Shown: piece after piece, positions 1-64,000 of the stretch
How positions within the stretch are numbered: the stretch's first letter is position 1
How the letters are laid out: the number at the start of each line of letters is the position of its first letter
Source: Candidatus Multivoradales bacterium
GTDB lineage: Bacteria; Acidobacteriota; Thermoanaerobaculia; Multivoradales; Multivoraceae
Direction of reading: 5' to 3'
DNA: 64,000 nt
NCBI GenBank assembly: GCA_965223325.1
Contig: CBDCWI010000002.1
Span: 2,528,001 to 2,592,000, forward strand
Translations under genes and position numbers: made by a program
Notes under the pieces: model-generated
The model's input: the letters and a program-made list of their open reading frames with translations, nothing else
Told to the model about the DNA's origin: nothing
Databases searched by the model: none

Positions 1-806
1 AGCTCTTCCTGCTCCTCCACCTCGGTGACCGTGAACTTGTACTCGTGGTCGTGGCTCTCGGCCTCGGCACCTTCCGGGGCGTCGGGATCGGGCGGCATCT
101 CGTGGGTGCGGGTGAACTCAGCCTCTTGCCCTTTGGCGAGCCCGGTCGCGGCGACCGACAGCTCCTCCCAGACCTGCGGGTCGCCGATCTTGAGCTGTGC
201 CGTTTGCGTGACCGGTTCGTGCTCGTGGTCGTCGTCATCGCCATGATCATGGTCGTGGTCGTGGTCGTGATGATGATGGTGCGGGGTCAGGTCGGTGAGC
301 TCGATGGTGACGCGATCTCCCTCACCCGCCGCGCGATCGACCGCCTTCCAGGGCGCCACGTCCTCTCGGATGCGCTCGAGGACCTCATCGACTTCAGAGT
401 CGGCGACTTCAGTCGCTTTGGCCGGGAGTTCGAAGTCGCGGTCTGGAGACAGGGCGATCTCGGGCCGCACCTCAACCGTTGCCGTGAAGGTGAGCGGCGC
501 GTCGTCTTCGAAGTCGACCTTCTCCACCCTGGGACCACCGAGCGGATCGAGCTGCTTCTCGGCCTGGGCCTGGTTCCAATAGCGCGGCACCAGGCGCTCG
601 ACGACCTCCTGCTGAATCTCCTGGCGGAATCTCTGGCGCACGACCTTGGGCGGGACCTTGCCCTTGCGAAAACCGGGGATCCTCGCCTGGCTCGAAAACT
701 CGGCGGTGACTCGCTGCACCTCGGCGTCGACAGCGGGTTGCGGAACTTCGACCTTGAGCTCCTTCTTGCAGGGGCCCACATCTTCGATCGACAAAACGAC
801 GCTCAT
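1..806 (-). CDS. tig: Trigger factor (3' end runs off the window), with a His/Asp-rich insertion in the FKBP domain
   Basis: Manual translation from ATG at 806: MSVVLSIEDVGPCKKELKVEVP...ARIPGFRKGKVP contains the ribosome-binding signature GFRxGxxP. Lies directly downstream of tRNA-Leu, the usual tig context. Absent from the ORF track because no stop falls in the window. Confidence 0.95.
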   Translation of the reverse strand, partial: MSVVLSIEDVGPCKKELKVEVPQPAVDAEVQRVTAEFSSQARIPGFRKGKVPPKVVRQRFRQEIQQEVVERLVPRYWNQAQAEKQLDPLGGPRVEKVDFEDDAPLTFTATVEVRPEIALSPDRDFELPAKATEVADSEVDEVLERIREDVAPWKAVDRAAGEGDRVTIELTDLTPHHHHHDHDHDHDHGDDDDHEHEPVTQTAQLKIGDPQVWEELSVAATGLAKGQEAEFTRTHEMPPDPDAPEGAEAESHDHEYKFTVTEVEEQEE

Positions 807-876
807 GGTTGGCTCACTCTCTATGTGTCAGCGGGTCCGGGCGCCGGCGAGCAACGTGGCGGGCGGGGTGGCCAGC

Positions 877-961
877 TGGTGCGAAAGGGGGGACTCGAAC
901 CCCCATCCCTTGCGGGACTAGATCCTAAATCTAGCGCGTATACCAATTCCGCCACTTTCGC
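877..961 (-). tRNA. tRNA-Leu (anticodon TAG)
   Basis: Reverse complement GCGAAAGTGGCGGAATTGGTATACGCGCTAGATTTAGGATCTAG...GGTTCGAGTCCCCCCTTTCGCACCA. Anticodon arm CTAGA-TT-TAG-GA-TCTAG, long variable arm, encoded CCA. Confidence 0.97.
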
Positions 962-1093
962 AGTGGTCAGCACTCTCGCGCGGAGAAGGTGCAGGAAGGT
1001 CGCGATCTCACATCCCACCGGTGTCGGGCGTACCGAGTCGCGCGAACCTCTCGGGGTGCCACGTGTTCTCAGGATCTGGGAACGAGAACGCAT

Positions 1094-1169
1094 TGGTGAG
1101 CCGCCTAGGACTTGAACCTAGAACCGACGGATTAAGAGTCCGTTGCTCTGCCAGTTGAGCTAGCGGCCC
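1094..1169 (-). tRNA. tRNA-Lys (anticodon CTT)
   Basis: Reverse complement GGGCCGCTAGCTCAACTGGCAGAGCAACGGACTCTTAATCCGTCGGTTCTAGGTTCAAGTCCTAGGCGGCTCACCA. 76 nt, anticodon arm ACGGA-CT-CTT-AA-TCCGT, CCA end. Confidence 0.97.
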
Positions 1170-1295
1170 GGAAGATACGGGATCATACAGAAGCCCGAGG
1201 GCAGAATGCTACGAGGAATTGCCCGAAAGAATCGCCCAGACATGGCTCCCTGGATTCCTGCTCGAACCGTCACTCGTGCGATCATCAGGCTCACC

Positions 1296-1532
1296 ATGAT
1301 GAACCAACCGATCGAGGTCGAGATCCACCTCAACGGCGACCCTTCAACCGTGCCCGCCGGAACGACCATCCTGGCGCTGCTCGAAACGCGCGGGCGCCAC
1401 CCGCGCACAGTAGCCATCGAGTACAACGGCGACATCCTGGGGCGCGAGGCCTACGGAGAAACCGAACTCCACACCGGCGACCGGGTCGAGATCGTGCATT
1501 TCGTGCAAGGGGGGTCTCCCCGGCTCCGCTAG
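1296..1532 (+). CDS. thiS: Sulfur carrier protein ThiS, with a 5-aa extension after the GG motif
   Basis: IHLNG...TILALLE...VAIEYNGDIL...L..GDRVEIVHFVQGG is a typical ThiS. Start moved to ATG 1296 within ORF 1206..1532. Confidence 0.9.
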   Translation: MMNQPIEVEIHLNGDPSTVPAGTTILALLETRGRHPRTVAIEYNGDILGREAYGETELHTGDRVEIVHFVQGGSPRLR

Positions 1533-1572
1533 GGAACGGGGCGGCCCAGAAAGCCCAAACTCCTTGAATTTC

Positions 1573-1602
1573 TTGACCCCTGGGCCATCAAAATTCTAGA
1601 AT
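1573..1602 (+). promoter_or_regulatory. Putative sigma-70 promoter for 1658..2305
   Basis: TTGACC (1573-1578), 18 bp spacer, TAGAAT (1597-1602), in a locally AT-rich intergenic stretch. Confidence 0.55.
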
Positions 1603-1657
1603 TCGCACTTACGCCCAGGGAGGTCCACCCTTCCGCCGGGGGCCAGCGAGTTGCACC

Positions 1658-2305
1658 ATGATCACGGGCTACAACACCGACGTCAAACATCGAAACCGTG
1701 TCTTCCACGTGCAAACGGAAGATCGCGGTCAGGCCAACCCCACGATCGAGACGCTGATCTACGTCGGCGGCCAGGTGATGGCGTCCGAGCGCACGGAGTA
1801 CGCCGACATGCTCGCCCAGGGCGCCGAGCGCAGCGAAGTCGCCACCATGATGGACGCGCAGCATCAGCGCATGCTCGAGAAGATCAAGCAGGGCGGCTTC
1901 GACGACAAGATCGCCGAAATGTTCCCAGAGGATCCGCGCGAGGAAGCCAACAACGGCGACCGCACCCTCGACGAGGTCATCCTCGAGTACCTGACCACGG
2001 AAGCCCAGCAGGACCACCTGATGCTTTTCCTCGATGAGGAAGTCGAGCTGATTCTCGGCGAGAGCACCGGCGTCGTGGTGCGCGCCAGCTCGAGCAAGAG
2101 CGGCCTGCCGATCAGCGGCGCCACGGTCTCGGTCCGCATGATCTCGACCGTCGATCACCCGCGCATCCTCGCCTCCGGCGAAACCGAAGACGACGGCACC
2201 CTGGGGCTCGAACTCGAGATCCCCGAAGTCACCGAAGGTGCCTCGGCGCTGATCATCGCCGCCGACAGCGACATCGGGAAAGCCGAGCTCAAGTACCTCT
2301 TGTAG
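1658..2305 (+). CDS. Conserved-looking hypothetical protein
   Basis: Strong GC3 codon bias, acidic, MITGYNTDVKH..VFHVQTED N-terminus. No function recognised. Confidence 0.8.
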   Translation: MITGYNTDVKHRNRVFHVQTEDRGQANPTIETLIYVGGQVMASERTEYADMLAQGAERSEVATMMDAQHQRMLEKIKQGGFDDKIAEMFPEDPREEANNGDRTLDEVILEYLTTEAQQDHLMLFLDEEVELILGESTGVVVRASSSKSGLPISGATVSVRMISTVDHPRILASGETEDDGTLGLELEIPEVTEGASALIIAADSDIGKAELKYLL

Positions 2306-2413
2306 CGGACGCTCCGTTTTCGCGCCAGGCCGAGACACCGGTGGCGATTTCGAGGAGCTGGATCCTGGGATCGCCCTTGCAGCGCCCAGAGGCCCGGGAG
2401 CAGGCGATGGCCC

Positions 2414-2620
2414 GTGGAGCTGGTTTTGCACCATCAGCCAGGAGCCGTCGGGAGCACGGCGAGCGGCGAGGCCGGCCCGGTGCGCGTCGTCTCGGCCACG
2501 ACGGCGAGTCGGTCAGCAGGCGTACCCCGAATGATCCGCAGAGGCGACGAGCTGCTCTTTGTCTGGGTCGAGGAAGGAGAGTCGGCCCGTCTGCGCGCTG
2601 GCCTGATCCCGCTGGCGTGA
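2414..2620 (+). pseudogene. Probable C-terminal remnant of a beta-propeller/sialidase-like secreted protein
   Basis: SRSAGVPRMIRRGDELLFVWVE looks like a terminal propeller blade. No intact N-terminal part or good start. Confidence 0.3.
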
Positions 2621-2659
2621 TCTGGGCCGACCGGGATGCCGTCGAGGCAAGAAGAGCTA

Positions 2660-2691
2660 TTGACCCTGTAGTTAAGTACAGGGTTTACAGT
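2660..2691 (+). promoter_or_regulatory. MerR-family promoter/operator
   Basis: -35 TTGACC (2660-2665), dyad ACCCTGTA-gttaag-TACAGGGT (2663-2684), -10 TTACAG/TACAGT at an elongated 19-20 bp spacing. Sits 21 bp upstream of the MerR gene. Confidence 0.85.
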
Positions 2692-2712
2692 GGTCTCTGA
2701 GGAGGCGACGCG

Positions 2713-3132
2713 ATGACAGGAATCACCATCGGGCAACTCGCCCGCCAAGCCGACGTCGGCATCGAAACAGTGCGCTTCTACGAGCGACGTGGACTCATCG
2801 AGGACCCGCCTCGTCGAAGCTCCGGCTATCGACAGTATCCGCCAGATACCGTCGAGCGGCTGCGCTTCATCAAGCGGGCCAAGGAGCTGGGCTTCTCCTT
2901 GAAGGAGATCGGCGACCTGCTCCGGCTGCGCAGCCATCCGGCGGAGAACCGTGAGGAAGTGCGGGCCAGAGCCCAGGCGAAGATCGATGACATCGATCGA
3001 AGGCTCGCCGATCTCTCACGGATGAGAGACACCCTGTCCGAGCTCGCCGACGCCTGTGCGCGAGGCGATGAGACCGAAGATTGTCCGATTCTTGTCGCGC
3101 TCGATGGCCGAGCGCAGGAAGGGGACCACTGA
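2713..3132 (+). CDS. MerR-family heavy-metal-responsive transcriptional regulator
   Basis: [50 protein letters not shown]-terminal metal loop C-x8-CPIL. Confidence 0.95.
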
Positions 3133-5630
3133 TGAGCTCCAAGCATTCAGCGCATCACGACGACCGTCCTTCGACTGGCGATGGTCTCGCCACCGATCCG
3201 GTGTGCGGCATGAAGGTCGATGCCGACGACGCCAGGTTCGAAGCCGAAGAGGGCGGACAGCGATTCGTCTTCTGCTCGGCCGGATGCCAGGCCAAGTTCG
3301 AGGCAGATCCGAGTCGTTTTCTGGAGCCACGAAACGAACAGGCGACCGTCTCAGCCGAGGCGGCTGGAAGTCGGGGCGCCAGGAGCCAGGGCTCGGTCTA
3401 TGTGTGCCCGATGGATCCCGAGATCCGACAGCAGGAGCCGGGAAGCTGTCCGAAGTGTGGCATGGCCCTCGAACCCGAGACGCCGAGCCTGGCCACCCGG
3501 ACGGAATACACCTGCCCCATGCACCCGGAGATCGTCCGCGACGAGCCGGGGAGCTGCCCGATCTGCGGCATGGCGCTCGAACCGCGTACCGTTAGCGCCG
3601 AGGACGAAGAGAATCCGGAGCTCGTCGACATGACTCGGCGATTTGCCTTCGCCGCCGCGCTCTCTCTGCCGATCCTGCTGCTCGCCATGGGCCACATGCT
3701 GCCGGGCGATCCCGTCTCGAAGCTGGTGCCGCCGCGCTGGCGAGTTCTCGTCGAGCTGGCCTTGGCGACGCCGGTCTGCCTCTGGTCGGCCTGGCCTTTC
3801 TACGTGCGTGCCTGGCAGTCGGTGCGCAACCGCAGCCTCAACATGTTCACCCTGATCGGACTCGGAGTCAGCGTGGCTTACGTCTACAGCCTCATCGCCG
3901 CGCTCTGGCCCGGGATCTTTCCCGACTCGTTCCGCGACGAGCACGGCACCGTCGCGGTGTACTTCGAAGCCGCCGCCGTCATCGTGACGCTGATTCTGCT
4001 CGGCCAGGTGCTCGAGCTTCGCGCGCGCAGCCAGACCGGCGCGGCGATCAAGGCCCTACTCGGGCTTGCGGCCAAGACAGCCCGCCGAATTCGGCCCGAC
4101 GGCGAGGAAGAAGACGTACCGCTCGACGCCGTCGAGGCTGGCGACAGTCTGCGCGTGCGCCCGGGCGAGAAGGTTCCGGTCGACGGTACGGTGCTCGAAG
4201 GAACGAGCACCGTGGACGAGTCGATGGTGACGGGCGAGCCGATCCCGGTCAAGAAGACCGCCGGTGACGCAGTGATCGGCGCCACGGTCAACGGTACGGG
4301 TTCCTTCGTCATGGAGGCCGAGAAGGTTGGCTCGGAAACCCTGCTTTCGCGCATCGTCACCATGGTGGCCGAGGCCCAACGCAGCCGGGCGCCGATTCAG
4401 AAGCTGGCCGACCGCGTGTCCAGCTGGTTCGTTCCCATCGTCATCGTCGTCGCCGTGCTCACCTTCACCGTATGGGCGCTGGTCGGCCCCGATCCGCGGA
4501 TGGCCTATGCCCTCGTCAACGCGGTCGCCGTCTTGATCATCGCATGCCCTTGCGCCCTGGGTCTGGCGACCCCGATGTCGATCATGGTGGCGACCGGCAA
4601 GGGCGCGCGCGCAGGCGTCCTGTTCAAGAACGCCGAAGCGATCGAGCGATTGCGGCAGGTGGACACGCTGGTCGTGGACAAGACCGGCACCCTGACGGAA
4701 GGGCGCCCGAGCCTGGTGACGGTTGAGCCGACGAGCGACTTCGCCGAGGAACGCTTTCTCGAGCTGGTGGCGACGCTCGAACGCGCCAGCGAGCATCCCC
4801 TCGCGGAAGCAATCGTTCGCGGAGCCGAGGATCGAGGCGTCCAGGTGGGCGAGGCGGCGTCGTTCGAATCGGTGACCGGAAAAGGCGTGAGGGGTCGGGT
4901 CGACGACGTCGAAGTGGCGCTCGGCAACCGGGCCATGATGACTGACGTCGGGGTTGACCTGGCGGGCCTGCCCGAACGAGCCGAAACGCTGCGAGCGGAA
5001 GGTCAGACCGTGATGTTCGCGGCCATCGACGGCGATGCCGCCGGCCTCGTTGGCGTCGCCGATCCGATCAAGGAAAGCACCCCCGAAGCGATCGAAGCCT
5101 TGCATACGGAAGGGTTGCGCATCACCATGTTGACCGGCGACAGCCGGACCACGGCGGAGGCGGTCGCCCGCCAGCTCGGGATCGACGAGGTTGTGGCCGA
5201 GGTTCTGCCAGAGCAGAAGAAAGACGCCGTCGAGAAGCTCCAGGAAGACGGCCACGTCGTGGCCATGGCCGGCGACGGCATCAACGACGCGCCAGCGCTC
5301 GCCCGTGCCGACGTGGGCATCGCCATGGGCACCGGCACCGACGTGGCCATGGAGAGTGCCGGCGTGACTTTGGTCAAAGGCGACCTCCGCGGGATCGTTC
5401 GTGCCCGGCGTCTCAGCCGAAGGGCGATGGCGAACATCCGGCAGAACCTTTTCTTCGCCTTCGTCTACAACGCCCTGGGGGTGCCGGTGGCAGCGGGTGT
5501 GCTCTATCCGTTCTTCGGCATCCTGCTTAGCCCGATGCTCGCGGCGGCGGCCATGAGCTTCAGCTCGGTGTCGGTGATTGGGAACTCCTTGCGCTTGCGT
5601 GAGATTGACCTGGATCTCGACCGCTCATGA
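3132..5630 (+). CDS. copA: Cu(I)/Ag(I)-translocating P1B-type ATPase with N-terminal YHS and two CPM(D/H)P metal-binding domains
   Basis: DPVCGM/FCSAGC (YHS), CPC, DKTGT, SEHP, TGD, GDGIND, YN..GVP and MSFSS motifs. ATG overlaps the MerR stop (TGATG). Confidence 0.93.
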
Positions 5631-5770
5631 CAAGCGTCTTCGATCGGGTCTTTGCCTCTTCCTCGATCTCTTCGATCATCGACACAGCTGGTTTCTGAAA
5701 CGAATCACATCTTCAGACCACCTCGGGTTCAGACTGTCTCGCTAGGGTTGCAGGTAGCAACCGAGACAGC

Positions 5771-8224
5771 ATGATCAACGGACTTCTACAGGATCTTCGC
5801 TTTGCCACGCGGCAGCTGGCGAGAAACCGCGTCTTTACCGCGGCCAGTGTGCTCGTACTCGGGCTGGGCATCCGTGCGAACGTGGCTAGTTTCAGTCTCA
5901 CCAATGCGCTCCTGCTGCGCCCGCCTCAAGGCGTCAGCGCACCGAACGAACTCTTCCAACTGATCGGCCGGTCGAGGCCTCAGGACGACTTCCGGCGGAC
6001 CTTCGCCTTCCCGGACTTCCAAGACCTACAGCACGCGCTCGAAGGCGAAGCCAAACTCGCAGCGCATGACTCAACGCAACTCAGTGTGCGCGTTGGAGAC
6101 GTTACGGAGAGGCTTCGGGGCAGTCTCGTCGCCGGGAACTACTTCGACCTCTTGGGTGTGGGAGCTCAGCGTGGTCGGGTGCTCTCTCCCGTAGACGACG
6201 TCCCTGGCAAGGGCGCTGTGGCCGTCGTGAGCCACGAGTTCTGGGAGGGCCGACTGGCATCTGACGAGAGCGTCGTTGGCCGAGAGATCGTCGTCAACGG
6301 GCAGTCGTTCACCGTCGTCGGCGTGGCTGAGCCGGGGTTCACCGGCGTTGTGAAGTTCGAGGAGAGCCACCTGTGGGTGCCCCTGGCTATGGAGCCGTCG
6401 CTCAGTTCTGTCGTGCTGCGCAGACGGCCGGGCGTCAATCGGATCAGCGTGCTTGGCCGACCGATCGGCGGCCGGACTCACGAGGCCGTTCGAAACCGTG
6501 TGGAGACTTTGGGTGCAGCTCTCGCAAAGCGACACGCCAACACGGACGCGCCGCGCGAACTCACGACGATGGCCGGCCTCGGCTCCGAGCCCGCCGAGGA
6601 ACGTACCGCACGGCAGCTCTCGGGTGTCTTGCTGGCGGTTGCCTTTCTCGTTCTTCTGATCGCCTGCGCGAATGTTGCGAATCTGGTCCTGGTCCGTGCG
6701 AGCCGGCGACGCAACGAGGTCGCTGTGCGCCGTGCTCTGGGAGCCAGCCGGCTGCGTGTCGCCCGCTTGTTGCTGACCGAGAGCCTGGTGCTTGCCGTTC
6801 CGGCCGCTGCTCTGGGCACTGGCCTTGCCTTGCTGGGCAAGGACTTGATTCCGACCCTACTTCCCCAGTTCGGTGGCGAGGCCGACTTCGATCTCGCTCT
6901 TGACCATCGCGTAGCGCTCTACAGCGGCGTCCTGGCTGGGGCGAGCGCTCTCATCTTCGGTCTTGCACCGGTGCTCGGCAACCGTGGAATGCACCTTTCT
7001 TCCGAGCTCAAGGAGGGGGGCCAGCGAGGCGGCCGCGCCCGCGCCGGGTTGAGAAGCACTCTCGTGGTGGTCCAGCTCGCGCTTTCCGTAGTGCTCCTCA
7101 TGGCTGCCGGCCTGCTACTCGAGACCATGCAGCGGCTCCAGGCCGTCGATCCGGGCTTTTCGGGCGAAGGAGCTCTGGCCACCTCCGTCGACCCGGGGTT
7201 GCAGTTGTACAGCGAGAGCCAGATCGCTCTCCTCTACGAACGGCTACCAGCTGCTCTCGAAGCGTTGCCCGGTACGGTCCGTGCCACCCTGGCGGACACG
7301 GTGCCGCTCTCCGGCGGCTCCGACGTCTTCGGTGGCCTCGCGATCGAAGGCAGCGACCCGCCCGAAGGGACCTCTGGATGGACGGTGCAGGCCAACGTCG
7401 TGACGTCGGGTTTCTTCGAGACGCTCGAGATTCCGCAGAGCGAAGGGCGCGACTTCGAGGCGACGGACACGGTCACAGCGCCGCCTGTGGCAATCGTCAA
7501 CGAGGCCTTTCGCAAGCGCTTCTGGCCTGACCGTGCGCTTGGCCGCACCATCAGCATTCCGCGCCGCGGCGAGGAGCCGCAGCTCGTCGAGGTCGTGGGT
7601 GTGGTCGGCGACGTTCACTATGGGTCGCTTGCGCAAACGGCCGAGCCGCTCATCTACCTGCCACTCTCACAGAACCTGAAGCGGCGCATGACGATCCTGG
7701 TGCGAAGCCAGGGCGATCCGTTGCTGAATGTTGGCGCGGTGAGGGACGCCGTGCGAGCGTTCGATCCGGACATACCGCTCTTCGGGGTCGCGCCCCTCGA
7801 TCAGATCGTCGAGTCCTCTCTTTGGCAGCAACGCCTGTTCGCCACACTGCTGACGCTGTTCGGAGCTCTCGCTTTGAGCCTCGCCGCTGTCGGCCTCTAT
7901 GGCGTCATCGCCTACCTGGTCAGCGAGAGCCGCCGTGAGATCGGCATCCGTATCGCCGTCGGTGCCAGCGGTAGCGAGGTCGTGGCCCACTATCTCAAGA
8001 GCTCCTTGCGTCTCGTGCTCACGGGAGTCGGATTAGGGCTCGTCGGCTCGCTGGGCACAAAACGGTTCCTTGCAGGCACATTGCACGACGTGCGAGCTCT
8101 CGAGCCGCGTGTGGCTTTGGGCGTGCTCGGCGTGATGCTTGTCATCGCAGGCCTCGCGACGGTTGTTCCGGCACGGGCAGCGGCCAGGGTCAACCCGGTC
8201 GAAGCACTGCGAAACGAAGGCTAG
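5771..8224 (+). CDS. Duplicated MacB/FtsX-type ABC permease (ADOP-like)
   Basis: QDLRFATRQL..N, LVLLIACANVANL, EVAVRRALGA, LVVVQLALSVVLL, REIGIRIAVGA, P.EALR. No adjacent ATPase. Confidence 0.92.
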   Translation: MINGLLQDLRFATRQLARNRVFTAASVLVLGLGIRANVASFSLTNALLLRPPQGVSAPNELFQLIGRSRPQDDFRRTFAFPDFQDLQHALEGEAKLAAHDSTQLSVRVGDVTERLRGSLVAGNYFDLLGVGAQRGRVLSPVDDVPGKGAVAVVSHEFWEGRLASDESVVGREIVVNGQSFTVVGVAEPGFTGVVKFEESHLWVPLAMEPSLSSVVLRRRPGVNRISVLGRPIGGRTHEAVRNRVETLGAALAKRHANTDAPRELTTMAGLGSEPAEERTARQLSGVLLAVAFLVLLIACANVANLVLVRASRRRNEVAVRRALGASRLRVARLLLTESLVLAVPAAALGTGLALLGKDLIPTLLPQFGGEADFDLALDHRVALYSGVLAGASALIFGLAPVLGNRGMHLSSELKEGGQRGGRARAGLRSTLVVVQLALSVVLLMAAGLLLETMQRLQAVDPGFSGEGALATSVDPGLQLYSESQIALLYERLPAALEALPGTVRATLADTVPLSGGSDVFGGLAIEGSDPPEGTSGWTVQANVVTSGFFETLEIPQSEGRDFEATDTVTAPPVAIVNEAFRKRFWPDRALGRTISIPRRGEEPQLVEVVGVVGDVHYGSLAQTAEPLIYLPLSQNLKRRMTILVRSQGDPLLNVGAVRDAVRAFDPDIPLFGVAPLDQIVESSLWQQRLFATLLTLFGALALSLAAVGLYGVIAYLVSESRREIGIRIAVGASGSEVVAHYLKSSLRLVLTGVGLGLVGSLGTKRFLAGTLHDVRALEPRVALGVLGVMLVIAGLATVVPARAAARVNPVEALRNEG

Positions 8225-8295
8225 GAGCGAGTGCAAGGCACGGAATGAAAGGGGATGTATCGAAATTTCTCACCGGAAACAAGGAGATCTGTGCA

Positions 8296-8682
8296 ATGGA
8301 AAGAACACACGCCATCACGTCGCTGTTCGTCATGATCCTCGGAATGATCGCCGTCTCTGCGATCGCTAGCGACGAGGTTCTTGGTACGTGGCAAGGAACT
8401 GTGGAGAGGGAACGGGGCAACTACGACTTCACGATCGAGTTCACCATGGATGAGGATGGACTTTCGGGGACATTCACCTCCGAGCTGGATGGTGTTCAGA
8501 CCCTGGAAGAGGTCGCTTACACCAACGGGACCCTCTCGTTCGAACGGATCAGGCTGAACTCTGAGGGTGCCCCCGTCCATCTGAGCTACTCCGCCACCAT
8601 CGAGGGTGACACGATGAGCGTGACGGAGACAACACGGTGGGGCGATCGCAGCTTCACTGCCAAGCGAACTCGCGACGGCTAG
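8296..8682 (+). CDS. Secreted hypothetical protein (small beta-barrel)
   Basis: AAGGAG RBS, signal peptide ending AIA-S, GTW motif, beta-strand pattern. Confidence 0.75.
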   Translation: MERTHAITSLFVMILGMIAVSAIASDEVLGTWQGTVERERGNYDFTIEFTMDEDGLSGTFTSELDGVQTLEEVAYTNGTLSFERIRLNSEGAPVHLSYSATIEGDTMSVTETTRWGDRSFTAKRTRDG

Positions 8683-9296
8683 GCGTTTGGGCAGACAGAG
8701 TGCCCGGCTTCAGGGGGACCGCGTTGCTCTCGCCTTTTCGAGGCAAGCCGCCGGGCAAAGCGCAAGACCACCATCGCGAGTACCGTCATCAGACTGGCGA
8801 GGACGTTGAACAGGATGTCGTTACGGTCAAAGTGGCGGCTCGGCATGAACAGCTGCAACAACTCGTCGATCAATCCGACCAGCGAGGCCAGTAGGATCGC
8901 AACAACTGGAAGAAACGGTACCTTCTTCCCATGCGCGGCACGTTCCGAGAGCGCCTCGAAAACGAGCACCGCCAGAACTCCGTACTCGATCAGGTGACTG
9001 CGCTCGGGAATCGACAGACGCACAAACACCATGAGAAAGACCACAGAAAGGCCGAGCGCAACTCCGAGCTCGAGCTCCGGACGCACTCGGAGGCCCTGCG
9101 CCAAGATCGCCAACCCGACGAGCACCATCGCAGCCAGGAAGAGTGCGGCGCTGAGGCTTTGGTGGTAGAGCCATGAAGATGCGATCGAAGCGAGCCACAG
9201 GGTCGAGAAGATGGCGCCGGTAACCAGAAGTGCACCCTGCCAGAGCCGCTTCTCACGGCGCGACGTGAACCAAGACGAAGGACCCAGGTCAACCAT
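8679..9296 (-). CDS. VanZ-like membrane protein
   Basis: Multi-TM, ERSHLIEYGVL, DELLQLF.P.RHFD..DILFN. Confidence 0.85.
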   Translation of the reverse strand: MVDLGPSSWFTSRREKRLWQGALLVTGAIFSTLWLASIASSWLYHQSLSAALFLAAMVLVGLAILAQGLRVRPELELGVALGLSVVFLMVFVRLSIPERSHLIEYGVLAVLVFEALSERAAHGKKVPFLPVVAILLASLVGLIDELLQLFMPSRHFDRNDILFNVLASLMTVLAMVVLRFARRLASKRREQRGPPEAGHSVCPNA

Positions 9297-9376
9297 TCAA
9301 TAGGGACTCCCTTTCAGGCAGAGCAAACACCCCGAGGCGTAGCCCCTCCGGGGGGCACCCAAGTGTGCTTCGGAGT

Positions 9377-9995
9377 CTAGCGACTTACTCGCGCAACACT
9401 TGAAACCGGAGGTGGGAATAGACCATCGAGCGCCGCGTTGACGAGCTGGTCGGCCCAGTCCTCCATCGGCTCGTCCTTGATGCGCCCCAGGACGGTTGTG
9501 CCGAGGAGCCCGTTTAGAAGCGTCCCGTGCAGTCGAGCCACGATCGCCATCGGGTCTCCGTCGATCACGGCACCCCGCTGACTGTCCGTCTTCGACGACC
9601 ACCAAAGCTCGCCGCACCACACCCGCAAGAGGCAGAGCTCCGCCATCGCACCAGTCGGCGCGTTCCCCGCAACCTCGTCAACCACCTCTTCGCCGGCGAC
9701 CCAGGCCGTCAGGGGCCGTCGCGTGCACGCGGCCCGGGCACGTCCACGGCCACAAACGGCAGCGGGCTTGGGAAGTCCCCGGCGGGAACCGCGCCTCCAG
9801 GTCACCTCTCCACCGTAGATCCCGCGCTGCGCGATGTGCTCGCCTCACCGCATCGAAGACCGAGAGCAGGTGATTGCGCTCTGGCGCATCTGACGCGATC
9901 ACCCGAGGCCGTGGCCCCCAATCGAGCTTCCTCGGACGACGCATCGGACTCACCGGCGTCCTAGCGGATGACATTCCTCCTTGACCAACAGTCAT
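9377..9995 (-). pseudogene. Decayed TetR-family regulator remnant
   Basis: VVEDGQ [extra base at ~9581] QRGAVIDGDPMAIVARLHGTLLNGL...WADQLVNAALDGL resembles a TetR C-terminal domain split by a frameshift. A TGAC-N5-GTCA palindrome lies at 9982-9994 and an MRRPRKLD-like start is upstream. No intact HTH. Confidence 0.4.
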
Positions 9996-10101
9996 TTGCG
10001 AATCGCGCTACACACCGGGTCCGCGGCGGGGCGCGCTCCTGCGCCACGACTTCGGCGCAAAACTCACCCCCGACTGTGCGTGGCATCGCCGCGCGATCGA
10101 C

Positions 10102-12960
10102 TCAGTCTCCCGCGCCCGCGCCCGCAAGAGGTCGACGGAGATCGACGGCCCAGACGTCGCCATCCTCCTGCACCTGAATGCGGAGAATCGACTTGCCGTC
10201 TGAGGACACGCCGGTGCTTCCCACCGTCGCAAGTGGCCCCTTCCAGAGCGAGGTTCCCGAATCGAGGTCGTACACCTCGCCCTCGGCACCCGCGGTACGC
10301 AAGAGCTGGCCGGGAGCGAGAAAGTTGAGTGCGCCATTGCCCGAGAACCCGGTGGTGGTGAAAGTACCGGTCTCGATGTTCAGCAGCTGGATCTCGGTGT
10401 CGCCGTCGCAGCGCCCGACGAGCTGTTGGCTATCCGTGGTGAATTTCGCCGCGTTGAACCGGCTACCATCGCAGCGCGGAACGCCAACCCGCTTCCCCAG
10501 ACGTGGCGGCGCTACCGCCGAACCGCGCTCGAGCACGGGGAGTAGAAAGGGGCCGCCCTCAGCGTGTTTCACCATCAGCCAGGAACCATCGGGAGACCAC
10601 TCCTGGTTGTAGCCCTCGGCCAGCCGGGCGAGGCCGGTACCGTCCGGTCTTATGACCCAGACGTCGTATCGCCCACCGCGGTCGGAGAAGAACGTCACCC
10701 AATGGCCATCGGGGGACCAGGTTGGCCAACGGTCGATAAAGCGGTCACTGGTTAGCCGCCGAAGGTTGCTGCCATCCATTCCGACGAGAAACAGGTCGGG
10801 TTTCGGTCCTGTCGACAAGAACACCACTTCGCGGCTATCGGGGGAGCTCCGGGCGAGCATGAAGTTCGGGCCCACTGCCAGGGTCTCGGGGGGGCCGAGC
10901 GGACCCTCGGTCGCCGAGAAGGGTGTCTTCACGATCCGGTTGAGCGTCTGGTACGAAGAAAAGAGCACCCGCTGCCCGTCGGCCGCGAACGACAGAGAGG
11001 CCAACTGCGAGCTCGGCAGAGTAAAGGCGCGCACCTCGCCAGTCTCCGGGTCGAGCTGCCAGGCGTTGCGGGTTCCACCTCGATCGCTGAGAAAATAGAT
11101 CGCGCGCGGCGCCACCCATTGGGGCGCGAAGTCGACCGCAGGGTCATCGGTAAGCTGCGTGAGGTTGGAACTGTCCAGGTCCTGGGTCCACAGGTCGCGG
11201 TGGTGAGAGTCTTTCTCGATCGTCCAGAAGACCAGGGACCTCCCGTCGGGCGACCAGGACGGCTCAAAGATGCCGGTCAGGCCCGTAACGTCGAGCTCGG
11301 TCACGGCGCCCGTGTCGATTTCGAGAATCGAGAGGCGCCCGTCTTCCCGCGTTCCAAGCGCCGCCGGGTCTGAATAGACATGCCCATTGGAGGACGCCAG
11401 GTAACGCCCATCGGGTGACCACGCTGGCCAGCATCGGTCGTCGAGAACCCGTCGCCTTGATTCGCCGGTCGTACCCAGCAGCTCGACGGCCAGACCGCTG
11501 TCTTCGGAGCACAGCGCGATGGTGCCGCCGTCAGGCGAGAAGGCGGCTACATAGTCGTCGGTGGCGTCGTCTGTGATCTGGATCGGCCGCTCGCCGTCGA
11601 CCCGCTGAAGGTAGAGGCTCCACGTCGAGGGGCCCGCTCCGCCATCTGACTCGGCGCTGTAGACGAAGAACTCGCCGTCTGGAGAAAGGGTGGGTCGCCG
11701 CTCGAGCCGAGGCGACACAGTCAGCCTCTCGACCTGGCTCTCAGCCAGCACATCGGTGACCGGCTCAGGTGTCAGGGCCCGGCTCATGGCCCAGGCAAGG
11801 CCGAGCGCCGCCAGGGCCAGGGCAAGCCCCGCGAGGGCAAGCTGCCCACGGCTTGCGCGAGACGACGCGGCCTCTTGTGCAAGCAGAGAGGAAAGCGCGC
11901 CCGGGTCGCCGTCGCCAGCGGCGATCCACTCCAGCTGCGCACACAAGTCGCTCATCGACTGCCAGCGATCTCCAGGTGCCTTGGCCAAAGCGCGCTCGAC
12001 GAGACGGTCGAGCAACGGGGGTGCGACCTCCATCCGCTCTGACAACCGCGCCGGCACTTCGTTCAGGATCGCCGAGACCACTCGCGCCGGCGTTTCACCG
12101 TCGAAGGCCCGCTGTCCTGTCAAAAGCTCGTAGAGGAGGCAGCCGAAGGCAAAGATGTCGGTTCGCGCGTCGACTGGTCGGCTATCCAGCTGCTCCGGCG
12201 TCATGTAGTGGAGCGTGCCGAGAATCGCCCCCTCGGCGGTCAACGTTCGGCGCGTAGGCTCGCCATCGCCTATCGACACCGGGTCTACCTTCGCCAGACC
12301 GAAGTCGAGGAGTTTCGCACCCTCAGAGGTCACGAAGACGTTCCCCGGTTTCAGGTCGCGGTGAACGACTCCAACCGCATGCACAGAGGTGAGGGCACGA
12401 GCGATCTGAATCGCGATCTCCACCGCGCGCTGGACGGGAACACGGCCCCGCGCGAGCACCTCCTGGAGCGTCTCACCCTCGAGGAGCTCCATGACCAGGT
12501 AGTGATGACCGTCGTCATAGCCCACGTCATGAAGAACGCAGATGTTGGGATGGTTCAGACCAGAAATCGCCCGCGCCTCGCGTTGGAAGCGCTCGCGGAA
12601 TGCCTCCTTGGCGGACAGATCAGGCGGCAGGACCTTGACCGCGACCTCGCGTTCCAAGCGGGTGTCGCGGGCTCGATAGACCTCGCCCATGCCACCAGCG
12701 CCGATGGCTTCGACGATCTCGAAGGCCCCCAGTCGCTGGCCCGGTTCGAGAGCAGGGGGCCCGAGCGACCCCTCGCTCATCCCGAGCGGGGTCAGCTCCG
12801 GCGATTCTGCCCCGGCGATGAGCCGCTCGAGCTTTCTCCTTAGCTCCTTGTCTCCCCCGCATGCCTGGTCGAGAAACGCCGGGCGGTCCTGAGGCTCGCG
12901 CTCGAGGACCTGAGCGAGCAGGAAATCGAGCTCCTGGTATCGATCGAATGCGTCGGCCAC
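10102..12960 (-). CDS. Membrane Ser/Thr protein kinase with C-terminal TolB-like (PD40) beta-propellers
   Basis: GAGGMGEVY, VAVK, HRDLKPGN, DFG, GT..YM.PEQ; one TM; repeated W/FSPDG motifs. Confidence 0.95.
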   Translation of the reverse strand: MADAFDRYQELDFLLAQVLEREPQDRPAFLDQACGGDKELRRKLERLIAGAESPELTPLGMSEGSLGPPALEPGQRLGAFEIVEAIGAGGMGEVYRARDTRLEREVAVKVLPPDLSAKEAFRERFQREARAISGLNHPNICVLHDVGYDDGHHYLVMELLEGETLQEVLARGRVPVQRAVEIAIQIARALTSVHAVGVVHRDLKPGNVFVTSEGAKLLDFGLAKVDPVSIGDGEPTRRTLTAEGAILGTLHYMTPEQLDSRPVDARTDIFAFGCLLYELLTGQRAFDGETPARVVSAILNEVPARLSERMEVAPPLLDRLVERALAKAPGDRWQSMSDLCAQLEWIAAGDGDPGALSSLLAQEAASSRASRGQLALAGLALALAALGLAWAMSRALTPEPVTDVLAESQVERLTVSPRLERRPTLSPDGEFFVYSAESDGGAGPSTWSLYLQRVDGERPIQITDDATDDYVAAFSPDGGTIALCSEDSGLAVELLGTTGESRRRVLDDRCWPAWSPDGRYLASSNGHVYSDPAALGTREDGRLSILEIDTGAVTELDVTGLTGIFEPSWSPDGRSLVFWTIEKDSHHRDLWTQDLDSSNLTQLTDDPAVDFAPQWVAPRAIYFLSDRGGTRNAWQLDPETGEVRAFTLPSSQLASLSFAADGQRVLFSSYQTLNRIVKTPFSATEGPLGPPETLAVGPNFMLARSSPDSREVVFLSTGPKPDLFLVGMDGSNLRRLTSDRFIDRWPTWSPDGHWVTFFSDRGGRYDVWVIRPDGTGLARLAEGYNQEWSPDGSWLMVKHAEGGPFLLPVLERGSAVAPPRLGKRVGVPRCDGSRFNAAKFTTDSQQLVGRCDGDTEIQLLNIETGTFTTTGFSGNGALNFLAPGQLLRTAGAEGEVYDLDSGTSLWKGPLATVGSTGVSSDGKSILRIQVQEDGDVWAVDLRRPLAGAGAGD

Positions 12961-13065
12961 CCGACCAGTTTAGTCGGCCGGTGCCCATTCGCCATTCCGA
13001 GGTATTAGCGGGTCTTGATCCGCTTTCAATAGCCGCCCACGGGACAGTCTGAGGCCGCAATTGGC

Positions 13066-13096
13066 GGCGGCCCTTCACGCCACCCGAAGGGCCGCC
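13066..13096 (-). terminator. GC-rich hairpin downstream of 13193..14035 (possible terminator or stability element)
   Basis: GGCGGCCCTTC-9 nt-GAAGGGCCGCC, perfect 11-bp stem, no clear U-tract. Confidence 0.35.
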
Positions 13097-13192
13097 ACAC
13101 GCTCGATCCTACGCTTCCACACCGGGACACAGCGGGACTCTGGGAGCTGCCTGGTCCAGGGTCGAAGTGACAAGAGATGACTCAGATAGCTA

Positions 13193-14035
13193 TCAGAACC
13201 ACCAGAAGCGCGCGAAGCGGAAGTCGACCTCGAGGACGATGCCTCCGGTCGGGTTGAAGCCAATGAGCTTCTGCCCCTGGATCCCACGCACGCCACCGTA
13301 GATTCCAGTACCGCCGGTGATCGAACGCTGCACCCGCCGCGACGCCGGGCTTTCGAAGCCATCGGTCGTGATGGTCCGCTGGCCGTACTCGTTGCTGTAG
13401 TCGAAGAACTGGAGATTGAACTCGCCCGACGCCTGCGCCTTCTTGATCTCGGGGTCGGCGGTGAAGCTGTAGATCTGGCTCGTCGCTGTCCAGGCACCGC
13501 TGCCCGCAAAGGCGCCCTGGCCGACCAACCAGCCCTTACAGGTCCACGTACCGATGACCTTCTCGGGGAATTCGGGATTGCCATTCTCGTCGACACCGTT
13601 GCAGAAAAACTCGTCACAGTCGATGGTTCCCTTGGGATAGAGGATGCCGTGAGTGATGAATTCGCCGCCATGAGGCGCAAAGATCACCAGGCCCTCGACC
13701 GGATCACCGTTCTTGTCGATCGGGCGCTGGCGAATGAAGCCATCCGGGTCGACGTATTTCTCGGCCCCAGCGACGATCAGTTCGCCCATGTCGTCGACCG
13801 GCGGTTCGAAAGTGAACGGGTCAACGTACATACCGGGCTCGGCATCACCGACGTACATCTGAAACACCTCGACCATCTCGACGTTGAGGCGTTGGTAGCG
13901 CTTGTCCACTCGTTCGGACTGAGCCGATAGAGCGACTGCTCCACCTAGCAGGGCGATAGAAAACGCCACGAAGTTCACGGCAAGGGCCGCGGAGAGTGTT
14001 TTCGAACCACCCTTCGAGTTCAAAGAAAAGGACAT
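13193..14035 (-). CDS. Secreted hypothetical protein, possible allene-oxide-cyclase/dirigent-like barrel
   Basis: AGGAGG RBS, signal peptide, C-terminal SITGGTGIYGGVRG like the AITGGTG.Y..ARG motif of AOC/dirigent barrels. Confidence 0.7.
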   Translation of the reverse strand: MSFSLNSKGGSKTLSAALAVNFVAFSIALLGGAVALSAQSERVDKRYQRLNVEMVEVFQMYVGDAEPGMYVDPFTFEPPVDDMGELIVAGAEKYVDPDGFIRQRPIDKNGDPVEGLVIFAPHGGEFITHGILYPKGTIDCDEFFCNGVDENGNPEFPEKVIGTWTCKGWLVGQGAFAGSGAWTATSQIYSFTADPEIKKAQASGEFNLQFFDYSNEYGQRTITTDGFESPASRRVQRSITGGTGIYGGVRGIQGQKLIGFNPTGGIVLEVDFRFARFWWF

Positions 14036-14201
14036 AGATTCCTCCTGAGTCGAGCGACAGGCGCCTCGACACCCACCTGACGCCTGGGCGAGGGAGGCCA
14101 GAAGCAGCCGCCCTCGGAGTCGCTGAATTCAGTGAGGGGTGAGTGTCAGCCTTGAGTACGTCAACCAGGGCGAAATCCGGAAAGGCCGCCCAACAGATTG
14201 T

Positions 14202-14792
14202 TCAGCCTTTTTCCGAATCCTCGGCGGACATGGCCTCCCGCAACCAGGCCCTCGCCCGCGCCCACTCGTTGCGAATCGTGCGCGTGGTTACGCCCGAGAT
14301 CTCTGCAATCTCGCGCTCGGTAAAGCCCACGATGTAGCGCAATTCGACAACTCGGGCCAGACGCGTCGAGTGCTGCTCGAGCTTCTGGAGGGCCTCGTCG
14401 ACGACCAGGACCCGTTCGAGATCGAACTGATCCTCGATCCATTGGTCCTTCAGCTCGACGAAATTCTCGTGGCCGCCGCGCTTCTGGCGGCCGCGATGGC
14501 GGGCGAAATCCACCAGCACCTGACGCATCGCTCGCGCTGCCAGGGCGTAGAAGTGCTCCGTGCTGATGGCCTCGCGGGTCTTACGCACTTCGAACTTGAG
14601 CCACACCTCGTGAACCAGCGCGGTGGTGTTCATCGAATCACCCGGTCGCCAACGAAGCAGTTGACCGTGGGCAAGCTTCTTGAGGTCGGCGTACATCTCA
14701 GCGAACAGGTCGTCGAACTGTTCGGCTGCCCGAGGCGAGGCGTCGCCGCGTTCGGCAGGTCTGTCGGGCCGCTGGCGGGGTTGGTCTGTCAT
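14202..14792 (-). CDS. ECF sigma factor, TIGR02999-like (kinase-associated)
   Basis: [66 protein letters not shown]. Confidence 0.93.
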
Positions 14793-14939
14793 GGCAGCTT
14801 CTCAACAGGCCACCGGCCACGCCCGCCTGCGCGAGAGGGTTCTTCACCTAGTTGGAAGCACCAATGCATTATAGAAAATGATTCTAATCTGCAAGGTCAC
14901 CGCGCGTGGGCCCACTTCTCTTGGCCCGAGGAGAATGAC

Positions 14940-15164
14940 GTGACGAAATGGAACCTCGACTTCGACGGCAAGAGCACGGCCGACGACGTCCTGGCGGACC
15001 TCGACCTGAGCGGCAAGACCGCCATCGTAACGGGCGCCAATGTGGGCACCGGCTTTGAAACCGCACGCGCCCTCGCAGCAAGAGGTGCACGACTGGTTCT
15101 GGCATGTCGCAGCGAGGAAAAGGGCGACGGGGCGCGCAGCGAGAAGTGGGTGTCAACAGGCTGA
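14940..15164 (+). pseudogene. Truncated short-chain dehydrogenase (retinol-DH-like SDR), N-terminal ~70 aa only
   Basis: GAGGAG RBS, GTG start, [49 protein letters not shown], then a stop. No catalytic YxxxK. Confidence 0.8.
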
Positions 15165-15272
15165 TCGTTTGTGTCTCGCACCCTCTGTCGCTGACCGACC
15201 GGTGCAATCTCCCCACACTCGACCATCCAAGCCGACCAACCACTCGTCCGAGCCCTGGTTTCGGCCGTCTAT

Positions 15273-16499
15273 TCACTGACGTCGAAACGAGTCGAGCTTC
15301 GACAGCGCCTCATCGATATCGGCCTCGGTGTGTTCCGCTGAGATCTGAAAGCGGATCTCCTCGTCGCCACGCGGCACCACCGGGTAGTTCAGCCCGGTCG
15401 CGAGCACGCCGCTGTCGAAGAGATGCTGCACCAGGGCAGCGGTCTTCTCCGTGTCACGCACCATCAGGGGCACGACGGGATGCTCGCCTGGAATCGTCTC
15501 GTAGCCGAGCTTGACCAGACCCTTCTCGAAGCGTCGCGTCATTTCGCGCAGGTGTCGCAGAAGCTCCCGACCGCTGTCGCTGTCGAGCAGCTCGACCGCG
15601 ACCCTGGCCGCCGCCGCCTCGGCCGGCGTGATCGGGTTGGAGTAGACATACAGAGGCGAGCTCTCGCGCAGGTAGTCAATCAGTACCTGCTCGCCGACGA
15701 CGTACCCACCATTGACTCCGAAAGCCTTGCCGAGCGTCGCAACCAGAACATCGACCCGAACGTCACACACCTCCTCGGTGCCGCGGCCGGTGGCACCGAA
15801 CCCACCGACTCCATGCGAATCGTCGACGATCAGAATGACGTTCTCCTCGAAGCGGTCGTCGAACGAGCGCACCAGCTGGTCGATATCACGCAGAGGCGCA
15901 TGATCCCCGCGCATGCTGAAGATGCCATCGGTCACCACCACGGCGCGCCGACAACGACCGGCCGCCTTCTCGAGAGCCGCCTCCAGTTCGCCGAGATCGT
16001 TGTGCTTGTAGATCGAGCGCTGCGCTGGCCGCGACAGTCTGATCGCATTGATGATGCAATTGTGGTTGAGCTCGTCGCTGATCAGAGCCGTCTCGTTCGT
16101 CACCAACGATGGAATCACGCCGACGACCGTGGCATAGGCAGAACTCATGATCATGGCCGCCGGGCGCTCGTGAAACAGAGCCAGCTTTTCCTCGAGCGCG
16201 ACGTGTGGTGCGTAGGTACCGCTGATGAACCGGACGGCCTGAGGACCCGTCCCGAACTGATCGGCGGAGGTTCCCTCCGCTTCGATCAGCTCCGAGCGCA
16301 GCGACATGCCCAGGTAGCCATTGGAGTTCATGCGGAGGAACTCCCGCTCTGGGTGCCCTTCGATCCGGTAGCGCGGGCCTCGCTGCCCGCTGGCAGGCAG
16401 CACCTCGGTGATGACCTTCTCTGCGCCCTTGAGGGAACCTAGCTCGGCGAGCTGCGCGAGCTGTGCTGCCAGCAGGTCATGGATTCGATCAGTCGGCAT
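15273..16499 (-). CDS. kbl: Glycine C-acetyltransferase (2-amino-3-ketobutyrate CoA ligase)
   Basis: NGYLG, AVRFISGT, SDELNH, TDGIFSM.GD, DDSHG, TLGKAFG (PLP lysine). Overlaps the upstream Thr dehydrogenase. Confidence 0.9.
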   Translation of the reverse strand: MPTDRIHDLLAAQLAQLAELGSLKGAEKVITEVLPASGQRGPRYRIEGHPEREFLRMNSNGYLGMSLRSELIEAEGTSADQFGTGPQAVRFISGTYAPHVALEEKLALFHERPAAMIMSSAYATVVGVIPSLVTNETALISDELNHNCIINAIRLSRPAQRSIYKHNDLGELEAALEKAAGRCRRAVVVTDGIFSMRGDHAPLRDIDQLVRSFDDRFEENVILIVDDSHGVGGFGATGRGTEEVCDVRVDVLVATLGKAFGVNGGYVVGEQVLIDYLRESSPLYVYSNPITPAEAAAARVAVELLDSDSGRELLRHLREMTRRFEKGLVKLGYETIPGEHPVVPLMVRDTEKTAALVQHLFDSGVLATGLNYPVVPRGDEEIRFQISAEHTEADIDEALSKLDSFRRQ

Positions 16500-17508
16500 T
16501 GGAATCTCCAGGAGGGTCAATTCCCCTATAGGCATCACCCGTCCGTTGATGCTTTTGGTGGTCCAGCTTCTTTCGCAGCTCCCGCAACATGTCTTCGGTC
16601 ATGGTCTCGAGATCGTAGGCCGGCTTCCAGCCCCACTCCTGACGAGCTGCACTGTCATCGACGGACCGTGGCCAGGAATCGGCGATCGCCTGGCGTTGAG
16701 GGTCGACCTTGTATTCGATCTCGAAGCCGGGAACGTGCTTCGAAATCTCGGCGGCGAGTTTCTTTGGCGTCAGGCTCATAGCGGTGACGTTGAAGGCGTT
16801 GCGATGCACCAGCCGACTGGAGTCCGACTCCATGACCTCGATCATGGCCCGCACCGCGTCCGGCATGTACATCATGTCGAGCTGGCTGTCTTCACGTACG
16901 AAGCAGCTGTAGTGGCGATAGCGCAAGGCCTGGTAGAAGATCTCGACAGCCCAATCGGTCGTGCCACCGCCAGGCGGAGCTACATGAGAAACGAGGCCCG
17001 GCAGACGCAAACCTCGCGTGTCGACGCCAAAGCGAGAGTGGTAGTAGTCACAGAGCAGTTCGCCGCTGACCTTGGTGATGCCATAGATGGTCGACGGGCG
17101 CTGAAGGGTGTCCTGGGGCGTGTCGTCTTTAGGGGTCGTATGGCCGAACGCGCCGATCGAACTGGGAAAGAAGACCGACAGGCCGTGTTGCCGCGCGACC
17201 TCGAGGACTCGGTAGAGGCCTCCCATGTTGATCTCCCAGGCAACCCGGGGTTTCTCTTCGGCAACTGCAGAAAGCAGAGCGGCGAGGTGGTAGAGGGTGT
17301 CGATGTCATGACGAGCTACGACATCGGAAATCTGACGAATGTGGGTGCAATCGATGAGCTCGAAGGGCGGTCCGTCTACCATCGATTCTCTCGAGGGCAT
17401 CCGGATATCCGAGGCAACCACCTCTTCGACCCCGGGCCGGGTACGCAGGGCAGCCACCAGCTCGGTGCCGATCTGACCAAGAGCACCGGTAACCAGAATT
17501 CGTTTCAT
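16489..17508 (-). CDS. L-threonine 3-dehydrogenase (SDR/epimerase type)
   Basis: TGALGQIG, HLAALLSA, PSSIGAFG, YGITK, GGGTTD, MMYMPD. Operon with kbl. Confidence 0.9.
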   Translation of the reverse strand: MKRILVTGALGQIGTELVAALRTRPGVEEVVASDIRMPSRESMVDGPPFELIDCTHIRQISDVVARHDIDTLYHLAALLSAVAEEKPRVAWEINMGGLYRVLEVARQHGLSVFFPSSIGAFGHTTPKDDTPQDTLQRPSTIYGITKVSGELLCDYYHSRFGVDTRGLRLPGLVSHVAPPGGGTTDWAVEIFYQALRYRHYSCFVREDSQLDMMYMPDAVRAMIEVMESDSSRLVHRNAFNVTAMSLTPKKLAAEISKHVPGFEIEYKVDPQRQAIADSWPRSVDDSAARQEWGWKPAYDLETMTEDMLRELRKKLDHQKHQRTGDAYRGIDPPGDSNAD

Positions 17509-17700
17509 GCTGTCGAGGGTGTGTGGGTTTTCAAAGTCGAAGCCGTCCGGAGGGCAAGAAACAGCCTGGGCCGAACCAACGCCATAGGTACCGAAGGCAT
17601 GAGGAGATGCTGCCCTGGACCGTTCCTTGCGGCATTCCGCGCGCCATCCCGGTGTCGCCTCATTCTAGAAGCACGAAGTCTAGAGAGGCACGGCGCGTGG

Positions 17701-17866
17701 CTGGTACCCCGTACCATTGGAACGGATAGTGGCTGAGTGGATGATCGTGCTCGATATCAAGGCGTCACGACGCAGGCATATTGGTGATCTGTCGAGGAGT
17801 GACAACGCAGAGATCGAGTGCGAGGAACGCTCAGACGCTGTGCGGTTCAATGGTACGGGGTACTAG
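17701..17866. mobile_element. MITE-like non-autonomous element (166 bp)
   Basis: Terminal inverted repeats CTGGTACCCCGTACCATTG (17701-17719) and CAATGGTACGGGGTACTAG (17848-17866), 18/19 match. Non-coding interior. The right end supplies the stop codon of the adjacent truncated kinase. Confidence 0.65.
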
Positions 17867-19068
17867 TGGAATGTCGAGAATCCTGGGGCGTGCGAGGGAA
17901 ACCTGGAGTAGATCACTCGCTGTCCGTCTGGTGAGACATCGAAGGAACTGACGAATCCCGGTGCACCAAAAGTCTGCGGGTTGCCGAGCGGGAAGCCGCG
18001 AAGAGCTTTTGCACGCTCTGCGGGTTCCGTCGAAACCCCACTTCCCTGCTGCGTTCGCTCGCCCGGTAACAGAGCGACAACGCCAACGGCAGCTACGACG
18101 GCCAGAGCAACGGCCAGTCCACGCTTCAGCCACTTCCCGCCCGCCTCCGGCGTGGCGACACCCCCTACCAGTCCCTCAGAAGCGGCGGCGCGAAGTGCCT
18201 CGCCCAGGGCTTTGGCGCCCGAGAACCGGTCTGCCGGGTCCTTCTCCAGACAACGATCGAGAATGGCCGAGATCGAGGCCGGCACGCCCTCGGCGAGCAA
18301 TACGGCCGAGCGAGGCGGATCGCGCAGCATCGCCGAAATGCGTTCCGCGGCGGTCTCGCCAGCGAATGGCGACATCCCGCACAGCAGCTCGAAGAAGACG
18401 ACGCCCAGGCTGAAAACATCTGAGCGCTGGTCGGCTGGTTCACCGCGCGCCTGCTCGGGCGACATGTAGGTGAGTGTGCCGAGAACCTGCCCCGACGCGG
18501 TGAGCTCAGAGCCTGCCGCCGCCCGAGTGGGTAGCTCGGACTGCGCCGGCGGCCGGGTCGCGAGCGGACTCTGCTTCGCCAACCCGAAGTCGAGCACCTT
18601 GACTCGATTCTCTCGGTTGAGCATGACGTTCGACGGCTTGAGGTCCCGATGGCAGATACCGCGCTCATGCGCGGCCCCGACCGCGTCGCAAAGCGGCAGC
18701 GCGATCTCGAGAAGCTCGTCGGGTCCGAGGGTCTCGCCCCTGCCGTCGAGCTCCTTCTTGACATCGAGCAGCGACCGTCCGTCGATGTACTCCATGACCA
18801 GGCACGTGGCGGCACGCGACGTCGACTCGATACCAAAGAGGGTCACGATGCCGGGATGATCGATTGACGCAAGAACCTTCGCTTCACGCTTGAACCGCTC
18901 GATCGCCTCCGGGCTGAGAGCCAGCTCGTCAGCCAGCTCCTTGAGTGCCACGCGCCGATCGAGGCGGGGATCGAGCGCCAGGTAGACGTCTCCCATGCCG
19001 CCACTTGCAAGGTGGCGTTCAACAACGTAGGGACCAAGCGCTGACCGTTCTCGAGCACTGCCCGGCAC
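17863..19068 (-). CDS. Ser/Thr protein kinase, C-terminally truncated (probable pseudogene)
   Basis: Complete kinase domain ([17 protein letters not shown]) and a TM, then only one PD40 blade (FDVSPDG) before a stop inside the MITE-like TIR. Confidence 0.85.
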
Positions 19069-19141
19069 TCCTGGGGACTTGGGAAACGCTATCTGATCCC
19101 GCCTGGGCGGTGGCGCGCAGACGGTCCCGTCGAGCCGGTTG

Positions 19142-19157
19142 CTTGACCGAGGTCAAG
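19142..19157 (+). promoter_or_regulatory. Crp/Fnr-family-like binding site
   Basis: cTTGAC-CGAG-GTCAAg palindrome resembling the FNR box TTGAT-N4-ATCAA, centred ~41 bp upstream of ATG 19191. Confidence 0.55.
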
Positions 19158-19190
19158 GCAACGGTTGCCATGCGGTAGAAGACTGTACCT

Positions 19191-19370
19191 ATGAATGAAG
19201 CACACACCTCCGGGGCAGACGTTACCGGGGCCAAGCCTCCGCCCGCGTGGCGAGCACTGCTCACACGGTTCGGCTTCCTCGGTTTTATGTTCTTCCTCAT
19301 CAAGGGACTGCTCTGGCTCGCCATTCCCGCCACCCTGGCGGTGCTGGCCTGGTTTGACGGAACCCCCTGA
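19191..19370 (+). CDS. Small membrane protein (59 aa), missed by the ORF track
   Basis: Manual translation MNEAHTSGADVTGAKPPPAWRALLTRFGFLGFMFFLIKGLLWLAIPATLAVLAWFDGTP*, with a hydrophobic GFxFFLxKGLxWL motif. Confidence 0.75.
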   Translation: MNEAHTSGADVTGAKPPPAWRALLTRFGFLGFMFFLIKGLLWLAIPATLAVLAWFDGTP

Positions 19371-19419
19371 CCTCACCACCTCACCCATCTCTTTCGCTAC
19401 CACCTCGGAGCCCCCGCTG

Positions 19420-20082
19420 ATGCAACAAACCCGACCCCTTGTCGGCGAACCCGACACCGCCGTCGACCAGCCCCCAACAGATGAAATCATGGCTCGCCTT
19501 CGCGCCGAGACCCGCGAACACCACACGCGGGCCGAAAAGCAGCGCTTCCAGAGTCGCCTGGTGACCGGCGGTGTCGATCGGGCTCAGTACGCCTCCTGGC
19601 TCGTACAGCTTTCCCACATCCATCGAGTTCTCGAGCAGGCGCTCACCGCCAATCTGGAAGATCCCCGCTTCGCGGCGGTCGCCGAGTCGCAGTGGAAGAG
19701 CGAGCTGATCGAAAACGACCTGCAACAGCTTCCCGCGCCGGGGGTAGACGCGCTCTTTGCGCCGACCACAGCGCTGGTCGCTCTGCTCGAAAGAACCGCC
19801 GAGCACGAGCCGGTCGGTCTGCTCGGCCATCACTACGTGCTCGAAGGCAGCATGAACGGCAACCGCTTCATCGCGCGCAAACTGGAATCGACCTGGGAGA
19901 ACTCAGCGGGTCTCTCCTACCTCGATCCCTACGGTGAGGAGCAGCGCCCCCTTTGGCAGCAGTTCCGTTCCGACATGAACAAAGTCGAGCTGACGTCGGC
20001 CGAGAAGGACACGATCGTGCGCTGCGCCAAAGCCATGTTCGACGGTATCGCCGAGATCAGTAGCGCGATGCCTGGCGACTGA
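19420..20082 (+). CDS. Biliverdin-producing heme oxygenase
   Basis: RLRAETREHHTRAE (proximal His), YVLEGSMNG (distal helix), Y..YGE....W..F, A..MF. GGAG RBS before ATG 19420. Confidence 0.88.
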   Translation: MQQTRPLVGEPDTAVDQPPTDEIMARLRAETREHHTRAEKQRFQSRLVTGGVDRAQYASWLVQLSHIHRVLEQALTANLEDPRFAAVAESQWKSELIENDLQQLPAPGVDALFAPTTALVALLERTAEHEPVGLLGHHYVLEGSMNGNRFIARKLESTWENSAGLSYLDPYGEEQRPLWQQFRSDMNKVELTSAEKDTIVRCAKAMFDGIAEISSAMPGD

Positions 20083-20257
20083 GGAGCTTCCTGAGTCCCG
20101 CCCGTGGCTTCAGGTGTTGGCCTTCAGAAACGCTTCGATTCGATCACGCGGTGCCTTGCGCGCTTCATCGAAGTCGAGCTGTGGCTCACCGCACTCACGA
20201 CATCTTGCGCCTCGCGGGTTGCCTGCAGACCGACACCACCCTCGCTAGACTCTCTGC

Positions 20258-20986
20258 ATGAGCAAGCGAATGGTTCCGGAATCTCCTCTGTACACGTCCT
20301 TCACCGATCGCACCCTGGCCGCACTAGTGCTTCTTCTCCTCTCTGCCCTGGTGCTGGGCGGCTGCAACCGAGCACGCGACAAGTACTTCAACGCGCTCGA
20401 GAAAGTTGGCATCGAGAAACGCGAACTGCTGGTCTCACGCGTCGACAGCGCACGCGACGCCCAGGCCGACGCACAGGAGGAGTTCCAGGACGCGCTCGAG
20501 CAGTGGCAACCGTTCCAGGCCGTGGTCGAGTTCGATGGCGGTGACCTCGAGAAGATGTACAAGAAGCTCTCGCGTTCGTACGAGCGCAGCAAAGAGCAGG
20601 CCGAAGAGGTGCGTTCGCGAATCACCAAGGTCGAGCGCGTTGCACGTTCCCTGTTCAGCGAATGGCAGTCCGAGATCACGCAGTACAGTGACGCCGCGCT
20701 GCGAAGCGCGAGCGAGCGAGAGCTGCGTGCCACCGAGGAGCGCTACCAGCGACTGGTCGTGGTGATGCGTGACGCCGCGAAGCCGATGGACCCGGTGCTC
20801 GCCAAGCTTCGCGACCAGGTGTTGTACCTGAAGCACAACCTGAATGCGCGCGCCCTAGGGTCTCTACAGGGAACGGTGGACTCTCTCAAGTTCGATGTTG
20901 ACGACCTGGTGCGACAGATGGAGTCTTCGATCAAGGAAGCCGACGCCTTCATCGACGACATGAACTCGCTCAACGAGTCCACCTGA
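20258..20986 (+). CDS. DUF2959-like coiled-coil lipoprotein
   Basis: Lipobox LGGC, Y..ALEKVG.EKR.LLV.RV..ARD.Q, VLYLKHNLNARA. Confidence 0.85.
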   Translation: MSKRMVPESPLYTSFTDRTLAALVLLLLSALVLGGCNRARDKYFNALEKVGIEKRELLVSRVDSARDAQADAQEEFQDALEQWQPFQAVVEFDGGDLEKMYKKLSRSYERSKEQAEEVRSRITKVERVARSLFSEWQSEITQYSDAALRSASERELRATEERYQRLVVVMRDAAKPMDPVLAKLRDQVLYLKHNLNARALGSLQGTVDSLKFDVDDLVRQMESSIKEADAFIDDMNSLNEST

Positions 20987-21101
20987 GGGCCCCAGTCTGA
21001 TCGCCCGGATCACTTCATCGCCTTCGGCTACAGCAGCCGAAGCACAGACCGCGGCCCTCTCGCGCCCGGCTTCGAGGTGGAGTCTCCAGAAGCTCTCGAG
21101 C

Positions 21102-21902
21102 ATGCCCAGTGCACTGTGCCTGGAGGGTTCGGTGGTCTCCGTGGTCTGGCTTCAGCTCCTGGCTGCGGTTCATGGTGAGGGGGGAGTTCCACCCGCAACG
21201 CTGGCAGTTTCTTTCCTTTCTGTCTGGCTTGCCTATGTCGGCGATCGCTTTCTCGACGCGCGCAAACCCGGCGAGCTCACCCGTCGCCATGTCCTCTGCC
21301 GGCGCTACCCACAAGTGGTCGCGATCTCCTGGCTTGTGGTTCTGGCTGCGGACCTCGCCCTGGCGCTCCGATTCCTACCCGCAACTGCGATCGCAAGCGG
21401 GCTCGCGCTCCTCGCGGTGGTGGTGACGTACTTCTTGTGGTTGCACAACACGCGAGGCGCCAGCGACAAAACGCGCCATCGCGAGGTCCTGTCGGACCTG
21501 GCGGTCGGTCCACTCCTGGCGCTTGGCCTCGCCTGGGCTCTTTCGACTGGCCCCGGTCTCTCACCAGGCGCCGTCGCGTCGCTACTCGGCTTCGCGCTCG
21601 TCGCCAGTCTCAACTGCCGAGCGCTGACCCTCTGGAGTACCCAACGAGGCCAGCGCCGGCTGTACCGGGCACTGCAGGCCACTGCCTGCGCAGCCTTCCT
21701 GGTGAGCGCAGGCCTGGCCCTCGTTGACTCCACCGCCAGCTGGACGACCGCCCTTCCCGCGGCGTGCCTGGGACTGAGCGCCGCCGCAATGGCCTCTGTT
21801 CACCTCCACCGCCAGCGCCTGGCTGCCGACGTGCGGCGCTTCGCTGTCGACGCTGCCATGCTTTCTCCACTCGCAGCGACTCTGACCCTCGCGCTGTTCT
21901 AG
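21102..21902 (+). CDS. Multi-pass membrane protein (UbiA-like, uncertain)
   Basis: About 8 hydrophobic segments, WLAY.GDRFLDA motif. Coupled to the methyltransferase. Start uncertain. Confidence 0.65.
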   Translation: MPSALCLEGSVVSVVWLQLLAAVHGEGGVPPATLAVSFLSVWLAYVGDRFLDARKPGELTRRHVLCRRYPQVVAISWLVVLAADLALALRFLPATAIASGLALLAVVVTYFLWLHNTRGASDKTRHREVLSDLAVGPLLALGLAWALSTGPGLSPGAVASLLGFALVASLNCRALTLWSTQRGQRRLYRALQATACAAFLVSAGLALVDSTASWTTALPAACLGLSAAAMASVHLHRQRLAADVRRFAVDAAMLSPLAATLTLALF

Positions 21903-21905
21903 GCG

Positions 21906-22562
21906 ATGCGCAGCGGCTACGACTTCCTGGCTAGACACTGGCAGGGTCTCGAGCACCTCCTGCACGGCGATCTCCTGGCGAAGGCACGGTTTGCTTGCCT
22001 GCGAGAGCTCGAACGTCAGCGGCCCTCACGGGTGCTCCTGGTCGGCGACGGCGACGGCCGGTTCCTGGAACAGCTCGTCTGGCGACTACCCAGCTCGAGA
22101 ATCACCAGCATCGATCGCAGTCCGTCCATGGTGGCTCTCGCACGCGCCCGGCTCGATGAGACGTCGCGCCAACGGGTCACACACCTCATCGCCGACGCGG
22201 CGCAGGTGGTTGTTACGCCCTCCCCATCGGTGCAGTTCGACGCCGTGGTGACGCACTTCTTCTTCGACCAGTTCGAACACGACGGTCAGCGCGAACTCGT
22301 TCCCCATCTGGCTTCGTTGCTTACGGAGACAGCGACCTGGCACCTGGCCGACTATCAGCTCCCGGCTGGCGGATGGGCCAGGCAAAGAGCGCGAGCAATC
22401 CTGTTTCTCCTTTACCGCCTTTTTGGCGCCATCACCGATATCGATGCCCGGAGTCTCCAGGACCCGACCCCACTCCTCGAAGCGGCTGGTTTCAGACTGC
22501 TCCGCCAAACGCTCTTCGATCGCGAACTGTTGGTGTCTTCGAGCTTCTCGCGCAGCGCCTAG
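21906..22562 (+). CDS. Class I SAM-dependent methyltransferase
   Basis: VLLVGDGDGRF (motif I), ID.S..M, FDAVVTHFFFD. Confidence 0.88.
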   Translation: MRSGYDFLARHWQGLEHLLHGDLLAKARFACLRELERQRPSRVLLVGDGDGRFLEQLVWRLPSSRITSIDRSPSMVALARARLDETSRQRVTHLIADAAQVVVTPSPSVQFDAVVTHFFFDQFEHDGQRELVPHLASLLTETATWHLADYQLPAGGWARQRARAILFLLYRLFGAITDIDARSLQDPTPLLEAAGFRLLRQTLFDRELLVSSSFSRSA

Positions 22563-23395
22563 CCACGAACGCAGCGGTTTCTCATTTCGCCGAGGCCGTC
22601 AAGGCGGGTCGTGACGACGTCTCCCTCCGCAAGATAGGTGCGAGTCGCTGCGCCGACGCCGCTGGGTGTTCCGGTAAAAATGAGATCGCCGGGCTCGAGT
22701 CGGGTGATCCGCGAGAGGTACGCCACCAGCGCCGGGACCGAGAAGATCAGGTCGTTGGTGTTCGACGATTGGCGCTCCTCGCCGTTGACCCAACAAGCAA
22801 GGGGGATCGCGTCGCGGTCGGCGATCAGGTCGAGCGAGACGACCATCGGCCCCGTCGGACCGAAAGTGTCGAAGGATTTGCCAAGGGTGAACTGTGGCGG
22901 CTTCGAGGAGAACTGCGCCTTGCGGTCAGAGATGTCCTGACCACAGGTCAGGCCAACGACGTATTCCCAGGCGGCTTCTTCGTCGATGTCTTTGCCCGCG
23001 CGGCCGATCACCGCCACCAGCTCTGCCTCGTAATCGCAGTAGTCACTGCGCAAAACGACGGCAGCAGTCGGCCCGACGAGGCAGCTCGGGTACTTGGCGA
23101 AGACCATCGGCTGTTCTGGGATCTCCATGCCCGACTCTTCGGCATGCGCCCGATAGTTCAGGCCGACACCAAAGATCTTCTGTGGTCGCGGGACGGGCGG
23201 CCCGAGTTCCACATCGGCAACCGAACCCGACGGTTCGTGGTCGGAGAGAACGATGCCATGTAGCTGTTCGGCGCTGGCCAGCGCCAGCATCGGGCAGCTG
23301 CTGATCGCGCCACCGGTCGAGGTCTCCACGTCGTAGTAGCGATCACCTTCGAGGAGAACTGCGCGGCCGCCCACGTTCGCCAACCGAAATCCCAT
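22559..23395 (-). CDS. Fumarylacetoacetate hydrolase family protein
   Basis: GLNYRAH, DYEAEL..VIG, D.S.R, GKSFDTF.P.GP, GDLIFTGTPSGVG. Confidence 0.93.
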   Translation of the reverse strand: MGFRLANVGGRAVLLEGDRYYDVETSTGGAISSCPMLALASAEQLHGIVLSDHEPSGSVADVELGPPVPRPQKIFGVGLNYRAHAEESGMEIPEQPMVFAKYPSCLVGPTAAVVLRSDYCDYEAELVAVIGRAGKDIDEEAAWEYVVGLTCGQDISDRKAQFSSKPPQFTLGKSFDTFGPTGPMVVSLDLIADRDAIPLACWVNGEERQSSNTNDLIFSVPALVAYLSRITRLEPGDLIFTGTPSGVGAATRTYLAEGDVVTTRLDGLGEMRNRCVRG

Positions 23396-23480
23396 CGTGC
23401 TCCTCCCCGATCATTCTCGCCAGCGAACCAGGCACGCCACCTGAGGTCTCGTGGCAGTCTCCCACGAGCGCCAATACCGG

Positions 23481-26400
23481 TCAGGAAGGTCTGCCGGCGG
23501 GCCCATTCCCCTCATCGACGACGAGCTTCGGCATCGACTGGGTCTCAGTGGGCGGCGGCTCACCCATTTCGACACGGAGCGGCCCGTCGTAGGAGGTGGG
23601 GTCGAGCTCCGCGGCGATAAGGTCTCGCACTCCCAGGCGGGGCGTCTCTGCCTTCGAGTCGATGGCCACCCAACGACCACGACCGTACTCCTTGGCGAGA
23701 TAGAGCGCCCGGTCGGCGATCTTCACCGTATCTTCGAAGCCCAGGAGCTCCGGTTCATCAACAAAGAAGGGGAAGAACGCGCAGCCAACTGAACACCCGA
23801 GGTGAACCGGGCTTCCGTCTGCGGTTTCGAAGACATGGCCGCGAATCATCTGGATGATGCGGTTGGCGAACCCGGCAACCTCGCCGCGCTCGACTCGTCG
23901 AATCAGAAGCAGGAACTCATCCCCGCCCCACCGAATGGCGCTGTCGCCGTCCCGGCAAGCGTCGCGCAGCAGCTCGCCCACCTGGATCAGTGCCGCATCA
24001 CCAGCGTCATGCCCGAACGTATCGTTGAGCGGCTTGAAACCGTCGAGATCGATCATCAGGAGCAGAAAGTCGTGGAGATCTTCGGAACGCAGGCCGGAAG
24101 GAGCCTCGCCGTTGTCGCCGGATCCTGGTACTGCGGGCCCCTCATTGGGGGTTTGGGGGGGAGGTTCATCGAGCACCAGGGCGCCGCTATCCGACCGCTT
24201 CCTTCGGTAGTACCGCATCGCCCGGGTCAGCTCCTCGCGCAGGAAGCCAAGCACGTAGTGCCGATTGCGCAGACCCGTCAGAGCATCGGTAACCGAAACC
24301 TGCTGCAGACGCTCATTGCGCTCGGCGAGTTCCTCAGTCCGCAGGTCCACCTCCTCTTTGAGTCGCCGTGAGTACTCCGCTTCTCGGTGGAGCCTCTGGC
24401 GCACCAGGTGGACTGCGAGAACGATGGCGAGTAGAACCGCCAGCGCGTACAGGCAAAAGGCCCACCAACTCTTCCAGGGTGGAGGTTCGACCACGACACG
24501 CGCCGAGAGGCCATCCTCGGTCCAGGCGCCGTCGTTGTTCGATGCTCGCACCCTCAGGACGTAGTCGCCAGCCGGTAGGCTGGTGTAGGTCGCGCGATGA
24601 AAGGTACCGAGCTCGTTCCAGTCCTCGTCGAAGCCCTCTAGCTTGTAGGCAAACTGGTTCTCTTCCGGGGAGGTGAAGTCGAGCGCCGCAAAGTCGAAGG
24701 TCACGACCTTGTCCAGGTGATTGAGTTCGAGCGCCGCGTGCTGCGCCGCAAGAACGTCCTCGTGACGAAACTCGCCGTTTCGCGACACCGACGTAATCGC
24801 CAGTTGCGGGATGTGCCGGTTGTCGACGACCGCGGCGGGGCGAAAGACGTTCAGCCCCGCGACACCGCCGAGGTAGAGCCTCCCATCGGACCCGACATGA
24901 TGAGCACCGAAGTTGAACTCGGCACTCTGTAGACCGTGGCGCACCGAGTAGCGTTTGAACTCGCCCGTTTGATGGCGGAACCGGAACACACCGTTGTTGG
25001 TGCTCAGCCAGAGATCGCCAGCGTCGTCGGGGAGAATGGCGTAGACCATCTCGCTCGCCAGGCCCTCGTCGCGACCGAAGTTCTGGAACGCTGCCGAGGG
25101 GTTTCCGAAATCCTTGTACGGCAGAAGATCCAGGCCATTGTCGCCAGTTCCTACCCATAGCCCGTTGGCGTCCTGGTAGAGCGACCAGATGCGGTCACTT
25201 GCCAGGGCTCCGACGACATCGGGGTCGGCTCGATAGGCCGTGAACTCTTCGGTTGCCGGATCGAAACGGTTGATACCGCCGTCATCGGTGCCGACCCAGA
25301 GTGCGTCGTCGGTCTGCAAGAGCACCGTGACGCGATCACTCGAGAGCGAGTCCGGGTCGTTTGGATCTTGCCGGAAATGACGCGCAATCCCGGTCTCGGT
25401 ATCGAGGCTGTCGAGACCAGCTCCGAAGAGTCCGACCCAGGTTCGGTTGGGTTGGGCGCCGTGCTCGAGCGCAATGATCGAATTGCTCGCCAAGGTGCGG
25501 AGGTCATCTGGGTCATGCCGAAAGTGCTCAAATGTCGACTCGCCGGTTCGGCGGCGGTTCAATCCACCGCGGAAGGTTCCCGCCCAGAGATCTCCCTTGC
25601 GATCGACTAGCAGCGAGCCAATACGGTCTTCACTGATACTCGTCGGGTCTTGCGAGTCGTGTTTGAAGGTCGTCACCGAACCTGTTGCCGGATCGATCCG
25701 GTTGAGGCCCCCCATTGTTCCGACCCAGATGGTGCCGTCGGCCTCTTCGTCGATCGCCCAGATCGCGTCGTTCGAGAGGGCACGGTCGCCCTCTACCCCC
25801 GTGTGATAGTGCTCGAAAGTCACGGTCACCGGGTTCCAGAAACTCAGACCGGCACCGAGAGTACCGACCCAGAGAACGTCGCCGCGATCCTGAAACAGCG
25901 ACAACACGTAGTCGGTCGCCAGCCCGTCGGGAGATACGGTTCGCTGACGGATGTGTGAAAAGCCGCGGCCTTCTCCACGCCACTCGTTCAAGCCCCGCTC
26001 GGTGCCCACCCAGAGCGTCCCTTGTCGATCGGTCAACGCCGAGGTCACACTGTTCGACGTCAGCGAGCGCGGATCATCAGGATCATGGCGAAAGTGTTTG
26101 ACGTCTTGAACCCCTGGATCGAGACGGTCGAGACCTTGATCGTAGGTGGCAATCCAGAGACGCTGCGCTCCGTCGAGGTGAAGAGCACGCACCTGATTGC
26201 TGCTCAAGCTGGTTGGATCGGCCGGTTCATGGCGTCGCGAATCGAGCAGTGCTCCTTCAGCGTCGAGATGAAAGAGGCCATCACCGAAGGTGCCAATCCA
26301 GGCGCCACCATTGCCGTCGCCAACCAACGCGCGTACCGAACTGCTCGCCAGCGTGCTGGCCTCTTTGCCGGGGGCCCAGATGTCTCCTGTTGTGGGGTCG

Positions 26401-26888
26401 TAGCGCAGGATACCGGCGGTCTCGGTTCCGACCCACAACCGCCCTTCCCCATCGGGCAGGACCGCGCGAACCGGAAGGTTCTGATCGTCTGAGGTCAGTG
26501 CGTGGCGCGCGAAAGAGCCGGCGAACGGCTGCCAGACCGCGAGACCACCACGCGTACCAACCCACACTCGACCGTCTGAAGCCACAGCGAGCGACCAGAT
26601 CTGGTTGCTCGGCAGGCTGGTGACATCACCCGGTCCATGCCGATAGAGCCTGACTTCTTTGCCGTCGTACCGGTTGAGTCCATCTTCGGTCGCGATCCAC
26701 AGGAAACCGGCTTGATCCTGGACAACCTGGTTGACAGTTGTTTGCGAAAGGCCCTCTTCGAGTGACAAATGATGGAAGCGAATGGCCGGTCGCTGCCCAT
26801 ACACCGCCGCTGCGAGGCCGAGAACCAGGGCCACGTACAGAAAGGGCCGGGCGCGCCAGCGGCCACGTTGTGCCAGAAAACAACACAT
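23481..26888 (-). CDS. Membrane diguanylate cyclase with periplasmic Reg_prop beta-propellers and a Y_Y_Y domain
   Basis: Signal peptide, ~14 (D..G.)LWVGT..GL repeats, YKLEGFDEDW..ATYTSLPAGDY.LRVRASN, PPPW plus TM, TDALTGL.NR, IDLDGFK..ND..GH..GD, RDGD I-site, RWGGDEF. Confidence 0.95.
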   Translation of the reverse strand: MCCFLAQRGRWRARPFLYVALVLGLAAAVYGQRPAIRFHHLSLEEGLSQTTVNQVVQDQAGFLWIATEDGLNRYDGKEVRLYRHGPGDVTSLPSNQIWSLAVASDGRVWVGTRGGLAVWQPFAGSFARHALTSDDQNLPVRAVLPDGEGRLWVGTETAGILRYDPTTGDIWAPGKEASTLASSSVRALVGDGNGGAWIGTFGDGLFHLDAEGALLDSRRHEPADPTSLSSNQVRALHLDGAQRLWIATYDQGLDRLDPGVQDVKHFRHDPDDPRSLTSNSVTSALTDRQGTLWVGTERGLNEWRGEGRGFSHIRQRTVSPDGLATDYVLSLFQDRGDVLWVGTLGAGLSFWNPVTVTFEHYHTGVEGDRALSNDAIWAIDEEADGTIWVGTMGGLNRIDPATGSVTTFKHDSQDPTSISEDRIGSLLVDRKGDLWAGTFRGGLNRRRTGESTFEHFRHDPDDLRTLASNSIIALEHGAQPNRTWVGLFGAGLDSLDTETGIARHFRQDPNDPDSLSSDRVTVLLQTDDALWVGTDDGGINRFDPATEEFTAYRADPDVVGALASDRIWSLYQDANGLWVGTGDNGLDLLPYKDFGNPSAAFQNFGRDEGLASEMVYAILPDDAGDLWLSTNNGVFRFRHQTGEFKRYSVRHGLQSAEFNFGAHHVGSDGRLYLGGVAGLNVFRPAAVVDNRHIPQLAITSVSRNGEFRHEDVLAAQHAALELNHLDKVVTFDFAALDFTSPEENQFAYKLEGFDEDWNELGTFHRATYTSLPAGDYVLRVRASNNDGAWTEDGLSARVVVEPPPWKSWWAFCLYALAVLLAIVLAVHLVRQRLHREAEYSRRLKEEVDLRTEELAERNERLQQVSVTDALTGLRNRHYVLGFLREELTRAMRYYRRKRSDSGALVLDEPPPQTPNEGPAVPGSGDNGEAPSGLRSEDLHDFLLLMIDLDGFKPLNDTFGHDAGDAALIQVGELLRDACRDGDSAIRWGGDEFLLLIRRVERGEVAGFANRIIQMIRGHVFETADGSPVHLGCSVGCAFFPFFVDEPELLGFEDTVKIADRALYLAKEYGRGRWVAIDSKAETPRLGVRDLIAAELDPTSYDGPLRVEMGEPPPTETQSMPKLVVDEGNGPAGRPS

Positions 26889-27141
26889 TGCAATATTTCG
26901 AATTTCTCGCGATACCCCGGGTGGGGGCAGACGCCAAGAACTTTACTATAAATCCCAGAAAGCAAGGTTTCAGTCTTCAGCCCTCAAGAGTACCGACGGA
27001 AGGGATTCATACAACCAGAACACGTCGAGCGGAGGTATACTAGAAATTGTTTCATAAGGTGGCAAACCATTTGCTTAATGTTTCGGTGGCTTCGCAACGC
27101 CACGCCGACTCTGAACCTCTACTTGTCCACGGGACCTCATC

Positions 27142-30100
27142 ATGCGTGCCCACCGTCTGACCATCTTGATCCTCGCCGGATGTCTCGCGACATTCGCCGG
27201 TGCGCAATCGCCTCCCGTCACCGCGGTGACCGACGGGCCACAACCTCCGACGGCAGCAGGGCCTGAACACGACGCCCTAAGCCAGCGGTACATCGTGCTG
27301 GCTCCCGACAGTCGCACCGCCGAACATTTCGTCGAAGCTGTAGGCGGTAGGACCAGTCACGTCTTTCGCGTCCTGCGAGGAGTCGGAGCGGACCTGACGC
27401 TCGCACAAACCGAAGAGCTCTCCAGGCTTCCCGGGTTTCGCGTCATCGCCGACCGCCAGGTCCATGCACAAGCTCTCCGCAGCCAGAACGTCCGTATGAC
27501 CCGCCAGATCGCCTACGGTGCCGATGACGCCGAAGAGAAGCTCTCGACCGGCGGCGTCGACCTCGGAAGTTCCGACCTCGAACTGGCCACCGACTACTCC
27601 GATCAGATGATCGGGCTGCGCTTCCAGGACGTTCAGATTCCGCAGGGCGCCACAATCACCAACGCCTACCTCGAGTTCGAGTCCGACAACGCCAACGACA
27701 CAAACGTAAGCCTCGAGATTCGCGCCCAGGCCGCCGACAACGCGACCGCGTTTCAAAGCGCCAGGCACAACCTGACAGACCGCCCGACCACTGAGAGCGT
27801 CATTCCGTGGACTCCGGAGCCCTGGGTCGAGTCGGGCCTTCTCTACACGTCTCCGGCCGTCACGCCCATCGTTCAGGAAGTCGTCGACCGCGGTGCATGG
27901 CAGGCTGGTAACTCGCTGGTGGTGCTGATCTCGGGCCACGGCATTCGCCGCGCTCAGTCCTTCGAAGGCAAGCAATCGGGCGCCACTACCCTGGTGGTCG
28001 ACTACGAATCACCCGCAGAAGAGACGACTGGTGGATTCGGTGGCGGTCCAGGGGGCGGTTTCGGCGACGAACCGCTGGCGACTGGCGAGACTCACACGAT
28101 CGCCGCCTACATTCTGCGCGGTGCCGATGACGTCGAAGAGAACCTCTCGACTGGTGAGGTGCACATCAACAGCAGTGATCTCGAGATGAGCTTCGATGGG
28201 TCGCGCCAACAGCTCGTCGGCCTGCGCTTCGATGATCTCCCGATTCCTGCAGGCGCCAAGATCGACATGGCGTGGCTCGAGTTTCGCGCCGACGAAACCA
28301 ACTCGGCCCCGGCCTCGGTCCTCATTCATGCCGAAGCCACCGCCGACTCCTGGAGCTTCGAAGACCTGGACTACGCAGTATCGATGCGGCCGAAGAGCAC
28401 CACCTCCAAGACCTGGACTCCGGTGCCCTGGCCCGAGGTGGGAGCCGCCTACCCGAGTGAAGACATCGGACCGATCATCCAGGAGATCGTCAGCCGGAAA
28501 GGCTGGCGGGCCGGCAACGCCTTGACTCTCCTCCTCACCGGGTCGGGCCGGCGAACCGCCGAGTCGTTCGATGGCGGCGACACACCTCCGATCCTGCGCG
28601 TTCAGTACCAGGGCGTCGCCCCGACCATGGCGGACGTCGCTGCGGGCGCCTGCGGCAAAGTGCCGGGGACTGGGGCTAGCGACCTGCGAGTCGTCGCCCT
28701 CGACTTCGACGGCACCACCGAAATCGAGGTCAAGGTCAGAGACGGTCGACCCCACGCACCGCTCCTGGTGGACGGCAAGATGGTCGGCTGCCTCGACAAG
28801 TACGGTGACCTCGAGACCAAGCACTTCGCGTTTCATATCGACGCCTGCCACGTCACCGTGAGTGACGGGGCGACTCACCTCGAAGTCGAGGCCGAAGACT
28901 GCGTTGCCTGGCGCGACACCTTCTACCCCACCCTGGTCGATGCCGCTCGGCTCCACCAGCAGGGGACGCTCGGCCGGACTTCGATTGCCTTTGTCGACAC
29001 CGGAATCGCCAACGCACACGACTGGGGCCAGATTTCCTACGACGTGGTCGCCTTCTACGATGCGATCGCCGACCGCACGCACTCTGATCAAGGTGCGTTT
29101 GACGACGCAGGTCACGGCAGCCACATCGCGGCGGTCGCTGCCGGTCGCGGCGTGACCGCCGAAGGGCTCTACAACGCGGTTGCCCCCGCCGCTCAAATCG
29201 TTGCGGTGCGCGCCTTCGACGCCGATGGCTCGGGCTCCTACCTCGACGTCATCCGCGGGATCGAGTGGACGATTCAAAACGCCAGCCGCTACGGAATTCG
29301 GGTTCTCAATCTCTCTTTCAGCGCACCGGTGCAGTCGTTCTACTGGGACGATCCCCTCAACATGGCGGTGATGGCTGCCTGGGACGCCGGCCTGGTGGTC
29401 GTTGCCTCAGCTGGCAACCACGGTCCCGACCCAATGACCATCGGCGTGCCCGGCAACGTTCCCTACGTCATCACGGTAGGTGCGATCAGTGACGCCTACA
29501 CCCCGGACGATTCCTCAGACGACTTCCTGACCACCTTCTCGGCGGCCGGCCCGACCTTCGAGCGCTTCGTCAAGCCCGATGTCGTCGCCCCGGGTGGCCA
29601 CATGCTCGGCCTGATGGACTTCCAGGACACGCTCGCCAGGACCCACCCCGAGTTCCACGACGGACCGCGCGGCGTGCCCTACTTCACCATGTCGGGTACC
29701 TCGCAGGCAGCGGCAGTCGTCAGTGGCATCGCGGCGCTCATGCTCGACGACGAACCCACCCTGTCGCCAGACGACGTCAAGTGTCGGCTCATGGCCACGG
29801 CGCGACCGGCCCTCGCCGGCGACGGCAGCCTCGCCTACAGTGTCTTCCAGCAGGGAGCGGGGTTGGTCAACGCCCTCGATGCCGTTCGTACGAGCGTCAC
29901 CGGCTGCGCCAACCAGGGACTCAACATCGGCCACGATCTCTCGGGCGCCCAGCACTACGGTGGCCTCGCCAACCAGGACGAGTACGGCAACTACGTCCTC
30001 GAGGGCGTCCAGGGCTTCGCATGGGATCAGGGCTTTGCCTGGGATCAAGGCTTCGCATGGGATCAAGGCTTCGCCTGGGACCAGGGCTTCGCATGGGACC

Positions 30101-30222
30101 AGGGCTTCGCATGGGATCAAGGCTTCGCATGGGACCAGGGCTTCGCATGGGACCAGGGCTTCCTGTGGAGCGAGAGTCTCAGCGAGCCGGCGTCGATCAA
30201 CACCTGGGTGCCGCAGGAATAG
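27142..30222 (+). CDS. Secreted S8 (subtilisin-like) peptidase with two inserted DD(A/V)EE beta-sandwich domains and C-terminal QGFAWD repeats
   Basis: Signal peptide, I9-like prodomain, catalytic FVDTG / GHGSH / SAGN / SGTSQA. Confidence 0.93.
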   Translation: MRAHRLTILILAGCLATFAGAQSPPVTAVTDGPQPPTAAGPEHDALSQRYIVLAPDSRTAEHFVEAVGGRTSHVFRVLRGVGADLTLAQTEELSRLPGFRVIADRQVHAQALRSQNVRMTRQIAYGADDAEEKLSTGGVDLGSSDLELATDYSDQMIGLRFQDVQIPQGATITNAYLEFESDNANDTNVSLEIRAQAADNATAFQSARHNLTDRPTTESVIPWTPEPWVESGLLYTSPAVTPIVQEVVDRGAWQAGNSLVVLISGHGIRRAQSFEGKQSGATTLVVDYESPAEETTGGFGGGPGGGFGDEPLATGETHTIAAYILRGADDVEENLSTGEVHINSSDLEMSFDGSRQQLVGLRFDDLPIPAGAKIDMAWLEFRADETNSAPASVLIHAEATADSWSFEDLDYAVSMRPKSTTSKTWTPVPWPEVGAAYPSEDIGPIIQEIVSRKGWRAGNALTLLLTGSGRRTAESFDGGDTPPILRVQYQGVAPTMADVAAGACGKVPGTGASDLRVVALDFDGTTEIEVKVRDGRPHAPLLVDGKMVGCLDKYGDLETKHFAFHIDACHVTVSDGATHLEVEAEDCVAWRDTFYPTLVDAARLHQQGTLGRTSIAFVDTGIANAHDWGQISYDVVAFYDAIADRTHSDQGAFDDAGHGSHIAAVAAGRGVTAEGLYNAVAPAAQIVAVRAFDADGSGSYLDVIRGIEWTIQNASRYGIRVLNLSFSAPVQSFYWDDPLNMAVMAAWDAGLVVVASAGNHGPDPMTIGVPGNVPYVITVGAISDAYTPDDSSDDFLTTFSAAGPTFERFVKPDVVAPGGHMLGLMDFQDTLARTHPEFHDGPRGVPYFTMSGTSQAAAVVSGIAALMLDDEPTLSPDDVKCRLMATARPALAGDGSLAYSVFQQGAGLVNALDAVRTSVTGCANQGLNIGHDLSGAQHYGGLANQDEYGNYVLEGVQGFAWDQGFAWDQGFAWDQGFAWDQGFAWDQGFAWDQGFAWDQGFAWDQGFLWSESLSEPASINTWVPQE
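30010..30171 (+). repeat. Coding tandem repeat: 9 x 18 bp (8 x QGFAWD + QGFLWS)
   Basis: Units CA(G/A)GGCTT(C/T)GC(A/C)TGGGA(T/C) are contiguous with no spacers. Differences among the first 8 units are all at third codon positions. Confidence 0.97.
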
Positions 30223-30439
30223 ACAGAGGCCGCCCCCACGAAGGGAGCCGCGGTTTCGCAACCAGCTCGAGACCCATTGAACGAGACCCTCGTTCGCGGT
30301 GAGTCGTGTGCGCGCACCCTCGCACAATCCCAAGGGAGTTCCTCCGAAACCAGCGCCATGTGCTGTAATGAGGAGCATTAGGTCCAATTGATGGCTGCTC
30401 CCTCCTCGCGGAGGCCTGAAGCCTTCCGGGAGGAATACC

Positions 30440-31957
30440 GTGACGAAAGCGGCCGCTCGCGTCCCTGCCACCATCTTCGTGATCGGGTTGCTTCTCCAAT
30501 CAGTTGCCGGCGCCGGTGCCGGCGCCGAGGAGATTCGCCCTGGGGTTTTGAGGACCCCTGATGCGCGCTTCGAGAACCTCCCCGGTTTCGACTTCGAGCC
30601 TCGCTACCGCGAGATCAACGGCTATCGCGTGCACTACCTCGACGAGGGCCCGGCGAACGGTGAGGTGGTGCTCTTGATCCATGGTGAGCCGACCTGGTCG
30701 TACCTCTATCGCAAGATGATTCCGGTGCTCAGCGCCGCCGGCTATCGCAGCATCGTTCCGGACCTGATCGGCTTCGGCCGTTCCGACAAACCGGTCTCGA
30801 TGGACACCCACACCTATTCCTTCCACGTCGATGCCATGGCGCAGCTGACGAAGGAGCTCGAGCTTCGCGATGTCACCCTCTTTGGGCAGGACTGGGGTGG
30901 GCTCATCGGCCTACGGGTGGCGGCGGAGAACGAAGCGCTCTTCGCGCGCATCGTGGTTGCCAACACGGGGCTACCGATCGGCCGGGCGGAGTCGCTCGAG
31001 GCCCTGCCAGCAGACAGCGCTTTCGTTCAGTGGAAGAAGACCAACCAGGCAATGATTGACCGTGGCGACATGGCGGTGGGCCAGCTCGTCGCCCGCAGCT
31101 CGGGCGACCCGACGGTCGCCGCGGCCTACGATGCACCGTTCCCCGAACCGCGCTACAAAGCAGGTCCCCTGATCATGCCGCAGCGGGTGCCGATGTTTCA
31201 GAACGACCCGGCCAACGAGGCCAACCGTCGGGCATGGGAGGTCTTCTCTCAGTGGAGGAAGCCCTTTCTCACCGCCTTCAGCGACAGCGACCCGGTCACT
31301 CGCGGCGGCTACGCTGTCTTCCAGGATCGGGTTCCGGGCGCGAAGGGCCAGAAGCACACCACGATCGTTGGAGCGGGCCACTTCCTTCAGGAGCAGAAGG
31401 GCCCCGAGCTCGCCCGGGTAATCACCCAGTTCATCGCCGACAACCCGTTGCCAACCAAGCAGGCAAGTGTGACGGCCGACGACATTCCGGTCGCCAAGAC
31501 GCCACCCGGCTACTGGAAGGCCATGCCGGCACCAGTCCTCGCCCGTTGCAACGAGCCGCTCTCCAAAGACGCGATCGATATGCGCGGTACCTGGAAGGTG
31601 GTCGAGGTCGAGGCTGGGGGCGCAGCGGCGGAGCGCTTCCTGGGCAATCTGCAGCGCATCGAGCAGTGCGGCAACCGGGTGGTGATTTCGTCCGGCGGTG
31701 TTACCCACGACATGCGTGCCGACGGCACCTATGAGAATGGCGTCAACGACGTCGGAGCGCCTTCAACCGGCGGCCGGGAGATCTCGGTGGCGGCGAGTTT
31801 CGAGAACAGTGTGCACGTTCTGCGCCCTCAGGGAATGCCCGGCATGACGGTCGAACGTGAACTGAGGGACGGTGATTTGATCTGGCGCTACGGCCCAACG
31901 ATCACCCTGCGCCTGAAACGTGTTGACCATGCGAATAAAGCGAACGAATCGAGCTGA
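30440..31957 (+). CDS. Haloalkane dehalogenase with signal peptide and a fused ~160-aa C-terminal domain
   Basis: LRTPDARF, HGEPTWSYLYRKMI, QDWGG nucleophile, SDSDPVT, GHFLQE. An extra domain starts at ADDIPVAKTPPG. Confidence 0.88.
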   Translation: MTKAAARVPATIFVIGLLLQSVAGAGAGAEEIRPGVLRTPDARFENLPGFDFEPRYREINGYRVHYLDEGPANGEVVLLIHGEPTWSYLYRKMIPVLSAAGYRSIVPDLIGFGRSDKPVSMDTHTYSFHVDAMAQLTKELELRDVTLFGQDWGGLIGLRVAAENEALFARIVVANTGLPIGRAESLEALPADSAFVQWKKTNQAMIDRGDMAVGQLVARSSGDPTVAAAYDAPFPEPRYKAGPLIMPQRVPMFQNDPANEANRRAWEVFSQWRKPFLTAFSDSDPVTRGGYAVFQDRVPGAKGQKHTTIVGAGHFLQEQKGPELARVITQFIADNPLPTKQASVTADDIPVAKTPPGYWKAMPAPVLARCNEPLSKDAIDMRGTWKVVEVEAGGAAAERFLGNLQRIEQCGNRVVISSGGVTHDMRADGTYENGVNDVGAPSTGGREISVAASFENSVHVLRPQGMPGMTVERELRDGDLIWRYGPTITLRLKRVDHANKANESS

Positions 31958-31978
31958 GACTCGGACAGGGAAACGAAA

Positions 31979-32482
31979 ATGAAGCACAAGAAGAACCAAC
32001 CCACCCGCCGCGATCTCCTCCTCTCGAGCGGAGCAGCAACCGGCGCCGTGGCCACCGCTCTGGCGGGCGGACTGCTGCTGACCCCAGACAGCGCCGCAGC
32101 GCACGAAGTGGAGATCAACGCGATGGGACCGACGCCTGAACAGGTTCAGCAGTTCCTGGCGCTACCCGAGGGACCGATCGTGATGGTCAACCTGCTCAAG
32201 TTCAAGCCCGACGGCGGCCGCGAAGAGTACGCGAAGTACGGCATGAAGATCGCTCCCATCCTCGAGAAGATCGGTGCCCGGGTGCTCTTTTCCGGTGAGG
32301 CAAAGGTGTGCTTGATCGGCAGTGGCAACTGGGATTCCGTGGCGCTGGTCGAGTACCCCGACCGCACTGCGCTCCTCGAGATGTCGCGCTCGGAGGAGTA
32401 CCAGGCCATTCACCACCATCGCGCCGCCGGCCTCGCGGGCCAGGTGAACTACGCAGTTGCTCAGACGGCTGGCATCGGCTGA
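31979..32482 (+). CDS. DUF1330-like protein with twin-arginine signal
   Basis: TRRDLL..hydrophobic..AAA-H signal; GPIVMVNLLKF, WD.VALVEYP, Y..I..HR.AGL. Confidence 0.8.
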   Translation: MKHKKNQPTRRDLLLSSGAATGAVATALAGGLLLTPDSAAAHEVEINAMGPTPEQVQQFLALPEGPIVMVNLLKFKPDGGREEYAKYGMKIAPILEKIGARVLFSGEAKVCLIGSGNWDSVALVEYPDRTALLEMSRSEEYQAIHHHRAAGLAGQVNYAVAQTAGIG

Positions 32483-32587
32483 GGGCGACAGAGGCGGCCA
32501 TTGCGACTGGCCTAAGCAGCTGCAGCTCGCTTGAAGGGAGGATCCTTCTCGCAACGTTTGGCGCTCGAGGAGCATCATGCTTCTTGT

Positions 32588-33193
32588 ATGCCAGCGAAGA
32601 CGACCAGCCGCCCGCACGACCAGCGGCACAGCCCAACGGCCAACGGGCTGATCGAGAAGATCGCGGCCGGAGATCGGCGCGCGGAGCAAGACCTGTACAA
32701 CCTCCTGGTGCGGCGGGTCATTGCCCTCGTCTATCGCATGACGGGAAACCGCGAAGCGACCTGGGACCTCACTCAGGAGACCTTCCTGGCGGTCTACCGC
32801 GCCGCCCCCACCTGGCAGGGGCGCGGCTCCGCCGAGGCCTGGGTCTTGCGCATCGCTGGCAACCTGGCGCGGCAGGCGTATCGCTCCGACGATCGCCGTC
32901 GACGTCTGGTCGAAGGCTACGCTCGTTCGACACACCCTGATCGGACCGCTGGCGGAAGCCTGCAGGCGGTCGACCGCCTGGTTGTTCGAGAGGCCCTGGC
33001 GCAACTACCCGCGGCGCTTCGACAAGTGGTGGTTCTGGCGTTGGTCGACGGCCTGAGCCACGAAGAGATCGCCAGCGGCCTCGATATCGCTGTCGGCACC
33101 TCGCGGGCGCGGCTCTCCCGCGGCCGCGACGCCCTCCGCCGCATGCTCTCGCAGACTTCCGACCCACTCCCGACAGGAGATGACAATGAGTGA
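32588..33193 (+). CDS. ECF RNA polymerase sigma factor
   Basis: GDRRA..DLY, DLTQETFL, WVLRIA.N, L...LR.VVVL...GLSHEEIA..L.IAVGT.RARLSRGR. Start uncertain (32531/32588). Confidence 0.9.
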   Translation: MPAKTTSRPHDQRHSPTANGLIEKIAAGDRRAEQDLYNLLVRRVIALVYRMTGNREATWDLTQETFLAVYRAAPTWQGRGSAEAWVLRIAGNLARQAYRSDDRRRRLVEGYARSTHPDRTAGGSLQAVDRLVVREALAQLPAALRQVVVLALVDGLSHEEIASGLDIAVGTSRARLSRGRDALRRMLSQTSDPLPTGDDNE

Positions 33194-33806
33194 GCGAAGG
33201 ATCGATGAACGCATTCGCAACCATGCGGAGCCGGTTCCAGAGTTCGACGTCAGAGCACTCGGCGAGCAGCTCGAAGAGCGTCGAAGCGCCGAACTTTTCG
33301 AGGGCCCTGGCGCTCGCAGCACGACCACGTCTCCGCCGCGAGGGTGGCGTCTCCTTCTCCACGCCGCGGCGCTGGTGATGGTCTTCTCCCTGGGCGGAGT
33401 CGTCGGCTCGACACTCGAGAACAGGAAGGTGCCCAGCGAGGAACCCCACGGCCAAACTGCAGGCGACAGAGTCTCGTTTTCCCCACCGACCGACGTGGCG
33501 CTCGAAATCCAGGCTTCGGGAACTGCGCTCCAAGAGCTCCTCGGCGGTGTCCCTGCCAGCGAACTCGACCTGCAACACCGTCAGCGAGTCGAAGAAGCCG
33601 TCTTCGCATTGATGCACGGTCTCGCCCACGAAACGAGTCGGCTGGGGGGGGCTTCACCTCACCCCCTCTCGCAACGACTCGAGGAGCTGATCGCGCGTCA
33701 TCGTTTTGCCGCTGCAGGTCTTGCGGCCGCGGCTCCGAACGTGCCTGGCACAACGAGCACCAACCCGGATGCGGGAATCGCTGGTAAGGCCAGAGGTGGT
33801 TCGTGA
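33186..33806 (+). CDS. Putative single-pass anti-sigma factor
   Basis: Overlaps the sigma stop, AGGAG RBS, one TM (LLLHAAALVMVFSLGGVVG). Confidence 0.6.
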   Translation: MSERRIDERIRNHAEPVPEFDVRALGEQLEERRSAELFEGPGARSTTTSPPRGWRLLLHAAALVMVFSLGGVVGSTLENRKVPSEEPHGQTAGDRVSFSPPTDVALEIQASGTALQELLGGVPASELDLQHRQRVEEAVFALMHGLAHETSRLGGASPHPLSQRLEELIARHRFAAAGLAAAAPNVPGTTSTNPDAGIAGKARGGS

Positions 33807-34324
33807 ATCGCCCGCCGCATCGAGACCGATCTTCCCAGGCGTGGCTCGCCTCAGGGTTCGTCCTGCTCTTTCTCATGGCAGTGGTGGCCGCGCCGTCGCG
33901 GGCCGCAGAGGGCGACTGCGAATCCGGCCTCGTTGGTATCGGTGTAGGGCTCTTTCAGTGTCCGGGTGGAATCTGTCTCAAGCGGCCAGAGAGCCCCAAT
34001 GGGCAACGCGGCGTCCGCTGGCAGTTCTCCGTCGAACCGCGTTTGTTTGGAATCGATGCCGACATCGGGCGAGGCCTGGCGGACGGCGATCGTCTGGTTT
34101 CGGTCGGTGGGCTGCTGGTGACTTCGCCCGAAGGAGGTGTGCTCCTGGGCACGCTCAGCGACGGCCAGCATGTCGAGGTCGTCGTCCGTCGCCCGGACGG
34201 CTTACACCGGCTCCTGATCGAAGCAAGAACGATGTGCTCTAAACAGCGCCTGGTGGTCACATCAACTGCCGGCGAGGCGTTCTCGTTCCTCGAAGTCGAC
34301 GCGGAGAAGGACGGACGGCGATGA
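33803..34324 (+). CDS. Secreted PDZ-like protein
   Basis: Signal peptide, GLADGDRLVSVGG..VT...V.V.VRR (PDZ pattern), four Cys. GTGA/ATGA overlaps at both ends. Confidence 0.65.
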   Translation: MNRPPHRDRSSQAWLASGFVLLFLMAVVAAPSRAAEGDCESGLVGIGVGLFQCPGGICLKRPESPNGQRGVRWQFSVEPRLFGIDADIGRGLADGDRLVSVGGLLVTSPEGGVLLGTLSDGQHVEVVVRRPDGLHRLLIEARTMCSKQRLVVTSTAGEAFSFLEVDAEKDGRR

Positions 34325-36219
34325 GCCGCCGATCCTGGCTACCTCTTGCGTCCCTTGGAGTCGCCTCTCTCATCGGCTGTTGGCAGCAATCGGACTCGAT
34401 GTCTGGAGCTCCCACCGCCACTTCAGCCGAAACGGCGACGCTCGAGGAGTACCTCAATCGCGTCGAGGCATACGGTTTCGCCGGCTCGGTCATCGTCGGC
34501 TACCGCGACGAAGTGATCCTAGAGCGCGGCATCGGCCCGCGCACCTGCGACGGCACGGCGACCGTTGACGGGGAAAGTCTCTACTTCGTCGCTTCTCTCT
34601 CCAAGGCGTTCACAGCCATGGCGGTCCTGAGATCAGTCGAGCGCGGCGACATCGACCTCAGCGACGGCATCGCAGAACTCCTCGGCCACCAGGTCGAGGT
34701 TCCCGCTGCGGCGCGCGCCATCACACCGCTCCACCTCCTCACGCACCGTTCGGGCCTCGCCCCCCTCGACCTCGACCAACGCGAACGTGCCAAGAGTGCG
34801 ATCGACTTCGTCCGGGTCGCGTTCGAGAAGCCTCTGCAGTTCGAGCCCGGTGAAAGGGTCCGCTACTCGAACACTGGCTACTCCCTCCTGGCAGCCGCGG
34901 TGGAGCTCCGTTCGGGCATCCCTTTTGCCGACTTCCTCGCCGACGAGGTCCTAGAACCAGCAGGCCTCTCCAGCACCACTCTCGTCGACACCAAGGGAAC
35001 GAGCGATACGCCCGCTCGAGAGCCAGGCAAGCACCATGCGCGCGCCTGCCGTGCGGGAGTCGACCAGGGCGGACCACTTCTCTCTCATCGGGAGACCCTC
35101 GGATTCGCAGACCTGGGCGCAGTCGGCGTCGTATCCAACGCCCGCGATCTATCGCGCTGGGTGCGCTGCCTGGCAACGGACTGCCTTCTCGCCGGCACGA
35201 CCCGGAGCACGGTCGACGAACAGCTCGCCCACGCGCGCCGCACCTGGAACGCACCAGCAGGCCGCGGCTTCGGCTTCGGCTGGGTCAGCGATCGCACCCC
35301 GCACGGGGAACCGCGCCTCTGGCACGACGGTCTACTCCTGCCCGAGGGATGGAACGGTCAGATTCGTCTCTACCCAGTGAGCGGACTTCACCTGGTGGTA
35401 CTGAGTGGCCAGCATGCCGAGCAGCCGCGCGGGTGGGAAGTCGCGCGTAACCTCGAGCGGCTGATCTTCGGCGGCTCTGTCGACTGGCCACCTTCGCCGA
35501 CCGACGGGCAGGGCGCCGGGAGCGGATCACCTAGCGCCATCGAGCCGGGTCGCTACGACCTGCGCGGCGGCGGCGAACTAGAAATCGTTCGGCTGCAGAA
35601 CCGCTACACGCTCGAGCCACACGGCCAGGCGGCCGTCGACCTGGTGCGGCAGGCTAGCGACGAGCAGCGCCTGGTTCACCAGGAGCGCAACGAAGCGAGC
35701 CACGACATCCTTTCGCGCCTCTGGCGTGGCGATTTCGAAGGCGTTCAGAAACGCTACGCCGGACGACCGCTCGAGCAGTGGCGACCTCGAACAGAGAAAA
35801 CGCTAGCCTGGCTCGCCGAGCGCTTCTCCAGCGGAGCCACTCGCGAGACCCCGCCCCAGATTGAGGTCATTCATACGGTGTCGCTTGGCGAAGATGGGCC
35901 ACAGGAAACCTACATCCGACTCGTGGCGACCGCCACATTAGCGCCCGAGGGCGAGACCGCACCCCCCCTCGTCCTGCGCGTCGTATGGTTCGACGGTCGC
36001 TTCGTCGGCATGTCCGATCGCGGCGCCTTCCTCGGCAAGACCCCATCGGTCGAAGTACTGCCCGGGCCGATCGTCCTGGCCGGACCTTCAGCCGAAGGCG
36101 TCTACCGGGCCTGGGATGCCGCAACTCTCAGATCCTTCGAGGTCCGTCCGCTTACGAAAGGCGAGTTCGAAGTACATGCCGGCGAAAGAATCGTCATCGC
36201 CCGGCTACGCGCGCTGTAG
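34321..36219 (+). CDS. Serine hydrolase lipoprotein (class C beta-lactamase-like)
   Basis: Lipobox LIGC, ASLSK (SxxK), LLTHRSGL, FEPG..RYSNTGY, WHDG. Confidence 0.9.
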   Translation: MSRRSWLPLASLGVASLIGCWQQSDSMSGAPTATSAETATLEEYLNRVEAYGFAGSVIVGYRDEVILERGIGPRTCDGTATVDGESLYFVASLSKAFTAMAVLRSVERGDIDLSDGIAELLGHQVEVPAAARAITPLHLLTHRSGLAPLDLDQRERAKSAIDFVRVAFEKPLQFEPGERVRYSNTGYSLLAAAVELRSGIPFADFLADEVLEPAGLSSTTLVDTKGTSDTPAREPGKHHARACRAGVDQGGPLLSHRETLGFADLGAVGVVSNARDLSRWVRCLATDCLLAGTTRSTVDEQLAHARRTWNAPAGRGFGFGWVSDRTPHGEPRLWHDGLLLPEGWNGQIRLYPVSGLHLVVLSGQHAEQPRGWEVARNLERLIFGGSVDWPPSPTDGQGAGSGSPSAIEPGRYDLRGGGELEIVRLQNRYTLEPHGQAAVDLVRQASDEQRLVHQERNEASHDILSRLWRGDFEGVQKRYAGRPLEQWRPRTEKTLAWLAERFSSGATRETPPQIEVIHTVSLGEDGPQETYIRLVATATLAPEGETAPPLVLRVVWFDGRFVGMSDRGAFLGKTPSVEVLPGPIVLAGPSAEGVYRAWDAATLRSFEVRPLTKGEFEVHAGERIVIARLRAL

Positions 36220-36277
36220 TGTTCCCCGGGGTCATCCTCCGAGCCGTCACTCACCGGCGCGAACCCACGCTTCCGAT

Positions 36278-39200
36278 CTACTGGTCCTCCGGCAGAAGTA
36301 GAGCCGGGTCGCCCAGAATGTTGTAGGTCTCAAAGGGGTTGACCGACGAGAACTGTCCCGAGACGCCCGCGAAGGCGCCGATCACGGCGTCACCCAGGGT
36401 CACCGCCTTTCCTTTCCAGACGGCCTGGAACAGGGCGCGGTCGAGCGCTGCGCCTTGACGGTTGATCGACACGCCGCTCGGCGAGAACACCGCGACGGCC
36501 CCACCTTCAGGTGCGAGAACCAGCTCGGTGCCAAGGGCGGGATAGCCGGGAACTTCAAAGCGCCCTGCGACACAGGTCATCGCCGAGAAGATTGTTCCCG
36601 AGCGTTCGGCGCCGAGCAGGCTCACGTCAGCACTGGTCAAAAGACCCTCTGCTGCGAAGCGGTCGACGCCACCGTGGCCTATGTAGTTGACCCAGAAGTT
36701 CGTCGCCTCGAGCTCCTCGAAAAGAGCCCCTCGGGCGTCAGAGAGAGACAGGTCCGAGAGGTAGACGCGTTCGATGTTGGTTGAGGGCTCGACCAACCGC
36801 ACCAGGGTCTCGCTGTCCGCTGGGAAATCGCCGACGCTGGCGTCGGTGTTGTCGGCCAGCAGGATCACCTGGCCGCGTTCACCCCTGGACTCGAAGGCCT
36901 CGAGCTTCTCGCGGTAGGCGTCGAGCTCGGCCATGGTGTGGACCGGGATGCGACCGACCGCGATCTCGGGCACACCGTCGTCCTCGCCCGCAACGTCACC
37001 CATCGCGAGATCTCCGGCAAAGAGACCGTTGCGCCGCACCGCGCGCAGAAGCGGCGGCATTGGCTCGAGACCCGTACCGAGCACGTCACGGTAGTCGTAG
37101 GTTCCGGCGCCGATGAGGACCGCGTAGCGCGGCTTGTTGTGCCAGTTGTGGTACGCCGCAGCAAGGAAGTCTCGAATGGCACGCGGGTCCCGGTCGCCGT
37201 GACTGAACTGGCCGTAGATGTCTTCGACATCGAAGACCAGGGTTCCCATTTCGCGCCGGTCACGTGTTCTGGCGAGGCGCTCGGCCGCCGGGCGTAGCGC
37301 GGCCGGTGTGATGACGATGTAGTCGGCACCTCCAAGGCGCAGGAGGTCCTTCTCTTCGCGCGGCTGGAAGACCTCTGGAGTGAGCACAGCGCTGGATGCC
37401 ACCGCCAGGTACTCGCCTCCCGGTTCCGGTCCGAAGAGGACTCGATACCTACCCGAGGAAAGATGGGGATTCGTAGCAAGTGCTCGCGCTCGCAGGGGGT
37501 CGCTCACCTCGAAGAGCATTACGTCGCCCTTGGTGAACCCGCCAACTGCAAGACTCGACGAGCTCTCGGCACGGAAGCGCAGGCGGTCTTCATGGGCGGC
37601 CAGGTGACGAGGATAGGTCAGATCAAAACTGTTGATGTAGAAGATGCTCTTGTCGGCCTCGCCGTCGAGCAAACCGGTGACCTGAATCTGATTGGCGCCG
37701 TCCTCGAGCATGCTGGACGGGAAGTCGAATCCGAACGTCCGGCGGCCACGACCCTTCCAGGCGTAGTCACCGAGGTAGGCGTCGTTGAGGTAGAGCTCGA
37801 TGTGATGCTCACGGTCAACACCGGTGCTACTGGCAGAGAAGACCTCGAGGTCGAGCCTTGCGGTCCCGCCGACGTTGGCCAGCTGCTCCACTAAGACGTC
37901 ATAGCTGTGACTGCCCGCCACCGGGTTGCCAGCCACCACTGCTGACCAGTACCAGAAGTCCTCGAGCGCGTGGTTCGCCGCCGCCGTTGCCCCCAGCACG
38001 TCCTCTTCGAAGTGAACCGTCGATTGGAAGTCGGTCACACTCACCAGGCCGGTGGTCGCCGGCAACACCTTCTGCATGAGCACACCGTTGCCGATGCGCA
38101 ACTGGTAGTTCGTCGTGTCGGAGAAGATCGAGCTCGACGGGGTCGCGACGAAGTAGAAGCCCTGGCTGTCGGCTGCCGGGTGAATGGCAACCAGATCGCC
38201 CGCCCGCGTCAGCTCGAAACGCCCCTCGGCAAGGTAGGACTCGAGGTGGCGGCCAAGACGCCCGAGATGAGGTCTCAACTCGTCGAGCGCGACGAAGACC
38301 AGACCCGCGCCATCGGGATGATCGACACGCACGCCGATATCGAAGATCGCGTTCTCGAAGCTCTCGAAGGGAGCAATGAGCGGTCTCGTCGGCCGGCGGC
38401 CAGCGCCCTGCCTGGCGTTCTGTTCGAGGGATTCGAGACCACGGTCGTCGCCCCGCTCCCGGTTCACACCACGTGCCGGCCGGCGGACATGCGGCTCGCG
38501 CGCGAGCGCTTGCATCGCCTTCTCGAGCGGTTGGCGGTTTCCCGGGGGTTCGAGGGTTGCAAAGAAGGGCCCGTGGACCCGCTCGGCACCCGAAGCTTCG
38601 ATCTCGACCACCGCGTAGTAGCTGCCGTCGGCCTCTGGCCAGTGGTTGGCCGCCATACGGTAGTGACCGCCCTGCGGTTCGCCGGCTGAAGGAACCACAT
38701 CGTCGGCCAGGTGGACCCACTCCTCGGTGTCGGTCTTCCACTGCATGAGGTAGAAGGCAACCGTACCCACCTCAGACGCCGTCGACCACTCCACCACCGG
38801 CACGCCGCCGTCGTTGTAGACGCGGAAGTCGGACGTCAATGCCATGGTGACGGTGTCGAAGCCGAAGTCGTTGTTCGGGTCGTCGAAGCCAGTGCCGACG
38901 AAGACCGAGCGTTCGAGGTTGTCGGTGGTCAGCGCGGTCGAGGCGGGCAAGGTCGACGGCTCGACCTCGAGCACGTAGGGGCCACCAGACAGCAGGCCGA
39001 ACTCGAAGTCGCCATTGCTGTCGGTGGTGACCGAACGCACCAGGGGATCGGTCGAGTCGATGACCCCGTCGTTGTCCTGATCGAAGTACAGGTTGACGGT
39101 GGCGTTCTGCCAGCCGGTCTCCGTCGGGTGGTAGAGGCCGTCGCTGTTGTCGTCGAGGAAGACGGTGCCCAGAATGGTGTTCGTTCCGGCACCGTTCGAC

Positions 39201-42200
39201 TGCAGGAGACGGCAGTCCGAGCCCTCGTAGTCACCGCCGATGCCGAAGGGCTCACCGGCGTCTTCCGTCGGGTCGGTCGGATGGGTCGCCTCACCGGTCG
39301 TGAAGTCGATCTTCCACAGTCGATCGTCGGTCGATGAACTACCGGAATTACCGGTCGTGCCCCACATCACGCCGAGGTGGTCGAAACCGGTCCCTTCCAT
39401 ATCGTCGACCCGGTCGCCATTGACATCGACGATGTCGACGCAGCTCAGGAAGCGACCCGTCGGAACTCCGTTGGAGTCGAGCTCGAGCTCGCCGAGCTGC
39501 TGGTTGTTCCCACCCTGGTCGACCTGGACGAAGAATCTGCCATCCTCGGAGATCGCAATGTCGTCCATGTCGTGTTCGTCACAGACGGCACCACCGTTGT
39601 CGCCGTCGAAGTCGGGAATCAGGTAGTCGACTCCTGGGCCGAAGACATCTGGGATATGTGCGCCGGTGCTGTAGTCGATCTTGAAAAGCGCGTCAGAGTC
39701 CGACGACCGGCGGAACGTCCCCCAGAGTTCGAGGCTCTGCGGATGGAAGGCAAGGCCATCGACATCATCGAAGAGGAGCTCGCCGTCCGAGCCGCCACCT
39801 GTTCCAAACTCTCCGATCGAGGTGTAGGCGGCCGTCGTCAGGTTGAGCGTGCCAAGTGTCCCCGTTGAGCCTTCATCATCGGCGGCGTAGAGAAGCGGGC
39901 CAGTTGCCGACGGCCCGAAGGTGATCGCTTCAATCGATACAGCACCCGAGTTGCCGATCTCGGTGACTGTGTGAGGCGAGCTGCGGCCCATCGAAACCAG
40001 CTTTGAACCGCTGTCTGAGAGCGCCCAGCAGAGATCCTCGACGACCGTCGGATCCTGAATGGTGGTTCCCCCGCTGAAGGAGTTGTTGGGGGCATAGGGG
40101 TCGATCGCCCGGGTCGCTGAGGTCACCGAGGCGCTGTTGGTGATCGTCCCGGCGGTGCTGGGAGCGGTCACCTTGATCGTAATCTCCGGTGCCCAGCCGA
40201 CGGAGAGGCTGGAGGCGGTGCAGGTCACCACCAGGCTGCTCTCGGAGCACGACCAGCCCGTACCGGTGGCACTCACATACGTCACACCCGAAGGAAGGGT
40301 GTCGGTAACCGTCGTGGTCGCGGGAATCGCCGGACCGTAGTTGATCACCCTCAGGGTGTAGGTGATCGTGCCGCTGAGCTCGACCGGATCTGGACCGTCG
40401 ATGACCACGATGCCGAGATCGACATCGGAGGGGGTTCCAACGGTGGTGTTCTCGAAGTCGGCGTTGTTGAGCTCGTTCGTGTCTGGTTCATCAGCGCTGA
40501 TGTTCGCCTTGTTGACGATCACCTGATCGCTGGCCGGGGCCGTGACCACAACGGAGATTGCGGGCCCAACACCGACCGCCAACGTGGCACGAGTACAAGT
40601 CACGGTGCGCGCAACCTGACCACATGCCCAGCCCGTACCGGTGGCACTGACGAAAGTTGCCGCCGCCGGAAGGGTGTCAATCACCACCGGGTTGGTGGCG
40701 GCATTCGGCCCGAGGTTCTCAGGGGTCACCGTGTAGGTCACCGTTCCGCTGGTCGCCACTGGGTCGGGGCTGTCCGAAATCGCGACGGTGAGATCTGCAG
40801 TCGGGCCCGAGGACACCGTCGTTGACATCGTGGCATTGTTGTTGCCACCCACCGGGTCGGGGTTGTCGGCGCTGACCGTTCCGCTGCCGTTCAAGGTCGT
40901 CGGCGAGGCCGGCGCTGTGACATTGATGTTGATCACTGGAGCTGCCGAGGAGCCGGCGATCGTCGCGCGTGTACAGGTCACCACACCACTCGCCTGGTTA
41001 CAGGTCCAACCGACGCCCGCGGCACTGTTAAAGGTCACACCCGAAGGCAGAGTGACCGAAACGACAACGTTGTCGCCCTGGATGGTCGAGTTGTTGGTCA
41101 CCGTGGCACCGTAGATGAGCGTGCTCGAGACGACGACTGGATCTGGCGTATCGGTGACTGCAAGAGAGAGATCGACGTTGGTACCGACATTGACCGTCGT
41201 GGTCTCGGAGTCGCTGTCATTCGCCGACACGGGATCGGGCTCGTCGGCCGAGATCGTCGCAGTGTTGTTGACCACGGTCGGTGCGGCAGGAGCCGTGACT
41301 GTGATGGTGATGACCGGCGCGGTCTCTTCCGGAGCGATCGACGAGCGCGTGCAGGTCACGGTGCCGGACGATTCGCTGCACGACCAGCCGGTCCCACTAG
41401 CGGAGACATAGCTGACGGCAGCCGAAAGCGTGTTCGTCACCACCACGTTGTTGGCGGTGTCGGGACCCAGGTTGTTGGCCGTCAGCGTGTAGACGAGGGT
41501 GCCACTCGCAGCGACCGGATCAGGTGAATCGGCGATGCTGATTGCTACGTCGGCGCCTTCGAGGCGCACCTTGCCGTAGGACTCGTACGTGTCGAGGGCT
41601 TTGCTCCCCGTCGAGTCGTAGAGCCGGAAACAGTAGGTGGCGCCGTCAGTGGCGTTGCTGGTCGCCTTCACCGCGTACTCGATCTCGGTGAACCGATCGA
41701 TGGCGAGAGTGATCGCACTGGTGGTATTGCCTGCGTCCTTGACCTCGCCGGCAACGAAGGTCGTCGACTCGTCCGTCAAGCCCGGATCGATGTTGGTGGT
41801 CGGATCACCGTCGGTGAGATGAGTGGATCCCGTGATCTGCCAGTCGCCGCTGGTGTCGGTGGGCACATCGACGTAGGCCCCGCCGCTACAGGTCGTGGTT
41901 TCGGCAACTTGTAGTTTGTAGGCGACGCCGCCCGATCCCAGCGTGCCCTCGTTCGAGACCTCAAAGCGAATGCGACGCGTCGAGTTCTTGGGCACCTCGA
42001 CGATCTCGGCATCCTCAGCGGCAGCCGAGGTAGCGCCGGCACCGCCGACGTTGGTCTTCTGCGCCACCAGCGTCCTCTCGTGCATGACGGCGGTCCCGCC
42101 TTCGGTGCGCCACTTCACCTCGATCGTTTGACCCGCTCCGAGCCCGGAGACCACGGCATGCGTCATCATGTTCGTCGAGGTGTTAGGAATCGAACCCTCG

Positions 42201-45200
42201 GTGTACATGCGGCGCTCGGAGTGCGCCACCTGGGTGCCGTTGGCGTAGATCGACACGTACTGGTGGTCACTGGTCGAGTTGTTCTCGACCGAACCGCTCC
42301 ACCAGACGATGTAGTCGCCGGCACCCGGGGTCAGGGTCATCGAGTTCGCCAGCACATCGGAGGAGCTGGTGGTCGTGGTGTCGCCGGTGGCGCTGGCCTG
42401 GAAGCTGTTGGCGGCCGCGACCTTCGACACGGTCAGGCGACGTTCGTACATGGTGGCCGTGCCACCAGTCGTACGCCAGCGCACCTCGATCGCATCGGTT
42501 GCGCCAACACCGGTAAGACGGGCATGCGTTGCAACCGGGAACAGCGCACCGTTGATCGACGACTCGTTGTAGACCTCCCGCTCGGAGTGCGCCACCTGCG
42601 TTCCGTTGACGTAGATCGAAACGTACTGGTAGGTGCTCGAGGAGCTACCGTCGAGGGTACCTGAGAACCATACGATGTAGTCGCCAGCTCCGGGGGTGAG
42701 GGTCATCGAGTTGACCAGCACATCGCTCGAGCTGGTCGTCGTGGTCGAGGCAGTGGCCTGAGCCTGGGAAGTGTCGGCGGCCGTCACGGGAAGAACAGTC
42801 AGAGCTCGTTCGTGTGCGCTTGCAGTTCCGCCCGAGGTCTTCCACTGAACGTTCAAGGCTTCGCTCGCCCCGACGCCCATCACGCGGTCTTGGAGCGCAA
42901 TCGGCCGCGGCGTGTCGGGAGTCGAGCTGTCTGTCGTGTGCAAACTCTTTGTATGGCTGACCGCGGTCGTGTCACGGAAGAGCGAGAACTCCTGGTCGCT
43001 CGAAGAGCTCGACTCGACTGAAGTACTGAACCACACCAGATAGTCGCCCGCGCCGGGCGTCGTGCTCATGCTGACGAGATCGTTGTACGTCGAACTACCC
43101 GTGGTGTCGGAGGAAGTCGCCGTGACTTCGGTTGGCGTACTACCGCCGCCAGCAGTTTCGTCGCCGTCGTCATTGCGCCACAGAGTATGGATCTGGTCGA
43201 GATCCGGGGCCGGAACGTTGACGGTAGTGGTTTCCGAGTCGTTGTCGTTCGTAGGAACCGGGTCGGGGTCGTCGGAGACAATCGAGGCGTCGTTGATCAG
43301 AGTCTGAGCCGTGGCAGGGGCAGTCACCGTGATCGTGACCGGCGGTGCCGTTGTTTCGGCATCGAGCGAGGTGCGCGAACAGGTCACCACACCACCGAGA
43401 TGACTGCAGCTCCAGCCAGAGCCGGCGGCGCTGACGTAGGTCACGGCGCCGGGGAGTGTGTTCGTGATGACCACATTGGCAGCCAGCCCGGGGCCGAGAT
43501 TCTCGGCGGTCAGGGTATAGGTGAAGTTGCTGTTGGTGACCACGGGATCATCGTCGGTTATGGTGATCCCGAGATCTGCCGTTGGCAGGCTCGCTTCGGC
43601 GTACTTCGTGTAGGCATCGAGAGCGCTACCGGCCGTCGTGTCCCAGAGGCGGAAGCAGTAGTCGCCACCTGCCGACGCGTTGGCGGTCGCCTGCACTGCA
43701 TACTCGAGCTCGGTAAAGGCATCGGCGGCGAGGGTGATTCCGGACGTGGTGTTCGAAGTGTCCTTCATCTGGCCGGTGACGAATGTGCTCCCCTCGTCGG
43801 TGAGACCGGGCACGATATTGGTGGTTGGAGCGCCATCGATGAAGTGGGTCGAGCCGACGATCTGCCAGTGGCCTGAACCGTCGGTGGGCACGGCAGTGTA
43901 CGAGCCGCTCGAACAGGTGCCGGTCTCGGCAACCTGCAACTGATAGGTCATCGACGGCGAAGCCCCGGTGCCTTCGTTGGAAACCTCGAAACGTACCCGG
44001 CGGGTCGAGCTTCGCGGTACGTTCTCGAGTTTGGTGTCTTCGTCTTCGGCGTAGGACGCACCTGAACCTGTGCCTGACACGCGCATGACGATCAGCGACC
44101 GCTCGTGCATTCTCGCGGTCGATCCGGTCGTTCGCCACCTGGCTTCGATCTTCTTACCCGCGCCTACGCCGGTGATAAAGGCATGAGTCACAGCAGCTGC
44201 CGCAGTGCCCGGAAGCGAGCCCTCGGTTCGAAAGACCCGCGCGGACTCAGTCACCTTGACGCCGTCTGCGTAGAGTGAGAGGTGCTGGAATGTGTCGCCG
44301 GCGTCGGCTTCGACGGAACCTGAAAACCACACCAGGTAGTCACCGGCACCGGGAGTGACTTCCATCCCGTTGATCTTGACGTCGGCCGAGCTGGTGGTCG
44401 ACGTAGAGGCCGTGGCGCTGGCCTCGTAGGTCTCGCTCGATGCGACCTTGAGGAGGGTCAGGGTTCGCTCCTCCATGTCGACGTCGCCCTCACCGGACCG
44501 CCACCGAACCTCGATGGCCTCACTGGCCCCCACTCCAACCAGGCGCGCGTGGGTGGCGACCGGGATCTCACGGCCATTGAGGTCGCCGTCGATCCAGACC
44601 TCACGTTCACTCTCAGGAACCTTGACCCCGTTTCTGTAGATCGAGATGTAGTTCGGGTCGTTGAACTCATCGTCGCGGAGAGTTCCCGAGAACCACGCCA
44701 GGTAGTCGCCGGCGCCAGGGGTGATCGTCATCGAATCGAGCGCACTGTAACTCGAGGTCGTGGAATTGTTCGTCGTCGTCGTGGAAGAAACCTGGAAGGT
44801 GTCGGCGGCGTCCGCCGGAAAGGTCGTCAGGGTGCGTTCGCGAACCAGACCCTCCCCGACACTCGTGCTCCAACGGGCCTTGACCGTATCGCTCGGGCCG
44901 AAGCCCGTCAGGCGAGTCTGGGTAGCGACCGGGCGCGGCGAGTCGAAAACGTTGTTGACCGTCGGTGATCCACGTTCGCTGGCGGCTACTTTGGTCGCGT
45001 TCTCATAAAGCGACACGTGTTGATCGCCGGTCACCGCGTTGCCCGCCTCGACCGAGCCGCTCCACCAGACGAGGTAGTCGCCAGCCCCAGGAGTGATCGA
45101 CATCGAATCGAGGTCGACATCACTGGTACTGGTCGTTGTTGTGTCAGCAGTTGCAGACACCTCGGTGGGCTGGCCTGAAACGGTCTGGTCACCGTCGTCG

Positions 45201-47509
45201 TTACGCCAGCGATAGTGCACCTGGCGAAGGTCGGGAGAAGGAACAATGACCGTCGTGTTCTCGCTCGCCGTGTTGTTTCCCCCTACGGGGTCCGGGTCGT
45301 TCGAGGAGATCGAGACATTGTTGGTGAGCGTCTGTGCCGTAGCAGGCGCTACGACCGAAATGTTGACTGGCGGTGCCGTCGTGTTCGCGTCGAGCGTCGC
45401 GCGCGAGCAGGTGACTGTTCCCGTGAGGTGGGAACAGCTCCACCCGACCCCGCTGGCACTGACGTAGGTCACCGCGCCCGGCAGCGTGTTGGTGATCACG
45501 ACGTTCGCAGCCGGTCCGGGGCCGAGATTCTCCCCCGTCAAGGTGTACGTCAAGGGCCCGTTGACCGGCACCGGATCGGGACTGTCGGCTAGCGTGATCT
45601 TGAGGTCTGCGGTCGGCAGGCTCGCTTCAGCGTACTGGGTGTAGAAGTTGAGGGGGCTTCCTGCCGTCGTGTCATAGAGGCGGAAACAGTAGTCGCCTCC
45701 GGGGACCGCGTTGGCCGTCGCCTGGACGGCGTACTCGATCTCAGTGAAAGCGTCGGCGGCGAGCGTGATCCCAGACGTGGTGTTCCCGGTGTCCTTGATC
45801 TCGCCAGCCACAAAGGTGGTTGCCTCGTCGGTGAGGCCGGGGACGATGTTGGTGGTTGGAGAGCCATCGGTGTAGTACGTCGAACCGACGATCTGCCAGT
45901 GGCCAGTACCCGTTGTGGGTACGGCTGTGTAGGTACCACTCGAGCAGGTGTTGGTCTGGGCGACCTGCAACTGGTAGGTCACCGAGGTCGATGCGCCAGT
46001 GCCCTCGTTAGAAACCAGAAGGCGCACCCGGCGGGTCGAGTTGCGCGGCACGTTCTCGAGCTTGGTGTCTTCGTCTTCGGCATGGGTCGCCCCTGTTCCC
46101 GTCCCCGAGATCTTCATGGCGATCAGAGAGCGTTCATACATCTTCGCCGTCGAGCCAGTGGTTCGCCACCTGGCCTCGATCTTCTGGCCGGCACCAAGAC
46201 CAGTGATGTAGGCGTGCGTAACAGCGTTTGCCGCCGTAGCAGGAATCGAACCCTCGGTCCGGAACACCCGTGCAGATGCGGGAATCTTCACTCCGTCGGC
46301 ATAGAGAGAAAGGTGCTGGTAGGTATCTGCGGCTGCGGCTTCGAAGGAGCTCGAGAACCAGACGATGTAGTCACCTGCACCGGGCGTCATCTCCATCCCG
46401 CTGACCAGCACGTCGGTCGAGCTGGTGGTCGTGGTCTCTGCCGTAGCGCTAGCCTGGGTGGTCTCGCTCGCTGCGATCTTCAGGAGCGTCAAACTCCGAT
46501 CATGGAAGTCGACGGATCCGGTCCCAGAACCGGCGCGCCACCTGACCTCGACCGTGTCACTCGCGCCAACACCGACCAGTCGAGCATGGGTCGAAACGGG
46601 GATCTCGAGGTCCGTGATCGAGCCGTCGACGAAGATGCGGCGTTCGCTCTCAGCGATCAGGGCTCCGTTGACGTAGATCGAAAAGTAGTTCATGTCGTTC
46701 AGATCGGGGTCACTCATCGTTCCGGAGAACCAGGCCAGGTAGTCGCCCGCGCCTGGAGTCACCGTCATCGAATCGAGAAGCACATAGCTGTTGCTGCTCG
46801 TTGTGACAGTGCTGGACGCTGCGACCTGAAAGGTCGTCGACGCATCCGCCGGGAGCGCGGTCAGGGTGCGCTCGTGCGCCAGAGCGTCATTGGCTGTGGT
46901 GTGCCAGCGGGCCTTGATCGGATCGCTCGCTCCAACACCAGTCATCCGAGTCTGCGTGGAAACCGGCCGTGGGGAGTCGAAGACACTGCTGGCCGTGGGC
47001 GTGGTTCGTTGACTCGTCGTGTCCTTGGTCGTGTTCTTGTAGAGCGACACGTACTGCTGGCTATCTGCGGCGGTATCGGCTTCCATCGAACCACTCCACC
47101 AGACGAGATAGTCACCGGCGCCCGGCGTGAGTACCATGGAATCGAGGTCGACGTCACTGGTACTCGCCGTCGTGGTGTTGGCGGTTGCCGACGCTTCGCT
47201 CGGTTGGCCGGATGCGGTTTCGTCACCGTCGTCGTTGCGCCAGCGGTAGTGCATCTGGCGCAGGTCGGGGGTTGCACCGGCGGCCGAGGTGTGACTCTCC
47301 AGGTCTTCGCCGTCAGAGCGTTCCGAGACAACGACCGGCTGCTCCGGCGCTTCCTTCTCGGATGTGGCGGTCGCCGCTCCCAGCAAGCCGCCACCGAGCG
47401 CACAAAGGAGGGTCACCAGGAGAATGAACGAACGAGGGGACAGAGAATCGCCCCGCGTTCCGTACTTTGAGATGAGATTGAGAATGGGCATACCGAACGG
47501 ACCTTCCAC
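36278..47509 (-). CDS. Giant secreted repeat protein (3743 aa): 3 RWRNDDG modules, 6 DUF11 domains, SdrD-B-like domain, C-terminal C25 cysteine peptidase
   Basis: N-terminal hydrophobic signal; ADL.I...D.PDPV...YT...N.GP (DUF11); GTVFLDDN.DG (SdrD_B); DYIVITP, DVEDIY..F..G, VGRIPV, YIGHGG, MTC..G, YNILGDP (C25). Alternative start at ATG 47491. Confidence 0.92.
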   Translation of the reverse strand: MEGPFGMPILNLISKYGTRGDSLSPRSFILLVTLLCALGGGLLGAATATSEKEAPEQPVVVSERSDGEDLESHTSAAGATPDLRQMHYRWRNDDGDETASGQPSEASATANTTTASTSDVDLDSMVLTPGAGDYLVWWSGSMEADTAADSQQYVSLYKNTTKDTTSQRTTPTASSVFDSPRPVSTQTRMTGVGASDPIKARWHTTANDALAHERTLTALPADASTTFQVAASSTVTTSSNSYVLLDSMTVTPGAGDYLAWFSGTMSDPDLNDMNYFSIYVNGALIAESERRIFVDGSITDLEIPVSTHARLVGVGASDTVEVRWRAGSGTGSVDFHDRSLTLLKIAASETTQASATAETTTTSSTDVLVSGMEMTPGAGDYIVWFSSSFEAAAADTYQHLSLYADGVKIPASARVFRTEGSIPATAANAVTHAYITGLGAGQKIEARWRTTGSTAKMYERSLIAMKISGTGTGATHAEDEDTKLENVPRNSTRRVRLLVSNEGTGASTSVTYQLQVAQTNTCSSGTYTAVPTTGTGHWQIVGSTYYTDGSPTTNIVPGLTDEATTFVAGEIKDTGNTTSGITLAADAFTEIEYAVQATANAVPGGDYCFRLYDTTAGSPLNFYTQYAEASLPTADLKITLADSPDPVPVNGPLTYTLTGENLGPGPAANVVITNTLPGAVTYVSASGVGWSCSHLTGTVTCSRATLDANTTAPPVNISVVAPATAQTLTNNVSISSNDPDPVGGNNTASENTTVIVPSPDLRQVHYRWRNDDGDQTVSGQPTEVSATADTTTTSTSDVDLDSMSITPGAGDYLVWWSGSVEAGNAVTGDQHVSLYENATKVAASERGSPTVNNVFDSPRPVATQTRLTGFGPSDTVKARWSTSVGEGLVRERTLTTFPADAADTFQVSSTTTTNNSTTSSYSALDSMTITPGAGDYLAWFSGTLRDDEFNDPNYISIYRNGVKVPESEREVWIDGDLNGREIPVATHARLVGVGASEAIEVRWRSGEGDVDMEERTLTLLKVASSETYEASATASTSTTSSADVKINGMEVTPGAGDYLVWFSGSVEADAGDTFQHLSLYADGVKVTESARVFRTEGSLPGTAAAAVTHAFITGVGAGKKIEARWRTTGSTARMHERSLIVMRVSGTGSGASYAEDEDTKLENVPRSSTRRVRFEVSNEGTGASPSMTYQLQVAETGTCSSGSYTAVPTDGSGHWQIVGSTHFIDGAPTTNIVPGLTDEGSTFVTGQMKDTSNTTSGITLAADAFTELEYAVQATANASAGGDYCFRLWDTTAGSALDAYTKYAEASLPTADLGITITDDDPVVTNSNFTYTLTAENLGPGLAANVVITNTLPGAVTYVSAAGSGWSCSHLGGVVTCSRTSLDAETTAPPVTITVTAPATAQTLINDASIVSDDPDPVPTNDNDSETTTVNVPAPDLDQIHTLWRNDDGDETAGGGSTPTEVTATSSDTTGSSTYNDLVSMSTTPGAGDYLVWFSTSVESSSSSDQEFSLFRDTTAVSHTKSLHTTDSSTPDTPRPIALQDRVMGVGASEALNVQWKTSGGTASAHERALTVLPVTAADTSQAQATASTTTTSSSDVLVNSMTLTPGAGDYIVWFSGTLDGSSSSTYQYVSIYVNGTQVAHSEREVYNESSINGALFPVATHARLTGVGATDAIEVRWRTTGGTATMYERRLTVSKVAAANSFQASATGDTTTTSSSDVLANSMTLTPGAGDYIVWWSGSVENNSTSDHQYVSIYANGTQVAHSERRMYTEGSIPNTSTNMMTHAVVSGLGAGQTIEVKWRTEGGTAVMHERTLVAQKTNVGGAGATSAAAEDAEIVEVPKNSTRRIRFEVSNEGTLGSGGVAYKLQVAETTTCSGGAYVDVPTDTSGDWQITGSTHLTDGDPTTNIDPGLTDESTTFVAGEVKDAGNTTSAITLAIDRFTEIEYAVKATSNATDGATYCFRLYDSTGSKALDTYESYGKVRLEGADVAISIADSPDPVAASGTLVYTLTANNLGPDTANNVVVTNTLSAAVSYVSASGTGWSCSESSGTVTCTRSSIAPEETAPVITITVTAPAAPTVVNNTATISADEPDPVSANDSDSETTTVNVGTNVDLSLAVTDTPDPVVVSSTLIYGATVTNNSTIQGDNVVVSVTLPSGVTFNSAAGVGWTCNQASGVVTCTRATIAGSSAAPVININVTAPASPTTLNGSGTVSADNPDPVGGNNNATMSTTVSSGPTADLTVAISDSPDPVATSGTVTYTVTPENLGPNAATNPVVIDTLPAAATFVSATGTGWACGQVARTVTCTRATLAVGVGPAISVVVTAPASDQVIVNKANISADEPDTNELNNADFENTTVGTPSDVDLGIVVIDGPDPVELSGTITYTLRVINYGPAIPATTTVTDTLPSGVTYVSATGTGWSCSESSLVVTCTASSLSVGWAPEITIKVTAPSTAGTITNSASVTSATRAIDPYAPNNSFSGGTTIQDPTVVEDLCWALSDSGSKLVSMGRSSPHTVTEIGNSGAVSIEAITFGPSATGPLLYAADDEGSTGTLGTLNLTTAAYTSIGEFGTGGGSDGELLFDDVDGLAFHPQSLELWGTFRRSSDSDALFKIDYSTGAHIPDVFGPGVDYLIPDFDGDNGGAVCDEHDMDDIAISEDGRFFVQVDQGGNNQQLGELELDSNGVPTGRFLSCVDIVDVNGDRVDDMEGTGFDHLGVMWGTTGNSGSSSTDDRLWKIDFTTGEATHPTDPTEDAGEPFGIGGDYEGSDCRLLQSNGAGTNTILGTVFLDDNSDGLYHPTETGWQNATVNLYFDQDNDGVIDSTDPLVRSVTTDSNGDFEFGLLSGGPYVLEVEPSTLPASTALTTDNLERSVFVGTGFDDPNNDFGFDTVTMALTSDFRVYNDGGVPVVEWSTASEVGTVAFYLMQWKTDTEEWVHLADDVVPSAGEPQGGHYRMAANHWPEADGSYYAVVEIEASGAERVHGPFFATLEPPGNRQPLEKAMQALAREPHVRRPARGVNRERGDDRGLESLEQNARQGAGRRPTRPLIAPFESFENAIFDIGVRVDHPDGAGLVFVALDELRPHLGRLGRHLESYLAEGRFELTRAGDLVAIHPAADSQGFYFVATPSSSIFSDTTNYQLRIGNGVLMQKVLPATTGLVSVTDFQSTVHFEEDVLGATAAANHALEDFWYWSAVVAGNPVAGSHSYDVLVEQLANVGGTARLDLEVFSASSTGVDREHHIELYLNDAYLGDYAWKGRGRRTFGFDFPSSMLEDGANQIQVTGLLDGEADKSIFYINSFDLTYPRHLAAHEDRLRFRAESSSSLAVGGFTKGDVMLFEVSDPLRARALATNPHLSSGRYRVLFGPEPGGEYLAVASSAVLTPEVFQPREEKDLLRLGGADYIVITPAALRPAAERLARTRDRREMGTLVFDVEDIYGQFSHGDRDPRAIRDFLAAAYHNWHNKPRYAVLIGAGTYDYRDVLGTGLEPMPPLLRAVRRNGLFAGDLAMGDVAGEDDGVPEIAVGRIPVHTMAELDAYREKLEAFESRGERGQVILLADNTDASVGDFPADSETLVRLVEPSTNIERVYLSDLSLSDARGALFEELEATNFWVNYIGHGGVDRFAAEGLLTSADVSLLGAERSGTIFSAMTCVAGRFEVPGYPALGTELVLAPEGGAVAVFSPSGVSINRQGAALDRALFQAVWKGKAVTLGDAVIGAFAGVSGQFSSVNPFETYNILGDPALLLPEDQ

Positions 47510-47800
47510 AAGAAAGAGGACCGAGGCGCGGGCGAACCCCCGGCCTCATACATTCGGCTTCGATTATATCTTTTATAGCTCTAAAATCTTGTTTTTTCTG
47601 CCTTGTCAACAACATTCAGTAAGAATTCGCCCAGATTCTTGCTTAATCTTGCTGTGTCGTGCCGTGATCGCGGCTCGTCCCTTTTGAGGTCCCTGGCCGC
47701 ACCGCGACCACCCCAGCCGAGTCCTCCCTGCTCGGGAGAAGAACTGGACCCGCGCTTGCGGCATCCAGCGAGCGATGGCTCCCCGCGCCCCGATCCGGGT

Positions 47801-48825
47801 CTACCAGGCCAGCCGAAAGCCGCCGGTGGAGGTCTCGAGCTCGAGGTCTTCGCGCTCGAGATCCGAATCCCAGACGACGAAGAAGGTCGTGCCGCCTCCG
47901 ATGAGCGCTTTGATCGACAAGCCGAGGTTGAAGAACCCGGTGTCTGGAGCGTCCGTCGGCACCAGAAAGTCTCCCGAGGATGGATCGGCTGAGAAGCGGC
48001 CACGAATCAACCGCGCACCATCTTCGAACTCGCGTAGGTACGACGCGCGCAACCCGGGTTGCAACACGCCCCAGGACACGCTGCGCGTCCAGGTCACGTC
48101 AAAGCCCGCTTCACCGAGCAGCGAGTCGAGTTCTTGCTCGTCGATTGTCAGGTTGAAGGGGCCAGCGCCCGCTTCACTGAACCCGTCGACGGTCGACTCG
48201 AGCCAATAGCCTCGCACGACACCGGTGACACCGACGGCGCCGGTCACGAAGTCGTAGCCGAAACCGGCGTTGAACGCTGGTCGCCCCGGGGTTGGCTGAG
48301 GGCCGGAAAGCGCGTGCGGCCGTTGAGTAGGGGTCGGCCGAGATGAATGGCTGCGGCCGATCGATGAAACGTCGCATCTCGAAATCGTTCTGGCCGTAGA
48401 TTCCGACCAGGCCGAGGTAGGCTCGATCCCACATCGACCCGCGGCGCCCCGCCGGCCGGATTGGTCAAGACAGCACCGAAGTCGATCGAACGATCGCCCT
48501 CCACGATGCTGATGTCCGCCACATCGACTCTTACCGTCGTATTGGACGTACTGACTCCCGAGCCATTCGGCGCGAACCGAATGAAGTCACCGCTCGGACC
48601 CGTGAAGCCCAGGTCGGTCCCCGGGTTGAATGGCGACCCTGGCAAGACGTCCTGGCCAGCACTGCCCAGGTTGTAGTCGCCGGTGATCTCCACCTCGTCC
48701 TGATCAAAGGCCAACCCGCTCGGGCCCAAGTGGCCAATTCTGAAGGCTCTCCGGCAAGCGTTCACGCTGAGCCGTGCCCGCGCACCGTCTCGCGAGCACA
48801 AACGCGCCCATCCGATCTGGCTCAA
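47801..48825 (-). pseudogene. Fragmented autotransporter (beta-barrel C-terminus plus passenger remnants)
   Basis: Pieces in different frames: VADISIVEGD (Calx-beta-like), AYLGLVGIYGQNDFEMRRFI, AFNAGFGYDF..VDGFSE.G...LQP....Y..EF, ending GFRLAW (terminal aromatic OM signal). Confidence 0.7.
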
Positions 48826-48917
48826 TTCCCGGAAGTGCGTGGCAGTGCGTCAAGGTGGATAGCCCGCGCTATGCTGCCCCAGCGTTCTCAACATCCAATG
48901 GCGTCAGGAGGTAGAAG

Positions 48918-50951
48918 TTGCTCCACGCGATGGCTTCGTTCTCGACCGTTCACCGAGGGCCCGGCAAGAGGACCCCGGCCAGACGTGTCTCCGCCACAGC
49001 CTCCTTGGGCCTCGCTCTCCTCGTCTGCAGCCTCGGGCCCGCAGGCGCGGCGAACCACCCCCACGACATGCTGGACGAGGCAGAGATCGCTGAAGCAATA
49101 GAGATCCTGAAAGCCAACGATCTTCTGCCCAGCGGCTCTCTCTTGATCTCGCTCGATCTCGAGCCGCCCGAAAAGGCGGCGGTACTCGCCTGGCGCAAGG
49201 AGCCCTCGCCTGCGACCCTACCGCCTCGGAGGGCGCGGGCCGTCTTTCGCCACGCCAGCTCGAGCTCGGTCGCGGTCGTCGATCTCAGCGCGGGCAAGCT
49301 GGCATCGAGAGAGACCGTATCGCCGGGGCAGGTCGCTATTGTCCTCCCCGAACTCTTCTCCGCCATCCAGGCAATCTTCGCCGACGAGCGCATGCGACGA
49401 GCCCTCGAGAAGCGCGGCATCGAGAAGATCGGGCTGGACACGCTCTACTGTGCACCGAGGACCGTTGGCAACTTCGGAGAAGAGGTTGAAAACACCAGGC
49501 GCCTGACCAAGATCGACTGTTTCGATCTGCGCGACAACCCAACCAACATCTTTGCTACCCCGGTCGAGAACCTGTACGCCGTCGTCGATCTCGACTCCGG
49601 CGAGGTCCTAGACGTCCGTGACCTGGGCCTGGTCCCGGTGCCGCGAGGAACCCACTCCCTGGCCAAGGCCGATCAAGAGCGGCTACGCGAGCGCTCGGAA
49701 TTGCCGGAGACGACGGGTTCCTTCACCCTCGATGGTTGGGTCGTGCGCTGGGAAAACTGGCAGGCGCACATTTCCTGGAGTACCCACGCCGGTCTCGTGC
49801 TCTCTGATGTGAGCTACCGCGACCAGGGGGAGGCGCGCAGTGTTCTGTATGAGGGCCATCTCTCCGAACTCTACGTGCCCTATATGGATCCGAACGAGGG
49901 CTGGTACTTCCGCAACTACTTCGACGAGGGCGACTACGGTCTCGGCACAACGTCAGCCCCACTGGTCAAGGGCAGCGACTGTCCGGCAGGGGCGCGGTAC
50001 CTGACCCCGATCATGGCCAACGCGAGCGGCGGGGCGACTCGGCTCGAAGACCGCATCTGTATCTTCGAAAGGGCAACGGGAGAGCCCACATGGCGCCACT
50101 TCGACATGCTTTCCGGGCAGCTCGACTCGCGAGCCGACCGCGACCTGATCGTGCGCTCCATCGCCACCGTGGGCAACTACGACTACCTCTTCGATTGGAT
50201 TCTTGACGCCAAGGGCCGAATCACTTTCCGCGGTGGCGCCAGCGGTCTCGACGCCGTCAAGGCCGTTCGGGCCACGCATCTCGACGACGAGAGTGCCGAG
50301 GAAGACACGGGCTGGGGCCCGCTCATCGCGCCGAACCGCGCCGGCATAAACCACGATCACTTCTTCTCACTGCGCCTCGATCTCGACATCGACGGCACCA
50401 CCAACCGCTTCGTCAAGGATGAGCTCTACGTCGAAGAGCAACCAGAAGGAAGCAAGCGCAAGAGCCTCTGGCGGGTGCGCGAACGCGTACTCGAGAATGA
50501 ATCCGAGGCGCGGCTCGAGATCAGCCTCAGGGAACCAAGCCTGTGGCGGGTACAGAGCAGCGAGCGCAAGAACGCCATGGGCTACCCCACCAGCTACCAA
50601 CTGCGAAGCGGTGGCAACGCGCTGCCGTTGGTAGATCGCGAGGACTCGCCGCTCGAACGAGCCGCGTTCGCCAACCACCACCTCTGGATCACAAGGCACA
50701 GCGCTGACGAACGTTGGGCGGCCGGCGAGTTTCCCAATCAGCTACCGCCAGGGTCCGACGCCGCGGGCCTGCCGGCCTGGACAGAAGGAAACCGCGCGAT
50801 TGCAAACCAGGACATCGTGCTGTGGTACACCCTGGGGTTTCACCACGTGCCCTCCTCCGAGGATTGGCCGGTCTACAACGTCGGATGGCACTCCGTCACG
50901 CTCGCCCCCTACAACTTCTTCGACCGCAACCCGGCGATGGACCTGCCCTGA
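48918..50951 (+). CDS. Secreted copper/TPQ-dependent primary amine oxidase
   Basis: NHPHDML, YFDEG (active-site base), TVGNYDY (TPQ consensus), HDHFF and GFHHVP (Cu ligands), EDWPV, PYNFFDRNP. AGGAGG RBS before TTG. Confidence 0.93.
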   Translation: MLHAMASFSTVHRGPGKRTPARRVSATASLGLALLVCSLGPAGAANHPHDMLDEAEIAEAIEILKANDLLPSGSLLISLDLEPPEKAAVLAWRKEPSPATLPPRRARAVFRHASSSSVAVVDLSAGKLASRETVSPGQVAIVLPELFSAIQAIFADERMRRALEKRGIEKIGLDTLYCAPRTVGNFGEEVENTRRLTKIDCFDLRDNPTNIFATPVENLYAVVDLDSGEVLDVRDLGLVPVPRGTHSLAKADQERLRERSELPETTGSFTLDGWVVRWENWQAHISWSTHAGLVLSDVSYRDQGEARSVLYEGHLSELYVPYMDPNEGWYFRNYFDEGDYGLGTTSAPLVKGSDCPAGARYLTPIMANASGGATRLEDRICIFERATGEPTWRHFDMLSGQLDSRADRDLIVRSIATVGNYDYLFDWILDAKGRITFRGGASGLDAVKAVRATHLDDESAEEDTGWGPLIAPNRAGINHDHFFSLRLDLDIDGTTNRFVKDELYVEEQPEGSKRKSLWRVRERVLENESEARLEISLREPSLWRVQSSERKNAMGYPTSYQLRSGGNALPLVDREDSPLERAAFANHHLWITRHSADERWAAGEFPNQLPPGSDAAGLPAWTEGNRAIANQDIVLWYTLGFHHVPSSEDWPVYNVGWHSVTLAPYNFFDRNPAMDLP

Positions 50952-50997
50952 TCATCGGCAGCTAGATCATCGGCAGCTTGATCAGCGACTCCCACAG

Positions 50998-52149
50998 ATG
51001 GACCCGCAAGCACTGACCGCTCTGCGCCAGCGGTTTCCCATCCTGGCGAGTACCACCTACATGATCTCCAACTCGTTGGGGGCCATGCCGGCGGCAGTCG
51101 AAGACGAGCTGCAACGCTACGCCGAAGCATGGAAGACACGTGGTGTTCGCGCGTGGCACGAAGGGTGGTGGGAGGCACCCGTTGATGTCGGTGACCTGAT
51201 CGCACCGTTTCTCGGCGTTCCGACGGGCAGCGTCGCAATGCATCCGAACGTGTCGCTCGCTACCGCGGTCTTCTGTTCGTGTCTCGACTATCCAGGCGAG
51301 CGCAACCGCATCGTCTACAGCGAGCTCAACTTTCCGAGCCTCTGCTATGTCCTTGAAGGCGAGAAGAAGAAGGGGGCCGAAGTCCGGGTTGTGCCATCAC
51401 GCGACGGCCTTTCGATTGAGACCGAAGACCTGCTTTCTGCTATCGACGAGCGCACCCGCCTGGTGCCGATCTCGCACGTGCTCTTTAAAAGCGCCTTCAT
51501 CCAGGACGCCGAGCAGATCGCCCGTCGTTGTCGAGAGGTCGGAGCCCTTCTGCTACTCGACGTCTACCAGTCGGCCGGAGTGATGCCACTCGAACTCGAA
51601 CGTTGGGGCGTCGATGCGGCAGTGGGAGGATGCTTGAAGTGGCTCTGCGGCGGACCCGGGAACTGCTTCCTGTACGTTCGCGAGGGGCTCGACTCCGAGC
51701 TCACACCGACAACCACCGGTTGGCAGTCCGACCAACACCCTTTCGAGTTCAACGCCAAGCACGAACGAGTCAGCGAAGGGGCCTGGCGCTTCCTGACCGG
51801 CACACCCAACGTGCCCGGGCTCCACGCCGCACGTCCTGGACTCGAGATTCTCGGCGCGCTCGATATCGGGGAGATAAGGCAGCGCTCGCTGGCCCTCACG
51901 GACCGCCTGATCGAAGTGGCCGATGAAGAGGGGCTCGAGGTCTGCTCGCCACGGGACGCTGGATCGCGTGGAGGAACGGTCACCCTGGGACACCCCGAAG
52001 CAGAACGCGTCGCTGCCGAGCTCAACGCGGCCGACATCGTGTGCGACTGGCGGCCGGGAGCCGGGGTTCGCCTCTCGCCACACGTCTACAACACCCTCGA
52101 AGAATGTGAACGCGCCGTGCGCGAGATGAAGAGCCACGCCGCTGCCTAG
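50998..52149 (+). CDS. Kynureninase-like PLP enzyme (aminotransferase class V)
   Basis: YMISNSLGAMP, W..GV.AW..GWW, NFPS, DVYQSAG, GGCLKWLCGGPG, RGG, D.RP..GVRLSP. Confidence 0.85.
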   Translation: MDPQALTALRQRFPILASTTYMISNSLGAMPAAVEDELQRYAEAWKTRGVRAWHEGWWEAPVDVGDLIAPFLGVPTGSVAMHPNVSLATAVFCSCLDYPGERNRIVYSELNFPSLCYVLEGEKKKGAEVRVVPSRDGLSIETEDLLSAIDERTRLVPISHVLFKSAFIQDAEQIARRCREVGALLLLDVYQSAGVMPLELERWGVDAAVGGCLKWLCGGPGNCFLYVREGLDSELTPTTTGWQSDQHPFEFNAKHERVSEGAWRFLTGTPNVPGLHAARPGLEILGALDIGEIRQRSLALTDRLIEVADEEGLEVCSPRDAGSRGGTVTLGHPEAERVAAELNAADIVCDWRPGAGVRLSPHVYNTLEECERAVREMKSHAAA

Positions 52150-53048
52150 GGCAGGTCGAGGCGCTTGCGCTTTTCCCACAGCGCCTTGCGACTGATGCCA
52201 AGGATCTCCGCTGCCTTCCCTTGATGGCCACGCGTGTACTCGAGGGCTCTGAGGATCCCCTCACGCTCGAGCTCAATCAGCGAGGGGGGCTTCGAGCCCC
52301 GATGGTCACGAGGCATCTCGGGGTTGACCACCTGACCGGGATCAAGCACCACTCGACGTTCGAGAACATTGCGCAGCTGACGCACGTTGCCGGGCCAGGA
52401 GTAGTCGAGCATCCACGACCGCGCCTCGTCGGCGAGGCGTAGCTGCCCCAAGCCGTGGCGAATCGCAAGTTCTGACAGCAGCGCCTCAATCAACGGCTCG
52501 AGATCTTCGCGGCGCTCGCGCAGCGCCGGCAACCGGAAGGCGAGGACTTCCAGCCGGTAGTAGAGGTCTTCTCTGAACAGGCCCTGGCTGACACGTTGCG
52601 GCAGCTCGTGCGACGCCACGGCGATGACCCGTACGTCGGCTGTCCGTTCGCGGCCCCCCAACGGGGCGTAGCGGCTCTCGGCAAGCAAGCGAAGCAGCTT
52701 GGGCTGCGCATCGAGCGGCAGCTCTTCGACCGGATCGAGGAGTAGTGAACCTCCTTCGGCCCGCCCCAGGCGCCCTTCGCTCGCGCCCCGTGCGCCGGTG
52801 AAAGCGCCAGCGCGGTATCCAAAGAGCTCGCTCTCGAAGAGAGTCGAAGGGATCACGCCAGGGTCGAACTCGACCAACGCACCGCGGCGTTCACTGACTT
52901 CGTGAACAGCACGCGCCAAGCTGGAGCGGCCGGTCCCCGGCTCTCCGACGATCAGAACGACTGAGGCGCTGCGGGCCGCTCGATGGAGCGGGTCGCGCAA
53001 CCCGGCAAGCGATGGTGTTGCGTCGAGCAGTTGATCGATACGACTCAC
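52146..53048 (-). CDS. Sigma-54 interaction (AAA+)-Fis HTH regulator, no N-terminal sensory domain, degenerate Walker motifs
   Basis: GEPGTGRS, ESELFGY..GAFTGA, LLLDPV, QPKLLR, FREDLYYRL, WPGNVRQL, C-terminal HTH. Confidence 0.9.
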   Translation of the reverse strand: MSRIDQLLDATPSLAGLRDPLHRAARSASVVLIVGEPGTGRSSLARAVHEVSERRGALVEFDPGVIPSTLFESELFGYRAGAFTGARGASEGRLGRAEGGSLLLDPVEELPLDAQPKLLRLLAESRYAPLGGRERTADVRVIAVASHELPQRVSQGLFREDLYYRLEVLAFRLPALRERREDLEPLIEALLSELAIRHGLGQLRLADEARSWMLDYSWPGNVRQLRNVLERRVVLDPGQVVNPEMPRDHRGSKPPSLIELEREGILRALEYTRGHQGKAAEILGISRKALWEKRKRLDLP

Positions 53049-53082
53049 GACGACCGGTTCCTGATCCTCAGGCGGCGGCCCC

Positions 53083-53517
53083 TCAACCGTCGTTCTGGGG
53101 CAACGTCGTAAACGTCAGGGTGACGTCGGGCGCGTCCGACCACAGCTTCTCGAGACGATAGAAATCGCGGCGTTCATCATCGAAGACGTGGACGACAAAG
53201 TCTCCGAAGTCCAGCAGCACCCAATGACCTTCGGTAAGGCCCTCGACGTGTGTGGCCCGCGTTCCTTGATCGCGCAGGGCGCGCTCGATGCCTTCAGCGA
53301 TGGCGCTCACCTGGCGTGCGTTCGACCCGCTCATGACCAGGAAGAAGTCGGTGAAGTCACTGACTTCGGCCACCTTCAGCACCACCAGATCGATCGCCTT
53401 CTTCTCTTCGGCCGCCGCCACTGCGTGACCGACCGCAACTGCCGCTCTAGCGACTCTCTCCTCAGCAGACACGCGGGTGTGGGCAGTGGAGAGGGTCGGC
53501 TTCTGTGTGGCGGGCAT
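53083..53517 (-). CDS. rsfS: Ribosome silencing factor RsfS
   Basis: KKAIDL, TDFFL..SG.N.RQV.AIA, WVLLDFGD.VVHVF...R.FY.LEKLW. Confidence 0.95.
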   Translation of the reverse strand: MPATQKPTLSTAHTRVSAEERVARAAVAVGHAVAAAEEKKAIDLVVLKVAEVSDFTDFFLVMSGSNARQVSAIAEGIERALRDQGTRATHVEGLTEGHWVLLDFGDFVVHVFDDERRDFYRLEKLWSDAPDVTLTFTTLPQNDG

Positions 53518-53566
53518 ATGAAGTGGGGCGTTTCCAGGCGCTGCCGTTCTGCCGGGGCAGGGAGAC

Positions 53567-54217
53567 CTACGGGGCTCCGCGGTACAGGCCGTACTTGTTG
53601 CAAAAGTCTAACACTGGGGCCGGTACACCATCGGGACGCTCACCCGCGGCGAGACTGGCACGGATGGCGGTCGACGAAACGATGACCTCATTGTTCTGGA
53701 CCCAGATCGTGCGATCGGACGGGGCGTCTCGGAGAGCAGCGGGTAGGTCTTCGCGCAGAGTTTCACTCCCGTCCCGGGCCAGGACGACAATGCGCGCGAG
53801 TTCCTGAATGTCCCACCAACGCTTCCAGGAGTCGAGCTCGTTGTACGAGTCAGCGCCCACCAGCAGGTAGAGATCTGCATCCGGGTAGAGCGCGCCGAAA
53901 TGCTCGAGCGTCTCGACCGTGTAGGCAGGTTTGCCGAGAGTGAGCTCGCGCGCCGACACCTCAAAGGACAAGTCGTCGAGCAGCGCCATTTCGACCATCG
54001 CGTAGCGTCGCCATGCCGAGGCGTGACGCGGGCCTTCTTTGTGAGGCGGTCGCGCGGTCGGAAGAAAGAGGACTCGATCGAGTCCCACGTCTGCCGCGGC
54101 TCTCCTGACCGGCTCGATGTGGCCGTTGTGGATGGGATCGAAACTGCCGCCGAACAAACCGAGCTTGTAACGATCAACCGGGGGCGCCTGTTTCGGTTGA
54201 GGATCACGATCACTCAC
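53567..54217 (-). CDS. nadD: Nicotinate-nucleotide adenylyltransferase
   Basis: GLFGGSFDPIHNGH, PPHK, YTVETL, GADS, SSTAIR. Confidence 0.96.
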   Translation of the reverse strand: MSDRDPQPKQAPPVDRYKLGLFGGSFDPIHNGHIEPVRRAAADVGLDRVLFLPTARPPHKEGPRHASAWRRYAMVEMALLDDLSFEVSARELTLGKPAYTVETLEHFGALYPDADLYLLVGADSYNELDSWKRWWDIQELARIVVLARDGSETLREDLPAALRDAPSDRTIWVQNNEVIVSSTAIRASLAAGERPDGVPAPVLDFCNKYGLYRGAP

Positions 54218-54221
54218 GACA

Positions 54222-55427
54222 TCACTCCTCCTCTTCGGTCACAAAACGCACGGCGCGCTCTTCTTCTGCCTCGCGCTCGGACTGGCGCAGCTCGTCGAGC
54301 AAATGGACCACCTGGTCAACCAGCGGTCGTAAGCCGCGTCCGGTCACCGAACTCAGTTCCCGATAGGGCAAACCGCGTTCCTCCGTCGCCTTGCGCAACG
54401 CCTCCTGGCGCTCGCCGTCGACAGCGTCGATCTTGCTACCAACCACGATACGCGGACGTTCGAGCAGGTCGGGAGCAAATGCCGCCAACTCCTCTTCGAT
54501 CACCGCGAGCTCGTCGTTCGCAGGCTGCTCGCCCCACGATAGATCCACCAGATGAAGAAGGACTCGGCAGCGTTCGACATGGCGCAAGAAACGGTGTCCG
54601 AGACCGGCCCCTGCCGCTGCGCCGGCGATCAACCCTGGAAGATCGGCGATCACAAACGGGTCGGCGCCCGATGCTGGGGCCACCACACCGAGCTGCGGCA
54701 CGAGGGTCGTAAAGGGGTAGTCGGCGACTTTCGGTCTGGCCGCGGTGAGCACGCTGATCAGCGTCGACTTGCCGGCGTTCGGCAGACCAACGACCCCGAC
54801 GTCGGCCAGTAGCTTGAGCTCGAGGAGCAGCTGGCGCGCTTCACCTTCCTGACCATCTTGGGCGAAACGCGGGGTTTGACGGGTAGCGGTCGAGAAGTGC
54901 GCGTTGCCTTTGCCGCCTTTTCCACCTTGCGCCACGAGCAGACGTTGACCATCCTCGATGACTTCACCGAGCGAGCGCCGGACTGGCTCGGGATCTACAT
55001 CCTCCGGCGAGCCATCGCCTGCTTGCAGAAAGGGGTTGCTGGCGAGGGCCTCCTGGTGAGCGAGCTGTTGTTCACTCGGTTCTTCAGCCAGGTCCTCCGC
55101 GTCGGGCTCGGCTTCCGTCTCCGGGCTCACCTCTTCGAAAACGACGGTACCTAGTGGCACAGCGATCTCGAGGTCCTCACCCGAGCGCCCAGTTCGGTTC
55201 GAACCTTCCCCATGACGACCACGCTCCGCACGCCAGGTCTTTGGCATGCGCAGGTGGTAGAGCGTGTTGAGATTGCGATCGCCAACCAGCCATACCGAGC
55301 CGCCACGCCCACCGTCGCCGCCCGCAGGCCCGCCACGCGGCACGAATTTCTCGCGCCTGAAGGCAACGACGCCGTTGCCGCCGTTACCCGCCTCGACCGT
55401 AAACCGACATTCGTCGATGAAATTCAT
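54222..55427 (-). CDS. obgE: GTPase ObgE
   Basis: FIDE, FRREKFVP.GGP.GGDGG.GG, GLPNAGKSTL, YPFTT, DLPG, SKID. Confidence 0.97.
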   Translation of the reverse strand: MNFIDECRFTVEAGNGGNGVVAFRREKFVPRGGPAGGDGGRGGSVWLVGDRNLNTLYHLRMPKTWRAERGRHGEGSNRTGRSGEDLEIAVPLGTVVFEEVSPETEAEPDAEDLAEEPSEQQLAHQEALASNPFLQAGDGSPEDVDPEPVRRSLGEVIEDGQRLLVAQGGKGGKGNAHFSTATRQTPRFAQDGQEGEARQLLLELKLLADVGVVGLPNAGKSTLISVLTAARPKVADYPFTTLVPQLGVVAPASGADPFVIADLPGLIAGAAAGAGLGHRFLRHVERCRVLLHLVDLSWGEQPANDELAVIEEELAAFAPDLLERPRIVVGSKIDAVDGERQEALRKATEERGLPYRELSSVTGRGLRPLVDQVVHLLDELRQSEREAEEERAVRFVTEEEE

Positions 55428-55461
55428 CGAACCTCGGGCCCTTTACGGTCACCCCGCGCGC

Positions 55462-55719
55462 CTACTCGGAAGCGTCGATGTGCACCCAGGTTCCGCGACG
55501 ACCGCGATTCTGAAAGCGCACCACACCATTCGCGGTTGCGAAAAGCGTGTCGTCGCCACCGCGACGAACGTTGGTACCGGGGAAGAACTTCGTTCCCCGC
55601 TGGCGCACGATGATCGTGCCGCCGGTAACCGTTTGACCGCCGTAGCGCTTGACACCGAGATGGCTGGGGTTGGAATCGCGACCGTTGCGACTGGAACCCT
55701 GTCCCTTTTTGTGAGCCAT
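55462..55719 (-). CDS. rpmA: 50S ribosomal protein L27
   Basis: [16 protein letters not shown]...LGVK..G...IIVRQRGT. Confidence 0.98.
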
Positions 55720-55740
55720 TTCTCAAACTCCAGAAGTTGA

Positions 55741-56049
55741 TTAGCCGGCGATGCTGTCGATCTTGACGCGCAGCATGTTCTGGCGGTGGCCGGCAAGGCG
55801 CTCGTAACGCTTGCGACGCTTCTTCTTGTAGACCAGGACCTTGGGAGCCCGAACGGCACCGACGACCGAAGCCTTGACCGAGGCACCTTCGAGGGTCGGG
55901 GTTCCGATCTGAGGCTCACCTGAGCCGCCGACCATGAGGACATTCTCGAACGAGATCGAGTCGCCATCGTGCTCGAGGAGTTCGATGTCGAGAACATCAC
56001 CTTCCTGAACGCGATACTGCTTTCCCCCGGTTTCGATGATGGCGTACAT
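55741..56049 (-). CDS. rplU: 50S ribosomal protein L21
   Basis: MYAIIETGGKQYRV...KKKRRK.Y...GHRQ. True start is ATG 56049. Confidence 0.98.
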   Translation of the reverse strand: MYAIIETGGKQYRVQEGDVLDIELLEHDGDSISFENVLMVGGSGEPQIGTPTLEGASVKASVVGAVRAPKVLVYKKKRRKRYERLAGHRQNMLRVKIDSIAG

Positions 56050-56232
56050 AGCTTTTTCTCTCCGTAGGTTGCCTCTGGCCTCAGACCGCAACAGGCGGCG
56101 AGGGCGTGAGCCGATTGGCCATCGGCTGGAGACAGGACCGCAGGCTGAACTCACGAACTAGTGGAGTCGAAGCACGGAACCTGAGAGGCAGAACGCGGAG
56201 CTTAACGCCCGGCGCACGAGCGGTCAATGGGA

Positions 56233-56409
56233 CTAGTGGCCAGAATCGGCCGACTGCATACCCTCGAACTCTTCAGAGGTGGCGAAGAGCTCGGGTTCTT
56301 CCTCGCCGCAGACCTCGCACATGATCTCGGTCACCACGCCTTCTTTGTACTCGAAGACGTAACAGGGACTCTCACATTCGAGGCAAATGAGGTACTCAGG
56401 GCGCGCCAT
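56233..56409 (-). CDS. Small acidic zinc-ribbon protein (58 aa), missed by the ORF track
   Basis: Manual translation MARPEYLICLECESPCYVFEYKEGVVTEIMCEVCGEEEPELFATSEEFEGMQSADSGH*. CxxC-x18-CxxC, GGAG RBS, normal codon usage. Confidence 0.8.
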   Translation of the reverse strand: MARPEYLICLECESPCYVFEYKEGVVTEIMCEVCGEEEPELFATSEEFEGMQSADSGH

Positions 56410-56504
56410 AGCGAAGGCTCCAGTCTCGGAAACAAAGACACGGGGACCCCGCGCTTTCGCCCAAGATTAACAGGTATTGCGCCGAAATCTAGTATCCAGC
56501 CTGG

Positions 56505-57932
56505 CTATTGCCCGCCTCCACTGCCGCCGTCGCGTACGCCGAGGATCGCCGGCCGCAGGAACCGCCCGGTCTCCTCCAACACCCCGCGGCGTGACACGGG
56601 CTGCGCGGCGGGAAGGTGCACCTGGACCGTCGTGCCCTCACCGACCACCGACTGAACCGAGATCTCACCGTCGTGCGCCCGCACGATGCGGTCGACGATC
56701 GCCAGGCCGAGCCCGGTGCCGCCCTTGCGCTTCGAGTAGAAGAGCTCGAACATCTTCTCGAGATCCTCGGCCTCGATCCCGCAGCCGTTGTCCTCGACCG
56801 ACAGAATCACCCGCTCGTCGACCCGGCGGACGCGAAACTTGAGCTTGGGGTTCTTGCGCAGTCGACAGGCCTCGAGTGCATTGTCGGCGAGGTTGAGGAT
56901 CAGCTGATGCAGCTGCGGCGGATCGACCCGGACGCTGCCCGCCCCCGGCCCCAGCGCCGCCGTTTCGTCTTCGATCTCGAGTGCGATGCCCGCTGCCAGC
57001 ACCCTCCCCCGAAGGACTTCGGCGACGTGCTCGAAGAGCGCCCCGGCTTCGACTTCCTCGAGATCGAGATCTGCCGGACGGGCATAGGAGAGAAAGTCGG
57101 TCACCAGGCGCTCGAGCCGAGCGATCTCCGAGCGCGTGATCGAGGTCAACCGGCGACCCGACGAAGTTCCGCCCTGTTGGTCGAACTCCTCTTCGAGCAT
57201 TTGCATGTTGAGGTTCAGAGAGTTGAGCGGGCTGCGAATCTCGTGCGCGAGCCCCGAAGCAAGCGTGCCGACGTAGGCCAGGCGCCCGGCTTCCTCGGCC
57301 TTCTCCTCGAGCTTCTGGTTGCGCTTGAACAACACCAGAAGGAGAAGGTAGGCACCGGCAAACAAACCAATCGTCAGCACGCCAATGATGCTCGCCTGGC
57401 GGAGGAGTTCGGCGCGCAGGGTCTCGAGTCGCAGCTCGAGCTCCTGCCCGCTGATTCCAATGACAAACGTCCCCATACGGCCGACCGGCACCTCGACCCG
57501 CTCATAGGGCGTCTGACGCTGCACGTTGTGAACGACGACCGACGCATCTGAAGGCGCTTCGACCTCCTCCGGACCACGCGTATCGATTTTGCGGTTCTGA
57601 AAGATGACCGCGCCGTTGCTGTCACGGATCTCGACCTCCTCGACAATGCGCCGCTGGCTCAGGATCGAGTCGATATAGGTCTGCGTTTCGGTCTCGGTTG
57701 CCACCGCGGTATAGAGATCGAGACCACGCTCCTCGGCGCCGGTCGCGATCTGCTGAGCCAATTCTTCGGCTTCGGAACGCGCCTCGAGAATCACGCGGTT
57801 GACCTCGCGCTCAGAGAGAGACCGAAAGATCAGCCAACCGAACAATGCCAAGTCACAGAGTACGAAGAGCCCGAAGACAGCTGTCCATACCAGCAGGCGA
57901 CGCGACATCAGAGGGTGTAAGGCGGACTTCAT
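56505..57932 (-). CDS. Membrane sensor histidine kinase
   Basis: Two TMs, GLAHEIRSPL (H-box), NLADNA, EDNGCGI, GTGLGL. Start uncertain (57908-57983). Confidence 0.93.
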   Translation of the reverse strand: MKSALHPLMSRRLLVWTAVFGLFVLCDLALFGWLIFRSLSEREVNRVILEARSEAEELAQQIATGAEERGLDLYTAVATETETQTYIDSILSQRRIVEEVEIRDSNGAVIFQNRKIDTRGPEEVEAPSDASVVVHNVQRQTPYERVEVPVGRMGTFVIGISGQELELRLETLRAELLRQASIIGVLTIGLFAGAYLLLLVLFKRNQKLEEKAEEAGRLAYVGTLASGLAHEIRSPLNSLNLNMQMLEEEFDQQGGTSSGRRLTSITRSEIARLERLVTDFLSYARPADLDLEEVEAGALFEHVAEVLRGRVLAAGIALEIEDETAALGPGAGSVRVDPPQLHQLILNLADNALEACRLRKNPKLKFRVRRVDERVILSVEDNGCGIEAEDLEKMFELFYSKRKGGTGLGLAIVDRIVRAHDGEISVQSVVGEGTTVQVHLPAAQPVSRRGVLEETGRFLRPAILGVRDGGSGGGQ

Positions 57933-58012
57933 CGGTTCGAGGGCTCGGATCATCTCCGGGACGGGAAACCATAAGAGTATCAATGGGTTGATAGCATTCG
58001 CGGCGTTCCACC

Positions 58013-59707
58013 ATGCGCCATTCGAACCCCTCTACGCGCCGAAGGCGCACCCGCCCTCGGCTGACCGCCGCAGCCGTTCGAAGGGGCTGCCCGCCGGGAG
58101 CCGCCACGCTCCTGCTCGCGGTCATCGCGGTGTTGGCGATCGGGTGTCGGAGCCGAGATGACAAGGCGACCGAGGGCAGTGCCAACTCCGGGAGAGTGCC
58201 CGGAGCCGCGGTAGTGGGCACGGTCTTCGACGTGCCAACGGTCAACGAACTGATCGACCCGGGTAGCGGTCTCAGCGGCGCCGTCATCGACCTGCTCTTC
58301 GCCTCCCTGGTCACCGACCAACCCGATCTCGCCGGCGGACCCGGCGAATTCGTACCCGATCTAGCCGCCTCCTGGTCCTACAGCGAAGACCGCACCGCGA
58401 TCACCTTCGAGCTGCGCGAGGCACAGTGGAGCGATGGCACGCCCATCAGCGCGCAAGATGTGCTGTTCACCTGGCAAGCACAGACCAGCCCCGAGGTCGG
58501 GTGGCCCTTCGCCGATATCAAGAGCAACATCAAGGACGTCGAAGTCCTAGCGCCCGCGAGTGTCCGCTTCCATCTCCATCGACAGGCCGCGCACAGCGAT
58601 CTGGCACTCATCAACGACGGCGTGATCCTGCCATCGCACGCCTGGGGTGCGTTGCCATTCTCAGAATGGCGTACCGGTGGCGCCTGGTTCGAAGAACACC
58701 TGGTCACCTCCGGACCCATGACCATGCAAGCGCGCCGCGCGGGCGAAACCATCGAACTGAAACGCAACCCCAGCTACTGGAACAACGACAGCACCACCCT
58801 CGAACGGGCTGTGTTTCGTATTGTCCCCGACCGAGCCGCCCTGGTGGAACAGTTGCTCTCGGGCAGCGTCGATGTGATGCGCCATCCTCCAACCAGCGAC
58901 CTCGAAAGGCTCGAGCAGTCGCCCGAGGTAGACCTCCTCACCTACCCGAATCGCAACTTCGACTTCGTGATGTGGAATGTGAAGCGCCCACCCTTCACCA
59001 GTGGGAGACTACGCCTGGCGATGCAGCTCGCCGTCGACCGGGAGGCGATGGTCGAGACGTTGATCGCCGGCCGCGGGCAGGTCGCCTCGTCTCCGTTCGT
59101 GACCTGGGCGTGGCCCAAGGCGCCCGTGCCACCGCGCGTCTTCGACCCTGATGCAGCCGAGATGCTGCTCGAGCGAGGGGGTTGGCAAGACAACGGCGAT
59201 GGACCACGCACGAAGGGGGGCGAACCGCTACGCTTCGAGTTGCTCACGATCGCCGGTAACTCACGGCGCGCGCGAGCTGCCCAGATGCTTCAGGCCCAGC
59301 TCGCCGAGGTGGGGGTCGAGGTGGTCATCGACAGCGTCGACGTCAGCCGCTTCACTCAGAAGACCACGAGCCACGACTTCGATGCCGCTCTCTTCGGCCT
59401 GTCGATGGATACGTCGTTCGACCTCTCCTACAGCTTTCACAGCGACGCCATCGATGGCGGCCTCAACTACGGGGGTTACGCCAGCGAGGATCTCGACCGC
59501 TTGATCGAACGTGTCAACGCCGCCCCAGACCTTGCCACGCTCGAACCTGATCTCCAGGCGATTCGCAAGCACTTTCGAGACCGCCAACCGCTCCTGTTTC
59601 TCTACGAGGCCGACGGCGTCGTGGCGGCGCGCAGGAACGTGCATAACGTACAGCCCAGCGCACTGGGTGAGTTCGTCAACCTGCCCCAGTGGCGCGTGAC
59701 CGACTGA
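58013..59707 (+). CDS. ABC transporter substrate-binding lipoprotein, family 5 (peptide/nickel)
   Basis: Lipobox AIGC, PDLAASW, WSDGTP.SA.DV.FT, SGP, R.A...AVDRE, NYGGY. Confidence 0.92.
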   Translation: MRHSNPSTRRRRTRPRLTAAAVRRGCPPGAATLLLAVIAVLAIGCRSRDDKATEGSANSGRVPGAAVVGTVFDVPTVNELIDPGSGLSGAVIDLLFASLVTDQPDLAGGPGEFVPDLAASWSYSEDRTAITFELREAQWSDGTPISAQDVLFTWQAQTSPEVGWPFADIKSNIKDVEVLAPASVRFHLHRQAAHSDLALINDGVILPSHAWGALPFSEWRTGGAWFEEHLVTSGPMTMQARRAGETIELKRNPSYWNNDSTTLERAVFRIVPDRAALVEQLLSGSVDVMRHPPTSDLERLEQSPEVDLLTYPNRNFDFVMWNVKRPPFTSGRLRLAMQLAVDREAMVETLIAGRGQVASSPFVTWAWPKAPVPPRVFDPDAAEMLLERGGWQDNGDGPRTKGGEPLRFELLTIAGNSRRARAAQMLQAQLAEVGVEVVIDSVDVSRFTQKTTSHDFDAALFGLSMDTSFDLSYSFHSDAIDGGLNYGGYASEDLDRLIERVNAAPDLATLEPDLQAIRKHFRDRQPLLFLYEADGVVAARRNVHNVQPSALGEFVNLPQWRVTD

Positions 59708-59725
59708 ATCAAGAGGAACAGCGAC

Positions 59726-60697
59726 GTGAGCGCTTTCTTGGTTCGCCGGCTGGCCGCCTCGGCGGTTCTTCTGGTGCTCGTGTTGTCGGCCACCTTCGCG
59801 CTGTTTGCACTCGTGCCCGGCGAAGCCACCGATCGCTGGAACGACCCGCGAATTCCAGCGGCAGAGCGAGAGCGGGCCGAGGCGCTCTGGGGGCTCGATC
59901 GACCGGCACACGAACAGTTCACCGGTTGGTGGCGGCGCCTTCTCGCTGGCGACCTCGGTTGGTCTCACTCAGAAGCGCGGCCGGTCAGCACCGTCATCCG
60001 CGAGCGCGCACCGCAGACTCTCCTCCTCGCCGTCGGCGCCGGCCTGGTTGCGGTCTTGTTGGGAACTCTGGTCGCGGTCCTCGGCGCATCGCGACCCGGC
60101 TCCACGATCGATCGGCTGCTCGGAGCGACCTCCATGCTGCTGTGGTCGACGCCGGGCTTCTGGTTCGCGCTACTCGTCGTTCTCCTCTTCTCTCACCGTC
60201 TGGACCTTTTCCCGCCCAGTGGCGTGACGTCTCTCGCACCACCGGCCGGCTCTCTCGGTGCACTGCTCGACCGCTTGCATCACCTGGCGCTTCCGGCGCT
60301 GGTCCTGGCGACCCCCATGGCAGTCGAGATCTCGCGCTTCCTTCGCAGCGCCCTCTTGCAACAAAAGAGGAGCGACTGGTGGCGCGCCGGGCGTGCGCGC
60401 GGACTCTCGACCCGACTGCTGTGGCGCCACGGTCTGCGGCAGGCGTACGCTCCGCTCCTTCACGTCGTTGCTCTTCGGGTCGGCCAGTGGACGGCCGGGG
60501 CAGTGATCGTTGAATCGATTTTTGCCTGGCCGGGGCTCGGCCGCGCGCTCCTCGCCGCCGCCAGCAGCCAGGACTGGGAGCTCGTCCTCGCGCTCACCGC
60601 CCTGACCGGTACTGCGGTCATCATTCTCGGGCTGCTCGCCGACATCGCCCAGGCGGCCCTCGATCCTCGCGTGCGCCTCGAAGAGGCGAAGCCATGA
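59726..60697 (+). CDS. ABC permease OppB/DppB-like
   Basis: FLVRRL, VPG, GLDRP..Q...W, GDLG.S, HL.LP, RARGL, VESIFAWPGLG. Confidence 0.92.
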   Translation: MSAFLVRRLAASAVLLVLVLSATFALFALVPGEATDRWNDPRIPAAERERAEALWGLDRPAHEQFTGWWRRLLAGDLGWSHSEARPVSTVIRERAPQTLLLAVGAGLVAVLLGTLVAVLGASRPGSTIDRLLGATSMLLWSTPGFWFALLVVLLFSHRLDLFPPSGVTSLAPPAGSLGALLDRLHHLALPALVLATPMAVEISRFLRSALLQQKRSDWWRAGRARGLSTRLLWRHGLRQAYAPLLHVVALRVGQWTAGAVIVESIFAWPGLGRALLAAASSQDWELVLALTALTGTAVIILGLLADIAQAALDPRVRLEEAKP

Positions 60698-61713
60698 ACC
60701 GTGCGACTCGCCCACTACGGCTGGCCGGCGCTCTACTGCTCACCGCGATCGCTCTCCTGGCACTCTTCGCACCGGCAGTCGTGCCCCACGACCCGGCGGC
60801 ACAAATCGACCCCGCCATGTCAGCGCGGCAACCGCCGGGGACGACTCTGTGGCTGGTCAAGACAAGCGGCCCTCGCAGGCTGTTGCTGGCGGAAGACGTC
60901 CAATGGCAGGAGGACGAGCTGGTCCTGGAGCGCCGGAACGGAACTCTCACCGTTCCACGCCACGAGGTCTCGAACCCAACCACTGCCGGTGTCGCTGACA
61001 AGCTGACGTTTCTCCTCGGTACCGACTCTCTGGGTCGTGACCTGCTCTCACGAGTACTCGCCGGTGCGCGCGGATCTCTCCTGATCGCTGCGTTCGCAAC
61101 GCTCATTGCATCGGTCCTCGGTTGTTTGATCGGCGCCCTGGCGGGTCTCGGTCCGGCCTGGCTCGATCGCCTGCTGATGGCTCTGACCGACGCCCTGTTG
61201 GCCTTCCCGGTCCTCGTTCTGCTGCTCGCTGTCGGTGCCATGGCGCGTCCCAGCATCTTCGCCCTCGCGTTCCTCCTGGGGAGCCTGAGTTGGATGGCGA
61301 TCGCGCGTCTCATCCGCGCCGAACTGCGCTCCCTACGCGAACGCGCCTGGGTCCTGCAGGCACGCTCGCAGGGCCAGAGCGAAGCGCGCATTTTCCGCCA
61401 TCACCTGCTACCCCACCTGCTGCCGACTCTGTTGATCGCCGCCAGTCTCGAGATCGCGAGTGTCGTGCTCGCCGAGTCGGCGCTCAGCTTTCTCGGTTTT
61501 GGCGTGCGCGCGCCGGCAGTCAGTTGGGGCAGCATGATCGCTGACGGTCGGGAGCTCCTGGTCACCGCGCCTTGGGTCACCCTGGTTCCTGGGTTCGGGC
61601 TTCTCTTCACAGTTCTCGCGCTGCACTGGATCGCGGGCGACGATCAGTGGACCTCCCGCTCCGGGGCCGCGCCACGCCGCCGCCAGCGAGACCAAGCGAG
61701 AAGTGAGCGATGA
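60694..61713 (+). CDS. ABC permease OppC/DppC-like
   Basis: LGTDSLGRDLLSR..GAR.SL, HLLP, ESALSFLGFG..P..SWG.MI. Confidence 0.92.
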   Translation: MNRATRPLRLAGALLLTAIALLALFAPAVVPHDPAAQIDPAMSARQPPGTTLWLVKTSGPRRLLLAEDVQWQEDELVLERRNGTLTVPRHEVSNPTTAGVADKLTFLLGTDSLGRDLLSRVLAGARGSLLIAAFATLIASVLGCLIGALAGLGPAWLDRLLMALTDALLAFPVLVLLLAVGAMARPSIFALAFLLGSLSWMAIARLIRAELRSLRERAWVLQARSQGQSEARIFRHHLLPHLLPTLLIAASLEIASVVLAESALSFLGFGVRAPAVSWGSMIADGRELLVTAPWVTLVPGFGLLFTVLALHWIAGDDQWTSRSGAAPRRRQRDQARSER

Positions 61714-62816
61714 GGGCTGCGCTTTTCGACTACCAGCTTCCAGAGGAGGCCATCGCCCAGCATCCTTTGCCGCGCGGCGAGAGCCGCCTCTTTGTCCTCG
61801 ACAGGTCGGGCAGTGAGCGCCACGCGAGCATCCGCGACTTTGCGTCACTCCTCGAACCCCGCGACCTGCTAGTGCTCAACGACACCAAGGTGCTGCCGGC
61901 CAGGCTCTTTGCCCATCTACCAACCGGCGGCCGCGTCGAGCTACTGCTGCTCGAAGCGATCGAAGACAACCTCTGGCGAGCCCTCGGCCGGCCCCTGCGC
62001 AAGCTTCGGCCCGGCACAACGCTCGACGTCGAGACGGCCCAGGGAGCACCGCCGGTATCGTTGGTCGTCAGTGAGCGGGACGACACGTCGATCCTGGTTC
62101 AGTACGACCCGCCGGATGCTGGCGAAACCGACGCACTGCGAACGATGCGTGCGCTGCTCGAACGCTACGGGCACACACCTCTCCCGCCCTATATCAAGCG
62201 CCCCGACAACACCGAGGATCGCCAGGACTACCAGACCGTCTACGCCCGTCACCCAGGGTCAGTCGCCGCGCCAACCGCCGGACTGCACTTCGACGAGGCC
62301 CTGCTGGCCGAGCTCGACGGGAACGGAATCGAGCGTGTCGCAGTCACCCTGCATGTAGGAATCGGCACCTTCCGTCCCGTCCAGGTCGACGACACCGAGG
62401 ACCATCGCATGCACTTCGAGCGCTATAGCATCAACGAAGACGCGGTGCGGGCGATCGAAGACACGAAGGCGCAGGGAGGGCGCATCGTCGCCGTCGGCAC
62501 GACCGTCGTACGAACCCTCGAAGCCGCTGCCCGCAAGGCACGATCGCTCGACCACACGAAACTGCTGCTGGCGGGCGCCGGCGAGACAGACCTCTTCCTC
62601 ACTCCCGGCGAGCAGTTCCAGGTGGTTGACGCCCTGTTGACCAACTTCCACCTGCCCCGCTCTTCCCTGTTGATGCTGGTGGCGGCCTTCGGCGGTCGAG
62701 AGCGCGTTCTTTCTGCCTACGAGGAGGCGGTTCGGGAGGGCTACCGCTTTTTCTCCTACGGCGACGCCATGTTCCTCGAGCGCAGAATGCGTGACGCCAT
62801 CAACGCGGCGCCGTAG
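61710..62816 (+). CDS. queA: S-adenosylmethionine:tRNA ribosyltransferase-isomerase
   Basis: FDY.LP.E.IAQ.P, NDTKV.PARL, PLPPYI.R, YQTVYA..GSVAAPTAGLHF, LHVG.GTF.PV, TNFHLP, YRFFSYGDAM. Confidence 0.97.
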   Translation: MRAALFDYQLPEEAIAQHPLPRGESRLFVLDRSGSERHASIRDFASLLEPRDLLVLNDTKVLPARLFAHLPTGGRVELLLLEAIEDNLWRALGRPLRKLRPGTTLDVETAQGAPPVSLVVSERDDTSILVQYDPPDAGETDALRTMRALLERYGHTPLPPYIKRPDNTEDRQDYQTVYARHPGSVAAPTAGLHFDEALLAELDGNGIERVAVTLHVGIGTFRPVQVDDTEDHRMHFERYSINEDAVRAIEDTKAQGGRIVAVGTTVVRTLEAAARKARSLDHTKLLLAGAGETDLFLTPGEQFQVVDALLTNFHLPRSSLLMLVAAFGGRERVLSAYEEAVREGYRFFSYGDAMFLERRMRDAINAAP

Positions 62817-63520
62817 CCATTGTCGATGTTGACCACTGCGACACCGGGAGCGCAGCCATTGAGCATCGTCAAGAGTGCAGCCAGGCCATCGAAAGCCGAA
62901 CCGTAGCCGACGCTCGTTGGCACGGCGATGACCGGCAGCCCGACCAGGCCCGCCACCAGCGTCGGCAGCGCACCGTCCATTCCCGCCACCACGATGGCGC
63001 AGCGCGCGTCGCGCACTCGCGGCAGATGGGCAAGCAGGCGATGGACACCCGCAACCCCAACGTCCCAGAACCGTTCGACGGAGTGACCGTGCCACTCCGC
63101 GACTTGCGCCGCCTCTTCGGCCACTCCCAGGTCTGACGTACCGGCAGAGAGAACGGCGATATCGGTTCCGTCGCCGGCGGTTGGTGCTGGCTCGCCGAGA
63201 CGGAACAACCGACTGCGTGGATCGTAGCCGCCACCAAATCGACGCTCCAGGTCGGCACCACGGTCCTCGTTGACCCGTGTCGCAAGAACACGCCCCAGGC
63301 GAGCGATCGCAGCCTCGACGATCAGCACCAGTTCCTCGTCGCTCTTGCCGGACGCCAGGATCGCTTCCGGATGGCCGGCACGGAGCTCGCGCTGGAGGTC
63401 GAGTTTCGCCACACCGAGATCGAGAAAGGGCGATTCCGCCAGCCGAGCACTGGCGTCCTCCGGTGTGGTTTCACCCGCGGCGACCCGCTCGAGAAGCGAC
63501 TGCAGCTCCTCGGGACTCAA
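62756..63520 (-). CDS. larB: Nickel-pincer cofactor biosynthesis protein LarB (NaAD carboxylase/hydrolase)
   Basis: D..RE.R.G.PE.I...GK, AGTSD..VAEEA, DVGVAG.HRL, VAGMDGALP, PTSVGYG, MLN.C..G..VVNIDNG.GAA. TTG start overlaps the larE stop (TTGA). Confidence 0.92.
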   Translation of the reverse strand: MSPEELQSLLERVAAGETTPEDASARLAESPFLDLGVAKLDLQRELRAGHPEAILASGKSDEELVLIVEAAIARLGRVLATRVNEDRGADLERRFGGGYDPRSRLFRLGEPAPTAGDGTDIAVLSAGTSDLGVAEEAAQVAEWHGHSVERFWDVGVAGVHRLLAHLPRVRDARCAIVVAGMDGALPTLVAGLVGLPVIAVPTSVGYGSAFDGLAALLTMLNGCAPGVAVVNIDNGYGAALMASRILRSRNMASP

Positions 63521-64000
63521 GGGAGCGCCTTCTTCTCGGGCACCTTCATCTCGGAAACCCTCTGAGGAAAGCCTCTCTCTGAGGAGCCCCTCTCCAAGGG
63601 GGCGTCGGCACCTCCCGAGCGATAGCCGCGACGATCGAATGCAGCACGGGCAAAACCCACCGCCAGAATCTTCGGCTCGAGTCGAGGCCATTCCGCCGCC
63701 AGGCGCTCGACCTCGTCAACGCCTACTTCCACCCGGGCACCGTCACTATCGTGGCGTACGCGGAAGACGCGGTAGCCGGCGGCGGCCAGAAGATCTTCGG
63801 CACGCTCGACGCGGCGAAGTTTGCCAAGCGTCACCACCTGGCCATGGGGGATCCGCGACGAGAGACAGGCGTTCGCCGGCCGATCCCACACCGAGAGATC
63901 GAGGTGCCGGGCCAGCTGGCGAACGTCGGCTTTCGAAACACGGTGAGCCAGGAGCGGCGAGTACACGCCACGCTCCTCGATCGCCGCGAGACCAGGCCGG
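63517..64000 (-). CDS. larE: LarE-like ATP-dependent sulfur transferase (5' part outside the window)
   Basis: RPGLAAIEERGVYSPL, K.DVR.LA, P..ACLSSRIP.G, RVRH...AR.EV, GY.SG. Confidence 0.9.
   Translation of the reverse strand, partial: RPGLAAIEERGVYSPLLAHRVSKADVRQLARHLDLSVWDRPANACLSSRIPHGQVVTLGKLRRVERAEDLLAAAGYRVFRVRHDSDGARVEVGVDEVERLAAEWPRLEPKILAVGFARAAFDRRGYRSGGADAPLERGSSERGFPQRVSEMKVPEKKALP

Follow-up and report, generated by a model that had tools for sequence, protein, structure and literature searches.

In Bacteroides, sensors of the Reg_prop/Y_Y_Y fold bind glycan fragments and are placed beside the degradative genes to which they respond, and in the LapD/LapG system c-di-GMP controls a protease. 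The same fold occurs in c-di-GMP enzymes, among them LchP of Lysobacter (PMC6182147) and GdpX2/3 of Xanthomonas oryzae (PMC6637768); as far as the excerpts of these reports go, both come without a known signal, and the only ligand named in them for the sensor fold, unsaturated disaccharides, is given as a prediction (PMC6182147).

The locus described here joins such a sensor to a protease. It lies in a 64,000-nt stretch of DNA (the window) from Candidatus Multivoradales bacterium (GCA_965223325.1, CBDCWI010000002.1, positions 2,528,001 to 2,592,000). Judged from the sequence comparisons below, its two genes probably represent a conserved module in which a protease is coupled to c-di-GMP sensing, real and apparently undescribed. 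The features are as follows:

23481..26888, minus strand: membrane diguanylate cyclase with a periplasmic Reg_prop double propeller/Y_Y_Y sensor, 1135 aa (ORF, Pfam, NCBIfam TIGR00254)
23664..24296, minus strand: GGDEF domain, residues ~865-1075 (Pfam, TIGR00254, motif positions)
24399..24473, minus strand: second hydrophobic (predicted transmembrane) segment, residues ~806-830 (read from translation)
24483..26795, minus strand: predicted periplasmic sensor region, residues 32-802, Reg_prop repeats and Y_Y_Y (Pfam)
24489..24680, minus strand: Y_Y_Y, residues 737-800 (Pfam)
26889..27141, no strand: divergent intergenic spacer, 253 bp (GC 0.49 vs 0.64 for the whole window)
27142..30222, plus strand: S8 (subtilisin-type) protease precursor gene, 1026 aa (ORF, Pfam)
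27142..27204, plus strand: signal-peptide-like N-terminal segment, residues 1-21 (read from translation)
27205..28977, plus strand: N-terminal extension of ~590 aa: propeptide-like part, then two internally similar ~170-aa modules
28978..29820, plus strand: S8 catalytic domain, residues 613-893 (Pfam Peptidase_S8, E 3.9e-46)
29821..30009, plus strand: family-specific post-catalytic segment (...FQQGAG..CANQGL..DL.G..H.GG.A...G.Y..; near-invariant alignment columns)
30010..30171, plus strand: nine hexapeptide units, QGFAWD x8 and QGFLWS x1 (translation, Tandem Repeats Finder)
30172..30219, plus strand: conserved C-terminal end ESLSEPASINTWVPQE (family alignment)

In the cyclase, Pfam detected Reg_prop (E 1e-53), Y_Y_Y (residues 737-800) and GGDEF (residues 939-1071), and the TIGR00254 GGDEF model scored 116.8 bits (cutoff 37.4). 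The GGDEF motif is at residue 988, and RDGD at 979, followed by five residues, has the spacing of an RxxD I-site. Two hydrophobic segments read from the translation, one N-terminal and the other at residues ~806-830, flank the propeller region; P804, W805, A810 and Y814, near the second of them, are invariant in an alignment of 27 sensors, and a Pro/Gly-rich insertion of ~45 aa, read from the sequence, lies close to the start of the GGDEF domain. The spacer contains two sigma-70-like matches on the minus strand, which are consensus matches only. The sequence-only reading had described both ORFs and their domains, the protease triad, the GGDEF and I-site motifs, the (QGFAWD)x8 tail and an AT-rich divergent spacer of ~250 bp, all of which were borne out by the ORF, Pfam, NCBIfam, alignment and base composition data.

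The N-terminus of the protease, MRAHRLTILILAGCLATFAGAQ, reads by eye as a Sec signal peptide. A family for the following extension was not found: Pfam searched at E<=5 gave just one match, at 0.09, the NCBIfam match to DNRLRE was weak and below cutoff, and comparison with the PDB returned a single match with E 0.54; the extension varies across the family, in which S8 proteins are 462 to 1300 aa long. The catalytic domain was modelled with confidence by AlphaFold2, its nearest solved relatives being 9ues_B and 3afg_A, deposited as "Subtilisin-like serine protease" (E ~1e-50); D619, H658, N759 and S854 occupy invariant columns in an alignment of 42 sequences. The protease is thereby one of a large family that has a signal-peptide-like start and an intact triad. 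The post-catalytic segment at 29821..30009 has pLDDT values mostly of 62-97.

The tail consists of QGFAWD x8 (residues 957-1004, GFAWDQ in the register centred on W), followed by QGFLWS and by ESLSEPASINTWVPQE; Tandem Repeats Finder described it as an 18-bp unit in 8.6 copies at 30009..30162, with 89% matches. Neither Pfam nor NCBIfam has a model that covers it. The same architecture is common to 108 of the 120 best database homologues and is found in 106 of 108 S8-family proteins from the related loci and the window, with a median of 9 units (quartiles 8-10) and then a conserved ...SINxWVxQE end; the end W[VIA]x[QNHPE][EQ] is present in 95 of the 108 family proteins and in 106 of the 120 best homologues. 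W recurs every sixth residue, in 101 of 106 proteins with F or Y two positions ahead of it. Disorder, and hence accessibility, is predicted for the tail: in the context of the S8 domain its pLDDT is 22-44 (22-25 over most of its length, blocks 371-420 of the model), and modelled alone it gave pLDDT 40.7 and no secondary structure (AlphaFold2). A profile of the tail searched against 1.84 billion proteins matched 321 representatives at E<=1e-3, and among the 150 listed Peptidase_S8 was found in 60 of the 63 scanned matches of at least 280 aa; a further 10 were S8 proteins from the earlier homologue search, and the 77 shorter ones were mostly C-terminal S8 fragments. The Trp-hexapeptide arrays of the related loci all sit in S8-family ORFs, with three exceptions: one at a contig end and two that are antisense artefacts. 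These searches suggest that the tail is a family-wide feature almost confined to S8 proteases. No fusion of S8 and Reg_prop was found among 13 longer homologues, which is weak evidence.

The evolution of the units supports the view that selection acts on the peptide, with units kept identical while their synonymous sites differ. Indeed, the eight identical units of the window are encoded by 5 DNA versions with 11 differences from the consensus, all synonymous; differences among units are likewise synonymous only in L010 and L021 (13 each) and in L023 and L073 (12 each). Between peptide-identical units the DNA identity is 80-88% within one protein, compared with 79-87% between different loci; unit DNA is thus as diverged within a protein as between genomes, which is not as expected of recent slippage. 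The claim of identical-peptide units holds in part: in 39 of 106 proteins at least 80% of units are identical, while in Steroidobacterales, the largest sensor-linked clade, they are only similar (GYTWSK/GYTWSR, with K and R alternating at position 6). The unit also appears to be specific to the locus, a conclusion supported by the finding that it is much more often common to paralogues of one locus than to proteins of separate loci with the same degree of divergence. For pairs with 55-65% identity in the catalytic domain, the difference is 1.02 of 6 unit positions between paralogues of one locus (identical units in 12 of 42 pairs) and 2.90 between proteins of different loci (18 of 1095); at 30-45% identity the corresponding differences are 0.93 and 2.45, the within-locus pairs being non-independent, since L007 alone supplies 21 of 68. 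A second S8 subfamily, with 37-43% catalytic identity, shares the unit with its tandem paralogues.

Conservation of the gene pair was followed in 74 loci from public genomes, mostly metagenome bins, drawn from the best 80 of 599 relatives, with flanks that extend no farther than 10 kb from the S8 match and are far shorter in many loci. Using sensor residues 1-830 as the tblastn query, a homologue was found in 37 of the 74 loci, the nearest one lying within 600 bp of the S8-tail gene in 26, at 600-3000 bp in 11 and farther in none; the check that the sequence-only reading had proposed, for enrichment of Reg_prop/Y_Y_Y c-di-GMP sensors beside repeat-tailed S8 genes, is therefore positive, with the pairing in half of the sample. 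Six other neighbours from the window and an ECF sigma factor were each found by tblastn in 0 of 74 loci. The sensor usually lies 16-110 bp downstream of the S8 gene on the same strand, and the larger gaps are filled by another S8 paralogue or a c-di-GMP gene. By taxon, it was found in 28 of 37 loci of Gammaproteobacteria/Pseudomonadota, 7 of 22 of Acidobacteriota (8 of 23 with L040 placed in this phylum), 1 of 1 of Gemmatimonadota, 0 of 12 of Chloroflexota and 1 of 2 others; the pairing is most constant in Steroidobacterales (20 of 22). Where both flanks reach 3 kb or more, the sensor is present in 23 of 39 loci, and in 19 of 21 from Gammaproteobacteria. On the tree of the S8 catalytic domain the sensor label changes 16 times, at least 5 of these being forced by well-supported branches, so that the pairing was not inherited as a single block but is scattered over several lineages. 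It spans three phyla and two gene orders and persists despite changes of output domain; because it recurs in several bacterial phyla, the protease and the sensor probably work together.

The circuit of one protease and one receptor proposed in the sequence-only reading is supported in part: 37 of the 74 tailed loci, including 12 of 12 from Chloroflexota, have no such sensor within the available flanks, which reach 10 kb at most and are short in many of these loci. The 16 of 39 loci that lack it although both flanks are 3 kb or longer count against the tail as a signal. Sensorless loci retain both the repeats and the terminal motif; thus, the tail must also have a role independent of an adjacent sensor, and the ...WVxQE end, its most conserved part, is unlikely to have been made for the sensor. 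Co-variation of unit and sensor gave a global partial Mantel r of 0.56, which fell to 0.06 (756 of 2000 permutations as high) within the Steroidobacterales group and to 0.28 (72 of 2000) in the remaining loci, so that a link beyond common ancestry is at most a possibility.

Thirty sensor ORFs were scanned for domains: 28 have Reg_prop and Y_Y_Y (L043 Reg_prop alone), and the other two are the halves of a split sensor in L003. The outputs are GGDEF in 6, GGDEF-EAL in 1 and HisKA-HATPase-REC with or without Hpt in 21 (counting the L003 halves as one), while the L062 sensor showed no output domain at E<=1e-5. Genes for c-di-GMP accompany the sensor wherever checked: a REC-GGDEF-EAL regulator follows it in 4 loci and lies between S8 and sensor in L050 and L058, and an EAL protein of 533-575 aa separates the S8 gene from its neighbours in 6 Steroidobacterales-type loci. 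In loci of this type the protease gene is flanked by the EAL protein on one side and by the sensor kinase and REC-GGDEF-EAL regulator on the other, and the same cassettes hold genes for c-di-GMP turnover, along with what is probably a degenerate GGDEF-EAL protein. The sensor output reaches c-di-GMP turnover by one of two routes: direct fusion, to GGDEF (the window) or to GGDEF-EAL, or relay from a hybrid histidine kinase to REC-GGDEF-EAL. The upstream EAL protein was also considered as a LapD-like protein and rejected: no hydrophobic N-terminal segments were seen, and of the 5 proteins scanned 2 matched the LapD model, with 18.8 and 22.4 bits, far below its cutoff (1020).

Several other explanations may be offered for these data. 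The protease may digest external protein, the sensor detecting the released peptides or glycopeptides and shifting c-di-GMP so that cells settle near food, which is the logic of a polysaccharide-utilisation locus with a hybrid sensor; the tail would then serve the protease alone, as a C-terminal pro-region, a temporary inhibitor or an arm targeting substrate or particle. Such sensing of products, which we consider unlikely, fits the synteny equally well and finds a parallel in the Bacteroides sensors beside degradative genes; the multiplication of proteases (more than one S8-family ORF in 21 loci, up to eight S8 genes in tandem in L007) suits a nutritional enzyme family, and both the retention of tail and end away from any nearby sensor and the near-restriction of the tail to S8 agree with a role in cis, within the enzyme. 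It leaves unexplained, however, why all six unit positions stay identical within a protein while synonymous sites drift, and why diverged paralogues of one locus share the unit; moreover, the output is a second messenger rather than a DNA-binding domain, and a protease gene set amid signalling genes, as in Steroidobacterales-type loci, would be unusual for a purely nutritional enzyme. Alternatively, the sensor may respond to an unrelated cue, e.g. a glycan, the protease being an effector or passenger of c-di-GMP, for instance in matrix remodelling or dispersal, and staying nearby for co-expression. The operon-like gaps, 16-110 bp for most adjacent pairs, the c-di-GMP turnover genes and probable degenerate protein of the cassettes, the LapD/LapG precedent and the huge size of the sensor family, with its many output types and probably many ligands, are in favor of co-regulation. 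This account is nonetheless rather improbable: across loci with different outputs and gene orders it is the periplasmic module that stays with the protease, which points to the ectodomain rather than the messenger as the part that matters for the link; besides, the upstream EAL protein is not LapD-like and the peculiar evolution of the tail is not accounted for.

The tail could also be adhesive, its evenly spaced aromatic stickers binding other tails, matrix or particle and gathering the proteases of one cell line, with paralogues sharing a unit because they co-assemble and the link to the sensor being secondary. Predicted disorder, the regular W with F/Y two residues before it, the narrow range of unit number, the unit common to tandem paralogues even in the 37-43% identical subfamily, and the persistence of the pattern in Chloroflexota loci where no sensor is nearby are all consistent with this idea, yet an adhesive module of general use should also turn up on other secreted enzymes, and not almost exclusively on S8 (60 of the 63 longer matches scanned), and the conserved neighbour is left unexplained; we regard it as having a low probability. 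Chance adjacency of two common families, with the repeat as a slippage product, can draw on the size of both (2232 S8 and 7503 sensor matches at E<=1e-3, among 8000 candidates scored for each) and on the half of the loci in which the pairing is missing. It is nevertheless highly improbable, as the sensor lies within 600 bp in 26 of 74 loci and the nearest one never beyond 3 kb in flanks of up to 10 kb, other window neighbours are found in none, the pairing occurs in three phyla and two gene orders, and synonymous divergence of the units within a protein equals that between genomes, unlike recent slippage.

The preferred reading remains that of a protease-coupled sensing module, in which functional coupling of protease and sensor is very probable, while the further proposal that the tail, intact or excised, is what the sensor reads is put forward tentatively, at somewhat less than an even chance. 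The published c-di-GMP enzymes of this fold, LchP and GdpX2/3, which have no known signal, agree with the proposal, whereas the predicted disaccharide ligand and the glycan fragments bound in Bacteroides speak against it. After export, the flexible, aromatic-rich tail would be offered to the propellers of the adjacent sensor in the periplasm, either intact and multivalent or as short peptides cut by the protease from itself, and the engaged sensor would set cyclase activity and hence the level of c-di-GMP; specificity of the signal would come from the lineage-specific unit. In this way, the cell would read the amount and activity of its own or its kin's protease, and this readout may be coupled to the decision between an attached, biofilm life and a free-living one.

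The divergent pair of the window is made of the following two genes:

23481..26888, minus strand: sensor cyclase gene, an ORF of 1135 aa
27142..30222, plus strand: S8 protease gene, an ORF of 1026 aa

The spacer between them measures 253 bp and has a GC content of 0.49, compared with 0.64 for the window, in agreement with the AT-rich divergent region of about 250 bp described in the sequence-only reading. The protease begins with a signal-peptide-like N-terminus, followed by a region of about 590 aa without a family assignment. The S8 domain covers residues 613-893 (PF00082, 158.1 bits, with a cutoff of 21.8), and the catalytic residues D619, H658 and S854, in that order, together with the oxyanion residue N759, lie in columns that are invariant across 42 aligned family members. 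After the S8 domain there is a family-specific segment, then eight QGFAWD units, one QGFLWS unit and the C-terminal end, ESLSEPASINTWVPQE; at the DNA level, Tandem Repeats Finder returned the array as 18 bp in 8.6 copies. The ORF, the Pfam match and the invariant columns thus confirm a subtilisin of the secreted type with an intact triad and a (QGFAWD)8-QGFLWS tail, as had been claimed from the sequence, its secretion being a prediction.

Within the N-terminal 589 residues neither a Pfam family nor a solved relative in the PDB was found; a DNRLRE match is sub-threshold, no I9-type propeptide was matched by Pfam in the protease, and the sole PDB match of this part is weak (E 0.54, an 81-residue chain named 'Protease', residues 33-103). 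The region (27205-28977, plus strand) contains two internally similar modules of about 170 aa each, around residues 115-290 and 320-480 as read from the translation, and most members of the family do without it, many of these measuring about 570-620 aa. When the protease from residue 590 was used as the PDB query, the closest solved catalytic domain was that of the subtilisins 3afg_A and 9ues_B ('Subtilisin-like serine protease', E about 1e-50), which we take to be of the Tk-SP type; the match spans query residues 24-325 and ends ahead of the tail, the solved enzyme presumably having a folded C-terminal domain in place of a Trp-hexapeptide tail.

In the sensor cyclase, Reg_prop (PF07494, E 1e-53) and Y_Y_Y (PF07495, residues 737-800) matches are flanked by hydrophobic segments, read from the sequence, at the N-terminus and at about residues 806-830; the propeller region is accordingly read as periplasmic, between two putative membrane segments. 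The GGDEF domain is matched by both PF00990 (106.3 bits, cutoff 23.8) and TIGR00254 (116.8 bits, cutoff 37.4), and the stretch RDGDSAIRWGGDEF (residues 979-992) holds an intact active-site motif, with GGDEF at residue 988, and an RxxD I-site, RDGD, whose position five residues upstream of GGDEF corresponds to the I-site spacing. Synthesis of c-di-GMP is predicted from this domain and these motifs. After the membrane segment the protein carries GGDEF alone, and neither kinase nor receiver nor AraC domains were found with Pfam and NCBIfam. The membrane GGDEF enzyme with intact GGDEF and I-site and a Reg_prop/Y_Y_Y module proposed earlier was therefore borne out by the two model collections and by the motifs. 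A Pro/Gly-rich insertion of about 45 aa (residues ~895-940; 23900-24150, minus strand) is located, as read from the sequence, between the first helix and the first strand of the GGDEF domain, and the Pfam match of this domain begins only at profile position 31.

The surroundings include an ORF of 3743 aa (36278-47509, minus strand) in which DUF11 repeats are matched six times and the C-terminus holds a Peptidase_C25 domain of the gingipain type; its product would be a second putative surface protease, of very large size, encoded 6 kb away from the S8 gene. Also near are two genes for Ser/Thr protein kinases, PD40 repeats being present in one, and a pair of ECF sigma and anti-sigma factors (10102-12960, minus strand; 17863-19068, minus strand; 32531-33806, plus strand). 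None of the flanking genes tested in 74 related loci is conserved beside S8 elsewhere, the two Ser/Thr kinases being outside this test.

The tail is a trait of a large family. Residues 590-1026 of the protease, searched against a large protein collection, gave 2232 matches at E<=1e-3 among 8000 candidates scored; in 108 of the 120 best homologues, four or more W-W spacings near the C-terminus measure exactly six residues, and 106 of the 120 end in W[VIA]x[QNHPE][EQ], the exceptions having mostly 7- or 12-residue periods or being truncated. Such variant periods are represented by locus L062 (9656-11368, plus strand) and by proteins P0042, P0059, P0001, P0003 and P0004: units of seven residues (GGFIWRD) are found in Pseudoalteromonas members, and units of twelve residues (...N.GYIWNL) in the longest homologues, of 1100-1195 aa. 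A set of 108 S8-family proteins, formed by the window protein and 107 from the related loci, was then examined, leaving out proteins with masked residues and alignments of 350 aa or less: at least five hexapeptide units are present in 106 of them (median 9, quartiles 8-10) and the terminal motif W[VIA]x[QNHPE][EQ] in 95. In the units the W is invariant, position 1 is G in 91/106 and position 2 is Y or F in 101/106, while positions 3, 5 and 6 differ between proteins (entropy 1.8-2.5 bits) and agree within a protein (0.84-0.85); 62 distinct majority hexapeptides occur in the family.

No Pfam or NCBIfam model matches the tail, and that of the window had no Pfam match even at E<=5. It is predicted to be disordered, since AlphaFold2 gave a pLDDT of 22-44 in the S8 context and of 40.7, with no secondary structure, for the tail alone. 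A folded beta-helix or solenoid is thus unsupported, as no fold was obtained in either setting, and the same holds for the left-handed beta-helix hexapeptide repeat PF00132, with no Pfam match at E<=5, no strands and the same pLDDT of 22-44; an Atlas search with the tail returned short hypothetical clusters, some with Hexapep (PF00132) in 19-36% of members, which is a lead only. A known C-terminal sorting, anchoring or secretion domain (sortase-type tag, type IX CTD, autotransporter barrel) was likewise rejected, with no Pfam or NCBIfam model matching over the tail; the C-terminus of the protease (...WVPQE) is polar and has no hydrophobic stretch.

A profile built from 35 tails and searched against 1.84 billion representative proteins matched 321 proteins at E<=1e-3. 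Among the best 150 of these 321, ten were already S8 by precomputed Pfam annotation, 60 of 63 further proteins of at least 280 aa carry Peptidase_S8, and the 77 shorter matches are mostly C-terminal fragments of S8 proteins; of the three exceptions among the 63, one is a phage-like protein with a hexapeptide beta-helix and two are unassigned. Likewise, all Trp-hexapeptide arrays of the 74 loci are in S8-family ORFs, with the exception of a single array at the end of a contig and of two artefacts on the antisense strand. The tail thus seems to occur almost only in S8 proteases. The matches include P0240 (100 aa), one of the shorter ones, resembling a stand-alone secreted tail with a signal-peptide-like start, AFIWSD-type units and the end ...GLSEPAAIDHRVEQE; P0244 (281 aa), where NGLxWS units and a Cys-rich domain come after a start of the lipoprotein type; and P0173 (1704 aa), where S8 and tail motif are accompanied by Ig-like domains and by an N-terminal beta-propeller of the PQQ_2/BamB type, which is not of the Reg_prop type.

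The neighbourhood of the family was studied in loci obtained by one scan of a species-representative genome collection with the alignment of S8 domain and tail: 634 stretches matched, 599 were confirmed as relatives, and the best 80 of these gave 74 loci, with up to 10 kb of flank on each side where the contig allowed. Each species is represented by one genome, mostly a metagenome bin; ORFs were called mechanically, with several starts over-extended, and the taxa were labelled according to record titles. In tblastn, the sensor part (residues 1-830) matches 37 of the 74 loci; many contigs are short, and therefore the count of loci with no sensor is an upper bound. By the same method, the dehalogenase-like hydrolase, FAA hydrolase, methyltransferase, ORF at 21102, DUF2959, DUF1330 and ECF sigma factor of the window were found in 0/74 loci each. 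The enrichment of Reg_prop/Y_Y_Y c-di-GMP sensors beside repeat-tailed S8 proteases, which had been proposed as a check of the sequence-only reading, is thus positive (37/74 against 0/74 for the other neighbours). The distribution by taxon, in a grouping of our own, is as follows.

Loci with the sensor, by taxon
Gammaproteobacteria/Pseudomonadota: 28 of 37 loci
Acidobacteriota: 7 of 22 loci (8 of 23 after locus L040 was assigned there)
Chloroflexota: 0 of 12 loci
Gemmatimonadota: 1 of 1 locus

When the count is restricted to loci whose S8 array is flanked on each side by 3 kb or more, the sensor is present in 23/39, and in 19/21 of those from Gammaproteobacteria. Between the sensor and the nearest S8-family ORF there are 600 bp or less in 26 loci and 600-3000 bp in 11; in no locus is the nearest sensor farther away. 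Adjacent sensors are almost always downstream and on the same strand, with gaps mostly of 16-110 bp; in L010, L045, L064, L070 and L074 the sensor is upstream and divergent, an arrangement like that of the window except that another gene intervenes. On a FastTree phylogeny of 74 catalytic domains (the window and 73 loci, L022 being dropped because of masked residues), the presence of the sensor (38/74) requires 16 changes, at least five of which are forced by well-supported branches; shuffled labels required 25.1 on average, and 0/500 shuffles were as low as 16. One Steroidobacterales-rich clade has the sensor in 20 of its 22 members, and the remaining carriers are scattered. Carriers of the cassette that are in culture include Peristeroidobacter soli JW-3 (L044), P. 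agariperforans KA5-B (L068) and Thiocystis violacea DSM 208 (L010). Clustering of all ORFs of the 74 loci revealed no recurrent neighbours besides sensors, c-di-GMP genes and further S8 genes.

In the Chloroflexota loci, which are without the Reg_prop sensor, a Ser/Thr kinase-AAA-TPR protein of about 1166 aa is near the S8-tail gene in five loci:

L021, 12996-16496, minus strand: Ser/Thr kinase-AAA-TPR protein, with relatives in L011, L016, L027 and L038

A GAF histidine kinase recurs in five loci, one being L062 from Pseudoalteromonas; either protein may be an alternative regulator.

The output domains of the sensors are variable. Thirty sensor ORFs were scanned with Pfam, two of them being the halves of the split sensor of locus L003: a GGDEF output was found in L018, L032, L037, L052, L050 and L010, GGDEF-EAL in L074, and HisKA-HATPase-REC with or without Hpt in 21 (L003 counted once), some also having PAS domains, whereas the sensor of L062 showed no output domain at E<=1e-5. 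Since the outputs vary and the sensor module stays, the constant partner of the protease is the periplasmic sensor module. In the Steroidobacterales-type loci the order is a protein of 533-575 aa in which an EAL domain accompanies a weak GGDEF, the S8 protease with tail, the sensor hybrid kinase and a REC-GGDEF-EAL protein, and a divergent variant has the same gene set. The recurrent destination, as judged from these domains, is c-di-GMP turnover, of which the fused GGDEF of the window is the shortest version. The 533-575 aa EAL proteins have no hydrophobic segments in their N-termini and no GGDEF motif, and a regular expression for E[AVIGL]LxR failed in 6 of 7 cases; a LapD-like nature of this upstream protein was rejected, with 18.8 and 22.4 bits in two of five proteins scanned and a cutoff of 1020.

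The repeats themselves carry a record of their evolution. In the window, the eight identical units are written in five DNA versions, with 11 differences from the consensus, all synonymous, and the five non-synonymous differences are all in the ninth unit, QGFLWS. Similarly, the 10 identical GYLWSD units of L009 are written in 9 DNA versions, the 7 units of L021 in 7 and the 8 of L010 in 7; L010, L021, L023 and L073 show 12-13 synonymous differences each and no other kind. Because switches between serine codon families were scored as non-synonymous, the non-synonymous count is too high for some arrays whose peptides are identical. In six common units, peptide-identical copies share 80-88% of their DNA within a protein, 77-85% between paralogues of a locus and 77-87% between loci, a comparison that is relative (within against between). 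The DNA of identical units is thus as diverged within a protein as between loci, so that neither recent slippage nor recent gene conversion is in evidence and the units are kept identical as peptides.

More than one S8-family ORF is present in 21 loci, with eight in a row in L007, six in L058 and five in L030, some ORFs of L017 and L022 being fragments; in the tandem arrays (L007 1-15130; L030, L058, L015 and L003) the paralogues are 52-68% identical in the catalytic domain and have nearly the same unit. At equal catalytic divergence the units of same-locus paralogues are far more alike than those of different loci: at 55-65% catalytic identity the mismatches are 1.02 of 6 within a locus (12/42 pairs identical) and 2.90 of 6 between loci (18/1095 identical), and at 30-45% they are 0.93 and 2.45 of 6, the 68 within-locus pairs being non-independent, with 21 supplied by L007 alone. 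Such a pattern, in which every unit position stays unchanged for long within a lineage and the units differ from one lineage to another, would be expected from a specific partner or from homotypic pairing. The same hexapeptide arrays are carried by a second S8 subfamily, with 37-43% identity in the catalytic domain:

L014, 11872-16223: second S8 subfamily
L030, 1-1620 and 5385-7799: second S8 subfamily
L040, 11158-13029: second S8 subfamily
L058, 5450-7153: second S8 subfamily

Its members end in ...DPL...L.L.DD instead of ...WVxQE in L014, L030 and L040, that of L058 ending differently; hence repeats and end piece are separable.

A link between tail and sensor was sought in 27 sensor/protease pairs. 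With catalytic distance controlled, unit distance correlates with ectodomain distance (partial Mantel r 0.56, 0/2000 permutations as high); the partial r falls to 0.06 within the Steroidobacterales-type group (13 pairs, 756/2000 permutations as high) and to 0.28 within the remaining 14 pairs (72/2000), so that most of the overall signal is the split between two clades. A complex prediction of the sensor ectodomain (residues 32-802, 27 rows) with the tail (83 residues, 42 rows) gave no answer (score 0.00, mark 0.32), and an S8-Reg_prop fusion was found in 0/13 longer homologues, which is weak evidence.

Adjacency of the two genes is frequent and position-specific, extends over three phyla and two gene orders, and persists through changes of output domain; for these reasons protease and sensor are very probably functionally coupled, and a chance neighbourhood is highly improbable. 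The reading that we tentatively prefer is that the sensor reads the tail, either intact or as excised units, since this would account for the tie of the tail to S8 proteases, its predicted disorder, the selection at the peptide level, the lineage-specific units and the conserved periplasmic sensor next door. From the general specificity of subtilisins, it is chemically plausible that such an enzyme would excise the units from a flexible, aromatic-rich segment. However, half of the loci, and all those of Chloroflexota, keep the tail with no such neighbour in the flanks examined; the C-terminal motif, which is the most conserved element of the tail, would then be unlikely to exist for the sensor; and the units are not identical in the clade with the most constant pairing. 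A tail that is self-associating or adhesive is quite unlikely, and would be compatible both with a sensor that detects the digestion products of the protease and with a protease that is an output or a passenger of the circuit. Such product sensing is itself rather doubtful; the sensor gene is kept beside a gene for a secreted degradative enzyme, as in the Bacteroides hybrid two-component systems.

The protease may also be an output or a passenger of the circuit, which we consider improbable. In the LapD/LapG system a c-di-GMP receptor controls a periplasmic protease; as there, protease and c-di-GMP proteins are here encoded together, and in Steroidobacterales-type loci a degenerate GGDEF-EAL protein adjoins the protease gene. 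However, the protease is of the S8 family and not a LapG-type cysteine protease, and the EAL protein shows no membrane segments in its N-terminal part. Returning to a sensor that reads the tail, the full form of this mechanism would be a self-reporting secreted enzyme: each protease would carry about nine copies of a lineage-specific hexapeptide, released once it is active, and the double-propeller receptor next door would count them and set c-di-GMP. This would amount to peptide-based quorum, kin or enzyme-activity sensing in Gram-negatives, with precursor and processing protease in one polypeptide; taken as a whole, it is conceivable but unlikely.

Several known systems share parts of this arrangement. 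The Bacteroides hybrid two-component systems have Reg_prop/Y_Y_Y periplasmic sensors with a kinase-REC-AraC output and are found beside glycan-degrading genes. Like the window protein, they have Reg_prop and Y_Y_Y between two membrane segments; however, the outputs here are GGDEF, GGDEF-EAL or hybrid kinase-REC-Hpt, and the partner is a protease and not a glycan-degrading system. An AraC domain was present in the neighbourhoods only in one unrelated neighbour, in L062, and the window sensor, being without kinase, receiver and AraC, is therefore not a member of the Bacteroides-type hybrid systems. Among studied proteins, those closest in overall kind are LchP of Lysobacter enzymogenes (PMC6182147, whose available text also mentions the Reg_prop/Y_Y_Y sensor fold) and GdpX2 and GdpX3 of Xanthomonas oryzae (PMC6637768). 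According to the available portions of these papers, all of them couple a periplasmic Reg_prop/Y_Y_Y module to c-di-GMP turnover domains, as the window protein does, and their signals are stated to be unknown; LchP differs from the window cyclase in having also PAS domains and an EAL domain, and the same portions mention no protease partner. Relatives of the sensor are numerous, 7503 among 8000 candidates scored. In open-access PubMed Central papers and bioRxiv nothing was found on the tail or on the S8/Reg_prop pairing.

As regards the peptides, multi-copy precursors cut by S8 proteases include yeast alpha-factor with Kex2, cyanobactin PatE with PatA/PatG, and fungal and plant repeat-core peptides. 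The window shares with them the tandem copies of a short peptide and an S8-family protease, and the PatA/PatG protease model matches the window protease weakly (E 3.2e-12, falling far short of the model cutoff); however, repeats and protease are here one polypeptide, while those known are separate proteins with other receptors, and peptide release is here hypothetical. A RiPP-type cluster, which repeats and protease resemble, was rejected, since clustering of all ORFs of the 74 loci gave no conserved modifying enzymes. Bacterial signals that are made by proteases or are peptides include PopC/C-signal of Myxococcus and the Phr/Rap and Agr peptides of Firmicutes; as in the reading proposed here, a secreted protease makes an extracellular signal that is read by a membrane sensor of the same species, and the lineage variation of the tail unit recalls pherotypes. 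Their receptors and precursor organisation are different, the output here is c-di-GMP, and action between cells is hypothetical. Overall, the arrangement belongs with known kinds, as a hydrolase locus coupled to a sensor or as a system of peptide signalling, with a real chance of a new kind of system if the tail is the signal.

Reg_prop/Y_Y_Y c-di-GMP enzymes are widespread, and signals are unknown even for LchP and GdpX2/3, as stated in the available parts of their descriptions. A conserved, putatively co-transcribed neighbour provides a concrete and cheap ligand hypothesis, the candidates being a defined hexapeptide, the tail of about 70 residues or the digestion products of the protease; the self-reporting enzyme, if true, would give the first ligand for these orphan sensors. 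The tail is notable in itself, being nearly confined to S8 proteases, without a family model, and made of units kept identical at the peptide level that differ by lineage. If it is the signal, it would represent a new bacterial way of coupling a public good that is secreted to a read-out that is private. If it is not, it still needs explaining, and the cassette remains a connection between extracellular proteolysis and the decision to attach or swim, in carriers that are abundant in sediment and soil, such as Steroidobacterales, Woeseiaceae and Thermoanaerobaculia.
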